From positions 1-47,671 of the forward strand of contig JASMGX010000004.1 in NCBI GenBank assembly GCA_030751095.1: 47,671 nt of DNA, read 5' to 3'. Below, one piece after another: positions 1 through 47,671 of this stretch. The notes under the pieces are model-generated. The model made no database searches. It was given only the letters and a program-made list of their open reading frames with translations, and was not told the origin of the DNA. This DNA is from Pirellulales bacterium. Lineage in GTDB: Bacteria; Planctomycetota; Planctomycetia; Pirellulales; UBA7805. A program made the translations under genes and the position numbers. Positions within the stretch are counted from its first letter, which is position 1. The number at the start of each line of letters is the position of its first letter.

Positions 1-53
1 ACCGCAGCTGCAGACAACAGAAAACGACGACGATTGGGGCGTGCCTTTCGCAT
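1..53 (-). CDS. 5' end of a gene that runs off the left edge; the N-terminus looks like a twin-arginine (Tat) signal
   Basis: The reverse complement of 1-53 reads ATG CGA AAG GCA CGC CCC AAT CGT CGT CGT TTT CTG TTG TCT GCA GCT GCG, which is MRKARPNRRRFLLSAAA (an RRxFL motif followed by an Ala-rich stretch). Only 17 codons are visible, so support is weak. Confidence 0.3.
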   Translation of the reverse strand, partial: MRKARPNRRRFLLSAAA

Positions 54-181
54 GAGTAAATCCTTGATGTCTTCGACACACACTCAGATGAAGGTATGAT
101 GAATGAATGTATATAGTATAGCCCGCCTCGCCGTACAGAACCCTCGTCGAACTCCAGGCGGTTCGGTTAACGGTGCGTTAG

Positions 182-475
182 CAGCAGCCTCACCGCAAAT
201 CGGCCGATCGATCGATCGTGAACCGGGGGGATGACGGCCATAACCAGGTCAGCGGCATTCCGAGCGATGCCGGCTACATAGCCATTGCGGCAGGCAGCTT
301 TCACGGCCTCGCTCTGCATTAACAAGCCGTTGGCCCCACTGTCCCCGAACCGCGGGCGATTCTTTTAGCCCTCCTGGGTCTGGCACTGCTACCGCGAAGA
401 AAAAGAGCGATCAAAGGGAATACGGGGGTTAGAACCGCCCCACAAATTTCTTGCAATGCCGCCGATTTCAATTAG
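182..475 (+). pseudogene. Remnant of an RCC1-like repeat / PEP-CTERM protein, interrupted by an in-frame stop
   Basis: Frame 2 reads ...NRGDDGHNQVSGIPSDAGYIAIAAGSFHGLALH, then TAA (320-322), then QAVGPTVPEPRAILLALLGLALLPRRKRAIKG... with a stop at 473-475. The first part resembles one RCC1 blade (IAAG..H.LAL). The second part resembles a PEP-CTERM anchor (PEP, hydrophobic helix, Arg-rich tail). The frame is closed upstream by TAG at 179-181 and has no start codon. Confidence 0.4.
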
Positions 476-504
476 ACTCCTTGGTGGCAATAAAGGAATA
501 GCTT

Positions 505-780
505 ATGCAATCGATCACACTCTTTCTTATTCTCTTCGCTATGCTGGCAACCACTGCGGCTAACGCGGATACCATCGTAAGCCGGGAGAGTAACAACGAT
601 AACCAAATCTGCGGCACCCCGAGCGGCAACGGCTACGCAGCCATTGCCGGCGGCGCTGCTGTTGGGGCTTTTCGGTCTTGCGCTGCTGCCGCGAAGAAGG
701 CGACAGAGCGACTCCCTGAGGCCAAGCGACAGTCTTATGCCCCACGGCTGAGCGTAGGCAATGGGGGTATCATTCTCTGA
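505..780 (+). pseudogene. Small signal-peptide ORF paralogous to the upstream remnant; its anchor-like tail is encoded out of frame
   Basis: The ORF starts MQSITLFLILFAMLATTAANA (signal-like). It contains GTPSGNGYAAIAGG (613-654), which is paralogous to GIPSDAGYIAIAAG (254-295). An ALLLGLFGLALLPRRRRQS anchor is encoded at 653-709 in a different frame (stop 749-751), and no PEP tripeptide is present. Confidence 0.35.
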
Positions 781-790
781 GGGCAGTTCT

Positions 791-1123
791 ATGGCCAGGG
801 GATACAGCAAACTCTTACTGGTGGTTCTTAGTGCGATGTTTACAGTATCGCATTTTGCTTGTAACTCGGGCGATGAGCCACCTAAGAATGGCCCCTACGT
901 TGAGTACTACGAAAATGGCAAGAAGTGGAGTGAGACCCATTACAAAAACGGCAAGCGAGATGGCCTTGAGACGGAGTGGTATAAAAACGGTCAGAAGTCA
1001 TACGAGGGCCACTACAAGAACGGAAAGCTAGATGGCCTTGAGACTTTTTGGGATGAAAGCGGCCAGAAGCTGCATGAGGCCTATTACAAGAACGGCAAGG
1101 AAGCAAGCCGGAAAGAGTCCTAA
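791..1123 (+). CDS. MORN-variant repeat (YwqK-like) lipoprotein
   Basis: The ATG at 791 is preceded by GAGGG 7 nt upstream. The N-terminus MARGYSKLLLVVLSAMFTVSHFAC looks like a lipoprotein signal (lipobox-like HFAC). The body has repeated YKNGK/Q..G.E..Y.NG units (YENGKKWSETHYKNGKRDGLETEWYKNGQKSYEGHYKNGKLDGLETFW). Confidence 0.75.
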   Translation: MARGYSKLLLVVLSAMFTVSHFACNSGDEPPKNGPYVEYYENGKKWSETHYKNGKRDGLETEWYKNGQKSYEGHYKNGKLDGLETFWDESGQKLHEAYYKNGKEASRKES

Positions 1124-1336
1124 TCCAGCGACTGCAAAACTGCATTGCAGCAGACTGGCTTTGAGGGTAGTGCGAGACTATCCTTCACCTATTCAGGTCT
1201 TTTTGTTTGACTAAAAATGAGGTGCCGGAAAACCGGTTACGGGTTTTTGCCCCGTGCCCTCTGCTCGTGGTGAACGGGGTTTTGCGTTTTCCCGCGGTCA
1301 GGCACCACCCTCCGCAAGGGCCGATTTTTCCAAACA

Positions 1337-1870
1337 ATGCAACAAAACGTCTCATTAAAGGAGAGGGCCGTGTACAGAATCGTTCCTGCAGTCCTCTTCG
1401 GACTTTGCCTTGCGGGTCCCGCCTGGGGCGGAACGTATGAAACGCTCGATGGCAAGCACCATGAAATAAAGACAACCAATGGCAATCTCCATTCTCGTAA
1501 AGGGCATGTCGGTCCCGGGGCAAATCTGCGATGGGCGGATCTCAACCGTGCAAATCTTAGCAGCGCAAACCTGAAATGGACCGACCTGAGAAACGCGAAT
1601 CTGGAAAATGCAAAGCTCGTTAAGGCGGACCTGAGCGGAGCGTACTTGGCTGGGGCAGACTTGCGGGGCGCAGAGCTCCTCGCCGCTGGCGTGGACGGGG
1701 CGGATCTGAGCGGTACCGACCTGCGCGGAGCAAAACATTGGGACAAGGTAAAAACATGGAGCGATTCTTACTATTACCGCGGCAGCGAGCCGGAGTGGCC
1801 GGTCGGGATGGACCCGAAGAAGCTTGGCATCATTGAGAGAGATCGCCCAAAAAAAGAGCCCTCGGAGTAG
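1337..1870 (+). CDS. Secreted pentapeptide-repeat protein
   Basis: Contiguous A(D/N)LxX pentads are visible: ANLRWADLNRANLSSANLKWTDLRNANLENAKLVKADLSGAYLAGADLRGAELL...ADLSGTDLRGA. The N-terminal hydrophobic segment is VPAVLFGLCLAGPAWG. An alternative GTG start at 1370 is preceded by AAGGAGAG. Confidence 0.85.
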   Translation: MQQNVSLKERAVYRIVPAVLFGLCLAGPAWGGTYETLDGKHHEIKTTNGNLHSRKGHVGPGANLRWADLNRANLSSANLKWTDLRNANLENAKLVKADLSGAYLAGADLRGAELLAAGVDGADLSGTDLRGAKHWDKVKTWSDSYYYRGSEPEWPVGMDPKKLGIIERDRPKKEPSE

Positions 1871-1886
1871 CGACCAAGGGCCACTA

Positions 1887-1970
1887 TCAAATTGGCAAGC
1901 AGATCAAATTGGCAAGCAGATCAAATTGGCAAGCAGATCAAACTGGCAAGCCGATCAAACTGGCAAGGGG
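1887..1970. repeat. Non-coding tandem repeat, 17 bp x 5 (TCAAATTGGCAAGCAGA)
   Basis: Copies lie at 1887-1903, 1904-1920 and 1921-1937 (identical), 1938-1954 (TCAAACTGGCAAGCCGA) and 1955-1970 (TCAAACTGGCAAGGGG). The period is not a multiple of 3. The array lies between the stop at 1870 and the ATG at 2106. Confidence 0.92.
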
Positions 1971-2105
1971 TTTGAGAGATTCTCGAAGGCCGCTTTTCAC
2001 CAGAAACTCCTCTCTTTTCTCTCTACAAAATACTTGCATCGCCATCAGATGCAGGAGAAAATGGCACCGTTGTCAACGGCCGATAGAAACCCAGGAGTTA
2101 TAGCT

Positions 2106-2777
2106 ATGAAGATTCATCATGCAATACACGCGTCCCTATCGGACAAAGGGAAATCGGTGGTAGCTGCACTGTTGCGACCGGGCATTGTTGTGATCGCACT
2201 GGTAGGTTGCGTCCATTTAATTTCTTCTGCTGCCCTGGCAGCTCCTATCAGCATATCGAACGTTACCTCAGATGTGCCCTCATTCATTACCGTCAACGGC
2301 GGAAGCACCGACCCGGCTGCCACCGTCGATGGAAACAAGTCGAGTAACCCGGGAGGTTTTGTGGACTGGGCCAACGATGGGGCTGCGGGCTTCTTGATTG
2401 CCACATTTACATACGAGTTCGCTTCCAAAGAGAATGTTTTCGCATTTGAACTCTGGAACGACCGGGGGCAGATTGATACGGGCATTGAGAATTTCGAATT
2501 GGTCTTTTATGACTCTATAGCATCTGTTTTAGATACTTACAGTGGTACCGCATCGCTGCCCACCAGTACCTCTGCAACACCACAGGGGGAATACTTCGAC
2601 TTTGCAACAGTCATAGATGTCAAAACCGTTGACCTGCGGGTGTTGAGTTCTTTCGGTGTTCAGGCCAACCAGTTTCGCGAAGTTGAGTTCAGCGGTACAC
2701 CGGAACCGAGCGGACTGCTTCTGGCTCTGTTGGGCCTGGCGCTGCTGCCGCTGTTTCGCAGGAGACAATCGCGCTGA
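2106..2777 (+). CDS. PEP-CTERM sorting-domain protein with a beta-sandwich (galactose-binding-like) ectodomain
   Basis: The C-terminus is GTPEPSGLLLALLGLALLPLFRRRQSR (PEP, TM helix, Arg cluster). The N-terminal signal/anchor is GIVVIALVGCVHLISSAALA. The start is taken at ATG 2106 (MKIHHAIH) because the longer ORF from 1824 reads through the 17-bp repeat. Confidence 0.8.
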   Translation: MKIHHAIHASLSDKGKSVVAALLRPGIVVIALVGCVHLISSAALAAPISISNVTSDVPSFITVNGGSTDPAATVDGNKSSNPGGFVDWANDGAAGFLIATFTYEFASKENVFAFELWNDRGQIDTGIENFELVFYDSIASVLDTYSGTASLPTSTSATPQGEYFDFATVIDVKTVDLRVLSSFGVQANQFREVEFSGTPEPSGLLLALLGLALLPLFRRRQSR

Positions 2778-2912
2778 AAAACGTAACCGTCGATGAGCGG
2801 CAGTGGCTCAAAAGGGCCACAAGCTGTCGCTATACTTCTGCAACGTCCCCATTGACGCGGCCGAGGAATTGGCCAAACTGTTGACAACATCAAGTACCCG
2901 GTAGGCGGATGG

Positions 2913-4319
2913 ATGCAGAACGAACTGACCGCGCTGACGACGATCTTCACCGAGTTCTATTACTGGGTGACGGTGGTGTTGATGTTCCTGATCCATGTCG
3001 GGTTCAGCCTCTATGAAGTCGGGGTGTCGCGCGAGAAGAACAAGCTCAACACCTTGATGAAAAACGCCATGTTGATCCCGGTGATCACCTTTGCGTTCTT
3101 CTTTTTCGGCTGGTGGATCTATTTCGCCTTCCAAAACGGCCCGGGGATCACGGGCCCACTGAAGAGCGCTCCGTGGGCGGAACCCTGGAACGAACTGATG
3201 GGGACACACCTCGGCGGACCGCCAGGTGACGCAACGGCACTAGAAGGTGAAGATACTGCCACCTGGGCAAGGCTCAACGGCGTGTTTTGGGCGGCGTTTC
3301 TGCTTTTCTCGTGGACCGCCGGGTCGATCCTCTCCGGCGCGGTCATCGAACGGATTCGGTCCGGAGCGTTTTGGCTCTTGGCCATCCTGGTCGGCAGCGT
3401 CACCTGGGTGATTGATGCAGCGTGGGGCTGGTCCGATACCGGATGGATGGTACAGATCCTCGGCTATCACGATGCGTATGCCTCGGGCGTTATCCACGGC
3501 CTTGCCGGCGGGTCGGCCTTGGCAATTCTCATCCAGCTCGGTCCACGCATCGGCCGCTTTCGCAAAGATGGGACGCCCCGCATCTTTGTTGCGCACAATA
3601 CATGGATGATTATCATCGGTATGTTTCTGATCTACACGGGATTCTGGGGATTTTATGCGGCCTGCAACATACCCATTTTTGATATCGATCCAGACAACGG
3701 CGGCACCCTTTTTTCTGCGGTCAACATTTATCTCACGCCGACAACGCTCAGCGCGATCACGTTCAATTTCCTCATGTCGCTCACCGGTGGTTTGCTGATC
3801 GGTTATGTGGTTTCCAAGGGCGACCCGTTCTGGACCTTCCAGGGAGGGCTCGGCGGGATCATCACCGCGTCGGCTGGCAACGACCTGTACCATCCCTACC
3901 AGGCACTACTGATCGCGGTCGTCGGAGTCTGGTGTGGCTACAAACTGCATTATTGGGTGGAACGCACGTTCAAAATCGACGACGCGGTGGGCGCGGTCGC
4001 GATCCACGGCTATTGCGGTACGATCGGTGTGATCATTTCCGGCTTTGTCCTTTGGGGCTACCCCAGTTCGGCCAATGCCGACTACGCTCCGATCACCCCC
4101 TGGGGCCAACTGACCGGGGCAGCGATCATGTTCGTCGGCCTAGGGTTTATCCCCTGCTTCGTCGCAGCCTGGGCTTTAAAGAAGGCCGGAATTCTCCGCA
4201 TCCCGTGGCAGGTCGAATTGGCGGGACTCGACCGCGACATTCTCGACGAAGAGGCCATACATTACAAAGAGTGTCTTGCCGCGGAACGCGAGGCGCACTG
4301 CCACTATCTGAAGGAGTGA
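2913..4319 (+). CDS. amt: Ammonium transporter (Amt/MEP/Rh family)
   Basis: This is a 468-aa multi-pass hydrophobic ORF with Amt signatures VIHGLAGGSALAILIQLGPRIGRF and DDAVGAVAIHGYCGTIGVIISGF. Confidence 0.93.
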   Translation: MQNELTALTTIFTEFYYWVTVVLMFLIHVGFSLYEVGVSREKNKLNTLMKNAMLIPVITFAFFFFGWWIYFAFQNGPGITGPLKSAPWAEPWNELMGTHLGGPPGDATALEGEDTATWARLNGVFWAAFLLFSWTAGSILSGAVIERIRSGAFWLLAILVGSVTWVIDAAWGWSDTGWMVQILGYHDAYASGVIHGLAGGSALAILIQLGPRIGRFRKDGTPRIFVAHNTWMIIIGMFLIYTGFWGFYAACNIPIFDIDPDNGGTLFSAVNIYLTPTTLSAITFNFLMSLTGGLLIGYVVSKGDPFWTFQGGLGGIITASAGNDLYHPYQALLIAVVGVWCGYKLHYWVERTFKIDDAVGAVAIHGYCGTIGVIISGFVLWGYPSSANADYAPITPWGQLTGAAIMFVGLGFIPCFVAAWALKKAGILRIPWQVELAGLDRDILDEEAIHYKECLAAEREAHCHYLKE

Positions 4320-4322
4320 CCG

Positions 4323-4556
4323 ATGGGACCAACCGGACCGATCGAAAGCTGGACCCTCGACGTGCATCGTTTGGGCCCGATCTATCCATTTCTCGGTTGG
4401 GAATGGGTGACCTTTGCGCTCAGCGCGGCATTCTGTGTTTGGTTTCTGATCTGGAAACTCTCCACCGAAACGGCAAAATACAACGACCTGTCCAGACGCT
4501 ACTCGACCGGCGAAGGGCCGGAAAACGAGACGGAAGAAAAAAAACTCTCTCCATAA
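4323..4556 (+). CDS. Small single-TM protein, apparently translationally coupled to amt
   Basis: The ATG lies 3 nt after the amt stop. AAGGAG sits inside the last amt codons, 6 nt upstream of the ATG. One hydrophobic helix (WEWVTFALSAAFCVWFLIW) is followed by an acidic tail. I recognise no family. Confidence 0.5.
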   Translation: MGPTGPIESWTLDVHRLGPIYPFLGWEWVTFALSAAFCVWFLIWKLSTETAKYNDLSRRYSTGEGPENETEEKKLSP

Positions 4557-4685
4557 CTTTCTGCCTGAGAGTCCCGCTTTTTCTCACCGCACCATGCTCG
4601 TTCTCAACCGGAATGCCGCGAAGTTTGCCCCAGCAAAGAAAACGGCGAGAATGGAACCATAAAAAGAACGTTCTCGCTTCTGTTT

Positions 4686-4949
4686 TTGCCGATCGCTTTC
4701 TCACTATGCGCAACATCGCTTCCCGCGGAGACACCGTTTGATCGCCAGGACACAAATGGCGATGGCAGGTTGTCGAGGCGGGAATTTCGAGGTCCCTCTG
4801 CGGCCTTCAAACGGATCGATCGCAATCACGACGGCTATATCACACATCAAGAAGCAAAAGGAACACCGCTCCGGGTTCATGGATGCCACCGGCGTGCGGA
4901 TCAACCTCTTAATGCCGCCGCCTCAAACGGTAAGCCCGCATTTTCATAG
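4686..4949 (+). CDS. EF-hand calcium-binding protein (two EF loops); start codon uncertain
   Basis: The EF loops are DTNGDGRLSRRE and DRNHDGYITHQE. The frame is open from 4569 and encodes a signal-like KRTFSLLFLPIAFSLCATSLPA upstream of the TTG at 4686. The only nearby ATG (4651) is in another frame and is followed by GAA CCA TAA. Confidence 0.6.
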   Translation: MPIAFSLCATSLPAETPFDRQDTNGDGRLSRREFRGPSAAFKRIDRNHDGYITHQEAKGTPLRVHGCHRRADQPLNAAASNGKPAFS

Positions 4950-4984
4950 CTGATCTGGCAGCCAAGAGCGGTCTGCCAATCGAT

Positions 4985-5485
4985 ATGCACATGGAAGCGA
5001 TTCCCCAAACAATGCCTCTGCCGTCTCGTTTTCAGTCACCGCCCAATCCCCGAGTGTTGAAACCAAATATCGCTGCTTTCGAACGATTGCTTGCCCATAA
5101 CCGCCGGGCGAACATTATCTGGGTGCATCTGGGATGGGATAATACCGAAAAGCGGACCTTTGCGTTGACGCGCACGCTTCTTGCCGAAAATCCAAATCTC
5201 TATATGAGCATTCGTATCGCCAGCGGGATGCAGGAAAGGAAGGTAGCGAAACCGACGTTTCCTCTCGACGAGAAAGGCCGGTTGAAGGACCAATGGCTAA
5301 CACTGTTTCAAGAATTTCCTGATCGTTTTCTCATCGGGAGTGATGAAATCATCAAACCGTCCAACAATCATCCAAGTGCCGGAAGTATCCGCTCGACGGT
5401 GAGCATGCTCAAACAACTGCCAGAAAAGCTCCGGCGGCAGATCGGCTATGAAAATGCCTATCGCATCTACAAATTAAAGAAATAG
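4985..5485 (+). CDS. Amidohydrolase-family fragment (C-terminal half only; possible pseudogene)
   Basis: The motifs LPIDMHMEA...IIWVHLGWDN...NPNLYMSI...RFLIGSDEI match the distal strands of a TIM-barrel metal-dependent hydrolase. The frame opens only at 4934 (after TAA at 4931). No N-terminal HxH-containing half is encoded upstream. Confidence 0.55.
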   Translation: MHMEAIPQTMPLPSRFQSPPNPRVLKPNIAAFERLLAHNRRANIIWVHLGWDNTEKRTFALTRTLLAENPNLYMSIRIASGMQERKVAKPTFPLDEKGRLKDQWLTLFQEFPDRFLIGSDEIIKPSNNHPSAGSIRSTVSMLKQLPEKLRRQIGYENAYRIYKLKK

Positions 5486-5792
5486 GATGGGCACTGACCG
5501 GTGCGATTCGTCGATGCACCGCTTCTTCTCTGGCGAGAGAGCGCACCCTCTGACACCCGCTCGAGGGGCATCGATCGCGTGGCATCGATGAGTCGGTTGT
5601 CTGCTAGCAGCCTCCGCACAAAACCGGGCCCGTTTCTCGGCAGGGCAGAACCAATGCCTCCAAACTTGGTCGCTAATCGTTACAGCTTATCAATGCTGGG
5701 AATTCTGGGTGGTTTGTGCCGCGCGGCGGCACGCGTGGTGGAGGTAATATTGGAATAAGCCGATTTACACATCATTCCGGCACAATCGCGAC

Positions 5793-7232
5793 TTGCGCCA
5801 AAGTCAATCCATCAACCAGGAGAAGCGCGTGGATGTTTCTGCGCCCTCACCTTCGAACGACCCAATCTCTGCCCACCCCGGTCGTTCGCTCCTGCCCAGA
5901 TCAGTCTGCCTGATTCTGTCACTGATCGTGATTCTTCTTTTTTCAGGCAAAACCATTGCATCTGAACTACGGCGAACTGCACTGGTGCGGGCAGTTGCAG
6001 AGGCACGTGATGCAATCGTGAATATACGCGGCCAGAAAATCATCAATCAGCCCAACCATGCCGCCGGAAACAGCGAAAATACCAAGCGGGTCAATGGCAT
6101 GGGAACAGGGGTCATTATCGACCCGCGTGGGTACATCGTAACGAATTTTCACGTCATTGATGGCGTCTCCACGATCAACGTCAACCTCTCGAATGGGGAC
6201 CACTATGTCGCGCAGACGGTCTCGCATGATCCGAAAACCGATCTGGCAATTGTCAAAATTGATCCGCATAGCAATCGGCTACCCACGATTCGCATCGGAA
6301 CCTCGCGGGATCTGATGCCGGGTGAAACGGTGATTGCGGTCGGCAATGCGTACGGCTACGAACATACAGTGACGCGTGGCATCATCAGCGCCCTCGACCG
6401 CACCGTGCAGGTCAGCGATGTCCAATATTATTACGACCTGATCCAGACCGATGCGAGCATCAATCCCGGAAATTCCGGCGGACCACTGCTGAACATCGAT
6501 GGTGAGTTGATCGGCATCAATGTCGCCGTTCGGGTGGGCGCCCAGGGAATCGGTTTTGCACTTCCGGTCGACAAAGTTCTTGACGTCTCCGCCAACCTGT
6601 TGAGCGTCCGGCAAATCGAAAAACGCAATCACGGTATTCGTACCAGGCCCACCGCTGAATCGAGTGATGGACTCGTTGTCGCAAGCGTGGAGGCAGGTAC
6701 CGCAGGCCAGCGTGCCGGCCTGCGCCCGGGCGATCGGATTCGGACTGTCAAAAAAAGAGAAATCCGGAATTCTCTTGATTTAGAAACCGCCTTGCTCGGT
6801 CAAAAGGGAAATGAGGAGATTCCCATTGAGATTGTCCGGAACGGAAAATTGATCGATCTCGATTTGATCATGCCCTCATCGGGCACCCGCGTCGCGTCCG
6901 TCGCAGATCCTACCTGGGTCACACTGGGGCTAAAATTAGAGGCTTTGAATGCGACTCAGCTACGAGAAAAAAAGAGCCGTTACCGGGGCGGCTTGTCCAT
7001 CACCGCGGTGCGAGATGGCTCTCCGGCAGACGAGCAGGGGATTCGCACGGGCGACATTCTCGTCGGAATGCACATTTGGGAAACCGTCTCGATGGAAAAT
7101 GTGGCGTACGTGCTCAAACAGGAGCAATTAACCCGTGATGGGCCGATCAAATTCTATATTCTGCGGGGCAATCAAACCCTCTTCGGCCACATCCACCTCG
7201 CCTCCGAACACCGTCGCGCAACCCAACGGTAG
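5793..7232 (+). CDS. HtrA/DegP-family serine protease (S1C) with two PDZ-like domains
   Basis: The triad context is intact: GYIVTNFHVIDG, DLAIVKI and NPGNSGGPLLNIDGELIGIN. An N-terminal TM/signal segment is VCLILSLIVILLFSG. Two C-terminal PDZ-like segments are present (GLRPGDRIRTV..., GIRTGDILVGM...). The start is TTG at 5793 or GTG at 5829. Confidence 0.9.
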   Translation: MRQSQSINQEKRVDVSAPSPSNDPISAHPGRSLLPRSVCLILSLIVILLFSGKTIASELRRTALVRAVAEARDAIVNIRGQKIINQPNHAAGNSENTKRVNGMGTGVIIDPRGYIVTNFHVIDGVSTINVNLSNGDHYVAQTVSHDPKTDLAIVKIDPHSNRLPTIRIGTSRDLMPGETVIAVGNAYGYEHTVTRGIISALDRTVQVSDVQYYYDLIQTDASINPGNSGGPLLNIDGELIGINVAVRVGAQGIGFALPVDKVLDVSANLLSVRQIEKRNHGIRTRPTAESSDGLVVASVEAGTAGQRAGLRPGDRIRTVKKREIRNSLDLETALLGQKGNEEIPIEIVRNGKLIDLDLIMPSSGTRVASVADPTWVTLGLKLEALNATQLREKKSRYRGGLSITAVRDGSPADEQGIRTGDILVGMHIWETVSMENVAYVLKQEQLTRDGPIKFYILRGNQTLFGHIHLASEHRRATQR

Positions 7233-7380
7233 TGATCGCGGCAACCCGGTTTGTTGCCCATCCGGTGGGGTGTTTGACGATTGGCCCCGCCACCCCTAAA
7301 CTCCAAATCAACGGCATCTGACGCATTGGCGATGGCCGCTTCTCTTTTTATCTTTCCTTCGACCGGATGATTGCCCGCCC

Positions 7381-8307
7381 ATGGAATCCGAATTTGTCCG
7401 CTGGCTCAGGACTCGGCTTCCGAGCAGTCCGCTGCTCCGGGTCGGCCCGGGAGACGATGCTGCCGTACTCCAGGCATCCGATGCAGCCGATGAACAGGTC
7501 GTCACCTGCGATTTGCTCTGCGATGGAGTCCATTTCCGCGTCGGAACCGACAATGCTCGGCGAATTGGTCGCAAGGCCCTGGCGGTCAATCTCAGCGATC
7601 TCTCTGCCATGGCGGCAACGCCGGTTGCCGGTTTCTTTGCGGTCGCGCTTCCCCGTGATCGGAGCGTGTGTGCTGAAGAACTCTACGAGGGCATCCTTCC
7701 TCTTGCCGAAGAATTTTCTTTAGCGATAGCCGGTGGCGACACCAATGTCTGGGATGGGCCTCTGGTAATCAGCATCACGCTAATCGGACGCTGCGCGGGC
7801 GGTGCATCGCTCTTACGCAGCGGTGCCCGCCCTGGAGATCACCTTTTAGTGACGGGGCAATTTGGCGGAAGCCTGCTCGGCCACCAGTTTGATTTCCAGC
7901 CACGCATTCGCGAGGCACTCTGGCTTTGCGAACATTATTCGCTCCATGCAGGAATCGATTGTAGCGATGGACTCCTTCTCGATGCGTCCCGCATGGCAGA
8001 GGAGAGCGGGTGCGGTGTCGTCATCGATTTGCAGTCCGTACCCATCGCCGAGGCTGCCGTCATGATGGCCAAACGGCAGGGCGACACCAACTCGGCGCTT
8101 GAGCATGCACTGGCGGACGGTGAGGATTTTGAACTGCTGCTGGCCGTTCCCCAAAAGGACGCGCAAAAGATCATCCAGTCCCAACCGCTAGATGTCTCGC
8201 TGAGGTGCATTGGAACGTTTATCGAACAACCGGGACTCTGGCAGGCCACCGATGCTGCGCCGATCCCTCTAGAACCGCGCGGATTTTTGCACGGAGGTTC
8301 GCTGTGA
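7381..8307 (+). CDS. thiL: Thiamine-monophosphate kinase
   Basis: The layout is AIR-synthase-related: GPGDDAAVL, VVTCDLLCDGVHFR, IGRKALAVNLSDLSAMAATP and GGDTN. Confidence 0.9.
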   Translation: MESEFVRWLRTRLPSSPLLRVGPGDDAAVLQASDAADEQVVTCDLLCDGVHFRVGTDNARRIGRKALAVNLSDLSAMAATPVAGFFAVALPRDRSVCAEELYEGILPLAEEFSLAIAGGDTNVWDGPLVISITLIGRCAGGASLLRSGARPGDHLLVTGQFGGSLLGHQFDFQPRIREALWLCEHYSLHAGIDCSDGLLLDASRMAEESGCGVVIDLQSVPIAEAAVMMAKRQGDTNSALEHALADGEDFELLLAVPQKDAQKIIQSQPLDVSLRCIGTFIEQPGLWQATDAAPIPLEPRGFLHGGSL

Positions 8308-8780
8308 TCCAGCCCTTCGTCTTCCAGGCATCGTCCGAAGCAGATACCGCACAACTCGGGGCGGCGCTGGCTGCCGCTTTGCCCGCGCAGAGTATTATTG
8401 GACTCAGTGGAACACTCGGTTCGGGAAAGACGCGGCTCGTGCAGGCGATCGCCTCGGCCTGCGGGATCGATGTCCAGAGTGTCGTCAGCCCCACTTATGT
8501 GATCGTCCACGAGTACCACGCGGCAACATCGATCTTCCACTTCGATCTGTACCGCCTTGCGGACGAGGATGAATATTTCGAACTCGGGCCAGAAGAATAT
8601 TTTGAACGACCCGGCTTTAGCCTCCTGGAATGGTCCGATCGCTTTGAGCACTGCCTGCCACCGGACCGTCTTGATATCGCGATTGCCATTACCGACGAGC
8701 AGCAGCGATGCTTTCAGATTACAGCTCATTCGGAGACATACGCCCCTACGCTGGATTATCTGCGCAAGCAATTTCCATAA
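8304..8780 (+). CDS. tsaE: tRNA t6A37 biosynthesis ATPase TsaE (YjeE family)
   Basis: The P-loop is GLSGTLGSGKTRLVQAI, followed by VVSPTYVIVHEY and HFDLYRL. The GTG start overlaps the thiL stop (GTGA). Confidence 0.88.
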   Translation: MIQPFVFQASSEADTAQLGAALAAALPAQSIIGLSGTLGSGKTRLVQAIASACGIDVQSVVSPTYVIVHEYHAATSIFHFDLYRLADEDEYFELGPEEYFERPGFSLLEWSDRFEHCLPPDRLDIAIAITDEQQRCFQITAHSETYAPTLDYLRKQFP

Positions 8781-8795
8781 ATGGGGCGAGACTCG

Positions 8796-9944
8796 TCAGG
8801 CTGCCTGAGCGGGCAACTCTGAGCTGATGAGTTTTCCAATCGCCTTGGCGACATCTTGTGCCGCGTGCGGATATGCCAGTTGCGACATGCTCTTTGACAT
8901 CGATTGGCGCAACTTGACGTCATTTAAGATCGGCAGCAACCGTGCCCCGAGCTCATCATCCAGCCGGCCAGAGAGACTTGCCGCATCGATCGTGACGGCA
9001 GCCCCCGCACTGGTGAAACATCTGGCATTGATTCGCTGGTGGTCTCCGCTACTGTCTGACGCAGGGAGCAAGACAGCTGGAACTCCGCAAAATGCCAACT
9101 CTGCGAGCGTGGTGCCACCGGCATGACAAACCACCAAATCGGTCTCACGCAACATCCGTGGAAGATCATCTACAAACGGAACCACATCCGCGCGAATGGC
9201 GAATTTCTTATAGAGGTTGGCCGTCTCGGCAATATCGTACACTCCCACCTGATGGACAATTTGCCAATGTTCCAGAGAACGGCTTACTTTGTACAGTGCG
9301 CGAGGAACCCATTTGTTCAGTTCCTCCACACCCAATCCACCTCCGGTAATCAGCAACCTTGGCGGCCTCGCATTCTGGTCTTTCCGGTGTGTTATGTGCG
9401 TCCGGACTGGATTGCCGGTAACTTGAACACTGGCATTGGTCCGAAGTCGCTCACGCGCTGCCGCAAAAGAGACACAAATCAGTTCCGCCGAACGAGAGAG
9501 CTTCCGCGTCGCACGGCCCGGCACCGTATTTTGATCCATCAGCGCGACATGGACCCCGGCCTGCACCGCCGCCCGAAAAAGAGGCAGACTAAAACTACCT
9601 CCCAGACCGACAACCGCCGACACATTCTCCTTAGCGACAAATTCAGAAGCCCGGTGGATATTGCGATACTGATTTTTCCAATAATCCCACACGCCAAATA
9701 ACGACTTCGTCCGGGGCCGAAAGGGGAAACCGTGGTAGTTGAACCCGGCAGAAAAAACATGTTCTCGTTCGAACCGCGTACCACTACCACAAAACGATAT
9801 CGTCAAATCCGGAAACTCCCTGCGAAGCTGCTCGGCGGCAGCTAATCCCGGAAACAGACGCCCCGCAGTATCTCCTCCGGTAAAGGTGACATGTCCGTTC
9901 GAGTTTGTATTGTTAAAAAATCGGTGTTTGTTACTCAGCGCCAT
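8796..9944 (-). CDS. murG: MurG-like glycosyltransferase (GT28; lipid II synthesis)
   Basis: The N-terminal G-loop region is FTGGDTAGRLFPGLAAAEQL. The C-terminal region reads ITGGGLGVEELN...VVCHAGGTTLAELAFCGVPAVLLP. Confidence 0.85.
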   Translation of the reverse strand: MALSNKHRFFNNTNSNGHVTFTGGDTAGRLFPGLAAAEQLRREFPDLTISFCGSGTRFEREHVFSAGFNYHGFPFRPRTKSLFGVWDYWKNQYRNIHRASEFVAKENVSAVVGLGGSFSLPLFRAAVQAGVHVALMDQNTVPGRATRKLSRSAELICVSFAAARERLRTNASVQVTGNPVRTHITHRKDQNARPPRLLITGGGLGVEELNKWVPRALYKVSRSLEHWQIVHQVGVYDIAETANLYKKFAIRADVVPFVDDLPRMLRETDLVVCHAGGTTLAELAFCGVPAVLLPASDSSGDHQRINARCFTSAGAAVTIDAASLSGRLDDELGARLLPILNDVKLRQSMSKSMSQLAYPHAAQDVAKAIGKLISSELPAQAA

Positions 9945-10090
9945 GATTCAGATCCACTCGTATGCGTTCGACTTGTTCTGGCCCACGCCTATCCGGCGAT
10001 TTTTCTCGACTTCGGAAAGTCCATACCAGCTAACATTTTAAAAAGACGTGTAGCCACCCCGGCAGCAGCTACACGCCATGTTCCCTGAGA

Positions 10091-10120
10091 GACTGGGGCG
10101 ACTGATACGTCGCCCCAGTC
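10091..10120. other. Perfect inverted repeat (12-bp GC-rich stem, 6-nt loop)
   Basis: The sequence is GACTGGGGCGAC tgatac GTCGCCCCAGTC. It lies in the 566-bp gap between murE and murG. Neither strand has a flanking U-tract. Confidence 0.85.
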
Positions 10121-10511
10121 CTCAGTCTCAAGTTCCATCGTGAAGCAACCATCAGTCCGGTTGACCCAGTAACCGCGATGACTGACGGAATGTTGGCTCC
10201 TACCCAGGAGGAAGGGCAGCGTTCAGGCCCCGCAACCTTCACGCAATCGATGGAACTTCCATTGATTTTCCGGATCTACACGACCCGTTGTTTCTCGCGA
10301 CATGCGATAGGGAGGCTCAAGTACCAAATTCCCGATCTGATGCCAAGACCGTTTTTGCTGCGGCCCGCTCGGGACAAGAAAACCTGTATCGATTCCGGGA
10401 GGCGGAAAAATCGAGCCTGCGCCTGCTGTCGCTGACAGCGAAACGATAGCAGGGACAAGGCAACGGCAAACGACCCAAAAGATGATTGTCGTCCGAGCGA
10501 GGAGACCCTAC

Positions 10512-12026
10512 TTAAGCGACCCGCTGGCCTTCATCGGCCCCCCAACCCAAAGATGCCCCGCGAAGGCAGTTGCGGGCAACCTCGCGATCATCGAAAGGGA
10601 GCCTGCGCTTGCCGATAATCTGCCATGATTCGTGCCCTCTGCCGGCGATCAGGACACAATCTCCATCGCTTGCCGAGGCAATCGCATTTTCGATTGCACT
10701 TGCCCGGTCGAGTTCTACAATCACATCGAGGGCAGATTGCATGCCTCGAAGGATTCCCTCTGCAATCCGAGTTGGATTCTCATTCCGAGGATTATTGTCG
10801 GTAATGATTGAGGCATCGGCGTACTTCGCAACGACCTCACCCAAGAGTGGCCGCAATTTCCGTTGCCGATTTCCAGCAGCACCGAAAACGCAGATCAAAC
10901 GGCCACTCGTCAGATCGCGAAGCGTCCGCAAACTCGTTTCCAGCGCATCGGGCGTTTGGGCGTTATCGACAAACACCTGGAACGACTGGCCACATTCAAT
11001 CCGCTGCAACCGCCCGGGAATGTGATCCACTTTCTCCAAAGCACGTACGACCGTCGGCAAATCGACTCCATATGCCAGACCGACCGCGGCGGCCGTGAGG
11101 CAATTGTAGATGTGACCGTCACCCACGATATGAGTTCGGACCGGAATGGCATCGCTGCCCCACTGCAATAAGAACGTTTGCTCGCTGGGAAACCTTTCCA
11201 GGAGCATCCCTGAGACTGTGGCCGGTTGCTGCATGCCAACCGTCAGGACAGGATTCGGGAGTTGGTCCTGGTATTCTGAACACCTCTCATCATCAGCATT
11301 GAGAATCACCAGACCCTCTGGCCTCAATTGGTCGAACATTTGTGCCGTTGTCTTTGAATAACTCTCCAGCGTATTGTGGCAATCACCTCGATCGTGCTGC
11401 ACATTCGTCACACAGGCGACATCCAACTCCACACTCTCGGTGCGCCGCTTGGCAATCGCCCGGCTAGGCATTTCGACGACAGCATGCGTACACCCGCCAG
11501 CCCGCATTCTTGCCAGATAATCGGCAATGACTGCCGCGCCTGGTGTCGAGAGGGGAGGGGGAGTGGTACGCTGCCCATCGCAACAACCGAGAGAGTTCAG
11601 TACGCCACTGTCGAAACCGGCAGTTTTGATAATCGACTGAATCAGACACGTGGTTGTTGTCTTACCGCTGGTTCCGGTCACACCAATCACATTGAGCCGA
11701 CGACTCGGAAAACCGGCCAGGGCATGACACATTTCCGCATAGGCAACTCGCGAATCAGGCACGATGTAAAGAGGCACCCCGAGAGATGGAATGAGTCGTT
11801 CGGCGATGATTGCCACAACACCCTGGCCGATCGCTTCATCAATAAAGTCGTGGCCGTCGCGCCAGTCTCCCACCACGGCAACAAAAACATCTCCCGATCG
11901 ACAAGCCCGTGAATCGGACGTACAGGATGAAAACCAGACTTCTTCAGTCGTTCCATGCATCCGCCCATGGGGAACAATCTCCGAAAGGGGCAGACCACTG
12001 ACTTTTAATACACCATTACCATTCAT
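10512..12026 (-). CDS. murE: UDP-N-acetylmuramoyl-L-alanyl-D-glutamate--2,6-diaminopimelate ligase
   Basis: The Mur ligase P-loop is [17 protein letters not shown]. The DNNPRNENP (DNPR) motif is typical of meso-DAP-adding MurE. Confidence 0.93.
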
Positions 12027-12287
12027 TGCAGGCCTCCTTGCCTACGCGGTAAGGCCATCGAGCCACGACGGCGAAAACCACTTTGTCGGTTCCGACAAAC
12101 TGCCTTGTTTGTCGCATCGTAGACGACGCACACAACCTGCGGACCGAACCCTGACTTTCTTTGCGGGGCAAGGTTTTTGCAGATCCTCATTGGCCACGAC
12201 AGCCTACGATCGGAAAATATTCTTCTATGCGAGGCCAAATGTCAAGTTGATCTGGACAAGCCTCGTGGATTAGAGAAAGATTGAGAT

Positions 12288-13007
12288 ATGGGACACATCG
12301 ATTTTGACATCGAATCGCTCGCGGCCTACCTCCACCTGCTTCCGCAAAAGGTGACCCGCCTGGCAGAACGAGGCAAACTGCCCGGGCGGAAAATCTCGGG
12401 ACGTTGGCGATTTTCTCGTGAAGAAATACACCATTGGCTGGAAAAACGGATCGGGGAGGCCGATAGCAATGAAGACCTTGCCAAGATGGAAGGGGTTTTG
12501 GATCGCAATGCGGGGCCCGAACCTGCCACATTGACAATGACCGAGTTGCTCTCGTTAGAAACAATCAGTATTCCGCTACTGGCAAAAACGCGTGAATCTG
12601 TGATCCACACGATGTCCCTGCTGGCAGTGAAGTCGGGTGCTCTCTGGGATTCTGAAGCGCTTGCAGACGCATTACGAAAACGGGAAGAGATGCATCCAAC
12701 GGCATTAAATTGTGGTGTTGCTCTGCTCCATCCACGTCGGCCGATGCCTCACCTTCTGGACAAACCATTCCTTGCCCTCGGCTGCACCAGACAGGGAATC
12801 CCTTTTGGTGGTCAGGGAAGCGGTCTTACGGACATCTTTTTTCTTATCTGCTCAACCACCGATCAAGGACATCTTCAGACACTCGCACGCATCAGTCGCT
12901 TGATCAATGATATCGAAGTCCTACGTACACTCCGCGCGGCGGAAACTGCCGACGAGGCCTTCGATGCGCTCGTAGAACGAGAAAATGAATTAGGGATGGC
13001 ACCGTGA
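12288..13007 (+). CDS. Fusion of an excisionase-type HTH with a PTS EIIA type-2 (PtsN-like) domain
   Basis: The N-terminus LAAYLHLLPQKVTRLAERGKLPGRKISGRWRFSREEIHHWLE looks like an HTH. The C-terminal domain carries GVALLHPRRP (EIIA-2 His context) and ...DIFFLICST...HLQTLARISRL. Confidence 0.8.
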   Translation: MGHIDFDIESLAAYLHLLPQKVTRLAERGKLPGRKISGRWRFSREEIHHWLEKRIGEADSNEDLAKMEGVLDRNAGPEPATLTMTELLSLETISIPLLAKTRESVIHTMSLLAVKSGALWDSEALADALRKREEMHPTALNCGVALLHPRRPMPHLLDKPFLALGCTRQGIPFGGQGSGLTDIFFLICSTTDQGHLQTLARISRLINDIEVLRTLRAAETADEAFDALVERENELGMAP

Positions 13008-13867
13008 AACACAATTCCGCTCCAGATCCCGCGCACAAGGGACATCCACCCCGCGCACTGTTGATCGGTGATTTTACACTTCCGGAGTTTCAACCGGTTG
13101 CCGACCAACTTGCCCGCATGGCAGAGACAGAAGTCGTCGCGGATTGTTATGCGGCACACGATTGTTTGCGACTCGGTGGCCCCTCACCGGAACTGATAGT
13201 TGTTGCCCATCTGTGGCCCGGGCAACACCCGCATCAGGCACTGGACCAGCTCCAAAAATCGGCACCTCTGACCAGAATCCTTGCCCTGGCAGGCAGCTGG
13301 TGTGAGGGGGAACCACGGACCGGGACACCCTGGCCGGGGATGATACGAACCTATTGGCACAACTGGCTGGCTCACTGGAAACGCGATTTTAAAAGATTTT
13401 CTAGCGCGCAATTGCCCAGCTGGGGTCTGCCGATGACCACAACCGAGGATGAGCGGATTTTGTTTTATCGCGAGGAGACAGAATCCTCACAAAAATTGAT
13501 TGCGGTTCGTAGCGGATGCCCCGATCTGGCAGATATGCTCTGCTCGGCCTGCCGCAGGTGGGGTTTTGGGACGGTCTGGCTCGATCCGAGACATCCGCCC
13601 CGAATCGAAGGACCGGCTGCCATTCTCTGGGAGGGAAATTCAGCCGGGCTGCACGATTTGCATACCATTCGTGAGTTCTACCCACAAACCCCCATTCTTG
13701 CGCTGATTGATTTTCCCAGATGGGAAGATACCCGGCAGGTTGCACTTTTAGGTTCCGCAGCCGTACTCTCCAAACCGTTGAACCTGGACGACCTCTTCAG
13801 TCGCCTGGCGGACCTACTTCACAAGAGTACAGATGCACAGAACCATTGGACGCGCAGCATCGCGTGA
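13004..13867 (+). CDS. Hypothetical protein with two receiver-like (CheY-fold-like) halves lacking a canonical phospho-acceptor context
   Basis: The GTG start overlaps the upstream stop (GTGA). The C-terminal half reads AAILWEGNSAG...TPILALIDFP...LGSAAVLSKPLNLDDLFSRL, which resembles the receiver beta3-alpha5 layout (KP motif present). The family call is tentative. Confidence 0.6.
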   Translation: MKHNSAPDPAHKGHPPRALLIGDFTLPEFQPVADQLARMAETEVVADCYAAHDCLRLGGPSPELIVVAHLWPGQHPHQALDQLQKSAPLTRILALAGSWCEGEPRTGTPWPGMIRTYWHNWLAHWKRDFKRFSSAQLPSWGLPMTTTEDERILFYREETESSQKLIAVRSGCPDLADMLCSACRRWGFGTVWLDPRHPPRIEGPAAILWEGNSAGLHDLHTIREFYPQTPILALIDFPRWEDTRQVALLGSAAVLSKPLNLDDLFSRLADLLHKSTDAQNHWTRSIA

Positions 13868-13941
13868 AGGGTGATCCGACTCGTTCTCCGAACGGTTTTT
13901 GAGTACCATGAGCTACGGTTCCCGTCAGATCTGAGACCCTT

Positions 13942-15354
13942 TTGGACATTCTACCTTTGGCTGACGTTTTCTCCTCCGACCGGCAGCGTGGTGAATGCAA
14001 GGGAACCTACGCCTTCATGAGCCTGGGGTGTCCGAAAAATCTGGTCGATAGCGAACGGATGCTGGGCCTGCTCCAACTTGACGGCTACCAGCTCGTCTCC
14101 GAGGCGGATGGTGCAGATTTCGCCATCGTCAATACCTGTGGCTTTATTGAAAGTGCGCGGGAGGAATCATTCGGCGTGATCGAAGAAATGCTCAAACTGA
14201 AACAGGCCGGACGCATTCGTGGCCTGATTGTCTCCGGCTGTCTTGCGGAACGGGAAAAAGAGGCGCTCCGAAAGGCCCAGCCCGAAATCGATCATATCGT
14301 GGGGGTCTTTGCTCGAGACGAAGTAACCCAACTTGCAGATCGGCTTATCGGCACTCTCAAAGAGCAGCAATCCGTATTCCATCCTGCACCCGCTCGACCG
14401 CTGAGCGATATGGGACGCCTTCGCATCACCCCCCCTCATTTGGCCTACCTGAAAATCTCCGAGGGGTGCGATCGGCTCTGTACGTTCTGCACGATTCCCA
14501 AGCTGCGGGGCAAACATGCCAGCAAACCGATCGACGAGATCGTCCGCGAGGCAGAAGCATTGGTCGCCGACGGGGTCCGGGAGCTTAATCTGGTTGCCCA
14601 GGACACAACGTACTACGGACAGGACCTTTACGGTGAATCACGACTCACCGAGTTACTCGAGCAGTTGGAAAAAATCGATCATCTTCAATGGATTCGACTC
14701 CTCTATCTCTACCCGATGTATTTTGACAACGCATTGATCGACATGATTGCAGCGAGCGACCGCATCGTTCCTTACCTCGACATCCCGCTACAGCACATCA
14801 ATGATACCGTGCTCAAACGGATGCAACGCCGCGTGAGCCGTAGCGACACCGAGGCGCTTTTAGGTAAAATCCGTAAGCAGATAGACAATGTCGTGATCCG
14901 CACCACGTTTATCACCGGATTTCCCGGAGAGACGGACGAGCAATGTATGGAACTAGTCGATTTTGTTACCGAGCAGCGGTTTGAACGACTCGGTGTTTTT
15001 ACCTATTCGCGCGAAGAGGAGACGCCCGCTGCCCGACTCGATGGTCATGTTCCCGAGGACGTCAAAGAGGCGAGGCGCAGTCGGCTTATGGAATGCCAAC
15101 AGACAATCGCTTTCCAGTACAATGCGGCACAGGTAGGCAGACAACTCGATGTACTCATCGACCGTCCGCACCCGGAAGAACCCGGGGTCTGGCTCGGACG
15201 AACCTATGCCGACGCACCAGATATCGATGGACTTGTGTTTGTTACTGCGGAGGACCTTTCGCCGGGAGAATTAGTGGCGTGCGAAATAGTGGCGACACAG
15301 GAATATGACCTGATTGCCGTGCCCAGCGAGGCAACCCTTACTCAAAAACGATAA
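13942..15354 (+). CDS. rimO: Ribosomal protein S12 methylthiotransferase
   Basis: The MTTase N-domain cysteines are present (SLGCPKN, NTCGFI, SGCL). The radical-SAM motif is CDRLCTFC, and a C-terminal TRAM-like segment follows. The start is uncertain (TTG 13942; the ATG at 14017 would remove conserved N-terminal residues). Confidence 0.9.
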   Translation: MDILPLADVFSSDRQRGECKGTYAFMSLGCPKNLVDSERMLGLLQLDGYQLVSEADGADFAIVNTCGFIESAREESFGVIEEMLKLKQAGRIRGLIVSGCLAEREKEALRKAQPEIDHIVGVFARDEVTQLADRLIGTLKEQQSVFHPAPARPLSDMGRLRITPPHLAYLKISEGCDRLCTFCTIPKLRGKHASKPIDEIVREAEALVADGVRELNLVAQDTTYYGQDLYGESRLTELLEQLEKIDHLQWIRLLYLYPMYFDNALIDMIAASDRIVPYLDIPLQHINDTVLKRMQRRVSRSDTEALLGKIRKQIDNVVIRTTFITGFPGETDEQCMELVDFVTEQRFERLGVFTYSREEETPAARLDGHVPEDVKEARRSRLMECQQTIAFQYNAAQVGRQLDVLIDRPHPEEPGVWLGRTYADAPDIDGLVFVTAEDLSPGELVACEIVATQEYDLIAVPSEATLTQKR

Positions 15355-15358
15355 ACAG

Positions 15359-15967
15359 ATGAACGAAACATCATCCGCCCCATCACCGCTCAACTTCCCC
15401 AATCTTCTCACTTCGTTAAGATTGATTCTGGCCATTGCTTTGTTCATCGTCGTCGGTATTGCCCAGGCAGAAAGTACTTCCGAGCAGAACAAGTCTCAAC
15501 TCTACTGGGCCGCACTCATTACCTTTGTTGTGGCGGCGAGCACTGATTGGATCGATGGATTTTGGGCACGGCGTTACGGACAGGTGACCGTACTGGGCAG
15601 AATTTTTGATCCCTTCGTCGATAAGGTGATTATTTGTGGAACGTTTATTTTTCTCGTTGCCAGTCCGGGGTCGCAGGTTACCGCCTGGATGGCTGTTGTG
15701 GTCACCGGTCGGGAGATGCTCGTTACCGTACTGCGAAGTTTCTTCGAGCAGCAGGGGACCGACTTTTCTGCAAAAATGGCGGGCAAACTGAAGATGGTTC
15801 TGCAGTGTCTGGCGGTCGTTGCGAGCCTCTACCTGCTGACATTCGGGGGCAACGAACCTTCGTGGCTGACACCGACGGTCGTGACCATCCTCTGGGCGGC
15901 CATCCTGCTAACGCTCTATTCCGGAGGTGAATATCTCGTGGTGGCCGCACGCCTGATGCGTCAATGA
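15359..15967 (+). CDS. pgsA: CDP-diacylglycerol--glycerol-3-phosphate 3-phosphatidyltransferase
   Basis: The CDP-alcohol phosphatidyltransferase motif is DWIDGFWARRYGQVTVLGRIFDPFVDKV. The ATG lies 4 nt after the rimO stop. Confidence 0.88.
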   Translation: MNETSSAPSPLNFPNLLTSLRLILAIALFIVVGIAQAESTSEQNKSQLYWAALITFVVAASTDWIDGFWARRYGQVTVLGRIFDPFVDKVIICGTFIFLVASPGSQVTAWMAVVVTGREMLVTVLRSFFEQQGTDFSAKMAGKLKMVLQCLAVVASLYLLTFGGNEPSWLTPTVVTILWAAILLTLYSGGEYLVVAARLMRQ

Positions 15968-16043
15968 ATCTTTCACTACTGCCCGTCGCGATCGAGTCGC
16001 CCTTCGGAGTCCAAACCCAAATTCCAGTTCAGCGTACTGTTTT

Positions 16044-16994
16044 ATGTCCACAATCCAATTGTTTATGGTGGGTGCCTTAGCGACACTCCTCGGTTCAAGC
16101 GCTATCATCTGGCTCGGTCTTCTTGCCAGATATCGCTGTAATACCGAACTGCTCCGCACGGAACCACGATCGCTTGTACCGTGGCGAGGAACCCATGTCG
16201 CTGTTGCATTTTTTCTGTACGTCGTTTTGCCCGTGATAGCAGTCGTCATCGTCCAACAGCGATTCGATATTCCTTGGGAGGAAGACGGGTTTGACAATAA
16301 TCCCAGCGTGGTTGCCTGGATTCTCGGAGGCGACAGCCTGCTAAAATTTGTTGCCGCCGCGCTGACAATCACTTTTTTGCGTATTGATCTCAAGGCAACG
16401 TTATCTGATCTTGGCTTCCGTGCAAACCGGATCAAGAGCGACTTGGTTTGCGGACTGATCGCCTTTGCTGCCATCGCACCGGTGGTCTACCTGATTCAGT
16501 TTGTCTTAAAAACCGTCTACAACAAACTGGTAGAGGAGGAGGCGGCACATCCAATCGAAACGTTCATTCGCAACAATCCAACTCCGTCCATTATTTTCTG
16601 GTGTTTTTTTTCTGTCGTTATCGTGGCACCGTTTGTGGAGGAATTTTTATTTCGTGTGGTGCTGCAAGGCTGGCTCGAAAAGGCATATTATCGGACCCGG
16701 GTGCTGCTCACCACACAGCTTTCGCAACAGGAGCCCCGTCCAGGAACCGTGATCGCCGCCGAGGTTCCGCCACCCTTCATGTGGCAACCGATCATCATCA
16801 GTTCGCTGACATTCTCACTTTTGCATTTGGGTCATGGTCCCGATCCAATTCCTCTTTTCGTACTCGCTTTAGTCCTGGGATATCTCTATGCGAAGACACA
16901 TCGGATCCTGCCCTGTATCGTCGTTCATATGGCCTTAAATGGGTTCAGCATGCTCTCCATCCTGATCGGAATGAGCGAGGGGGCGGGACTTTAA
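16044..16994 (+). CDS. CPBP-family intramembrane glutamic endopeptidase (CAAX protease-like)
   Basis: The motifs VEEFLFR (EExxxR), FSLLH (FxxxH) and HMALN (HxxxN) occur in a multi-TM protein. Confidence 0.85.
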   Translation: MSTIQLFMVGALATLLGSSAIIWLGLLARYRCNTELLRTEPRSLVPWRGTHVAVAFFLYVVLPVIAVVIVQQRFDIPWEEDGFDNNPSVVAWILGGDSLLKFVAAALTITFLRIDLKATLSDLGFRANRIKSDLVCGLIAFAAIAPVVYLIQFVLKTVYNKLVEEEAAHPIETFIRNNPTPSIIFWCFFSVVIVAPFVEEFLFRVVLQGWLEKAYYRTRVLLTTQLSQQEPRPGTVIAAEVPPPFMWQPIIISSLTFSLLHLGHGPDPIPLFVLALVLGYLYAKTHRILPCIVVHMALNGFSMLSILIGMSEGAGL

Positions 16995-17118
16995 TCATCC
17001 CCCGCCAAAGGCGAGCAGCAGAGAGACGCACCCCTAGGCGATACAACCCGCTGAACTATAATCGCGACACGTTCCCGAAGTTTTGCTTCGACACCTTTAC
17101 CCCAAAGGAATCTGACCG

Positions 17119-18198
17119 ATGGCCTACGGCTTTGGAATCGTTGGTTGCGGCATGATCGCTAATTTTCATGCCCGTGCGATCGAGGACCTTCGCGGCGCAA
17201 AACTGATCGCCTGCTACGATCGTTTCTCGAGTGCTGCCGACCGCCTCGCTAAAACCACCGGCTGCCGGGCCTACCATACACTCGACGATTTGCTCGCAGA
17301 CGAACGAATCGACATTGTTACCATTGGCACCCCGAGTGGTGCACATATGGAACCGGCCGTGGCTGCCGCTAACGCCGGAAAGCATGTGGTCGTAGAAAAG
17401 CCCCTGGAAATCACCCTCGCACGATGCGACAGCATCATCAACGCCTGTAAGGCGAACCGGGTCAAACTCTCGACTATTTTTCCCTCACGATTCCACTCCG
17501 CAAGCATCGAATTGAAAAGAGCCGTTGATACAAAACGATTCGGGAAATTGACGATGGGAGATGCCTACGTCAAGTGGTACCGGACCCAGCAATATTACGA
17601 CAGTGGAGAGTGGCGGGGAACGTGGGAACTTGATGGTGGTGGAGCACTTATGAACCAAGCCATTCATAGTGTCGATCTTTTGAGCTGGCTGATGGGGCCT
17701 GTGGTAGAAATTCGGGCTCAATCGGCGACACTCGCACACAAACGAATCGCGGTCGAGGACACCGCAGTGGCTACATTAAGATTCAAGTCGGGAGCGCTCG
17801 GCGTCATTGAAGCCACCACCGCAGCCTGGCCGGGCTATCTAAAACGCATTGAAATTCACGGCTCCTTGGGAACGGCAGTTCTGGAAGAAGAAGATCTTAA
17901 AGTTTGGGATTTTTCCAAGAAAGACCGGCGCGACGCTGCCATTATTCGGCACATGCGCGAAACGCATTCCGGTGGAGGGGGAGCCAGCGACCCGACAGCA
18001 ATCGGCCACCATGGTCACGTTTTGCAGTTCCGGGATGTTCTCCGCGCAATCCGTACAAAAGGGCGGCCTGCCATTGATGGCAAAGAAGGGCGAAAGAGTG
18101 TCGAGATCATCCTCGGTATCTATAAGGCCGCTGAGAGCGGCAAAGCGATAGAGCTGCCACTAAAAAAAGACCCGCTTCTGCATGCCCGCAAGAGGTAG
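17119..18198 (+). CDS. Gfo/Idh/MocA-family oxidoreductase
   Basis: The N-terminal Rossmann motif is FGIVGCGMIANFHARAI, followed by an EKPL motif (VVVEKPLEITL) and a C-terminal alpha/beta domain. Confidence 0.9.
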   Translation: MAYGFGIVGCGMIANFHARAIEDLRGAKLIACYDRFSSAADRLAKTTGCRAYHTLDDLLADERIDIVTIGTPSGAHMEPAVAAANAGKHVVVEKPLEITLARCDSIINACKANRVKLSTIFPSRFHSASIELKRAVDTKRFGKLTMGDAYVKWYRTQQYYDSGEWRGTWELDGGGALMNQAIHSVDLLSWLMGPVVEIRAQSATLAHKRIAVEDTAVATLRFKSGALGVIEATTAAWPGYLKRIEIHGSLGTAVLEEEDLKVWDFSKKDRRDAAIIRHMRETHSGGGGASDPTAIGHHGHVLQFRDVLRAIRTKGRPAIDGKEGRKSVEIILGIYKAAESGKAIELPLKKDPLLHARKR

Positions 18199-18343
18199 CC
18201 CACAACTGGCGTACCAAAGAGCGAACACCACTTCTCGGGCGGGCAAATGCCGATTTTCGATCTTTTCACATCGGGCCGTTCGTGCCACAATACGCATCCT
18301 TTGAAGATGTGGCAAATCACGAGGAGCCAGGGATGGCGGATTG

Positions 18344-19261
18344 ATGAAACTGGCAGCAGACTATCTTGTCTATCTAGTTGTGCGGATTGCCCTATGCATC
18401 GTCCAGGCATTGCCCCTTGAATTGTCTTTGCGGATTGCAGTTCCACTGCTGCGCGCATTAACGGAAGTGTTTAAAATCCGTGCCGATGTGATCGATGACA
18501 ATCTTCGCCATGCGTTCCCCAACTTGACAACAAAAGAACGCGCCATTCTCGCCCGCAGGCACTGGGAACACCTTCTTCAGATGATCATTGAAATTGCCCT
18601 TGCCCATCGCAAAATCCATCTGACCAATTGGCGCGACCACATCCACTTCAAAAACAAGCGCCGGTTGGTACGTACCCTCCTGGACCGCCGACCCCAGGTG
18701 ATTGTTTCCGGTCATTACGGCAATTTTGAGGTGGGCGGAATGGTTTTTGGACTGTTTGGATTTCCAATATTTACCATCTCCCGTCCGCTGGACAATCCAT
18801 TCCTCGACGCTTTTTTTAACCAGCAGCGGTCCAAAAATGGTCTCCACATGCTGAAAAAGCAAGGTAGTGCCAAAGAAGCTGAGGCCTTACTCTCTTCCGG
18901 CACATCACTCTTGGTGCTCGGAGATCAGGCAGCCGGGGATCGCGGCTGTTGGGTCGATTTTTTTGGTCGCCCCGCTTCAACACACAAAGCGATTGCACTC
19001 TTTGGACTGACTTTTGCGGCACCCATGATCGTTGCCTATTGCAAACGAATGGACCGTACGCTCCATTTTGAACTTGGTTGCTCTGGAGTTGTCGATCCGG
19101 AGGTACATCGAGAGGAGTATCAGGGAGTCCGCGAATTGACCTGTTGGTATACCCAACACCTTGAGTCGATCATCCGAGAGGATCCTCACCAGTACTGGTG
19201 GGCTCATAGACGCTGGAAAGGGAAACCTCGCGAGCGCAAGCGAAAACGCTCTGCAGCTTAA
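18344..19261 (+). CDS. Lipid A biosynthesis (LpxL/HtrB-type) lysophospholipid acyltransferase family protein
   Basis: The active-site-like motif is VIVSGHYGNFEVGG (H.GN.E). The N-terminal TM is LVYLVVRIALCIV. The length and C-terminal basic tail are typical of the family. Confidence 0.8.
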   Translation: MKLAADYLVYLVVRIALCIVQALPLELSLRIAVPLLRALTEVFKIRADVIDDNLRHAFPNLTTKERAILARRHWEHLLQMIIEIALAHRKIHLTNWRDHIHFKNKRRLVRTLLDRRPQVIVSGHYGNFEVGGMVFGLFGFPIFTISRPLDNPFLDAFFNQQRSKNGLHMLKKQGSAKEAEALLSSGTSLLVLGDQAAGDRGCWVDFFGRPASTHKAIALFGLTFAAPMIVAYCKRMDRTLHFELGCSGVVDPEVHREEYQGVRELTCWYTQHLESIIREDPHQYWWAHRRWKGKPRERKRKRSAA

Positions 19262-19326
19262 AATGTGTTATCCCAATACGACACGGATTGATCCATGCAA
19301 CCTCTACTCGGTATTCCGGATGTACA

Positions 19327-19635
19327 ATGAGTGACTGGCACGAACTCGCAAAAGTCGCCGATTGCCCTCCCAACTCATCACTGGAGCGGGTGATCGGAGA
19401 TCGTGTGATTGCACTCTTTAATGTGGATGGAACTTTTCACGCCCTCGATGGCATTTGCCCGCATCAATGTGGTCCCTTAGGCAAGGGGCAATTGGCGGAC
19501 TGTGTTGTGACTTGTCCCTGGCATGGCTGGCAATTTGACGTGCGGACGGGTGCGTATGTTTTGAGCGATACTGTAAAACAACCCCATTATGATGTGCGTG
19601 TGGAAGGGGAAACCGTTCTGATTCGGTTTTCATGA
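19327..19635 (+). CDS. Rieske [2Fe-2S] protein (NirD/ferredoxin-subunit-like)
   Basis: Both Rieske motifs are present: CPHQCGPL (CxH) and CPWHGWQFD (CxxH). Confidence 0.85.
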   Translation: MSDWHELAKVADCPPNSSLERVIGDRVIALFNVDGTFHALDGICPHQCGPLGKGQLADCVVTCPWHGWQFDVRTGAYVLSDTVKQPHYDVRVEGETVLIRFS

Positions 19636-20594
19636 GAACAAACAGAATGGTATCTTTTCGGCCGTTTCTCAATGGTGATATTACCGATCTGATCCGGATC
19701 TGGAACGATCACGGCCCCGATAGTGGACTTGTTACAGATCTTTCAGTCGACCTGTTTGATCGACTGGTACTCTCCAAACCCTATTTTGATCGACAAGGAT
19801 TGATCGCAGCCGTTGAAGAAAACCGTGTGATCGGATTCGTTCATGCCGGGTTTGGCCCGAACGCGGACGAAACCGATCTCGACTTCCACCTTGGTATTGT
19901 CTCGATGCTCTTGGTCCACGCCGATTATACAGATCCCAGTATTGCCGACGAGTTGCTCAAACGCGGGGAGCAGTATTTGAGAGACCGGGGTGCCCAAGAA
20001 ATCGTTGCTGCCGGTTTCGACACTGCATGCCCATTTTATCTCGGACTCTACGGCGGGAGCCAACTGCCAGGAATTTTAGAGTCCGACATACGGCGTCGCG
20101 ACTTCTTCACAAACAGCGGCTACCAGAGCGTCGGACGTATTGCACTCTCAAAGTGTGATCTCAATACATTGCATGTCGGTTTTGATCGGGATGTATTGCG
20201 TCTGCGTCGATCCGTGCGAATCGACTATCTACCGGACCCAAAATCGCGATCCTGGTGGGATGCCTGTACTCAGGGATTTCTGCCCCAACTCCAAGTGACG
20301 GCAACACCAACCGCAGGCGGAACTCTTGTGGCATCTGCGACGTTCTGGGACATGCAGTCGCTTTTGGCCAGCGACGGCCCGCGCACCATGGGACTCTCAA
20401 AAATTGAGGCTTCAGACACAGAGCAAGATTTTAGTGTCGTCCGATATCTGCTGCTAGAATCCTTCCGCTATCTGCAGCAGCAGGAAATCGCTTTTGTACA
20501 GACCCAGGCTGACGAAGAGGATGAACCTACCAAGGAACTATTCCAAGCGGTCGGCCTCAAGAATTTTGACGTCGGGCTGATTCTGAAAAAGTGA
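19632..20594 (+). CDS. GNAT-like acyl-CoA N-acyltransferase fold protein (putative)
   Basis: The ATG overlaps the Rieske stop (ATGA). VIGFVHAGF...LGIVSMLLVHADY...LLKRGEQYLRDRGAQEI resembles GNAT beta4-alpha3, but the Q/RxxGxG/A motif is degenerate. The C-terminal half matches nothing I recognise. Confidence 0.6.
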   Translation: MRTNRMVSFRPFLNGDITDLIRIWNDHGPDSGLVTDLSVDLFDRLVLSKPYFDRQGLIAAVEENRVIGFVHAGFGPNADETDLDFHLGIVSMLLVHADYTDPSIADELLKRGEQYLRDRGAQEIVAAGFDTACPFYLGLYGGSQLPGILESDIRRRDFFTNSGYQSVGRIALSKCDLNTLHVGFDRDVLRLRRSVRIDYLPDPKSRSWWDACTQGFLPQLQVTATPTAGGTLVASATFWDMQSLLASDGPRTMGLSKIEASDTEQDFSVVRYLLLESFRYLQQQEIAFVQTQADEEDEPTKELFQAVGLKNFDVGLILKK

Positions 20595-21386
20595 CGGAGT
20601 CTCTTTGAGCATTTCGAGATGCGCGATCAGATTTTTTTCAGCATCCGGTTCAACCTTTAGCAGACCTTTGGAAAAAGACCGAGTGGGGCGCACCCGGCAT
20701 TGCGTCAGATAGTCCTGGAGAATTTGCTTGCGGGCCGGTGTCGTTCGCAAGAAAAAATGAGCCCAGAGCCAGGCTTCAGCATATTCGATCTGATGCATGT
20801 CACTGACGTTTTCAAGTTGCTCAAGATGTGCCAGGTCAGGCCGCCACTCTCCCTCTTTTTTTGCTTCAAGAAGTTGCTCGAGGTGTATCTCGTTGAGCCC
20901 TCCATCGCCCCGAGAACATTCAAAATATTCGGCAAGACCTTCATCCAGCCACAATGGTATCTCGGGAACGACAGCATGTAGATACCCATGACAGACTTCG
21001 TGCCGAAGGTCCTCGGCAATGCGGTCTCCCCAATAACTGTAGACGCTCAGGCGAGTATCGGTCTCTACGAAAAAGGCGCGGCGATCGGGGAAGTCTGGAA
21101 AATGCTCTCGTAAAAATTTCCTGTATCGCTTTGGAGTCTTAAAGACGTAGACCTGAATCTGCTCATCCGACACTGGCACAGATAACTGGTCGGTAACATC
21201 GGTGCGCAAGAGTTCAAGATCCCGCAACAGACGATGGTTCTCCGGCAGCTCAAAATCGCTGTAGACGATCAATTCATCCAATGCAATACTGCTGGCAACG
21301 GGAAGTTGAGGAGGTACCGCAAACCAACGGCAGCCCCCAAGGCTCGCCAGCAGCAGCAACCACATCATGTGGCTCTTCATTTTCAT
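20538..21386 (-). CDS. DUF1570-like lipoprotein with an HExxH metallopeptidase-type motif
   Basis: The N-terminus MKMKSHMMWLLLLASLGGC looks like a lipoprotein signal. RHEVCHGYLHAVVPEIPLWLDEGLAEYFE contains HExxH plus a downstream Glu. The ATG at 21386 is preferred over the TTG at 21404. Confidence 0.7.
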   Translation of the reverse strand: MKMKSHMMWLLLLASLGGCRWFAVPPQLPVASSIALDELIVYSDFELPENHRLLRDLELLRTDVTDQLSVPVSDEQIQVYVFKTPKRYRKFLREHFPDFPDRRAFFVETDTRLSVYSYWGDRIAEDLRHEVCHGYLHAVVPEIPLWLDEGLAEYFECSRGDGGLNEIHLEQLLEAKKEGEWRPDLAHLEQLENVSDMHQIEYAEAWLWAHFFLRTTPARKQILQDYLTQCRVRPTRSFSKGLLKVEPDAEKNLIAHLEMLKETPSLFQNQPDVKILEADRLE

Positions 21387-21487
21387 CCATCTCTGAAGAA
21401 GCAATACGGCCCGATCACGACCATCCAGGGTCGCAGGCCTCTATAAGGGATCTGGCGCAACAATGCCAGATCAAATGAAAAACAGGG

Positions 21488-22627
21488 CTATCCCGCCACC
21501 GCGGAGATGATGCGATCGAGTTCCTCTTTAAGCTTCAGGAGGATTTCGTCGTACGAAAAGATACCCACCAGATCGGAACCTCGTTTTAAATGGACCTGTT
21601 TCGGACCACACCAGAGTCCTAAATCAGCATCGTCGGTTTCGCCGGGACCATTTACGCGGCAGCCCATCACTGCAATTGTCAGCGGATGCTGCCCGGCATA
21701 TCGGGTGACCTGCCTCACCTGCTCGGCCAACTCCACAAAGGCCTCATTTTCTACGCGCGAACAACTTGGGCAACTGATGATATTCAGTGAGTCACTACCA
21801 AAATCGACAACCGTCCGGACTCGTCCGGCCGCGATATCCGCCAGAATTGTTTTGCCGGCGCGAATTTCCTCGACCTTACGATCGTTCGCAACCGTCAGCG
21901 AGACACGTACCGTATCGCCAATTCCTGCACCAATTAATGGTTCGAGCGCAATCCGGGTTTTGGTGATCCCCTCGGGAGGCATCCCCGCCTCGGTAACTCC
22001 AAGATGGAGTGGAACATCACTTCTCCGCGAGGAAAACCGCTTGTTGAGGTCAACAACTTTTTGTGGATTCGAATCTTTTAAAGAGACGCAATATCTCGTG
22101 AACTGAAGATCGTCAAGAAATGCACAATGCTCCAAAGCGCTTTCGAGCATCGGAGCCATCGAATCGTCACGATCGTATCCGCTCGCTTTGGCGGGATCGA
22201 CACTCCCGCAGTTGACACCAATGCGGATGGCACAATCATTCTCTGCGGCAACAGCGGCAATAAAGCGGACCTTCTCCTGCCAGGGCGTGTCGCGCATGTG
22301 ATGGTAGAGATGTCCCGGGTTGTAGCGGATTTTATCTACCACCGGAGCGACATCCTCTGCGAGACGATAGTTCTCCTGAAGATCGACCGCTAAATTGGCC
22401 GTCGTCTGCCGGCGGATTTCGACGAGGCAATCTGCATCCTTTTTGCTATCCACTGCAATCCGTACAAGATCGGCACCCGCATCGGCAAGCGCACCTATCT
22501 GGGCTACCGTCGCATCAATATTCTGCGTCGGGGTAGCGGTCATGCTCTGGACCGCGATTGGATTGCCCGCTCCGATCGTAACCGACCCGATCCGCACAGG
22601 GCGGGTTGGATTTCGCTGAATATCCAT
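21488..22627 (-). CDS. ispG: 4-hydroxy-3-methylbut-2-en-1-yl diphosphate synthase
   Basis: The N-terminus [26 protein letters not shown] is typical of GcpE/IspG. The C-terminal Fe-S cysteines are CPSCSR...GCRVNGPGE. Confidence 0.95.
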
Positions 22628-22734
22628 GCTATGAAGGGTCCAGAAAAAGAATCCGCATCAACTTCACCAACCTGTTCTGCAGATAAGAATCTTATTGTGG
22701 TACAACCCCGTTTTGGTGGCAACCTCATCTCATC

Positions 22735-23223
22735 ATGCATTATAAGCCTCGACTACACATCGTACTGTTTGAACCGGAAATCCCTCACAATGCGGGCGCC
22801 GTCGGCCGCACCTGTGTTGCCGTGGGCGCAAAGCTCTGGTTTGTGCGGCCACTCGGTTTCCGTCTCGACGACTATCACCTGAGGCGGGCGGGACTCGATT
22901 ACTGGCAACATCTTGAGTGGGAGGTTGTCGACAACTGGCAGGCACTCCTTGAGATGTTGCCCAATACCGGTCGCTGGATGTTTTCCAAGCGGGCAAAGCG
23001 ACCCTATTGTGAGGCTCAGTTTCAGGAGGGTGATGTCCTGGTTTTTGGCAATGAGTCCCAGGGATTGCCACAGTCGATGATCGATGCGGCAATGGATCGC
23101 GCGCTGCGGATTCCGGTTCGCGAGCCGGTACGAAGCCTCAATCTCTCGAATTGCGTTGCGATCCTATGCTACGAAGCCCTCAGACAGTGGCAGATCACAC
23201 CAGCAGACCAATCTACCCGCTGA
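22735..23223 (+). CDS. trmL: tRNA (cytidine/uridine-2'-O)-methyltransferase, SpoU/TrmL type
   Basis: The supporting motifs are LHIVLFEPEIPHNAGAVGRTC, LVFGNESQGLP and IPVREPVRSLNLSNCVAILCYEALRQ. Confidence 0.88.
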   Translation: MHYKPRLHIVLFEPEIPHNAGAVGRTCVAVGAKLWFVRPLGFRLDDYHLRRAGLDYWQHLEWEVVDNWQALLEMLPNTGRWMFSKRAKRPYCEAQFQEGDVLVFGNESQGLPQSMIDAAMDRALRIPVREPVRSLNLSNCVAILCYEALRQWQITPADQSTR

Positions 23224-23267
23224 GAATATCTTTGCCGGAAAAATACTGTACCGAAGCGTGCCGGACA

Positions 23268-25115
23268 TCACCGCCCGGTCATGTCGACCGAATAAATCGG
23301 CAGGTGGCGATAATAGACCTCCAGCATGTAGATCGCCATCGAGGTTGTATAAAGGCGCCCTCCGGCATGTTCCCGAACATCTCTCTCGGGACTCCAGCTT
23401 CCCCGCTCGGGTCCCTTTGTTTCCTGGCGATCGGGTAGCGCGCGCGACATCACCGCATTCCAGTCTGTCCAGGCCTCTCCCTCAATGTTGTGCAGGACCT
23501 GCGTCGCATAATACCAGTAGTAAAAGTCCGATGAGTTTCCAGATGTAGCAATCCCGTTCTCTCCGAGCCACTGCACTCCTTGAAGAAGATTGCTGTTGTC
23601 CTGCGGCCATCCCAGGTATTGCCGACACAATAGCCCTTCCGCAGTCATCGACAATTTAGCGCCCCCATTGGGCGTGTATGCATAGCGACTGCCACCATCA
23701 ACCGCCACTGAGTCTAAAAATTCTTCAAAGTGGTAGAGTGTCTCCTGGGGTACATGAATGCCAGCCATCCTCGCACTCACAAGCGCCATCATGACCCATC
23801 CCGATACGGAAAGATCAGAATCGCTCCCAAAACCATACCGCCAACCCCCGGCAGCGTCTTGGCTTTTCACAAGATAGCCAATCGCCCGCTCCGCCGGTTC
23901 TCTCAACTTTTCATCTTTACTCATCGCATAGAGTTCACAGAGCGCGAGGGTGCAGAGCGCCTGGGTATAAAGGTGATGGTGGGAAGGCACGTTGCGGGTG
24001 AAACCACCACCGGTCACCTGCCGCTTTCGCAGCGATTTGGCGGCATGAGCGAGGCTATGGCGAAACTTTTCAATGGGTCCACCCTGGTGCGTCTGCCCAA
24101 AGCCCTGAAAGGCGAGCATCGCCATGGCGGTCGCCGCATTTTTATTCTCCTCAGAACCGCCATCAGCATAGGAACCATCTTTCTGGCGACCGGTAAGGCT
24201 CCACATACCGTCGGCCCCCTGATGTCGATGGAGCCAATCGAGCCCATTTAAGACTGCATTTTCTGTTGCCGCCGAACCTCCGTACGCAGCCAGGAGTCCC
24301 TCTTTCGTGCCCTCCTGGCGACCACTGAGCATCGACCCGATCGCAGGCATTCCCAAGCCTTCCGGCATCGCTATTTTCAAATTCTCCAAGTCTGGAAGTT
24401 CGCTCTGAAATTCGGGCAGCTCAACAATTTCTAGTTCTCCTGCCGCCGGCAGGAAGGCTTCCACGGCAGGTTCCACCAGTTTGGCATCATCTATGATCTG
24501 AGGGTCGGGCTGTGCGTCAGGGGCGTCCATCCTAGATAATTCGAGAACCAGCTCTCCCCCAGAGGTCATCAAAATGGGTATCAGGGCAAGAATGACAATG
24601 GCTGCTATATTCACAACACTACTAAGAAACCACGGTTTTGCCGATCGTAAAGCCGAACGCAGTGGAAACTCATCGGCATCATCATCTGCAACAATCTGTA
24701 TGACTGCAGGATCAACAGCGGACATCGGATCGGGTAACAGAGGTTGCCCGCCGGAATGCCGCATTGAGTCATCAACGGTTGAGTTCGGGAGCAGTTCATG
24801 GTTGCCCACCAAAGAAAAGCTGGGCCGCTGCAACGATTTTGACCAATCGACTGAGGAAGGCCCGATATTATCTACCACGGGGACATTCATATTTTCCGGT
24901 GGCACCTCATCCGCCGGAGCAACGGCGGGAGATGAGGTCTTCAAAGTGGGGGGAGAAGGAATCGCGGGGGGCTTGAGGACCGGGGGAAGAGCCGGGACAA
25001 ATGCATTCTCTTCTTTATCGGAAAGCGGACGGCCCTCGGAACGACCGTCACCTAGCGTCCCATCGTCAGAGAGGTTCTGTGAGTCGCCGGTTGGCCCCAA
25101 ATCGGCTTTTGACAT
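23268..25115 (-). CDS. Membrane-anchored prenyltransferase / squalene-oxidase-repeat (alpha/alpha toroid) protein
   Basis: The first ~150 aa are Pro-rich and low-complexity. One TM follows (WFLSSVVNIAAIVILALIPILM). Repeated Q..dG.W-type motifs come next (HQGADGMWSL, SQDAAGGWRY). Confidence 0.8.
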   Translation of the reverse strand: MSKADLGPTGDSQNLSDDGTLGDGRSEGRPLSDKEENAFVPALPPVLKPPAIPSPPTLKTSSPAVAPADEVPPENMNVPVVDNIGPSSVDWSKSLQRPSFSLVGNHELLPNSTVDDSMRHSGGQPLLPDPMSAVDPAVIQIVADDDADEFPLRSALRSAKPWFLSSVVNIAAIVILALIPILMTSGGELVLELSRMDAPDAQPDPQIIDDAKLVEPAVEAFLPAAGELEIVELPEFQSELPDLENLKIAMPEGLGMPAIGSMLSGRQEGTKEGLLAAYGGSAATENAVLNGLDWLHRHQGADGMWSLTGRQKDGSYADGGSEENKNAATAMAMLAFQGFGQTHQGGPIEKFRHSLAHAAKSLRKRQVTGGGFTRNVPSHHHLYTQALCTLALCELYAMSKDEKLREPAERAIGYLVKSQDAAGGWRYGFGSDSDLSVSGWVMMALVSARMAGIHVPQETLYHFEEFLDSVAVDGGSRYAYTPNGGAKLSMTAEGLLCRQYLGWPQDNSNLLQGVQWLGENGIATSGNSSDFYYWYYATQVLHNIEGEAWTDWNAVMSRALPDRQETKGPERGSWSPERDVREHAGGRLYTTSMAIYMLEVYYRHLPIYSVDMTGR

Positions 25116-25367
25116 GAGAAGCCACTGTTCGTTTATTGTTCTTCTGACCGATCAATCTGCGAGAGTCTCATTTTACCCCCGTTCATTCGATGAGCCAAGC
25201 AGAACGTACCGTTGGGGCCGTTTGCACCTGAAACGATGATAAAGAACGTCACGAATCAAAATTGGCTGGTGGACTTGCCGTCAATTTGCTGTAAAATGCC
25301 CCTCTTGCCGTTGGCGGCCCTTCCTGGCCCCGGGCAGAAAAAGATAAACAGATAAAGATAAATAGGG

Positions 25368-25441
<74 letters not shown>

Positions 25442-25645
25442 CTTTTTTATTTTTTCATACCCCGGCCCCTTGGCCGGGCTTGGGGTGGTGGCCCTCTGCC
25501 GCGAGAGAAGAGCGGACACAAAATCACCTCGCATCCGCAGCGGTGTTCGGCGACTTTTCCTACGCCCCATGACGATTTCTTTTGCAACCGTTCCTGCTTT
25601 ACGTCTATAAGTTCACGTTCGCTTCAAACTCGTGAGGACAATCGA

Positions 25646-28093
25646 ATGGCAGTCGATCCCATCTGCGGGATGCATGTCGACGAAAGCACGAACCTGACCG
25701 CCGAGCGCGATGGTGAGAGGTTCTATTTCTGCAGCGAGCACTGCCGCACAAAATTCTTAACGGCAGAGAAATCGCTTCACCATAAAGAGGATCCTAACAA
25801 AACAGCCCACGAATGCTGCCATGGCCACGCTCATCAGGGCTCTCCCGCGGAGCCTGCAGAAAAAGCTTCCCATGGCAAATATTTCTGCCCCATGTGCCCG
25901 GGCGTGCAAAGTGACACACCGGGAACGTGTCCGAAATGCGGCATGGCACTCGAATCCTCAGAGCCCGTGACGCTGGCACAAAAAACGATCTACACCTGCC
26001 CCATGCATCCGGAAATTGAGCGCGACAAGCCGGGTGCCTGCCCCATATGTGGAATGGATCTGGAACCCAAATTCGTTGCGGCAGGTAGCGATGAGGACGA
26101 TACCGAACTGGTGAGTATGACGCGGAGATTCTGGCTTGCGTTCGCACTGAGTTTGCCCGTTCTGCTTCTGGCCATGTTGCCGATGGTTGGAATTGGAGTG
26201 GATCAATGGCTCGGCGAGACTACCTCGCTCTGGTTGCAAGTCATCCTTAGCACCCCCGTGGTATTTTGGGCCGGGGGCATCTTTTTTATGAGGGGCATTC
26301 GGTCCATTGCAACCCTTCAGTTAAACATGTTCACGCTCATCTCCATTGGCACAGGTGCTGCTTATCTCTACAGCCTCCTCGCCGTTCTCTTTCCTGGCAT
26401 TTTCCCTCAGGAACTGAAAACCGGCGGTTCTATTGAAGTCTACTTTGAGGCCGCAGCGGTCATTATTACGCTGGTACTCTTGGGACAGGTGCTGGAACTC
26501 CGCGCACGGAAGAAGACGAGCAGCGCAATCCGAGACCTCTTAGCACTCGCACCTCCCACGGCCCGAGTCATCCGTGATGGCCAAGAACAGGAGATTTCTC
26601 TCGATGCCGTGCAAAAACTCGATACGCTACGGGTTCGGCCCGGTGAAAAAATCCCGGTCGACGGTCGCCTCATCGAAGGAACCAGTTCGGTGGATGAATC
26701 GATGCTCACCGGGGAGTCGCTCCCGGTTGAAAAACAGGCGGGTGATGAGGTGATTGGTGGCTCTTTCAATCACACCGGTGCGTTTTTGATGACTGCTGAG
26801 AAGGTAGGGGCAGATACGCTCCTCGCACAGATCGTACACCGGGTTGCCGACGCCCAGAGGAGCCGCGCGCCTGTCCAAAAAATTGCCGACCGGGTCTCGG
26901 CCTACTTTGTTCCCTTCGTCCTGGCAACCTCCGTAGCCACGCTCTTTGTCTGGATGTTCGTCAAACCGGAACTGGCTGTTGTCAATTCCGTGGCTGTGCT
27001 GATCATCGCCTGTCCCTGTGCCTTGGGTTTGGCGACGCCAATTTCGATCATGGTCGGTATCGGTCGCGGTGCAAAATCGGGCATCCTCGTCAAAGATGCC
27101 GAGGTCCTCGAACTGCTTGAAAAAGTAGACTTTCTGGCGGTCGATAAAACGGGGACCCTCACGGAAGGAAGGCCGAGCCTGACAGGCTGCCTGCCCTCGG
27201 GAGATTGGACGGAGGAGGATCTGCTTGCCTATGCCGCAGCAGCAGAACAGAACAGTGAGCATCCATTGGCTCGGGCAATCATCGCCGCTGCTGAGGACCG
27301 CAGTATTACAGTACCCAAGGCGGACGCCTTCGAATCGATCACCGGTGGTGGGGTTTGGGCGAAGGTGGCCGGAAAAGAGGTGCTCCTGGGCAATCGCTCC
27401 TGGCTTAAGGAAAAACAAATTCGCGGACTCGACGAGGCGGACGAGACAGCCGCGGAAGAGGAGCGTCAGGGCCGGACGGTGATGTTTGTGGCAATCGACG
27501 GGCAACTGAGTGGACTTTTGATCGTCGCCGACACGGTCAAATCCTCAACGCCCGAAGCTATCCAATCTCTGCACCAAGAAGGGCTCCAGTTGACGATGCT
27601 CACCGGGGATAACGAGAGGACGGCCAGCACGATTGCCGCAGAACTCGATCTCGACGCATTCAGCGCCGAACTTCTACCGGATGAAAAGCATGAACAGATC
27701 AAACACCTCCGCACGCAGGGACACACCGTAGCGATGGCTGGCGATGGTATTAACGATGCGCCAGCACTTGCCGAAGCGGATGTCGGAATTGCCATGGGAA
27801 CCGGGACCGATATCGCCATCGAATCGGCAGGGGTGACGCTGGTGAAAGGTGATTTGCTCGGGATTGCCAAGGCGGTCCGGCTCAGCCGGGCGACCATGCG
27901 GAATATCCGGCAAAATTTCTTTTTTGCCTTCGGCTACAACATGCTCGGCGTGCCTCTTGCCGCCGGCGTCCTCTATCCGATCTCGGAACACCTGCTGCTC
28001 AACCCGATGGTGGCCGCCGCGGCAATGAGTCTCAGCAGCGTCTCAGTCGTCTGCAATGCCTTGCGACTGCGAAATATCAAACTCGCAAAATAA
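25646..28093 (+). CDS. copA: Copper-translocating P1B-type ATPase
   Basis: The core motifs are CPC ([13 protein letters not shown]), DKTGTLTEG and [10 protein letters not shown]7/8 carry GYNMLG and MSLSSVSV, as in Cu(I)/Ag(I) pumps. The N-terminus has a TRASH/YHS-like segment ([11 protein letters not shown]...YFCSEHC) plus two CPMxP...CPxCGM modules. Confidence 0.95.
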
Positions 28094-28227
28094 TCCGGCG
28101 ACCGATGCGGCACACGCCTGCAGGTTCTCGGGCTCCTTTTCGGGACCGTTTTAGACCCTTTACAAGGACCATTGGGAATCGACAATAAAGGCTGTCGTTT
28201 CCTCCGTCACCCCAAAGGGGTACCATC

Positions 28228-28743
28228 ATGTCCGATACCAATGTCTGCATCGCAGTCACTAAAGACCACCAGCAGGCCGCAGAATTGGTCGATACACTCA
28301 TAGCGGCTGGATTTTCCAAAGAAAAAATATCGGTCGTGGGCAAAGACCACGCCGAGGATGGTCACGTCCACGGTTACGTCACCACCGGCGAGACGATGTC
28401 GTTCTGGGGAAAACAGGGTGCCTTCTGGGGCGGACTCTTCGGCGTGCTCGCGGGTGCCGGTTTTCTTTTTGTACCCGGTATCGGCCCTCTTTTAGTCGGC
28501 GGACCGCTACTGAGCATGATCGTCGGTGGCCTGGAAGGGGGGGCGGTCCTGGGCGGCATTGAGGCGGTGTTTGCGGGCCTTCTGCACCTGGGGCTTTCCA
28601 AGGACAGTTTGGCACTCTATGAGAAACAGCTAAAAAAAGGGAACTGCCTCGTGATCCTGCACGGGACGAGAGACGAAGTAGTGCGGGGCAGTGAGGTCGC
28701 CAAAGGCTATGGACTCGAAACGGTCGACGTTCACGCCGCCTGA
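28228..28743 (+). CDS. Membrane protein with general-stress-protein-17M (YflT)-like ends and a glycine-zipper core
   Basis: The N-terminus is VCIAVTKDHQQAAELVDTLIAAGFSKEKISVVGKD. The central region is GAFWGGLFGVLAGAGFLFVPGIGPLLVGGPLLSMIVGGLEGGAVLGG. The C-terminus LVILHGTRDEV repeats the N-terminal fold motif. Confidence 0.7.
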   Translation: MSDTNVCIAVTKDHQQAAELVDTLIAAGFSKEKISVVGKDHAEDGHVHGYVTTGETMSFWGKQGAFWGGLFGVLAGAGFLFVPGIGPLLVGGPLLSMIVGGLEGGAVLGGIEAVFAGLLHLGLSKDSLALYEKQLKKGNCLVILHGTRDEVVRGSEVAKGYGLETVDVHAA

Positions 28744-28807
28744 TGAGGTTTTGAGTATTTTCTCGCAACAACAATTTTTCACTGCAATAATCAGGAAAGA
28801 AATTTGC

Positions 28808-29032
28808 ATGATGAGCCAACACAAGAACCATCACTCCAAGCACGACAAGAAACACGCACATCATGGCCCGAAGAAGGGCAAGGGATTCCACAAGGACTGG
28901 AAAACATGGACCGTGATCATCCTGATGTTGGCTTCCATGCTGGTGTATGTCCTAAGCTTTGATGAAGCCGATCCACAGAATATTGGGGGACCGGTTGGAA
29001 CGCAGGGCGAAATGCCCGCTGCCGCAGAATAG
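28808..29032 (+). CDS. Small His/Lys-rich single-TM protein
   Basis: The protein is MMSQHKNHHSKHDKKHAHHGPKKGKGFHKDWKTWTVIILMLASMLVYVLSF, followed by an acidic tail. There are 8 His in the first 28 residues. I recognise no family. Confidence 0.55.
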   Translation: MMSQHKNHHSKHDKKHAHHGPKKGKGFHKDWKTWTVIILMLASMLVYVLSFDEADPQNIGGPVGTQGEMPAAAE

Positions 29033-29050
29033 AAACCGGGAGAAACACTC

Positions 29051-29320
29051 ATGGATTCCGGAGGACTCTACTGGGAACAGATCGCGATCCTGCTGGGAAT
29101 CGCGATTGCCGTTGGCTGGCTTGCCGGCGTGATCACCCGGGGTGGCGGTTTTGGCGTTCTGGGCGATATCGCCATCGCCATCTGCGGTGCGTTTGCAGGA
29201 GCTTTTCTCTTTAACCTGGTGGGAATTGAGGTGCCTGCGGGCTACCTGGGGCTTTTCATCAAGGCCACCGCGGGGGCGGTCGTACTGCTGCTTTTGATCC
29301 GGCTCATCAAGCGCATTTGA
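29051..29320 (+). CDS. GlsB/YeaQ/YmgE-family stress membrane protein
   Basis: This 89-aa protein reads GWLAGVITRGGGFGVLGDIAIAICGAFAGAFLFNLVG, a typical transglycosylase-associated/YeaQ pattern. Confidence 0.8.
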   Translation: MDSGGLYWEQIAILLGIAIAVGWLAGVITRGGGFGVLGDIAIAICGAFAGAFLFNLVGIEVPAGYLGLFIKATAGAVVLLLLIRLIKRI

Positions 29321-29364
29321 GACGGCGACAGGAGAGACGGCGACAGGAGAGCCGGCACGATCTC

Positions 29365-30417
29365 TCAGCGGACAAACTCAATCGGAACGGCCAGGTTTGT
29401 CAGCCAGGCTGCGAGGAAAAACATCGCAAAGGATGCCGCTACGAAAAGGGCCATCGTCAGCAACGAGAGTTGGCCCATCTGATGCCCTGCGGCGTCGTCA
29501 CTCTCTGCTACTCCGGCCCCATGCCCTTCGTGGCTGATTTGCCCTTCGTGACTGGGAGGTCCTTCGTGGCTGGGAGGTCCTTCGTGGCTGGGAGGTCCTT
29601 CGTGGCTGGGTTGCCCTTCGTGACTGGGTTGCCCTTCGTGACTGGGTTTTTCTTCATGAATGTGTTGTCCCTCATGCCCATGCTCAGCGGCCGGTCCGGA
29701 CAGATGGCCCGCGTGCTCTCCCGCGGCCTCACCAGAGCGAAGGCCTCTGAACGGATCGTCCGGGCCGATCGTCATGCAGCCATGTTTGAGCCCCTTGCGG
29801 ACGAGAGCATAGTTGACCGGATAGGCGGTCAGACCACCCACGATGGTCGCCATGCTCATCACAAACCAAAATTTTCCCGTCAACGGTCCCCCAACGTCGG
29901 GAAGCAGAAAGTGATTTAAGAGCAGCATCGCGGGGATCATGCCGAGCATGACCATGTTCATGGAGACCGTCTCGGCAAAAATCGTCTTGCGGACCGCAAG
30001 CCGATAATTCCCCTCGTACATGTTTCGCATCATCAACGCCTGAAAGATAAACAGGCCCACGGCATACCCGGCCACATATTCAATTACAAGATCGATGCCA
30101 TTTGCAAATCTGAAAACAGGAACGATCGCGGCGGCTATAAAAATGCCCGTTGCATCGCCGGCCAGACAATGCATCTCGCTGTTGACCCCTTGCTTCCAGG
30201 TCGCCCGGGTGTAGGTGTCATGTTTGCCCGGACCGGGGCTGCGGCAGGTGAGAAAGTAGACCAAAAGTCCAACCGGACCGGTGTAGGCAACCACGAGAAT
30301 CCAGGCCAGTTTCTGTACCCAGCTTACCGGCAGGCGCACCAGGGCATCGTAGAGGACTGTGAGTAGCGAAATCCCGACGAGCACAAACCAGATTGTGACG
30401 ATGAGAGGAAACATCAC
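29365..30417 (-). CDS. DUF4396-like multi-TM protein with a His-rich hexapeptide repeat insert
   Basis: This is a multi-pass membrane protein with MHCLAGDATGIF (a DUF4396-like HC..G motif). Residues ~250-300 read HEEKPSHEGQPSHEGQPSHEGPPSHEGPPSHEGPPSHEGQISHEGHG, and a final TM helix follows. The family call is from memory of the motif only. Confidence 0.7.
   Translation of the reverse strand: MMFPLIVTIWFVLVGISLLTVLYDALVRLPVSWVQKLAWILVVAYTGPVGLLVYFLTCRSPGPGKHDTYTRATWKQGVNSEMHCLAGDATGIFIAAAIVPVFRFANGIDLVIEYVAGYAVGLFIFQALMMRNMYEGNYRLAVRKTIFAETVSMNMVMLGMIPAMLLLNHFLLPDVGGPLTGKFWFVMSMATIVGGLTAYPVNYALVRKGLKHGCMTIGPDDPFRGLRSGEAAGEHAGHLSGPAAEHGHEGQHIHEEKPSHEGQPSHEGQPSHEGPPSHEGPPSHEGPPSHEGQISHEGHGAGVAESDDAAGHQMGQLSLLTMALFVAASFAMFFLAAWLTNLAVPIEFVR
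29524..29649. repeat. In-frame 18-bp tandem repeat x7 (plus one degenerate copy to 29667), encoding (PSHEGx)n on the minus strand
   Basis: The plus-strand units are CCCTTCGTGGCTGATTTG, CCCTTCGTGACTGGGAGG, TCCTTCGTGGCTGGGAGG x2, TCCTTCGTGGCTGGGTTG, CCCTTCGTGACTGGGTTG and CCCTTCGTGACTGGGTTT. Confidence 0.9.
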
Positions 30418-30581
30418 CAGCGCTCCGCTTCATAGAAAGATTGGCCAATGCCGGCGGTTGCCGACAATGCTTTTCTAACATCCTGATCGGATACCATCAA
30501 GCAACCGAGAATACGGTCGACAGGATCTTTCCGGAAGAAAAAGAACAAACAGCCTTTCTTTTTTCCAGTTGCAGATCCGAC

Positions 30582-31721
30582 TCAGATGCGGTCGAGTCGG
30601 TCGCGGTCTTGAGGAGAGTGGGGCTTGGGAGGCTTTGGGGGCTGCGGACCACTCGGCTTTTGCCTGCTCTCTTTAGGATCCTTAATCCAGCGAATTTTGG
30701 ATGCGGCTGCCAGACCGACTTCCTTCACGAACTGCTGCTCGCCCCTTAAGAGCAAAAGGCGGACGGTATTCCCCGCAAAAAGCGGTTTGATCTGGTACTT
30801 GAACTCCACAATATTTGCCACCGGCTGCCGATTGACCGCGACGATGGTATCCCCAACGCGCAACCCGCTCGCTGCGGCTGGGGAATCGGGATGGACAGCC
30901 TGCACTTGGGGCGGAATTCCGAACAGATTGCTATCTTTCTTCAAACTGATCCCCAAAAAACCGGGCCGCAAAATTTCGCCCGTTTTCAGACGCGGCAGCA
31001 CCTGCTGGAGGTAGGTATGCGGAATGGCAAACCCAATCCCCGAGTCGTACCATTCGGCGCCCGCCACATTTCCATCCCGCTCGGGCGAAAGAGGTACCAA
31101 CAGTCCCATCACGCGGCCATGAATATCGACCAGCGGTCCCCCATAATTGTTCGGAGAGATTTTGGCATCGGTCTGAATCGCTTTGTCCCAAATCCGATCG
31201 ACGGCACTGACGATGCCCACCGAAAGATTGACCTGCTCGGCATCGAGCGTGCGGCCTATCGCCAAGGCCCAGGCGCCGGGAACGGCAGAACCGGCCTCTG
31301 CCCACTCGGGCATCATCAACGGCGGGGTCCCCTGAGGAAGATCCACTTTCAAAAGTACCAAGCCGCGACTTTCGTCCGCGCCGAGCAAACGTGCCGGCAG
31401 ATTCAAGCCACCGGGCAATTGGACCAGGATCGAGGTTGGCCGCCGGGCAAAGTTGTAACGGCTTGAGACGATCAGCCCCTCCGGCGAGACAACCAGTCCG
31501 GTACAGGGCCCTTTTCCGAGCGACACACCTCCGACCCGATCGCTCCCACCCACACATTGGATCCGGACCACAGAATCGGCCACCTGCGCGGCCGCAGCCT
31601 GCATCGCCTGCTGCTCGAGATGCGCCAGATCGTTACCCGATGCCCGCGGCAGGGGGGAGGACAAACCGGTTGCAACTGCCAGTGCAAAGAGAGGGGCCGC
31701 AAAAAACTGCTTTTTGTTCAT
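30582..31721 (-). CDS. HtrA-like pseudo-protease with a PDZ-like domain (all three triad residues replaced)
   Basis: The signal peptide is MNKKQFFAAPLFALAVATG. The S1C fold motifs are kept but the triad positions read GLIVSSRYNF (His to Tyr), RGLVLLKV (Asp to Gly) and IQTDAKISPNNYGGPLVD (Ser to Tyr). A PDZ-like segment is GLRVGDTIVAVN. The C-terminal tail is Pro/Lys-rich. Confidence 0.85.
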   Translation of the reverse strand: MNKKQFFAAPLFALAVATGLSSPLPRASGNDLAHLEQQAMQAAAAQVADSVVRIQCVGGSDRVGGVSLGKGPCTGLVVSPEGLIVSSRYNFARRPTSILVQLPGGLNLPARLLGADESRGLVLLKVDLPQGTPPLMMPEWAEAGSAVPGAWALAIGRTLDAEQVNLSVGIVSAVDRIWDKAIQTDAKISPNNYGGPLVDIHGRVMGLLVPLSPERDGNVAGAEWYDSGIGFAIPHTYLQQVLPRLKTGEILRPGFLGISLKKDSNLFGIPPQVQAVHPDSPAAASGLRVGDTIVAVNRQPVANIVEFKYQIKPLFAGNTVRLLLLRGEQQFVKEVGLAAASKIRWIKDPKESRQKPSGPQPPKPPKPHSPQDRDRLDRI

Positions 31722-32776
31722 CGAATCGCTTCTCCGGGCGGCAACGTACGAAGCTCAATAGTCACAAGCTCTTCACCGCGACGGATGAGCAGGGGCAGCA
31801 ACTGTCCACGCTCGAATTTTTCACAGCGACTTTTGACATCCTTGATCGACTGGACCAAGGTGTCTCCGACAAACAAGATCAGGTCATCCTTTCGAAGCCC
31901 TGCCTCCGCTGCGGATGAGATGTCTCGCACCGAATCGATGTACGGGGGCGTGCTGTCGATGACATCCGGAACGAGCACGACTCCCAGTCCGGTAAGATCG
32001 ACCGGATGCCGCACAGGAATGGCGACCTCTTCGCGGGGCCTCTGCGGCTCTCCGGCAATGATCGCAGCCGTCGCGTCGCGAAGTGCCGCGATAGGCAACG
32101 CATAATTGAGCCAGGTATTGTCCTGGCGATTTCTCAATTCTTTGCCCAACATCCCGAGCAAAGTACCGTCAATCGTCGTCAGCGCTCCACCAGCAGCTCC
32201 AGGATTGTTGGTGAGCGCATCGGTCACATACACCCTGCCATTAAACTGGGTCTGAAACACTCCTTTACGAGCTTTCAGATAAGGTACGGCCGAAACCACT
32301 CCTCGCTGCACGCTTGTCGGCTCGTCCCCGGTGGCCACCGAGAAAAGATTACTAAAGGCGAGCACTCGGGTCCCCACATCTGCTTCGAGAGATTGCGATA
32401 GCTGAAAAAAAGGCAGATTCTCTTCATCGATTTTCAAAATGGCAATTTCCAGCCAGGGATCGACCCCTAAGATTTCTGCATCAAATCTTCGTCCGTCATT
32501 GAGCGTTACCGTTGGTGCATCCGTATCAAGAACGTAACTCCAAACGGTGAGAACATGTCCCTCGGAGGAAATGAGAAAACCGCTCTGATACGCCTCCAGG
32601 CCTCGAAAACCGCCCGCCCCGTAAATTTTAACGAGTTTTGGCTGGACGCGATCGATACTGCTTGCAAACGATGGCAATTTCCCCATGGCCATTGCCGACC
32701 GCATCACCGCCTCCGGCGGGCTTAGAACTGCAAAGAGCAGACAGACGAGGGTAAAGAATCGGGACGAGAGGTTCAT
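31718..32776 (-). CDS. HtrA-like pseudo-protease with a PDZ-like domain (triad replaced)
   Basis: The signal peptide is MNLSSRFFTLVCLLFAVLS. The triad positions read GHVLTVWSYV (His to Ser), WLEIAILKI (Asp to Glu) and DALTNNPGAAGGALTT (Ser to Ala). A PDZ-like segment is GLRKDDLILFVGD. ATGA overlaps are present at both ends. Confidence 0.85.
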   Translation of the reverse strand: MNLSSRFFTLVCLLFAVLSPPEAVMRSAMAMGKLPSFASSIDRVQPKLVKIYGAGGFRGLEAYQSGFLISSEGHVLTVWSYVLDTDAPTVTLNDGRRFDAEILGVDPWLEIAILKIDEENLPFFQLSQSLEADVGTRVLAFSNLFSVATGDEPTSVQRGVVSAVPYLKARKGVFQTQFNGRVYVTDALTNNPGAAGGALTTIDGTLLGMLGKELRNRQDNTWLNYALPIAALRDATAAIIAGEPQRPREEVAIPVRHPVDLTGLGVVLVPDVIDSTPPYIDSVRDISSAAEAGLRKDDLILFVGDTLVQSIKDVKSRCEKFERGQLLPLLIRRGEELVTIELRTLPPGEAIR

Positions 32777-34542
32777 TCTTTTTCCGCTTCTTTAAATGCA
32801 AACGATGAAATACGAAAGACGCCGTAGCGCCGCATCGCATAGAGAACCTCAAAGCGATGTGGCAAAGACAAACCATCGACTTCACGATAATCACCGAAGT
32901 ATATTTCACACGGATCGACGCCATCGTCGGGAAACATCTCGAGGGCCAGAAGTTGCCCGCTGTCGGGATCGAACATGAAATGGACTTCGACACCCGCATG
33001 CATCCCTATCAACAGATCAACCTGGTGCGCGTGCCCATGCAGGGGTACCGTTCCGATGTATTCCACTTTCCCAAAATCATCGACGCCTCCTAGAAAGAGT
33101 CGTTGCCAGAGATGCAGCGCCAGCAGCAGCCCCCCGGTTGCGGGCGGGTCAAGAACCTCACTCAACTCGTCGGTAAAATCTGCTCGACCTTGATAAAACG
33201 GTAATTCGGCCGACCCCACCTTCGGACCCAATACGATCCGCATCGGTCCCTCACCGACGTCCGATTGAATATCTCCGGTAAGAACCCAACTGTCCTTTTG
33301 CTCGTGCGGGTCCCAACCGCGACGGACCGCATCGGCAAGCCGTTGGATGTGACGACGATTGAAGTAATAGTTGGCAAAACCCTTCTTCTGCTCATAATGC
33401 TGCTTCACAACAGCAGGCGCCTTTTTTAGCTTGTCAATGGATTTGTTCGGATGTTTTGGAGGGGGCGTTTTCTGATCCTTTTTAGGTCGCCGGCCATCCG
33501 GTCGTCGTGGCGGAGCACCCGGTTTTCCTGAAATTTTTTCTGCCAACTCACCCGCGCCGTGCACACCACCGAGTCGCACGAGCACTTCATACATTTCACC
33601 ATCTCGACGATAGACCAAGGGAACCCGCCAAAGCCGCGGAAGTGTACCGAGCACGTTTTTCAGAGCATTGACACTTCGAATTGGACGGCCTGCCAACTTG
33701 ACGACCTCATCATCGAGACGGAGTCCCCGCCGATAGGCGTCGCTATTTTCAAGAATATCGCTCACAACAACACGGCCTTCCTCGTCACTGGCAACAACCG
33801 CACCGAGTGTTGCGTGATCTACAATCCGCCCACTACGCAAATAGCCGAGAAAGTTTTTGATCTGATTGATCGAAATGGCATATCCAACACCTACATTTAC
33901 CCGTCCTCTCTTTTCAAAAGAGCCGCGGCCATTGATACCGATCAACGTACCACGACCATCAAAAAGAGGGCCTCCGGAATTCCCCGGATTAATCGCCGCA
34001 TCTGTCTGCAGACAATCGGTATACTCCAACAGCGTCCCGGCGGGATATTGGTAACGATGCACTCCGGAAATAATGCCATAAGAGACACTCGGTACAAAGT
34101 CGGTCGCCAGCAAGAATGGATTGCCAATGACATAGACCCAATCGCCTGCGCGGACCTTGTCACTATCACCCAGTGTGGCAGCAGGGAAATCATCGCGACC
34201 AAATAATTTGATCAGTGCGACATCGCCTGTGGGATCCACGCCGACAAGCACCGCATCGTAAAGTTTGCCATCGTTCATGCCGCACTTCATCGCAGCACCC
34301 GATGGCGCCGTCACGTGAAAATTTGTGAGGGCATATCCGTCCGGAGAAATGATGACTCCAGAACCGCCGCCACCACCATCGGGACCGAATACTGCAAGAG
34401 TGGAATCGGATGCCGCAGCGACAACGGCAACCCGCGCTGCCTGCGCACCAAGAACAGCGGCCGGCACCTCTGCGGAAAGCACCTCTGTAGCTGCTACCAA
34501 CAGCCATATCCCAACATTCCACATGAGGATGGGGCGATTCAT
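32773..34542 (-). CDS. HtrA-family serine protease (intact triad) with a PDZ-like domain and a ~240-aa C-terminal extension of unknown type
   Basis: The signal peptide is MNRPILMWNVGIWLLVAATEVLSA. The triad context is GSGVIISPDGYALTNFHV, DVALIKL and TDAAINPGNSGGPLFDGRGTLIGING. A PDZ-like segment is GLRLDDEVVKLAG, followed by a basic Pro-rich linker and then an unrecognised domain. Confidence 0.9.
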   Translation of the reverse strand: MNRPILMWNVGIWLLVAATEVLSAEVPAAVLGAQAARVAVVAAASDSTLAVFGPDGGGGGSGVIISPDGYALTNFHVTAPSGAAMKCGMNDGKLYDAVLVGVDPTGDVALIKLFGRDDFPAATLGDSDKVRAGDWVYVIGNPFLLATDFVPSVSYGIISGVHRYQYPAGTLLEYTDCLQTDAAINPGNSGGPLFDGRGTLIGINGRGSFEKRGRVNVGVGYAISINQIKNFLGYLRSGRIVDHATLGAVVASDEEGRVVVSDILENSDAYRRGLRLDDEVVKLAGRPIRSVNALKNVLGTLPRLWRVPLVYRRDGEMYEVLVRLGGVHGAGELAEKISGKPGAPPRRPDGRRPKKDQKTPPPKHPNKSIDKLKKAPAVVKQHYEQKKGFANYYFNRRHIQRLADAVRRGWDPHEQKDSWVLTGDIQSDVGEGPMRIVLGPKVGSAELPFYQGRADFTDELSEVLDPPATGGLLLALHLWQRLFLGGVDDFGKVEYIGTVPLHGHAHQVDLLIGMHAGVEVHFMFDPDSGQLLALEMFPDDGVDPCEIYFGDYREVDGLSLPHRFEVLYAMRRYGVFRISSFAFKEAEKE

Positions 34543-35774
34543 TTGATGAGCCTGGCGTTACAAAGGTTGAGATGGTCGCCCACATCCTGATTTTCGCCGT
34601 AATCCACGAACAATTCCAGCAGACGAACGCCCGTGAGATCGACCGAGATGTCGCGCGGTCCGTCACGGCCACTCACCTCTGTGGCAAATAACTGTTCGCG
34701 ATCACCATAGATAACAAGCCGCACATGTCCCGATTGACGGTTCGCCGCATCAATTCCAGCGCGAGCGCGAAAATACCGAACACCCACCGGCAAATCGTAG
34801 GCGATCCGCGTTCGACTGTGCAGCGAAATTCCTCGATCGTACGACTCGATGCTCGCAGCGGCACCACTACCGCTGGCAATTCGCAACTGGCCGTTATCGT
34901 ATCGGGCCCGCCGAAGCGATAGAGCGCGATCTTTTTTAGGTCGGTAAAATCGCTCCAACAGATTTCCGAGCCCCTGCAATTCAATATAGGGTGTCCATGC
35001 GACAGAGACCGGCTCCAGTTGAGACAAATAGACGATTTTTTCGGATGAGAAATCAAGTTTCTTGATCTGGTTGTAGCGATACTGCACCGAAATCCCGCAT
35101 GGAGTCTGCACCCGTATCTCTTCTGGTCCCGCGGAAAACTCGGCCACCTCGAGAAGCGATCCATCGACCGCCATCAACTGCATGATCGCCGGTCGTTGTT
35201 CAGGCCCTCTGCGGTGGCCATAGAGGATGCCTGCAAGCTTGCCGATTCCGACAGGGATGACCTCTCCATCGAGCTCAAATTCGACTGTCTGTTGATTGAC
35301 CTTCTCAATGATGCCATCGAGGTAGTCGAGCTTATCCTGTCTGCGGATTGCAATCCGGTCTGTCCGGTCACCCTCCAGACGGATTCGGTCCCAGGCAGCG
35401 GTCTGTGCAGCATTGTGTTTTCCGAATCGAACGGCACGGACCGTGCGAAGCGGCACATCCAACGCACGACCGTTGGTGAACCGGATGCGGGCATCGTCAC
35501 CAGATGTTTCGTAAAAAGTCGTTGCCAGCCGGGAACCATCGACCAGTCGCAGCCAAGCGGTCGCAGGGTTCGTTGGAATCTTTTCGTCGGCAGAAAACTC
35601 GATGTTCTGCAGTTCCGACAACGGCATCTCGCGCAGGCCCTCTTCTGTCTCTAAGGCAACGATTCCATCGCGAATCGAAACGAGGCTGCCATGGGCCACG
35701 GCACCGTCCATCGATTGCACACTGAGCGTTGGGGCTACAGCGGCAAAAATCAACATGGACAAAGATGCAATCAT
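34539..35774 (-). CDS. Secreted protein with a C-terminal NPCBM/NEW2-like domain
   Basis: The signal peptide is MIASLSMLIFAAVAPTLSVQS. The C-terminus ...GISLHSRTRIAYDLPVGVRYFRARAGIDAANRQSGHVRLVIYGDREQLFATEVSGRDGPRDISVDLTGVRLLELFVDYGENQDVGDHLNLCNARL resembles the NPCBM carbohydrate-binding-module layout. Confidence 0.75.
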   Translation of the reverse strand: MIASLSMLIFAAVAPTLSVQSMDGAVAHGSLVSIRDGIVALETEEGLREMPLSELQNIEFSADEKIPTNPATAWLRLVDGSRLATTFYETSGDDARIRFTNGRALDVPLRTVRAVRFGKHNAAQTAAWDRIRLEGDRTDRIAIRRQDKLDYLDGIIEKVNQQTVEFELDGEVIPVGIGKLAGILYGHRRGPEQRPAIMQLMAVDGSLLEVAEFSAGPEEIRVQTPCGISVQYRYNQIKKLDFSSEKIVYLSQLEPVSVAWTPYIELQGLGNLLERFYRPKKDRALSLRRARYDNGQLRIASGSGAAASIESYDRGISLHSRTRIAYDLPVGVRYFRARAGIDAANRQSGHVRLVIYGDREQLFATEVSGRDGPRDISVDLTGVRLLELFVDYGENQDVGDHLNLCNARLIK

Positions 35775-35795
35775 GAAAACACTTGTAGCAAAATA

Positions 35796-36836
35796 CTACT
35801 TCCTTTCTTTTGCCAACTCACGAAAATATTCCTCAATCACCTCCCGATAATGAGCGGGAAAATCGCGACTGATCTGCTGCATCGCCTCCTCGCGCTCTTT
35901 GGGAGGCAAGTCGCCCCAGTTGGCCGATTTGCCAAGATCGCGTTTTTGGACCTCTCCGCGGCCTTTCCCCCCCGCAGGAAGACTCTCCTGCATCGGCGCG
36001 GGAGATTGTCCGCCACCAAAAGCGACTTCGCTGCTCTGCGACTGTTTTTTCTCTTCCTCTTTGATCAATGTATCGAGCATCCGAATCACTTCATCTTCTT
36101 TCTCCTGCACACGCTCACCCGCTTGACCGTGACTGAGTCGCTGCTTTATATCTTTCATTCGTCGCGATATATCATCCAGAGAACCATCCTTTAATTGCAT
36201 CAGATCGCGTCGCATCAATCTCGCGAGAACTCGATAACGCTCTGGAAGATCACTTTCATGTTCCAGTAGGCGGTTGAGCTGAAAGAGTCCCTTCTTCGTC
36301 TCGATGGAGTGGTGATGAAGAACTCCCTGGTAAAACAAGAGTGCTGTCGGATCCAAGACATCGTCCGGCCCAAGGTCTTCGAGTTGCTGCTGCGCCTCGT
36401 CAAAGTATTGTGCCTGAGCAAGACTTCGCCCGAGAAGGAGACGAAGATTATTTCGGACAAGTGGTGCGATCTGCTCTCCATCGAGCCAGGTGCCAAGCGC
36501 CACCGTTTCCGGCGTTGCGCCTCGTCGACAGCTGACGATGAGCGACTCCGCTCGCCGATCGGCGAGTAGAATGATCGCCGCGACAGAATCAAGATCGCCT
36601 CGTTTGTCTCCGGGATCCACGTCGATCGACCAGAGACGGTCGACCTTACGACGTACTTCTACCGACACCTTCCGCTGTTGCAGCCATCGGTTCAGGCTCT
36701 GTTTGATCGCGGCGTCCGAAGGGATCCGCCATGTTGGCGTTTTTTCAGACGCCCCAAGGGTGATCCGGCTCTGGCATGCAATGAGCATAAACCATGAAAC
36801 AATCACCAACACATTAAAGACCGTTTTTGTTTTCAT
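35796..36836 (-). CDS. Hypothetical lipoprotein (helical, TPR-like middle, charged C-terminus)
   Basis: The ATG at 36836 gives MKTKTVFNVLVIVSWFMLIAC (lipobox-like). An upstream TTG at 36866 would overlap the preceding stop (TTGA). The C-terminus reads WGDLPPKEREEAMQQISRDFPAHYREVIEEYFRELAKERK. I recognise no family. Confidence 0.7.
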   Translation of the reverse strand: MKTKTVFNVLVIVSWFMLIACQSRITLGASEKTPTWRIPSDAAIKQSLNRWLQQRKVSVEVRRKVDRLWSIDVDPGDKRGDLDSVAAIILLADRRAESLIVSCRRGATPETVALGTWLDGEQIAPLVRNNLRLLLGRSLAQAQYFDEAQQQLEDLGPDDVLDPTALLFYQGVLHHHSIETKKGLFQLNRLLEHESDLPERYRVLARLMRRDLMQLKDGSLDDISRRMKDIKQRLSHGQAGERVQEKEDEVIRMLDTLIKEEEKKQSQSSEVAFGGGQSPAPMQESLPAGGKGRGEVQKRDLGKSANWGDLPPKEREEAMQQISRDFPAHYREVIEEYFRELAKERK

Positions 36837-36862
36837 GTCATTATCCGAAGCAGCACCAGCGT

Positions 36863-38536
36863 TCAACGATTTTTTCCCTGCACAATATCCCGTGAGATTA
36901 TTTCGATCCGTTCCTGCCGCTCGGCCAATCGATATAATTGAGACAGCAATTTCTCAAAGGACTCGCCATCACGTTCGAGCATCTCTTGATAGATTGCCGT
37001 CCGTCGATTTACGCGGATCTGCAACGCCCGGATCATCTTCAATTCTGCCAAATTATCCACCAGGGGTGGATCGGTCGGCTGTCCACCAGCACCAGACGGT
37101 GATGCGCGACGGGCCTGCTGCTCGCGCTGCGCCTTTTTTAATGCCGCAATAACATCCTCCAGCGCGTCGAGAATATCCTCTTCGATCTGCTGCGTCAATT
37201 TTCCGGTCTTGCCCCCATCGAGTCGGACCATGACTATTTCCATGTCTTCGCGAATTTGCAAAGCTGCCTCCGGAAGCGCCACTGCCGTGGCATCTTCGCG
37301 AAACAGCACCATGACTGTATCGACCAGAGCAATGATTTTCGCTTCATTCCCACTGAGCCGACTCGCTTCAATCTCATAGGCCCGATTTCGATCGGATGGC
37401 GGCGTCTGGTCGAGTACAACTGTCGCATCATACACTTTCTTCTGCATCTTCAGCATCTTTCGAAATCGTCCCTCGAGCATGGCCAGCATGCGTTCGACCT
37501 CTTCTTCGCGAAGCTGCCGCAAAATCCGCTCGAGTTCCGCCTTGGCCTTTTCCAGTGCGGCGATCGCCGCCTCCTGATCGTCGATTGCATCACGACGCTT
37601 TGCTTTTTCAAGATTGCTCTCCGCGGCCCGCATTCGCCTGCGGGCCTCTTCGAGTTGCTCACGAGGGAGAAACGCGCCTCGGTCTTGCGATTCTTTACCC
37701 GATTCTTTACCCGATTCTTTACCCGACTCCCCGCCCGACTCCTTGCCCGACTCCTTGCCCGACTCCTTGCCCGACTCCTTGCCCGACTCTTTGCCCGACT
37801 CTTTGCCCGACTCTTTGCCCGACTCTTTGCCCGACTCCTTGCCCGACTCTTTGCCCGACTCCTTGCCCGACTCTTTACCCGACTCTTTGCCCGATTGCTT
37901 CGAGCGACCGGGCGACTCCTCATGTTTTTTCATCTTCTGCACAATCGACTCGGTGCGTTCGGCCAGCTTGCCCTGCTCGGGGGCCAACTCTGCTTCCGGT
38001 CCCACACGCTCGGCCTGTCCCTGCAGGCCTTTCTGCATTTTGATCACTCGATTGATCTCTTTGATGTACTGACGAACCCGTTGTTTTTGAGAATTATTCG
38101 TCCTTTCACGATTCTCTGTAAGCAACAACGTGAGCAGTGCCGAAAGTTGTTCCTCGACCAACTGCTGTTTGTCAATTGCCTCATCGACTTCTCGGATGAG
38201 CAACGAGTCCCGATCCAACATCTCAATGAGTTGCCGGAACTCACTGGCAGTATCCTCGCGATTGATTAGCTCGACTGCTTTTTCCATAACCGCGGCGCGG
38301 GCAGGATCCGTCTCTCTAAGAAAATTAGCCAGGTCTGTCAGATTTTTCTTAAATCGACTGAAGGTGTCCGCCACCTTAGCCTGCTCGATGAGCAACCGAT
38401 CCGCATGGACTTGGCGTTCCGAGGCAGCAGAGGGGGGCGTATCCTCTGCCATCCCGAATGCAGTCAGACAAACCAACAGCATGCTGGCAACAGTACAACG
38501 ACACATTGCTGCAATCACCACCAATCTCTCTCCCAA
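36863..38536 (-). CDS. Secreted coiled-coil protein with a (GKES)17 low-complexity linker
   Basis: The signal-like N-terminus is MCRCTVASMLLVCLTAFGMA (ATG 38506) or starts from the TTG at 38536. Long heptad-like charged helices lie on both sides of SGKESGKES...GGES...GKES. Confidence 0.8.
   Translation of the reverse strand: MGERLVVIAAMCRCTVASMLLVCLTAFGMAEDTPPSAASERQVHADRLLIEQAKVADTFSRFKKNLTDLANFLRETDPARAAVMEKAVELINREDTASEFRQLIEMLDRDSLLIREVDEAIDKQQLVEEQLSALLTLLLTENRERTNNSQKQRVRQYIKEINRVIKMQKGLQGQAERVGPEAELAPEQGKLAERTESIVQKMKKHEESPGRSKQSGKESGKESGKESGKESGKESGKESGKESGKESGKESGKESGKESGKESGKESGGESGKESGKESGKESQDRGAFLPREQLEEARRRMRAAESNLEKAKRRDAIDDQEAAIAALEKAKAELERILRQLREEEVERMLAMLEGRFRKMLKMQKKVYDATVVLDQTPPSDRNRAYEIEASRLSGNEAKIIALVDTVMVLFREDATAVALPEAALQIREDMEIVMVRLDGGKTGKLTQQIEEDILDALEDVIAALKKAQREQQARRASPSGAGGQPTDPPLVDNLAELKMIRALQIRVNRRTAIYQEMLERDGESFEKLLSQLYRLAERQERIEIISRDIVQGKNR
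37689..37892. repeat. In-frame 12-bp tandem repeat x17, encoding (GKES)n on the minus strand
   Basis: The plus-strand units occur in blocks: GATTCTTTACCC x3, GACTCCCCGCCC x1, GACTCCTTGCCC x4, GACTCTTTGCCC x4, then GACTCCTTGCCC, GACTCTTTGCCC, GACTCCTTGCCC, GACTCTTTACCC and GACTCTTTGCCC. Confidence 0.95.
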
Positions 38537-38591
38537 TGGCGCAGGAATCTGTTTTTAAGCCTCAGTCACTCGCAATCAATTATAGCCCTCT

Positions 38592-40919
38592 TTAGGGTCC
38601 ATCGAGCAGACCTTTTTTCAGTTGCTCTTTTAGCTGCTTTTCCAGCAATTGCCGTTGCTCCTGTGTCTGCTTCGACACCTGCTTATGGCCATGGATGATT
38701 TTGCGCAAATCCGCAAGCAATTCATTAAATTTCTGCAAGTCCAGCATATTCTTCAGCACATTTTCCAGCGCACGGATGATCTTCGAGAGCTGTTGCTGGC
38801 TTGATTCGATTTCGGCAAAGAGCGATTGTTGGTCCTCGAGAGCATGACGAAGCCGTTTTAAGTCGCGATCGAACTGTGAAAATTGTTGCTCCACAATTTG
38901 ATTCAGGGGAACCACAATACCACCGCCAATCCGTCGCTCCAACTCTTCGAAAAAGGCTACTTTGTTGTTTTTCAACTCTGCTAAGATTCGTTCAAATTCC
39001 TCCGCAACACTCGCGGTCTCGTGCTGCATTCGGTCGCTTGTCTGAATCGCCGTTTCGATCCGCAACAGACGGACCGAATCGGCACGCGTCAGGGCAGGGG
39101 AGTCGCCCCGGCTATTTTCGCTCTCACTCTCTGGCGCGTTTTCCTCCGTCTCGTTTTTTAGATCGGACGAGGAACGGGAAGTCTCTTCTGAATCCGAAAG
39201 CATCCTCCGGAAAGAATCCTCGGTGCGATGCAATTCCGTGAGGATTGCTTCGAATCGCCTCCGCAAAACACGCTCCCGTGTTTCCAGCAGAGCCCGCAAC
39301 TCACTTTCACTAACAACGCGCAAGCGAAAACGATCGCTCTTTCCTATTTGAAATTCGGGATCCAAGGAACAATTGTCCGCAGCAGCTATTTGGAGAGACA
39401 GTATTTGACCCGCATGCAGTTGCCCATCCGCCAATTCGAAAGCAAGATTCCGTGCTTCGTCCAATTGACCATTTTCCGGTAGCGAGAATTCCTGCTCCTG
39501 CGGTCCTGCCCCATCGATGGAAAACTCGATCCAGCTTTTTGAAATCCCATAATCGTCCTGTACCACGCCACGGATCGGCAAAGCGGCCGTCGGTGTAATG
39601 GCCTTGCCAATTCCTACCAGATCGACATCCACCTCTGGCTTTTCATCCGGCAAGATTCGCACCAATACTTGAATCGTCTTCTGATTGGTAACGCCATCTG
39701 TATCGACCAACTGAAAAGAGACTCGGGTGTCATCTCGCAACGATCCTAAGTCCAATTCGATCGCATGGGGATCATGCTCGTGGATCTCAATCGACTCCCA
39801 CGGCACTTCCGTCTCTTGAGTTGTTTTGCGAAAGGAAGCTTTTAAGAGTGGTTTACTGGATCGCGCAAGGATCCGGACACCCGTTCCCTCCGGAGCAGGC
39901 TTTGAAAGCCGGATCTGGGAGGTCGTCGCCTCTCGGCCCAGATATTGGGGATACTCATAATGCATACTGATCTCTGTAAGATCGGGACTTTCCACAGCCT
40001 CAATCAGCAGGCCATCCACTCGGTCACTCTTTGAAAAGAGCCCGCTACCTTTTGCGGTCACACTGAAGGGCACCGACGCTTGAATATCCGTAAATTGGTA
40101 CTCATAGAATTGGTGCGCATCGCGTCCCGGGATCGCCTGATTGAGCCTCGTCATGTTAGGTCGGTTAAAGCCCCCGCCATCGGCTTGGTAGGAAATCTCT
40201 ACGGATTGAGGAACCGACCAATTCAGATCCGCCATCGCCCGCACCGTGAGGCTGTCGCCTTTGGCCACTTTTACAGATCGGCGCCCGAGCGGATCGGGAG
40301 GAAACCCCTCGACATCAATTTTTGTCGCATGGGGCCACGCACTATCGCCTAACAACAAACTACGGTCAGCCCAGATACGGGCCGCGCCGGGTTGCCAGAG
40401 CACAAACACCGCAACGCTACCAAGGGCGGCAACAGCAATCGCGAAAGTCTGCAAGAGCGGTCGGAAGCTGAAGACCATTCGAACATTGGCGTCCGGTAGC
40501 AACTGAGCGACCTCCTCGCGCGTACTGGCCAGCATCCGTGGATCGTAATCGATATTTTCTTTGTCTCTTTCACTTAACTCGACTACCGTGACGAGACGTT
40601 CTCCCAATTGGTGATAGTGACGCTCCAACAGCAGAGCCAAACTCCGTTCTGAAAGCGGAATCAACAAGCGACTGGCTGCCACTCGATACACCACAACAGA
40701 CGCAATTGCGCAAAAGATCACCAGCAACAGTGTGCGAACAAACTGCGATGGCTCTACTGCCCAGTCGACGAAGAGGCTCATCCAAAAGAGGATTGCGAGC
40801 ACCGAGAGGAAGGCAGCGACTCCCTGTAAGAAAATATAGCCGCGTATCATCCAACGCAAACGATGCAGGTGATCGACCCACACTCTGGAAGGACGTGCTC
40901 TTTCGGATACCGTTGCCAT
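38592..40919 (-). CDS. DUF4175-like membrane protein (three N-terminal TM segments, beta-rich middle, coiled-coil C-terminus)
   Basis: The N-terminus is HLHRLRWMIRGYIFLQGVAAFLSVLAILFWMSLFVDWAV, with two further hydrophobic segments. The C-terminal ~200 aa are charged and heptad-like (…LKRLRHALEDQQSLFAEIESSQQQLSKIIRALENVLKNMLDLQKF…). The family name is tentative. Confidence 0.75.
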   Translation of the reverse strand: MATVSERARPSRVWVDHLHRLRWMIRGYIFLQGVAAFLSVLAILFWMSLFVDWAVEPSQFVRTLLLVIFCAIASVVVYRVAASRLLIPLSERSLALLLERHYHQLGERLVTVVELSERDKENIDYDPRMLASTREEVAQLLPDANVRMVFSFRPLLQTFAIAVAALGSVAVFVLWQPGAARIWADRSLLLGDSAWPHATKIDVEGFPPDPLGRRSVKVAKGDSLTVRAMADLNWSVPQSVEISYQADGGGFNRPNMTRLNQAIPGRDAHQFYEYQFTDIQASVPFSVTAKGSGLFSKSDRVDGLLIEAVESPDLTEISMHYEYPQYLGREATTSQIRLSKPAPEGTGVRILARSSKPLLKASFRKTTQETEVPWESIEIHEHDPHAIELDLGSLRDDTRVSFQLVDTDGVTNQKTIQVLVRILPDEKPEVDVDLVGIGKAITPTAALPIRGVVQDDYGISKSWIEFSIDGAGPQEQEFSLPENGQLDEARNLAFELADGQLHAGQILSLQIAAADNCSLDPEFQIGKSDRFRLRVVSESELRALLETRERVLRRRFEAILTELHRTEDSFRRMLSDSEETSRSSSDLKNETEENAPESESENSRGDSPALTRADSVRLLRIETAIQTSDRMQHETASVAEEFERILAELKNNKVAFFEELERRIGGGIVVPLNQIVEQQFSQFDRDLKRLRHALEDQQSLFAEIESSQQQLSKIIRALENVLKNMLDLQKFNELLADLRKIIHGHKQVSKQTQEQRQLLEKQLKEQLKKGLLDGP

Positions 40920-40955
40920 ACAATAGGCTCGCCGGAAAAAATCAATACGATAAAG

Positions 40956-43706
40956 TCAGGCCAACTTAAACATCCGTCTAAGCAGCCACTCAAAACACAA
41001 AACGCCACAGAGCAGGAACATCATCCACCGACTCCAGGCCGCTTCCCAAACGGGGTCAACATCTCCAGCCACAGGTGTCATGCGCGTCTGATCTTCCAAC
41101 AGAGCGACCAGTGGTGGATCGCCGGAGAGTCCGAGGACATCTTCAATCGAGGTTAAATAACGCCCGCCAGTACTCTCTGCCAATTGCTTTAATGCTTTTT
41201 TATTCTGCTGAGGATTCCTCTTCTCCCGGTCGGAAGTTGTCACCTTCACCACTTTGGACAGCGGACTATCGTCACTTTCCGGGGGCTGCAGTTGCAGGCG
41301 ATAATCTTGAACTTTTCCAGCCGTCCATTCGCCCCGGAAGGTCCCTTTTCGATGAGGATCTGCCTTGAGCACATACGGCACACCCTCTCCGTCGCGACCA
41401 AACACATACATCGTGACACTTTCGGCCTCATATGGGTTTCGCTGGGCATCTTTCAGCTGCGCTACGACCGGAATGATATCACCAACTTGATAATTTTCTT
41501 TTTCCAGCAGCAACACATCACCGCGGCCCGATCCGCGGTAGAGCCGACCGGTCGAAACATGCCGAATCAGCCGTGTGTAGAACTGTTCAAAATACGCTTC
41601 ATCCAATCGGCGAAGCCGCCACATCTCTCCACTCGCCTGATAAAAAACGCGACCTCGCCCATAAAACTGTCCGGCAAAGAAAATCGGGGACTGGCCGAGC
41701 GAATCGGCAAGTTCGTCCTGGTAGTGGGCGTAGACCGTCGCACCAAACTTCTTTCCCTTGACCGGTTGTCCGCCATAGATACCGCCAAACGCAGTCCATA
41801 TTTGCTGGCTGGCAACGGAATTATCATCCAATTGCAGAAAAGTCGCGTCAATCCCGTCTCGGGTAAAGGCCAAACTCCGCTGTTTGGAAGCGTGTTGTCC
41901 CCATTCTTCGGGAAATTCGAAGTCGTCATAAAAATGGACGGGATAGAGATCTCGCAGGTGTTGGTACTCGGGATCGTAGATCCAACTATTGACGACACTA
42001 CCGGCATGGACCGCACCGGGAACCAGAATCAGGCCTCCTGCCTCATCCCCCACCCACGTCTCAATCATCGCCACCCCGCCTGGCCCCAGTTGACTCCAGT
42101 CAGGATCGATCCCAACAAGGACATCGTATTCAAACAGCTCCTCACCCTCTGGAAATTTTTCCAGATACGATGCATTCTCACTACCCGCATGTTTTCTGCT
42201 CTGTAGCAGCACATCCAAATCAATGTGTTTTTTATCTCTCTCGAGCAGATTACGAAGAAACTGGAATTCACGACTTGGTCCACCCGCAAACAGGAGGACT
42301 CGTGTGCGTCGGGCAACCACATCGATATACAATCGTTGTTTGGTTTCATCACTACCTGCCCGGGCACCTTTGACTGCCACGCTCAGTTCAAAAGCATACC
42401 GCCCCGCTAGGTCAATACCGTCAACTTCGAAGAGTACCGGTACGACATCGTCATCATCCGCACCAAGCAGTACATCTGCCTCTTGTGGCACAACCACATC
42501 CTCCCCTTCGGCGTGCGTCTGCTCGTCACGGGAGAGTTGCTGGAGCGTAACGGTCGCTGTGCGACCTGCATATCCCTGGGATTTCAAATACGCCGTTATC
42601 ATAAACGGATCATTTTGGTAGGCGCGTGCAGGTGCGGAATAATCCGCCAGACGGACATATTCTGGTGCACTTGATTTTCCGAGCCCAACGGCAAAAACCG
42701 GCACCTGTGCCTCTTGCGCTTTTTCGATTGCCTCGGTGAGAGCAAGCCCTGCGGTCTGCTGTCCATCGCTCATAAGCAGAATGCCCGCAACGGGTGCGGT
42801 GCGGTTTTTGGCGAGAGCCGCATGGAGTGCCTGCCCCACCTTGGTATCCTCTCCCTGTGCGGTGAGTAGGGTCTGCCAGTCGACGAGGTCTGCTGCAAGC
42901 TTCTCTTGATCGCGATCTGGTTCTCTTTTCTCAGCAGAGCCAGGCTCATCGAGTGCCAGCAGCGTGCGGATACCGAACTTGGGACCAAACGCAAATGTCC
43001 CCGCCAGCAGCGCAAGTGCGATCAGTGCAAAGAGCCCCGCTGAAACGAACAGACCACGAGAAACAACGCCCGCTCTTGCTGGCCTGAGGAGAAACCATCC
43101 CGCCAGAACAATTGCCAGAAGGAGCATGCACCCGGCAAGCCCCAAGCGCCACCGAGCCGTCTGCACCGCTGCAGCGATGGCAGCAGTTTCCTCAGGGGCA
43201 TCCTTGGTAGCCGGCTCCCATTTGGGCAAGGATGCGAGCGGAGTCGGTTCCTCGTCCTTATCAAACCGATACACAACGACATCGTGTACCTTGCGCAAGT
43301 CAGAAAGTAACTTGCCATCGGTCAATTCACGAACCACTCGTTGCAGACGTCCCTCAGGGCCGATTCCAGTCGGCATCGTAATATCCTGCTCACCCATACT
43401 CTGGCTCGTATCGACGAGCAGGAGCACTCTGGAATTGTCCACCACATCCCGCGTAGCCCGCCATTGCGGCTGGAGGTAGACCGCCAGCAAACCAACAAGA
43501 GCCAGCATACGAAGCGCAATGAGTACAACCGCCCGACGAGAACCCAATTCAATACAATCAAGCAGATACATGCCAACAACGAACCAGGCAAGCAAAAGCA
43601 GAATTCCAGCGGGAAGCATCCAGTCCCAGGGCGAGGAGAGGTCGCGGCCGAATTCAAAACTTGTCCGCACTGTCGCTGCAGCCAGCATGGCACATTGTTC
43701 GCTCAT
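40956..43706 (-). CDS. Multi-TM von Willebrand factor A (vWA) domain protein
   Basis: The MIDAS motif is VLLLVDTSQSMGEQD (DxSxS). Several TM segments are visible (ILLLLAWFVVGMYLL, ALRMLALVGLLAVYL, LAGCMLLLAIVLAGWFLL, C-terminal MMFLLCGVLCFEWLL). A second vWA-like stretch reads GILLMSDGQQTAG...VPVFAVGLG. Confidence 0.85.
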   Translation of the reverse strand: MSEQCAMLAAATVRTSFEFGRDLSSPWDWMLPAGILLLLAWFVVGMYLLDCIELGSRRAVVLIALRMLALVGLLAVYLQPQWRATRDVVDNSRVLLLVDTSQSMGEQDITMPTGIGPEGRLQRVVRELTDGKLLSDLRKVHDVVVYRFDKDEEPTPLASLPKWEPATKDAPEETAAIAAAVQTARWRLGLAGCMLLLAIVLAGWFLLRPARAGVVSRGLFVSAGLFALIALALLAGTFAFGPKFGIRTLLALDEPGSAEKREPDRDQEKLAADLVDWQTLLTAQGEDTKVGQALHAALAKNRTAPVAGILLMSDGQQTAGLALTEAIEKAQEAQVPVFAVGLGKSSAPEYVRLADYSAPARAYQNDPFMITAYLKSQGYAGRTATVTLQQLSRDEQTHAEGEDVVVPQEADVLLGADDDDVVPVLFEVDGIDLAGRYAFELSVAVKGARAGSDETKQRLYIDVVARRTRVLLFAGGPSREFQFLRNLLERDKKHIDLDVLLQSRKHAGSENASYLEKFPEGEELFEYDVLVGIDPDWSQLGPGGVAMIETWVGDEAGGLILVPGAVHAGSVVNSWIYDPEYQHLRDLYPVHFYDDFEFPEEWGQHASKQRSLAFTRDGIDATFLQLDDNSVASQQIWTAFGGIYGGQPVKGKKFGATVYAHYQDELADSLGQSPIFFAGQFYGRGRVFYQASGEMWRLRRLDEAYFEQFYTRLIRHVSTGRLYRGSGRGDVLLLEKENYQVGDIIPVVAQLKDAQRNPYEAESVTMYVFGRDGEGVPYVLKADPHRKGTFRGEWTAGKVQDYRLQLQPPESDDSPLSKVVKVTTSDREKRNPQQNKKALKQLAESTGGRYLTSIEDVLGLSGDPPLVALLEDQTRMTPVAGDVDPVWEAAWSRWMMFLLCGVLCFEWLLRRMFKLA

Positions 43707-45976
43707 CGGCGGTGATCCTTCTTCTTTGCCCGGTGATAGCCCGCAAAATATGCGAGCAACTGTTCAACCACCAAGACACAGACAAGGATCAGGAAAAACC
43801 ACCATTGCTCAGCGAGCGGAAATCCCGCCTGCCGTGTCGATGGAACAAGCAAATCTTCGGCACGGAGATACTCGAAGGATACATCCTTGAGAATTTGGCG
43901 TAGTTGCCCCTGATCGAGTGTCTGCAAGTCGCTCTCCGAAAGGGCGGCATTGTACGCAAACCGCCGAACCTCAGAGCTGCCATCGATGGGACTCAGCAGT
44001 GCTTCATAGATGCCGGTCCGCAAGACCGTACCGTACTCGGCAACCTGTCGCTGCAGATCTGCCTCGCTTTGCGTAGCATGGACCTGCGTCAGATCCCCCT
44101 TCTGTTGTGGCTCCACCGTCGGAATAGTCGGTGCAATAAAACCGACGACAGGTTGGTACTCCCCCGTAGGCAGATCGACTCGCAACGGCTCGCCAACCTG
44201 TCGCTCGGGCCGAGCCACCTTGGCGGCACCCAAGTACACCTGGGTGTCGAGCGCCCAGAGCACAAAACTCGGATCGCTGCGGCCCCAGTTGTGCCAGAGA
44301 GGTGCCGCCGTCGAAAGGACCGCCAGCGTACGACCTGCACCGAAGGTTTTCTCGACCATCCAGGGATCGCCATTCCGGAGTTTGGCGATGACCGATACCG
44401 ACGCATCATCAGCAGCGTTCCAATGTTTTGCGGGGGCATAGTACCGCCGGATTGCAATGGACTGCAACCATGTATTGGACGAATCACCAAAGCTGCGAGA
44501 AAATATGGGGTGGTCCTTCTGCAACTGGACATCCGGCGCTTTGTCGAGTCGGTCCACCAACAGCGTCGCAGGAGAGGAAAGAGGAAGCGGAAACAAACCC
44601 TCACCATCGCGATAGAGCGCGTCATTGACAAACTGCCGGTGTAGCTGCGTCCCTGCAAAGAACACAACGCCACCGCCAGCGCGGACATAGTCCTCGAGAT
44701 TTTTTATTTCCTGCTGATCCAATTCAGAGATATTCAGCAGATAGATCGTATGGTACCGATCGAGATCTCCGCTCCGCAAAAAGGTCGACCGTTCGATCCG
44801 GGGCCGGATACCCGTTTTGACGCGTGCCGATGGAGCGAGTGCCAGCCGCAAAAAAATAGATTGATCCTCTCCGCCATCATCGATAATCAGGACCGGAACA
44901 TTTTCACTGACCTCCACAACAGACTGCCGTCGATTGTCGAGTTCGATCGCATCGGGAGGGAGAGATGCCGCAACGACATGTTCACCGGGACTGCTGAATG
45001 TTACATCAAAGGAACGGGTCACAGACTCTCCTGGTTCAATCCGCGCAATTTTAATGGAGCCAAGGGCGGCCATTTCGTGCAATTCTGCATTGGATGCTGC
45101 CGGAAGCGTTTGTTCGATCGCTAGAGGCACATTCGTGGCCGATGTGTCACTAAAATTGGTGACCTCCACGGCCATTCGCATCGAGATGCCTGCCACCTGC
45201 TGGCCCGGCACGGGCCCCAGGTGCGTTATCGCCAAATTTCCGTGCGCCGCATCGACACAGTGTACCAGTTGGATTTCGGACCCATTGCCGTTGAGGCGCT
45301 CAAGGACCTGGGCGATTGCCGGGGATTGCTGCCACTGTGCCGCCCGCAGATCGGAAACCAAATAGAGGATAGTACTCTCATCCGCTTCCGGTTTGACTCT
45401 CTTTTCGATCAACTCGAGCCCCTCGAGCGGCCCCGCCCCCAAAGCGGTCACTTCGAGTCGACCCGACAACTCGGACAATTTGTCTACCAGCGCATCTGCC
45501 GCAACTTGCCGTAGGATCTCCGGCGGTTTCCCCAAGGCGGCATCCGAAAACCTCAACAGCGTGACCTTCTGGCGCGACGATTCGCGAGAGGCACGACGGA
45601 TAATGTTTTCGACCACACTTTTGGCTCGAGAAAACGCGTTCGTGTTCGCCCATTGGTCTGCCATCGAACCGGTGTCGTCGAGCAGGATGACATGATGGAC
45701 ATTAGAGCCACCGAATAATCGGCTCCAATGGTCTTGCAATATCGGCCCGGCCAACATGAAAACAATCGCAGCGATCGCTATCATCCGCAACAACAGAAGA
45801 AGCAACTGTTTGATACGTACTGATTTTTCATTTTTTTTCTTGCTATCGAGCAAAAACTCCATTGCAGCCCAGGAAACGCGTCGATGTCGCAACAGGTTGA
45901 TCAGGTGGATGAGCACCGGTAGTGCAACCAACGGAAGCAGCCATACAAAAAACAGGGATGGAAATGTAAAAGTCAT
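43703..45976 (-). CDS. BatA-type (aerotolerance-regulator N-terminal) double-TM / vWA-like protein
   Basis: The N-terminus MTFTFPSLFFVWLLPLVALPVLIHLINLLRHRRVSWAAMEFL is typical of the BatA N-terminal domain. A second TM is LLLLLLRMIAIAAIVFMLAGPIL. A MIDAS-like motif is HHVILLDDTGSM. There is a C-terminal TM, and the stop overlaps the next start (ATGA). Confidence 0.85.
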   Translation of the reverse strand: MTFTFPSLFFVWLLPLVALPVLIHLINLLRHRRVSWAAMEFLLDSKKKNEKSVRIKQLLLLLLRMIAIAAIVFMLAGPILQDHWSRLFGGSNVHHVILLDDTGSMADQWANTNAFSRAKSVVENIIRRASRESSRQKVTLLRFSDAALGKPPEILRQVAADALVDKLSELSGRLEVTALGAGPLEGLELIEKRVKPEADESTILYLVSDLRAAQWQQSPAIAQVLERLNGNGSEIQLVHCVDAAHGNLAITHLGPVPGQQVAGISMRMAVEVTNFSDTSATNVPLAIEQTLPAASNAELHEMAALGSIKIARIEPGESVTRSFDVTFSSPGEHVVAASLPPDAIELDNRRQSVVEVSENVPVLIIDDGGEDQSIFLRLALAPSARVKTGIRPRIERSTFLRSGDLDRYHTIYLLNISELDQQEIKNLEDYVRAGGGVVFFAGTQLHRQFVNDALYRDGEGLFPLPLSSPATLLVDRLDKAPDVQLQKDHPIFSRSFGDSSNTWLQSIAIRRYYAPAKHWNAADDASVSVIAKLRNGDPWMVEKTFGAGRTLAVLSTAAPLWHNWGRSDPSFVLWALDTQVYLGAAKVARPERQVGEPLRVDLPTGEYQPVVGFIAPTIPTVEPQQKGDLTQVHATQSEADLQRQVAEYGTVLRTGIYEALLSPIDGSSEVRRFAYNAALSESDLQTLDQGQLRQILKDVSFEYLRAEDLLVPSTRQAGFPLAEQWWFFLILVCVLVVEQLLAYFAGYHRAKKKDHRR

Positions 45977-46037
45977 TCGTATTTCACGAAGTGAAAACCA
46001 ACGGGAAACAAAAATTCACACCGTCTGCTGTAGCCCA

Positions 46038-46940
46038 CTACTTTCTGTGGTGCATTGCCAGGCGGTTACTCAAAAAGGCCGCAAGAACAGCACTCAGAGG
46101 CTGGCTCGTTCGAATCAAATCGTAATCGCACATATTGCTGGTACAGCCGCGACGCATCTCGGACAAGAAATCCTGCAGCGCGTTGAGATAGCCATCTCGC
46201 AGCGAACGTGGATTGCAGTTAATCACTTGAGTATCCTCAAGTCCCTCAAAACGCGTCGCACCATTAAACGGGAAATCGAGTTCGTCATCATCCATCACAT
46301 GAAACACCATCACATCATGCCCCCGTTTGCGAAGCAGCTTCAGCCCCCGGATAATCCCCTCGCGATCTGCAAGCAGATCGGAAATAACCACCATCATTCC
46401 TCTTCGCGGATACTCCTCAGCGACCTGTCTGAGAATTTTATAGAGGTCGGTCTTATCTCGTGGATTTTCAACTTCCAATGCTTTTACAATGGCACCCAGG
46501 TGGTTTCGCTTACTGCGCGTGGGAACTTTGCTCCGGACATGTTCGTCAAAGGAAACACAGCCAACCGCATCCTGCTGTCGCAGCAGCATGTAGGCCAGAC
46601 TGGCAGCAACCGTACAACCGTAGTCGTATTTTGTCAGTGGACCTTCCCCGTATTGCATGCTCCCAGAGACATCCACCAACAGCGTTGTTCGCAGGTTTGT
46701 ATCTTCTTCAAACTGTTTGACATAAAAACGATCCTGCTTGGCCCAGACTTTCCAGTCGACATGGCGCAAATCGTCACCAGGAACATATTCGCGGTGCTGG
46801 AGAAATTCGACCGATTGACCAAAATGCGGACTGCGGTGGATACCTGAGAGGAACCCTTCCACAATATGACGTGCTCGCAGCACCAAACGGTCGATCCTCG
46901 CGACCACCTCAGGATGCAAATATTTCTTGGAATCGGGCAT
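46038..46940 (-). CDS. DUF58 (vWA-like) protein, the usual MoxR partner
   Basis: The supporting motifs are [51 protein letters not shown] and the MIDAS motif LLVDVSGSM. The start overlaps the 3' end of moxR by 32 nt. Confidence 0.92.
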
Positions 46941-47671
46941 GGCTCGTCAATTCATCTTCTTTTGCCGGTGTTTCCTCTACCAAACGACCAATGATATCGT
47001 CCTGCGAAACGCCTTCGCTCTCAGCGGTAAAATTCACCACCAAGCGGTGGCGCAACACGGGCTTGGCTAATGCCTGAATATCGTCCGTCGCAACATGGGT
47101 GCGACCGTGCATCAAAGCACGGGCCTTACCACCCAGAATTAAGTATTGAACAGCCCGGGGGCCGGCACCCCAACTGACTTGATCCGCGACAAACTCCGGC
47201 ACACCGACTTCTCCCACACGCGTTTGCCGTACGAGTGACAAAGCGTAGCGCACCACATGATCCGAAACTGGTACCTGACGGACCAGTTTCTGCAACTCGA
47301 GAATTTCGGCAGCAGAGAGGGCGGGCACGATCTGGTCCTCCAGCACGGAAGTCGTCCGACGGGCAATCTCGAATTCCTCGTCAAAATTCGGGTACTGCAC
47401 AAACACCTTAAACATGAATCGATCTTGCTGTGCCTCCGGAAGCGGATAGGTCCCTTCCTGCTCAATCGGATTTTGTGTCGCAAGGACAAAAAACGGATCG
47501 GACAGCTTATGCTGTACCCGTCCGATCGATACCTGTCGCTCCTGCATTGCCTCCAAAAGTGCCGCCTGGGTCTTTGGCGGGGTACGGTTGATTTCATCGG
47601 CCAGAACCACATGAGAAAACAGCGGGCCTTCCATGAATCGAACCTCACGAGCACCGGTACTCTTATTTTCT
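46909..47671 (-). CDS. MoxR-family AAA+ ATPase (5' end lies outside the window)
   Basis: The frame is open to the right edge (…[18 protein letters not shown]…). The Walker B/sensor region is [31 protein letters not shown]...[28 protein letters not shown]. Confidence 0.93.

Follow-up and report, generated by a model that had tools for sequence, protein, structure and literature searches.

The four genes at the 3′ end of a Bat-like 11-gene operon in a Pirellulales bacterium (contig JASMGX010000004.1; the window is the whole analysed stretch of 47,671 nt) encode an apparently live HtrA protease, H589, two HtrA paralogues with degenerate triads, D352 and D379, and a protein with a CBM51/NPCBM module, N411. 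The best reading of the system, as judged from the sequences, is a mixed complex: we consider it somewhat probable that these genes form the exported (presumably periplasmic) end of the operon and that the three HtrAs combine into a single hetero-oligomer whose only cutting subunit is H589. Either a 1:1:1 mixed trimer or stacked homotrimers would fit such an assembly. No description of a one-live/two-dead HtrA operon system was found in the literature, in line with the earlier note on this DNA, which knew of no HtrA system of this composition.

The note had presented N411, H589, D352 and D379 (411, 589, 352 and 379 aa) as a group of four minus-strand genes joined by three ATGA overlaps, each with a signal-peptide-like start. 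Coordinates, strand and junction letters all match (three of three junctions are ATGA, with a 4-nt stop/start overlap), and a hydrophobic N-terminal segment, judged by eye, is present in all four products. Order and overlaps thus stand; the group is not a free-standing unit, being the tail of an operon in the order MoxR, DUF58, BatA/VWA, VWA, X775, X557, X356, N411, H589, D352, D379 (Table 1). The Pfam and NCBIfam matches identify a Bat-like MoxR/VWA core, in which DUF58 is the usual partner of MoxR. The listed MoxR frame appears to lack its true N-terminus (the AAA_3 match begins at profile position 58; the window ends at 47671) and is 77–87% identical to the head gene of the same 11-gene array at three other loci (L081, L084 and L085). 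Four-nt stop/start overlaps also link BatA757 to VWA916 and X557 to X356, and X356 lies 21 nt upstream of N411. X356, with a LIAC lipobox and a weak TPR match (Pfam), probably starts at the internal Met11; X557 carries a tandemly repeated (GKES)n low-complexity insert, and X775 matched no known family in the Pfam search.

Table 1. Genes, domains and residues of the operon, in positions of the window.
Feature	Position	Strand	Description	Basis
MoxR	46909..47634	-	MoxR-type AAA+ ATPase	Pfam AAA_3 4e-37 + AAA_lid_2
DUF58	46038..46940	-	DUF58 protein (VWA-like)	Pfam DUF58 7e-51
BatA757	43703..45976	-	BatA N-terminal double-transmembrane domain + VWA-like region	Pfam BatA 4e-16; TIGR02226 9e-19
VWA916	40956..43706	-	Membrane protein with von Willebrand A (VWA) domain	Pfam VWA 2.5e-7, transmembrane segments
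X775	38592..40919	-	Multi-pass membrane protein, large extracytoplasmic part	Profile search + hydrophobicity
X557	36863..38536	-	Exported/anchored coiled-coil protein resembling DUF4175	Pfam DUF4175 2e-5, below cut-off
X356	35796..36866	-	Predicted lipoprotein	Sequence + hydrophobicity
X356 lipobox Cys	36774-36776	-		
N411	34539..35774	-	Exported protein: hydrophobic N-terminus, beta repeats, CBM51/NPCBM	
N411 CBM51/NPCBM module	34548-34922	-	aa 285-409	
H589	32773..34542	-	Live HtrA: signal-like N-terminus, protease, PDZ, linker, LolA-like domain	
H589 protease domain	33847-34371	-	aa 58-232	
H589 triad codons	34315-34317; 34222-34224; 33976-33978	-	His76; Asp107; Ser189	phmmer alignment to solved structures
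H589 PDZ domain	33568-33813	-	aa 244-325	
H589 LolA-like domain	32788-33360	-	aa ~395-585	
D352	31718..32776	-	Dead HtrA paralogue 1: protease fold + one PDZ	
D352 triad positions	32537-32539; 32447-32449; 32192-32194	-	Ser80; Glu110; Ala195	Alignment to DegQ/DegP
D379	30582..31721	-	Dead HtrA paralogue 2, short form: protease fold, one PDZ, Pro/Lys-rich tail	
D379 triad positions	31455-31457; 31362-31364; 31143-31145	-	Tyr89; Gly120; Tyr193	Alignment to DegS/DegP
D379 C-terminal LDRI	30585-30596	-	Conserved tail	

By its sequence, H589 belongs to the S1C proteases, with a chymotrypsin-fold protease domain (Trypsin_2, 114 bits; cut-off 27.6), a His-Asp-Ser triad and a PDZ domain (26.0 bits for PDZ_2, just under the cut-off of 27; PF00595 also matched); the TIGR02037 match (E 2e-61) lies below the trusted full-length cut-off. 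Triad positions were read from residue-by-residue phmmer alignments to solved structures of DegP, DegQ and DegS, which are the best PDB matches of H589, D352 and D379. The triad that the note had called intact aligns residue for residue with that of DegP, and H/D/S are kept in 71–72 of 72 orthologues. A Pro/Lys-rich linker joins the PDZ domain to a LolA-like domain. We rejected an anti-phage defence system: in a PADLOC scan of the ten operon proteins other than D379, nine were without a match, and H589 matched RT-Protease models just in their generic protease part.

The same profile- and structure-based alignments bear out the dead triads proposed for the two paralogues, Ser/Glu/Ala in D352 and Tyr/Gly/Tyr in D379. 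Fold and PDZ domain are retained, as had been claimed: D352 and D379 score 73 and 66 bits with Trypsin_2 (cut-off 27.6) and 29.9 and 42.8 bits with PDZ_2 (cut-off 27), and their TIGR02037 matches (E 1e-30 and 2e-35) are both under the trusted full-length cut-off. The specific substitutions, expected to be kept in relatives, recur in orthologues from 70–120 other genomes, and the pattern is therefore not due to chance. In the D352 family, Ser occupies the His position in 121/121 and 77/77 sequences, Glu the Asp position in 111/121 and Ala the Ser position in 109/121; in the D379 family, the His position is Phe or Tyr in 69/71, the Asp position holds Met, Gly or other residues, and the Ser position is Tyr in 71/71. 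On these sequence data, D352 and D379 are HtrA-fold pseudoproteases, without the catalytic triad family-wide.

Could the dead paralogues be decaying, functionless duplicates, their arrangement an accident of one genome? The loss of the triad itself speaks for this, and nothing further does. The dead paralogues share 50–67% identity across orders of Planctomycetia and carry invariant family-specific residues, and the segments around the former catalytic serine rank at the 96th–97th conservation percentile within their own domains; the L1 loop of D352 (NNPGAAGG), for instance, is more conserved than 97% of the 9-residue windows of its domain. Mean pairwise distances are 0.63 for H589, 0.64 for D352 and 0.67 for D379, and 0.95–1.33 for the other operon proteins: purifying selection thus acts on the dead copies no less strongly than on H589, and their slow evolution lends indirect support to the idea of a hetero-oligomer. 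Together with complete synteny, these conservation data refute decay, to which we accord practically no probability.

Synteny, which the note had proposed as a check, was followed in 80 GTDB species-level loci of Planctomycetia. All 80 are colinear: order and co-occurrence of N411, H589, D352 and D379 show no exception, and every informative flank carries the expected gene (X356 in 59/59, X557 in 50/50 and X775 in 48/48 informative loci). The VWA916 gene is also kept upstream at other loci, and the full 11-gene order recurs in L081 and L084. In one lineage (L087), the 10 kb upstream of the four-gene module contain no Bat genes. The 4-nt overlap between N411 and H589 is found in 52 of 69 orthologous loci; many orthologue pairs are spaced by 50–200 nt, so that coupling is not universal, and in Thermoguttaceae a gene for a 719-aa M49-like peptidase lies between H589 and D352.

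Indirect pointers to physical contact are natural single-chain fusions of H589-type and D352-type proteins, which occur in at least five divergent clusters (33–47% mutual identity; 40–47% among the four full-length ones). The four clusters checked all lie in the same gene context, one fusion was recovered from two independent sequencing runs, and in three the linker is without any remnant of a signal peptide. Along with the fusions, physical association of the three HtrAs is indirectly supported by the PDZ carboxylate-binding loops, conserved as hydrophobic-Gly-hydrophobic in all three families (TLGA, GLGV and FLGI), and by the C-terminal tail of D379. That tail, LD[RK][ILF]-COOH, ends about 65 of 71 family sequences, short forms included. 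Members of this family are usually ~655 aa long, D379 itself being a short form, and the tail is kept even where the ~270 residues between PDZ1 and tail are gone. Long-form orthologues carry an additional, apparently dead alpha/beta-hydrolase-like domain, of which the conserved tail could simply be the last helix, a possibility that tells against the mixed assembly.

Against a mixed assembly count the 50–200 nt gaps, the Thermoguttaceae insertion and a residual co-evolution that is only modest for H589–D352 (r 0.32, ranking third of 21 pairs), with none for H589–D379 (0.01) or D352–D379 (0.11). The insertion and the weak or absent co-evolution with D379 also fit a division of labour, with a separate homo-oligomer for each paralogue. 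The dead paralogues would then be PDZ-bearing holdase chaperones or adaptors for clients of the Bat-like envelope machine, which they capture, protect or hand over, while degradation or processing of these clients would fall to H589 alone; any contacts would be transient or between homotrimers. The DegP S210A mutant, with its holdase-type behaviour, offers a model for such dead paralogues, and the HtrA folds and PDZ peptide-binding loops kept in them speak for this explanation. It is opposed by the strict 1:1:1 gene order in 80/80 loci and by the repeated or ancient fusions, which argue for a close, stoichiometric association of at least H589 and D352; we regard it as possible, albeit rather unlikely.

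Trimer-based oligomers are a class feature of HtrA/DegP (S1C) proteases. In the thylakoid lumen of Arabidopsis, Deg5 and Deg8 both keep the catalytic triad and, as products of plant nuclear genes, would be made without operon coupling; we know of no pseudoprotease reported in their complex. Deg5/Deg8 is the only documented natural HtrA hetero-oligomer and is built from homotrimers, which counts against a mixed assembly and in favour of a division of labour between homo-oligomers (PMC4877387). The likeness to the planctomycete system lies in the association of HtrA paralogues, of fixed stoichiometry in the plant complex (PMC4877387) and proposed here.

A second precedent is the magnetosome system, where the pseudoprotease MamO is needed non-catalytically for the activity of MamE, no physical contact between the two was detected (a point against a mixed assembly here), and duplication followed by loss of catalysis has taken place several times over (PMC4794232). 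Here, too, a live HtrA is co-encoded with degenerate-triad paralogues retained by selection; the differences are two distinct dead families instead of one, partners that are apparently exported and carry PDZ domains, a LolA-like domain on the live subunit, and a MoxR/VWA Bat-like operon in place of a magnetosome island. The NCBIfam MamO and MamE models give the HtrA paralogues 26–122 bits versus 800. Membership of the MamO-type family was rejected, the MamO score being 26–35 bits against a cut-off of 800 and the TauE domain, a feature of MamO, being absent from the Pfam results; the degenerate triad is common to both, and the resemblance is functional rather than one of family membership.

MamO, as a metal-binding pseudoprotease, is moreover a precedent for a new function unrelated to proteolysis by H589: the dead paralogues would be ligand- or metal-binding or structural envelope proteins that share the operon only through common service to the MoxR/VWA envelope system. 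Ser80 of D352 and Tyr193 of D379, invariant and non-catalytic residues of the old active site, could make up a new binding site, and the apparently dead alpha/beta-hydrolase-like domain of the long D379 orthologues suggests a pseudoenzyme scaffold. Neither a metal-binding motif nor any other new one was identified in the dead paralogues, however, and the fusions to the live protease and the retained PDZ ligand loops point to a protease-linked role; we judge a new function very unlikely.

The C-terminal domain of H589 (~240 aa in the earlier note, which could not assign it) can now be assigned: the predicted structure (pLDDT >90) has a LolA/LolB/RseB-like fold. The top Foldseek matches include 3buu of the LolA superfamily (E 1e-5, TM 0.51), LolA3 9tp6, 3bk5, LolB 8cm1 and RseB 2p4b, and 4mxt was matched as well; with 10–13% sequence identity, these are matches at the level of the fold alone, and Pfam gives a weak match to DUF4292 (E 0.063). 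The domain may bind a lipid or the acyl moiety of a lipoprotein, one candidate ligand being X356, the lipoprotein encoded two genes upstream. In E. coli, the sigma-E sensor DegS is PDZ-controlled by C-terminal peptides and works with RseB, of LolA fold. The RseB match recalls that pair, with the difference that H589 has the LolA-like fold in its own chain and that the candidate PDZ ligand is on a dead paralogue. The cluster encodes no RseA-like substrate or sigma factor, and the NCBIfam DegS models give the HtrA paralogues 82–123 bits versus cut-offs above 400.

N411 consists of four small five-stranded beta repeats (aa 16–60, 73–117, 139–184 and 198–241) and the NPCBM-like module that had been suspected in the leading gene, for which Pfam NPCBM gives 80 bits (2e-22; cut-off 23.9). 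By profile threshold and by the beta-sandwich fold of its AF2 model (mean pLDDT 88.7), the C-terminus is a CBM51: Foldseek aligns it with 2vmh (TM 0.86, rmsd 2.6 Å) and with the CBM51 of Clostridium perfringens ZmpB (E 4e-13), and phmmer matched the CBM51 chains 7js4 and 2vmh in the PDB. A database copy of N411 starts at Met7 (405 aa). The M60 glycoprotease ZmpB, the best structural match of this C-terminus, likewise ties a CBM51 to a peptidase; there, the module is in the chain of a metallopeptidase, whereas N411 is a protein of its own whose gene is translationally coupled to that of a serine protease. N411, putatively glycan-binding, may link the assembly to a glycan or glycoprotein substrate.

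What follows for the mixed complex is inferred, from physical association itself to gating, ligands and the part played by the D379 tail; the obligate heterotrimer put forward in the note stays a hypothesis. D352 and D379, ancient pseudoproteases that keep the HtrA fold, a strongly conserved former active-site loop and working-looking PDZ loops, would be subunits without catalysis whose task is to bind substrate or ligand and to gate H589 allosterically, and the tail of D379 may act as a tethered PDZ ligand. The most specific version joins all parts: an obligate one-live/two-dead trimer, in which the single active site is switched by D379 docking its tail into the PDZ domain of a neighbour, the LolA-like domain senses lipid or lipoprotein and the CBM51 protein anchors the particle to a glycan, the whole being the exported proteolytic output of the MoxR/VWA machine. 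That whole combination is distinctly unlikely.

The operon shares with Bat (Bacteroides aerotolerance) operons the MoxR AAA+ ATPase, DUF58, the BatA double-transmembrane domain and membrane VWA proteins; no equivalents of BatC, BatD or BatE were identified in it, the weak TPR match of X356 aside. Bat-type operons of Bacteroides, Borrelia, Leptospira and Rhizobium are of undefined function and linked to envelope integrity, and their listed domains include no HtrA, LolA-like or CBM51 component (PMC5700661). The planctomycete version differs by the addition of X775, X557 and X356 and of N411, H589, D352 and D379. If true, an obligate mixed trimer would be the first natural HtrA of non-equivalent subunits and would offer a first way into the function of Bat-type operons; a trans-envelope MoxR/VWA machine with a proteolytic output would then be widespread, possibly universal, in Planctomycetia.

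The four minus-strand genes described in the earlier note were all recovered from the ORF list exactly where it had placed them, and the three junctions between them read ATGA, with a 4-nt stop/start overlap each, as claimed. The leading gene specifies N411, a protein with an NPCBM domain (Pfam; 80 bits against a cut-off of 23.9), while H589, D352 and D379 each combine a Trypsin_2 domain with a PDZ domain (Pfam); their nearest NCBIfam families are Do/DegP/DegS, at scores far under the equivalog cut-offs. The claim of one live HtrA accompanied by two triad-dead paralogues is borne out by phmmer alignments to the solved structures of DegP, DegQ and DegS: the triad positions hold His76, Asp107 and Ser189 in H589; Ser80, Glu110 and Ala195 in D352; and Tyr89, Gly120 and Tyr193 in D379 (codon coordinates verified). 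All four proteins start, judged by eye, with a hydrophobic segment of the signal-peptide-like kind that had been noted, from which H589, D352 and D379 are likely to be exported. A 100% identical, 405-aa database copy of N411 has its start at Met7 instead of the ATG at 35774 (35756-35774), which leaves the real start of N411 and its signal peptide uncertain by six codons. A promoter and terminator scan of 30300-47671 returned counts equal to the shuffled expectation.

Genes of the operon and its surroundings in the window, with presence among the loci that have informative flanking sequence
Gene	Position	Strand	Product or place	Present/informative loci
MoxR			AAA_3 ATPase; operon head, near the window end; listed ORF apparently lacks the true N-terminus
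DUF58			DUF58 protein; upstream operon part, after MoxR
BatA			BatA/TIGR02226 double-transmembrane VWA-like protein; upstream operon part
VWA916			membrane VWA protein; upstream operon part
X775			multi-pass membrane protein; upstream operon part	48/48
X557	36863-38536	minus	coiled-coil protein resembling DUF4175	50/50
X356			lipobox-bearing protein; adjoins N411 in order	59/59
N411	34539-35774	minus	411 aa, NPCBM/CBM51 protein	69/69
H589	32773-34542	minus	589 aa, live HtrA	71/71
D352	31718-32776	minus	352 aa, dead HtrA paralogue
D379	30582-31721	minus	379 aa, dead HtrA paralogue	72/72
DUF4396	29365-30417	minus	membrane protein, just downstream of the operon
815-aa ORF	25646-28093	plus	adjoins the DUF4396 gene

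A search with D352 returned more than 4000 relatives, the top 120 of which (52-99% identical) come from Planctomycetaceae, Pirellulales and Thermoguttaceae. In the alignment of these best 120 with the query, all 121 sequences have Ser in place of the His, 111 have Glu for the Asp and 109 have Ala for the Ser. A scan in which a single genome stood for each GTDB species gave 385 loci; 80 were retained for analysis, all with planctomycete labels save one labelled only “uncultured bacterium”. Their orthologues were aligned with the respective window protein (72 sequences for H589, 77 for D352 and 71 for D379). His, Asp and Ser are retained in 71-72 of the 72 H589-type proteins. The substitutions seen in the window are kept in both other families across these related genomes: among D352-type proteins, Ser occurs in 77/77, Glu in 69/77 and Ala in 72/77; in D379-type proteins, the place of the His is taken by Phe or Tyr (69/71), that of the Asp mostly by Met or Gly, and that of the Ser by Tyr without exception (71/71).

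Mean pairwise distances are 0.63 for H589, 0.64 for D352 and 0.67 for D379, with 0.95-1.33 for the other operon proteins, and the former catalytic-serine loop ranks at the 97th and 96th percentiles of conservation among 9-residue windows in the two dead families. The three HtrA-fold proteins are mutually only 25-28% identical. These conservation data rule out that the dead copies are pseudogenes in decay, a reading to which we assign practically no weight; D352 and D379 represent, on the evidence of their alignments, two old pseudoprotease families, the former active site of which would still be functional in some way. Public annotation calls D352-type proteins “S1C family serine protease” or “serine protease Do”, labels that are misleading for this dead family, and the same is expected for the D379 type.

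Wherever the contig reaches, tblastn of the window proteins against the 80 loci recovered one gene order and strand (VWA916, X775, X557, X356, N411, H589, D352, D379), all 80 being colinear, and the single active HtrA-fold protein and its two inactive companions, whose genes lie together and are often translationally coupled, are co-inherited in 80/80 Planctomycetia species loci examined. For the metagenome scan, a 15-sequence alignment of X775 was too divergent as a seed; a 6-sequence alignment worked, and only five loci were confirmed with it. The full 11-gene order from MoxR to D379 is extant on two metagenome contigs (L081 and L084), which shows the four genes to be the 3′-terminal part of a Bat-like MoxR/VWA envelope operon. 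The module of four also occurs away from the Bat genes: at 6727-14016 of a locus in MAG GCA_964632505.1 (L087), a Band_7 (stomatin-like) gene is followed by an NPCBM gene, a gene for an H589-D352 fusion and one for a short D379-like protein, with no Bat, X557 or X356 genes within 10 kb upstream of the module. Counted with approximately chosen start codons, 4-nt overlaps occur in orthologues at 52/69 N411/H589, 20/70 H589/D352 and 27/67 D352/D379 junctions; they are frequent, yet short of universal. In a Thermoguttaceae locus (L013, 7491-9650), a gene for a 719-aa protein lies between the H589 and D352 orthologues; from its HExxGH...EExRAD motif, the product looks like an M49/dipeptidyl-peptidase-III-like metallopeptidase. 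Another locus, L030, has a gap of similar size.

Some neighbouring sequences merit description. Within X557, a 12-nt unit repeated 17.2 times (37688-37894) encodes (GKES)n, and the middle region cannot be aligned among orthologues, which marks it as a variable low-complexity spacer. X356 probably starts downstream of its listed TTG; an internal start at Met11 (36774-36836) yields MKTKTVFNVLVIVSWFMLIAC, a typical lipoprotein signal with the lipobox cysteine. The DUF4396 gene contains seven copies of an 18-nt unit (29522-29648) that encode the His-rich HEG(Q/P)PS, and the adjoining 815-aa ORF, with CxxC/CGMxV metal-binding motifs, looks by eye like a copper-type P-type ATPase; the two may constitute an islet for metal homeostasis, with no relation to the HtrA cluster. 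A PADLOC scan of ten operon proteins found no defence-system match, leaving a defence role unsupported.

The C-terminal region of H589 yielded only 16 proteins, mostly fragments, in a word-indexed homologue search; an exhaustive representative search with aa 370-589 gave 429 cluster representatives, and those of full length are almost all HtrA proteins of ~560-610 aa with the domain at the C-terminus. A Pro/Lys-rich linker connects it to the PDZ domain. Only these two domains of the AF2 model were used, the protease domain being of low confidence because the alignment rows there are distant paralogues; residues ~395-585 have pLDDT >90. The best PDB match in Foldseek is NE2245 (3buu; E 1e-5, TM 0.51), others being Porphyromonas gingivalis LolA3 (9tp6), 3bk5, 4mxt, LolB (8cm1) and RseB (2p4b). 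Together with a weak Pfam match to DUF4292, the model and these LolA-superfamily matches identify a predicted LolA-like fold, and lipid binding is inferred by analogy with the LolA family. In the structure model of N411 (mean pLDDT 88.7), four similar repeats of five beta strands precede a CBM51 module (TM 0.86 to 2vmh; E 4e-13 to ZmpB CBM51 domains).

The window's D379 is shorter than is usual in its family: most orthologues have ~655 aa and combine a dead protease with two PDZ domains and an alpha/beta-hydrolase-like domain, the last assigned by weak Pfam matches only (L010, at ~11067-13030, L078 and ~59 other loci). The nucleophile position of the G-x-S-x-G motif is Glu in 30 and Gln in 18 of 61 such domains, which suggests that the usual third subunit may join two pseudoenzyme domains. 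The extreme C-terminus, W[IFL]D[TSA]LD[RK][ILF], is retained in ~65 of 71 sequences; short forms keep its last residues, the window protein ending in ...DRDRLDRI. The PDZ domains of all three HtrA-fold proteins retain the hydrophobic-Gly-hydrophobic carboxylate-binding loop.

The strongest new item bearing on a mixed complex is a set of five natural fusions, in which an H589-type protein (protease, PDZ, LolA-like) continues into a D352-type protease-PDZ in the same chain: P0155 (922 aa), P0198 (982 aa), P0262 (980 aa), P0269 (970 aa) and the N-terminally truncated P0277. In the D352-type half, Ser replaces the His, and Ala, Lys or Pro the catalytic Ser. Identity is 40-47% among the four full-length fusions (33-45% in pairs with P0277); P0155, P0262 and P0269 occur in the expected context ahead of a D379-type gene, and P0269 was seen in two independent sequencing runs. 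No signal-peptide remnant was found in the inter-domain linker of three fusions. Such “Rosetta-stone” proteins lend support to a close, stoichiometric cooperation of H589 and D352. Support for D379 as a member is weaker, and comes from invariant adjacency, strong conservation and its PDZ-ligand-like C-terminal tail. Mirror-tree residual correlations over 35 loci (0.32 for H589-D352, third of 21 pairs; 0.01 for H589-D379; 0.11 for D352-D379) are ambiguous, being modest for the first pair and nil where D379 is involved, and do not count in favour of a complex of all three.

In a review, HtrA proteases figure as homo-oligomers based on trimers, with Deg5/Deg8, built from homotrimers, named as the only known hetero-oligomer (PMC4877387). 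The dead copies might accordingly be homotrimeric chaperones or adaptors, which, next to the fusions, we regard as possible and rather doubtful; that they acquired new functions of an unrelated kind appears quite improbable. We lean slightly towards a hetero-oligomeric protease regulated by dead subunits. H589, D352 and D379 would assemble into one HtrA particle with H589 as sole cutter, to which D352 and D379 would contribute peptide-binding PDZ domains and former active-site surfaces for binding without cleavage; the dead subunits would thereby set the activity state of the live one. Allosteric signals in HtrA proteases pass between identical subunits, and the subunit-to-subunit allostery of DegS and HtrA2 is the model for gating of this kind. 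The D379 tail is a candidate internal ligand for a PDZ domain; the LolA-like domain may accommodate lipid or lipoprotein acyl chains, X356 being one possible lipoprotein, and N411 may tie the particle to glycan or present glycoprotein substrates. This proposed mechanism is plausible and sharply testable, and its specific version, a 1:1:1 tail-switched trimer, is unlikely.

Both subunits of Deg5/Deg8 are active. DegS/RseB likewise involves a PDZ ligand and a LolA fold, as echoed by the LolA-like domain of H589, but in separate proteins with a known substrate. HtrA with pseudoprotease partners is known already, MamE/MamO coming closest as a case in which a live HtrA needs a pseudoprotease (PMC4794232); H589, D352 and D379 fall outside the MamE/MamO families (NCBIfam), and the Pfam results show no TauE domain. 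Bat-type operons, the function of which is still undefined in Bacteroides, Borrelia, Leptospira and Rhizobium (PMC5700661), have only the upstream half in common with the planctomycete operon. No description of this HtrA system was found in the literature searched, absence there being no proof of absence elsewhere; the system is real and conserved, and apparently undescribed. It is set apart by the two different dead subunit families, the LolA-like fusion, the CBM51 partner, the conserved C-terminal tail and the fixed position of the set in a MoxR/VWA envelope operon.

If true, a natural HtrA in which a live subunit is hard-wired to two dead ones of different kinds would illustrate how the enzyme can be regulated by pseudoenzymes, and would offer a ready-made asymmetric HtrA particle for mechanistic work. 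The planctomycete cell envelope is poorly understood; as the invariable last part of a MoxR/DUF58/BatA/VWA operon, the set connects Bat-type systems with a protease, a lipid-carrier fold and a sugar-binding module.

Follow-up and report, generated by a model that had tools for sequence, protein, structure and literature searches.

Gene content and layout

The window analysed here is a 47,671-nucleotide stretch of DNA from a Pirellulales bacterium. On its minus strand, between positions 30582 and 47671, lie 11 tightly packed genes that all read in the same direction, each of which was found where the sequence-only reading had placed it. The first is moxR (46909-47671), represented by its 3' part only (the C-terminal 253 aa) because the window ends inside the gene. 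It is overlapped for 32 nt by a DUF58 gene (46038-46940, 300 aa), which is followed after a 61-nt gap by a BatA-N gene (43703-45976, 757 aa) and, through an ATGA overlap, by a vWA gene (40956-43706, 916 aa). Two genes assigned below to the N- and C-terminal parts of a DUF4175-type protein come next, one of 775 aa (38592-40919) after a gap of 36 nt and one of 557 aa with a TTG start (36863-38536) after a gap of 55 nt. The 346-aa gene begins 26 nt further on if its ATG start is used (35796-36836); an alternative TTG start at 36866 would give a 356-aa product (35796-36866) and a TTGA overlap with the upstream stop. A spacer of 21 nt (35775-35795) leads to a gene for a secreted 411-aa NPCBM protein (34539-35774), and the array closes with three genes of the HtrA type, each joined to the one before by a 4-nt overlap: a putatively active HtrA (32773-34542, 589 aa), pseudo-HtrA 1 (31718-32776, 352 aa) and pseudo-HtrA 2 (30582-31721, 379 aa).

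None of the junctions holds a terminator that would split this array, and searches there for stable structures and Rfam elements were likewise negative. The 21-nt spacer has a weak local fold (-9.6 kcal/mol, z -1.4) and no terminator-like site. The first gene of the array is probably not in the window; it would lie upstream and encode a prenyltransferase-like toroid protein.

The MoxR-DUF58-BatA-vWA core

Pfam and NCBIfam searches agree with the earlier assignment of the first four genes to a Bat/Cmd-type MoxR-DUF58-BatA-vWA core; the four named domains (AAA_3 MoxR, DUF58, BatA-N and vWA) were all recovered, and the three MIDAS-like strings can be read in the translations. The moxR product matches AAA_3 (133 bits) and AAA_lid_2 (63 bits), a Walker motif is readable in its translation, and these matches identify it as a classical MRP-type MoxR AAA+ ATPase of the cytoplasm. 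The DUF58 protein (PF01882, 172.9 bits; VWA_2, 38 bits) has a vWA-like fold with the MIDAS string DVSGS, and hydropathy analysis detected no hydrophobic segment in it, so that it is predicted to be a cytoplasmic partner of MoxR.

Membrane topologies given here are predictions based on hydropathy and charge bias, with one AlphaFold2 model in addition. The 757-aa protein matches BatA (PF07584, 59.6 bits; TIGR02226, 67.5 bits) and carries the MIDAS-like string DDTGS, with a VWA_2 score of 22.1 bits that lies under the 27-bit cutoff; GATase1_like, ThuA and DUF4159 are merely hinted at, by matches that stay below threshold. Hydropathy and positive-inside counts give it a double-TM anchor (8-26 and 58-76, N-out) and a C-terminal TM segment (727-745). 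It is thus predicted to be a BatA-type inner-membrane protein with a periplasmic vWA domain, possibly followed by a GATase1/ThuA-like domain, a topology that agrees with BB0173, whose BatA-type vWA domain was determined experimentally to be periplasmic (PMC5700661). The 916-aa protein passes the 23.8-bit cutoff for VWA (PF00092, 31.5 bits), has the MIDAS-like string DTSQS and shows hydropathy-defined TM segments at 31-49, 60-78, about 190-210 and 218-236, the last two of which are predicted to break up the vWA domain and leave a large C-terminal part in the periplasm. It occupies a BatB-like position.

MoxR and vWA proteins also occur together in the 'ternary' biological-conflict (defence) systems of Kaur, Burroughs, Iyer and Aravind, and planctomycetes carry such systems (PMC7159879). 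Read in that way, HtrA and pseudo-HtrA would be the effectors; orthologous MoxR proteins do have a secondary match to bpMoxR (PF20030), and two loci (L001 and L007) encode large PQQ beta-propeller proteins close to the cluster. We consider this very improbable and disfavour it. The full-length MoxR ortholog in L001 is primarily of the AAA_3 type (214.6 bits versus 37.3 bits for bpMoxR), and the conflict systems require fusions of vWA with VMAP or beta-propeller domains (PMC7159879), whereas the vWA partners here are DUF58 and BatA-type membrane proteins. A variable effector region is absent; conservation and colinearity extend to every component, and mobile-element genes were not seen beside the cluster in the three loci with full gene tables; the 80 species loci were examined for cluster genes only.

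A split DUF4175-type protein and its partner

The 775-, 557- and 346-aa proteins had been described as an unassigned extension of the core, a description that no longer holds. By itself the 775-aa protein has no Pfam match. In an hhalign comparison, however, its family profile covers residues 4-740 of P0019 (probability 99.8%, E 1e-27), a 1203-aa protein that matches DUF4175 with 47.5 bits against a cutoff of 27.3 bits, and the profile of the 557-aa family aligns to residues 760-1194 of the same protein (probability 97.2%, E 4.5e-11). The 557-aa protein alone reaches 23.2 bits with DUF4175, below the 27.3-bit cutoff, over profile positions 538-751. Homologs of the two are fused into a single 1284-aa ORF in one Pirellulales MAG (L061), and the equivalent DUF4175 protein of Phycisphaerae is unsplit (1158-1159 aa). 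The 775- and 557-aa proteins are thus the two halves of one DUF4175-type protein encoded over two genes.

The three TM segments and coiled-coil tail ascribed earlier to the 775-aa protein are backed by hydropathy and by an AlphaFold2 model (pLDDT 83). A TM hairpin is followed by a segment of about 75 aa (83-157) that is predicted to be cytoplasmic, a third TM, tandem beta-sandwich domains (about 200-535) and a long coiled coil (538-773), and Foldseek returned only generic Ig, FnIII and MG-domain matches. The 557-aa protein has its own signal peptide or anchor and then a coiled-coil-rich region. Within its gene, Tandem Repeats Finder located 17.2 copies of a 12-nt repeat (37688-37894) which encode a low-complexity (GKES)n linker; the linker position is poorly conserved among homologs.

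The 346-aa protein is a secreted TPR-like helical protein of a large Planctomycetota family without a Pfam model; its AlphaFold2 model (all-helical, pLDDT 79) gave only weak matches to TPR-type folds. Its C-terminal module (WGDLPPKEREEA..FPAHYREVIEEYFRELA) is conserved. Searches with it found over 600 close clusters, of which all named ones are Planctomycetota, and an exhaustive search found 3275 representatives at E<=1e-3. Its C-terminal half is homologous (probability 97.7%) to a protein of about 210 aa that follows DUF4175 in Phycisphaerae, and it is the regular partner of the DUF4175-type protein. It had been described as a lipoprotein, and the copy in the window does carry a lipobox (LIAC). 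Such a motif occurs in just 7 of 80 orthologs, however, and most have an ordinary signal peptide, so that lipidation would be at most a local trait.

The NPCBM protein and the HtrA trio

The C-terminal domain of the NPCBM protein is of a carbohydrate-binding type (PF08305, 80 bits). Several short beta-rich repeats were seen by eye in its N-terminal region. It has full-length orthologs in L005 and in the cluster of Phycisphaerae, the latter aligned by hhalign with a probability of 99.2% (E 7.8e-20). In Phycisphaerae the 346-aa-type and NPCBM genes have between them a gene for a prenyltransferase-like toroid protein. This toroid protein is an ortholog (33% identity, E 6e-51), and its gene immediately precedes moxR in 33 of 63 loci from several classes. 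The 346-aa and NPCBM genes are adjacent in Pirellulales (58/60 loci) and in L005. Since the NPCBM protein is found with the MoxR/DUF4175 block in Phycisphaerae that lack HtrA, it belongs to that older block; the 21-nt spacer is present as had been described, but it does not mark a module boundary.

The HtrA genes had been taken for a periplasmic protease complex. All are present, but only one appears to encode an active enzyme. The 589-aa protein (Trypsin_2, 114 bits; TIGR02037, 208 bits) has a signal peptide, a protease domain with the triad H76-D107-S189, one PDZ domain and a C-terminal extension of about 260 aa for which neither PDB nor Pfam offered a match; 65 of 65 orthologs keep the triad, as expected of an active HtrA/DegP-family serine protease. 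The other two are conserved pseudoproteases. Pseudo-HtrA 1 combines the HtrA fold and PDZ with S80-E110-A195 at the triad positions (alignment to DegQ/Do structures), substitutions that recur across orthologs (S in 63/64, E in 56/64, A in 59/64). Pseudo-HtrA 2 has the HtrA fold, one PDZ domain and Y89-G120-Y193 (alignment to DegS), and its orthologs show F/Y, a variable residue (M in 43/56) and Y (56/56). It is a short form in the window and in the closest relative (L056, 367 aa); most orthologs are about 650-700 aa long with two PDZ domains. A trio of one active enzyme and two conserved pseudoenzymes speaks for specialisation and against a set of general proteases, and a conventional DegP/Q gene lies elsewhere in the window.

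Synteny, transcription and distribution

Whether the downstream genes associate randomly with MoxR operons was examined in species-level loci with enough flanking sequence, 60 downstream and 43 upstream of the 346-aa gene, and the order proved colinear. NPCBM, HtrA589 and HtrA352 follow the 346-aa gene in 58 of 60 loci, with the third HtrA present as well in 56; upstream, both DUF4175 halves occur in 43/43, the vWA protein in 42/43 and BatA in 41/43. This order is retained at only 25-60% protein identity. The data support the view that the 11-gene stretch behaves as a single conserved unit, whose gene order persists in dozens of planctomycete species.

Two or three independent neighbouring operons, a Bat-type MoxR/vWA/DUF4175 operon and a periplasmic HtrA stress-protease operon, could also have stayed side by side because of genomic inertia or because envelope stress regulates them jointly. 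Median intergenic gaps run from -25 to +80 nt and are largest at the vWA-to-775 (80 nt) and 346-to-NPCBM (50 nt) junctions, so that internal promoters are possible, and the latter gap exceeds 100 nt in 29% of loci, leaving room for a promoter. Phycisphaerae have a homologous cluster without HtrA, and NPCBM and HtrA are absent at this position in two Pirellulales (L020 and L030), which means that HtrA is not indispensable to the core. Metatranscriptome contigs cross positions 35775-35795, but their depth is equally low and flat over the whole window, a pattern that does not tell transcript from carried-over DNA. We nevertheless find separate operons doubtful, because unrelated operons should have been parted by rearrangement at the protein identities observed. 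The NPCBM gene of the Bat/DUF4175 block, moreover, overlaps or nearly abuts the start of HtrA589 (median -25 nt by longest-ORF calls), and an operon of general stress proteases would not be expected to have conserved pseudoproteases as two of its three HtrAs. A conventional DegP/Q is also encoded elsewhere in the window.

The core is homologous to the Bat operon of Bacteroides, which raises a second alternative, an 'aerotolerance' or redox-stress system that supplies periplasmic reducing power or repairs oxidative damage, with HtrA clearing oxidised periplasmic proteins. Mutants of moxR and batA in Riemerella do have oxidative- and heat-stress phenotypes (PMC11834572), whereas full bat deletion in Leptospira biflexa left growth, morphology and oxidative-stress tolerance unchanged (PMC3557215). 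Domain searches of all 11 proteins turned up no redox domain of the thioredoxin, cytochrome or DsbD-like kind, and the carriers are Planctomycetota from marine water column, sediment and anaerobic reactors, a mixture with no obvious link to oxygen regime. We regard this explanation as unlikely.

A proposed envelope-spanning system

We lean, with somewhat better than even confidence, towards the view that planctomycetes conserve a gene cluster for an envelope-spanning system of MoxR, vWA and DUF4175 proteins, that the stretch holds most of this cluster, and that Pirellulales have added to it a dedicated periplasmic HtrA protease and two pseudoprotease paralogs. A MoxR hexamer and its DUF58 (vWA/MIDAS) adaptor would act from the cytoplasm on short loops or tails of three inner-membrane proteins, namely BatA-757, vWA-916 and, through its cytoplasmic segment of about 75 aa, the DUF4175 N-part. 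Remodelling driven by ATP could then determine how the large periplasmic portions of these proteins assemble or which conformation they adopt; these portions are a pair of vWA domains with MIDAS motifs, which would bind partners, and a beta-sandwich stalk with its coiled coil. This coiled coil may be lengthened across the periplasm by the TPR-like protein and the secreted C-part of the DUF4175 pair, and the NPCBM protein may anchor the assembly to glycan, either peptidoglycan or outer-membrane sugar; the toroid protein, whose gene stands right before moxR in relatives, may serve as a similar anchor. Active HtrA, probably in mixed oligomers to which the pseudo-HtrAs supply PDZ and binding surfaces, would degrade or process envelope proteins at this scaffold.

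The linkage of a Bat-type system to the HtrA trio hints at a role in envelope protein handling, and the net function could be quality control or assembly of envelope proteins. Such a role fits the envelope and morphology defects seen in mutants of the related Rhizobium cmd operon (cited in PMC5700661), and MoxR-vWA-peptidase operons were proposed earlier to be membrane-proximal degradation systems (PMC3495828). With known Bat/Cmd-type MoxR operons this cluster has the core in common, and here the core stands together with genes for a split DUF4175-type protein, a TPR-like protein, an NPCBM protein and an HtrA trio.

Organization and transcription of the gene array

Eleven consecutive open reading frames occupy positions 30582-47671, all on the minus strand. 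The array opens with the 3' part of moxR (46909-47671), which is cut by the window end, followed by the DUF58 gene (46038-46940, overlapping moxR by 32 nt), the gene for a 757-aa protein (43703-45976, 61 nt from DUF58) and the gene for a 916-aa protein (40956-43706), the latter two sharing an ATGA overlap. These are followed by genes encoding proteins of 775 aa (38592-40919, after a gap of 36 nt), 557 aa (36863-38536, TTG start, after 55 nt) and 346 aa (35796-36836, after 26 nt), and, 21 nt further downstream, by the gene for a 411-aa NPCBM protein (34539-35774). Genes for proteins of 589 aa (32773-34542), 352 aa (31718-32776) and 379 aa (30582-31721) complete the array, each overlapping its upstream neighbour by 4 nt. 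If translation instead began at a TTG at 36866, the 346-aa gene would encode 356 aa and overlap the stop of the 557-aa gene as TTGA. The array and the domains that the sequence-only reading had named in it were borne out by ORF positions, by Pfam and NCBIfam scores and by MIDAS-like strings in the translations.

A promoter and terminator scan detected no terminator-like sites at the array junctions, and the numbers of promoter-like and terminator-like sites were at the level of shuffled sequence. Intergenic folds across the array junctions were unremarkable (z -1.4 to +0.9), and no Rfam elements were found there. The locus comes from an uncultured marine planctomycete that is present in many seawater and vent metagenomes, and parts of the locus were found in two vent metatranscriptomes, whose contigs cross the 346-aa/NPCBM (35688-35969), NPCBM/589-aa, 589-aa/352-aa and 557-aa/346-aa junctions. 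The remaining 19 kb of the window have a metatranscriptome depth just as low and as even as that at these four junctions, so the junction-spanning contigs do not distinguish transcript from DNA carry-over.

An unrelated DUF4396 membrane protein (29365-30417, minus strand), with a tail of HEGQPS repeats (18-nt unit, 7 copies, 29522-29648), is encoded 164 nt past the 379-aa gene and has no match in any of 80 related loci. Its gene adjoins that of a P-type ATPase with YHS and HMBD metal-binding domains (25646-28093, plus strand), and the two look like a copper-handling pair. Housekeeping genes lie within 8796-12026 and 21488-22627 (murG-like [Glyco_tran_28], Mur ligase and ispG [GcpE]), which is consistent with a chromosomal, non-mobile context.

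A Bat-type core

The first four genes carry four defining features of Bat/Cmd-type MoxR operons. The partial MoxR matches AAA_3 (133 bits) and AAA_lid_2 (63 bits) in Pfam, a full-length ortholog reaches 214.6 bits for AAA_3, and the protein encoded directly downstream of moxR matches DUF58 (PF01882) at 172.9 bits. The 757-aa protein, BatA-757, matches BatA (PF07584, 59.6 bits; TIGR02226, 67.5 bits); its VWA_2 score of 22.1 bits lies under the 27-bit cutoff and a DDTGS string is present. In the BatB position, the 916-aa protein, vWA-916, has several TM segments and scores 31.5 bits for PF00092 against a cutoff of 23.8 bits. BatD (PF13584), a further feature of these operons, is not found: there was no Pfam match in the 10 of 11 array proteins that precede the 379-aa protein, or in the cluster homologs scanned with Pfam at relaxed thresholds.

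A split DUF4175 protein and its partner

The 775-aa and 557-aa genes together correspond to a single DUF4175-type protein in two pieces. Homologs of the 775-aa protein are all planctomycetal, and neither this protein nor the 346-aa protein has anything above cutoff in Pfam or NCBIfam, including at relaxed thresholds and with family members. The reference for comparison was P0019, a planctomycetal protein of 1203 aa that scores 47.5 bits for DUF4175 (PF13779) against a cutoff of 27.3 bits. Residues 13-755 of the 775-aa family profile align to residues 4-740 of P0019 (hhalign probability 99.8%, E 1e-27), and residues 45-549 of the 557-aa profile, built from 58 orthologs, align to residues 760-1194 (probability 97.2%, E 4.5e-11). 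BLASTP of the 557-aa protein against P0019 was uninformative and the family profile was needed to reveal the relationship, which agrees with a sub-threshold DUF4175 match of the 557-aa protein by itself (23.2 bits, under the same 27.3-bit cutoff, at profile positions 538-751). In one related planctomycetal locus (L061) the two homologs are fused in one ORF of 1284 aa, and in Phycisphaerae the equivalent DUF4175 protein is unsplit (1158-1159 aa). The two proteins, for which nothing beyond a DUF4175-like N-terminus could previously be named, are thus placed by the profile alignments as the two halves of one DUF4175-type protein.

An AlphaFold2 model of the 775-aa protein (pLDDT 83), read together with hydropathy, has a TM hairpin, a cytoplasmic segment of approximately 75 aa (residues 83-157), a third TM segment, tandem beta-sandwich domains at approximately 200-535 and then a coiled coil approximately 235 aa long. 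A fold search with this model returned only generic Ig, FnIII and MG-domain matches. Within the 557-aa protein, a 12-nt unit repeated 17.2 times (37688-37894) encodes a (GKES)n linker; this spot is poorly conserved among the homologs and the length of the linker may therefore vary between strains.

The 346-aa protein belongs to a family of more than 600 close clusters, of which all that are taxon-labelled are Planctomycetota, and an exhaustive search gave 3275 representatives at E<=1e-3. No Pfam model covers the family, and Pfam TPR matches lie below cutoff. The structural model (pLDDT 79) is all-helical and TPR-like, with solely weak matches to TPR proteins in a fold search (E>=0.05). The C-terminal half of the protein contains a nearly invariant module, WGDLPPKEREEA...FPAHYREVIEEYFRELA, and is homologous to a protein of approximately 210 aa encoded directly after DUF4175 in Phycisphaerae (probability 97.7%). 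The 346-aa protein is a fixed partner of the DUF4175 component. Its description as a lipoprotein holds for the window, where a lipobox is present, and does not extend to the family, since only 7 of 80 orthologs contain a lipobox and the majority carry an ordinary signal peptide. Given the DUF4175 identity of the 775-aa and 557-aa proteins and the presence of the partner module in Phycisphaerae, the three genes are no add-on to the Bat core, as the sequence-only reading had taken them to be; they are a DUF4175 component together with its fixed partner.

The short Phycisphaerae partner at locus L009 (10382-11026) has a sub-threshold match to PF20019, VMAP-M20 (15.3 against 27 bits), which is too weak for use. 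The match covers the conserved C-terminal module, and VMAP-M20 denotes a region of the 'vWA-MoxR associated protein'.

Conservation of gene order

Eighty species-level loci were fetched by means of the 346-aa family, from at least 308 matching, and the eleven window proteins were located in them by tblastn. Where at least 6 kb of sequence was available downstream of the 346-aa gene, NPCBM, the active HtrA and the first pseudo-HtrA followed in the same order and on the same strand in 58 of 60 loci, and the third HtrA was also present in 56. The exceptions to the downstream order are L020, whose downstream neighbours are on the opposite strand, and L030. Upstream, among loci with at least 9.5 kb, both DUF4175 halves were present in 43/43, the vWA-916 homolog in 42/43 and the BatA homolog in 41/43. 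Protein identity between syntenic loci and the window is 25-60%. Taken from longest-ORF calls, the median intergenic distances lie between -25 and +80 nt; the largest separate vWA from 775 (80 nt) and 346 from NPCBM (50 nt). A search with the 775-aa family also led to metagenome contigs that keep this complete order, from MoxR to the third HtrA.

The 411-aa protein matches NPCBM/NEW2 (PF08305) at 80 bits (cutoff 23.9 bits) over residues 285-409. In Phycisphaerae the order is MoxR, DUF58, BatA, vWA, unsplit DUF4175, a 209-aa partner, a prenyltransferase-like toroid and NPCBM, and the cluster stops after the NPCBM gene, with no HtrA. The entire length of the Phycisphaerae NPCBM protein can be aligned to the window family (probability 99.2%, E 7.8e-20), and a truncated gene after the 346-aa homolog at locus L005 is the N-terminus of an NPCBM protein (probability 98.9%). 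These two observations place NPCBM within the older MoxR/DUF4175 block, so that the 21-nt junction at 35775-35795, previously regarded as the border between this block and an NPCBM/HtrA module, is not a module border. The HtrA trio was added later and, among the loci compared, occurs only in those of Pirellulales type.

One HtrA protease and two pseudoproteases

Catalytic positions in the three HtrA-like proteins were taken from alignment to solved DegP, DegQ and DegS structures and to 55-65 orthologs per paralog. Only the 589-aa protein has the catalytic His-Asp-Ser triad (H76-D107-S189), and H-D-S is found in 65/65 of its orthologs. The corresponding residues are S80-E110-A195 in the 352-aa protein, where the orthologs have S in 63, E in 56 and A in 59 of 64, and Y89-G120-Y193 in the 379-aa protein, where the first position is F or Y, the second is variable (M in 43/56) and the third is Y in 56/56. 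Because the triad is kept in the orthologs of the first protein and lost in those of the other two, the trio is predicted from these alignments to comprise one active protease and two conserved pseudoproteases. What had been called an HtrA module does contain three HtrA-like genes, two of which, by conserved loss of the triad, would encode pseudoproteases.

The 589-aa and 352-aa proteins have Trypsin_2 matches above cutoff, PDZ matches and TIGR02037 alignments, and the 379-aa protein aligns to DegS and DegP structures over its protease and PDZ regions; all three have an N-terminal hydrophobic signal and one or more PDZ domains. The active member, HtrA589, carries a C-terminal extension of approximately 260 aa that has no match in PDB and Pfam searches. 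The third paralog is short in the window (379 aa), as it is in the closest relative, L056 (367 aa); other loci have a version of approximately 650-700 aa with two PDZ domains. A conventional DegP/DegQ-type HtrA (Trypsin_2, 119 bits, and PDZ) is encoded elsewhere in the window (5793-7232, plus strand), and the trio is thus additional to a housekeeping-type enzyme.

A toroid protein upstream of the cluster

Many related loci encode a secreted alpha/alpha-toroid protein with a signal peptide and weak SQHop_cyclase and Prenyltrans matches; the Phycisphaerae and Pirellulales toroids are orthologous (33% identity, E 6e-51). Among 63 loci with sufficient downstream flank, there are 33 in which the toroid gene immediately precedes moxR, and these carry the labels Pirellulales, Gemmataceae, Brocadiaceae or Phycisphaerae. 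It immediately precedes BatA in 6 and lies elsewhere in 24, the last mostly labelled Pirellulaceae (Rhodopirellula, Stieleria, Roseimaritima and relatives). In L094, from Aeoliella straminimaris, the sequence fetched runs from the toroid gene through MoxR, DUF58, BatA and vWA to DUF4175. As the window ends within moxR, a first gene encoding the toroid has probably been missed.

In the six toroid-BatA loci, among them L150, L155, L156 and L159, the toroid gene is followed by BatA, vWA and DUF4175 without intervening MoxR and DUF58, so the ATPase pair can be encoded elsewhere. In L114-L141, from Rhodopirellula, Stieleria, Roseimaritima, Allorhodopirellula and other Pirellulaceae, several of them cultured, a toroid homolog with 51-62% identity does not adjoin moxR or BatA, and the best-studied Pirellulaceae may have a different arrangement of the cluster, or a dispersed one. 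Giant PQQ beta-propeller proteins (1439 to 1618 aa) also flank the cluster in L001 and L007. These upstream toroid and PQQ observations are located at 1-2916 of L001, at 4427-9972 and 17031-18179 of L007, and in L092-L171.

The window itself encodes a squalene-hopene-cyclase/prenyltransferase-like toroid of 615 aa (23268-25115, minus strand), to which the toroid of the Phycisphaerae MoxR cluster is 28% identical (E 5e-26). Within this gene, two metatranscriptome runs yielded contigs with an in-frame skip of 159 nt (24746 to 24906), which suggests a population length variant.

An alpha-2-macroglobulin-like arrangement, in which MG-type beta-sandwiches would be combined with a TED-like toroid, was considered and rejected: none of the toroid proteins has the thioester motif (CGEQ), and the similarities are generic.

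Localisation and proposed mechanism

MoxR and DUF58 have no hydrophobic segments and are therefore predicted to be cytoplasmic. The predicted topology of BatA-757 is N-out, loop-in and large-domain-out, with 6 K/R residues preceding TM2 and another 6 following the C-terminal TM, and this topology agrees with the experimentally determined periplasmic location of the vWA domain of Borrelia BB0173 (PMC5700661). Large parts of vWA-916 and of the 775-aa protein are predicted to be in the periplasm, and the other six array proteins have signal sequences. From the topologies and signal sequences, all proteins except the ATPase pair are predicted to face the periplasm.

In the mechanism that we propose, with moderate confidence, MoxR/DUF58 would remodel the loops and tails that the three membrane proteins expose to the cytoplasm, and this remodelling would control a periplasmic assembly made of MIDAS-type vWA domains together with the stalk and coiled coil of DUF4175. 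The TPR-like protein and the secreted C-part might lengthen this assembly, the NPCBM and toroid proteins could tether it to a glycan, and the HtrA/pseudo-HtrA oligomer would serve it in envelope protein quality control or processing. As precedents, degradation close to the membrane has been suggested as the role of a MoxR-vWA-peptidase operon (PMC3495828), and Rhizobium cmd mutants are cited in PMC5700661 as having envelope and morphology defects. The mechanism should nevertheless not be over-read: the Phycisphaerae cluster exists without HtrA genes, deletion of bat in Leptospira left growth, morphology and tolerance to oxidative stress unaltered (PMC3557215), and no mechanism has been demonstrated for any Bat-type system. 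A further-reaching reading, which we consider unlikely, is a trans-envelope, ATP-regulated proteolytic or assembly machine, in which a cytoplasmic MoxR/DUF58 motor would signal through the three-TM DUF4175 N-part and BatA/vWA to a periplasm-spanning coiled-coil scaffold that recruits and gates a hetero-oligomer of one HtrA and two pseudo-HtrAs. If this reading were true, the machine would be the equivalent, working across a membrane, of the AAA+ proteases of the cytoplasm, and the widespread Bat/Cmd/DUF4175 systems would for the first time have a mechanistic function.

Comparison with known systems

The cluster is not one of the MoxR-vWA ternary conflict systems (PMC7159879; VMAP, iSTAND, FtsH and beta-propeller types). 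AAA_3 is the chief match of its MoxR, its vWA partners are of DUF58/BatA type rather than VMAP or propeller fusions, there is no variable effector, all components are conserved and colinear, and the only VMAP-type match is sub-threshold. The P-loop of MoxR, for which those systems have the variant GXXXTAKS, lies beyond the end of the window.

In the MoxR-vWA-YebA system (Zhang and Aravind 2012, PMC3495828), as in this cluster, an AAA+ remodeller and a DUF58/vWA adaptor are coupled genomically to a membrane peptidase. The peptidase of that system, however, is a cytoplasm-facing transglutaminase-like (TGL) cysteine peptidase, whereas here it would be a periplasmic HtrA serine protease with two pseudoenzymes, and with HtrA periplasmic and MoxR cytoplasmic any coupling would need to cross the inner membrane.

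The three HtrA-like proteins share with HtrA/DegP/DegQ/DegS (S1C) the protease fold, PDZ and signal peptide, and the 589-aa protein shares the triad. They differ in that two paralogs lack all three catalytic residues, a loss conserved across species, in the extension of the active member, and in the fixed position of the trio downstream of a MoxR/DUF4175 cluster. The trio provides a conserved case of pseudoenzymes in the HtrA family.

The 775-aa and 557-aa proteins span a DUF4175-scoring protein end to end and share with it an N-terminal TM hairpin, a third TM and a long helical C-terminal region; here, however, there are two genes, the second half has its own signal sequence and neither half alone reaches the Pfam gathering score. 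Two hitherto unplaced protein families are now assigned to DUF4175 in this way, and the large Planctomycetota family of the 346-aa protein, which has had no Pfam model, is now defined. The sole experimental mention of DUF4175 that we found concerns AdvA, a division protein of Acinetobacter with a DUF4175 N-terminal region (PMC7481262), the context of which is other than that of the planctomycetal DUF4175 protein.

The closest likeness is to the Bat/Cmd systems of the MRP subfamily, such as cmdA-D (RL3499-RL3502) of Rhizobium leguminosarum. Shared elements are an AAA_3 MoxR, DUF58, a BatA-N double-TM vWA protein and a second vWA protein, all on one strand with overlapping or short junctions. 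The 346-aa protein further down, TPR-like in its model, may be comparable to BatC/BatE in Bacteroides. In contrast to these systems, the window array has no detected BatD, its homologs of BatA and BatB, at 757 and 916 aa, have two to three times the length, and it adds the split DUF4175, a TPR and C-terminal-module protein, NPCBM and the HtrA/pseudo-HtrA trio, with the toroid in relatives. In the Bat/MoxR literature searched we found no description of a MoxR/Bat cluster joined to DUF4175, NPCBM, toroid or HtrA, nor, in the literature searched, of a split DUF4175 and a pseudo-HtrA pair. Bat/Cmd-type MoxR-DUF58-vWA operons are very widespread and, in pathogens and symbionts, are linked to stress tolerance, virulence and envelope integrity, although what they do at the molecular level has yet to be established (PMC5700661, PMC3557215, PMC11834572). 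This lineage fixes to the Bat core a DUF4175-type TM/coiled-coil protein, a glycan-binding-type protein and, in one taxonomic order, a dedicated HtrA with two pseudoproteases. These fixed partners narrow the hypotheses to periplasmic protein handling at an envelope-spanning scaffold, and name concrete, testable interaction partners for Bat/Cmd systems.
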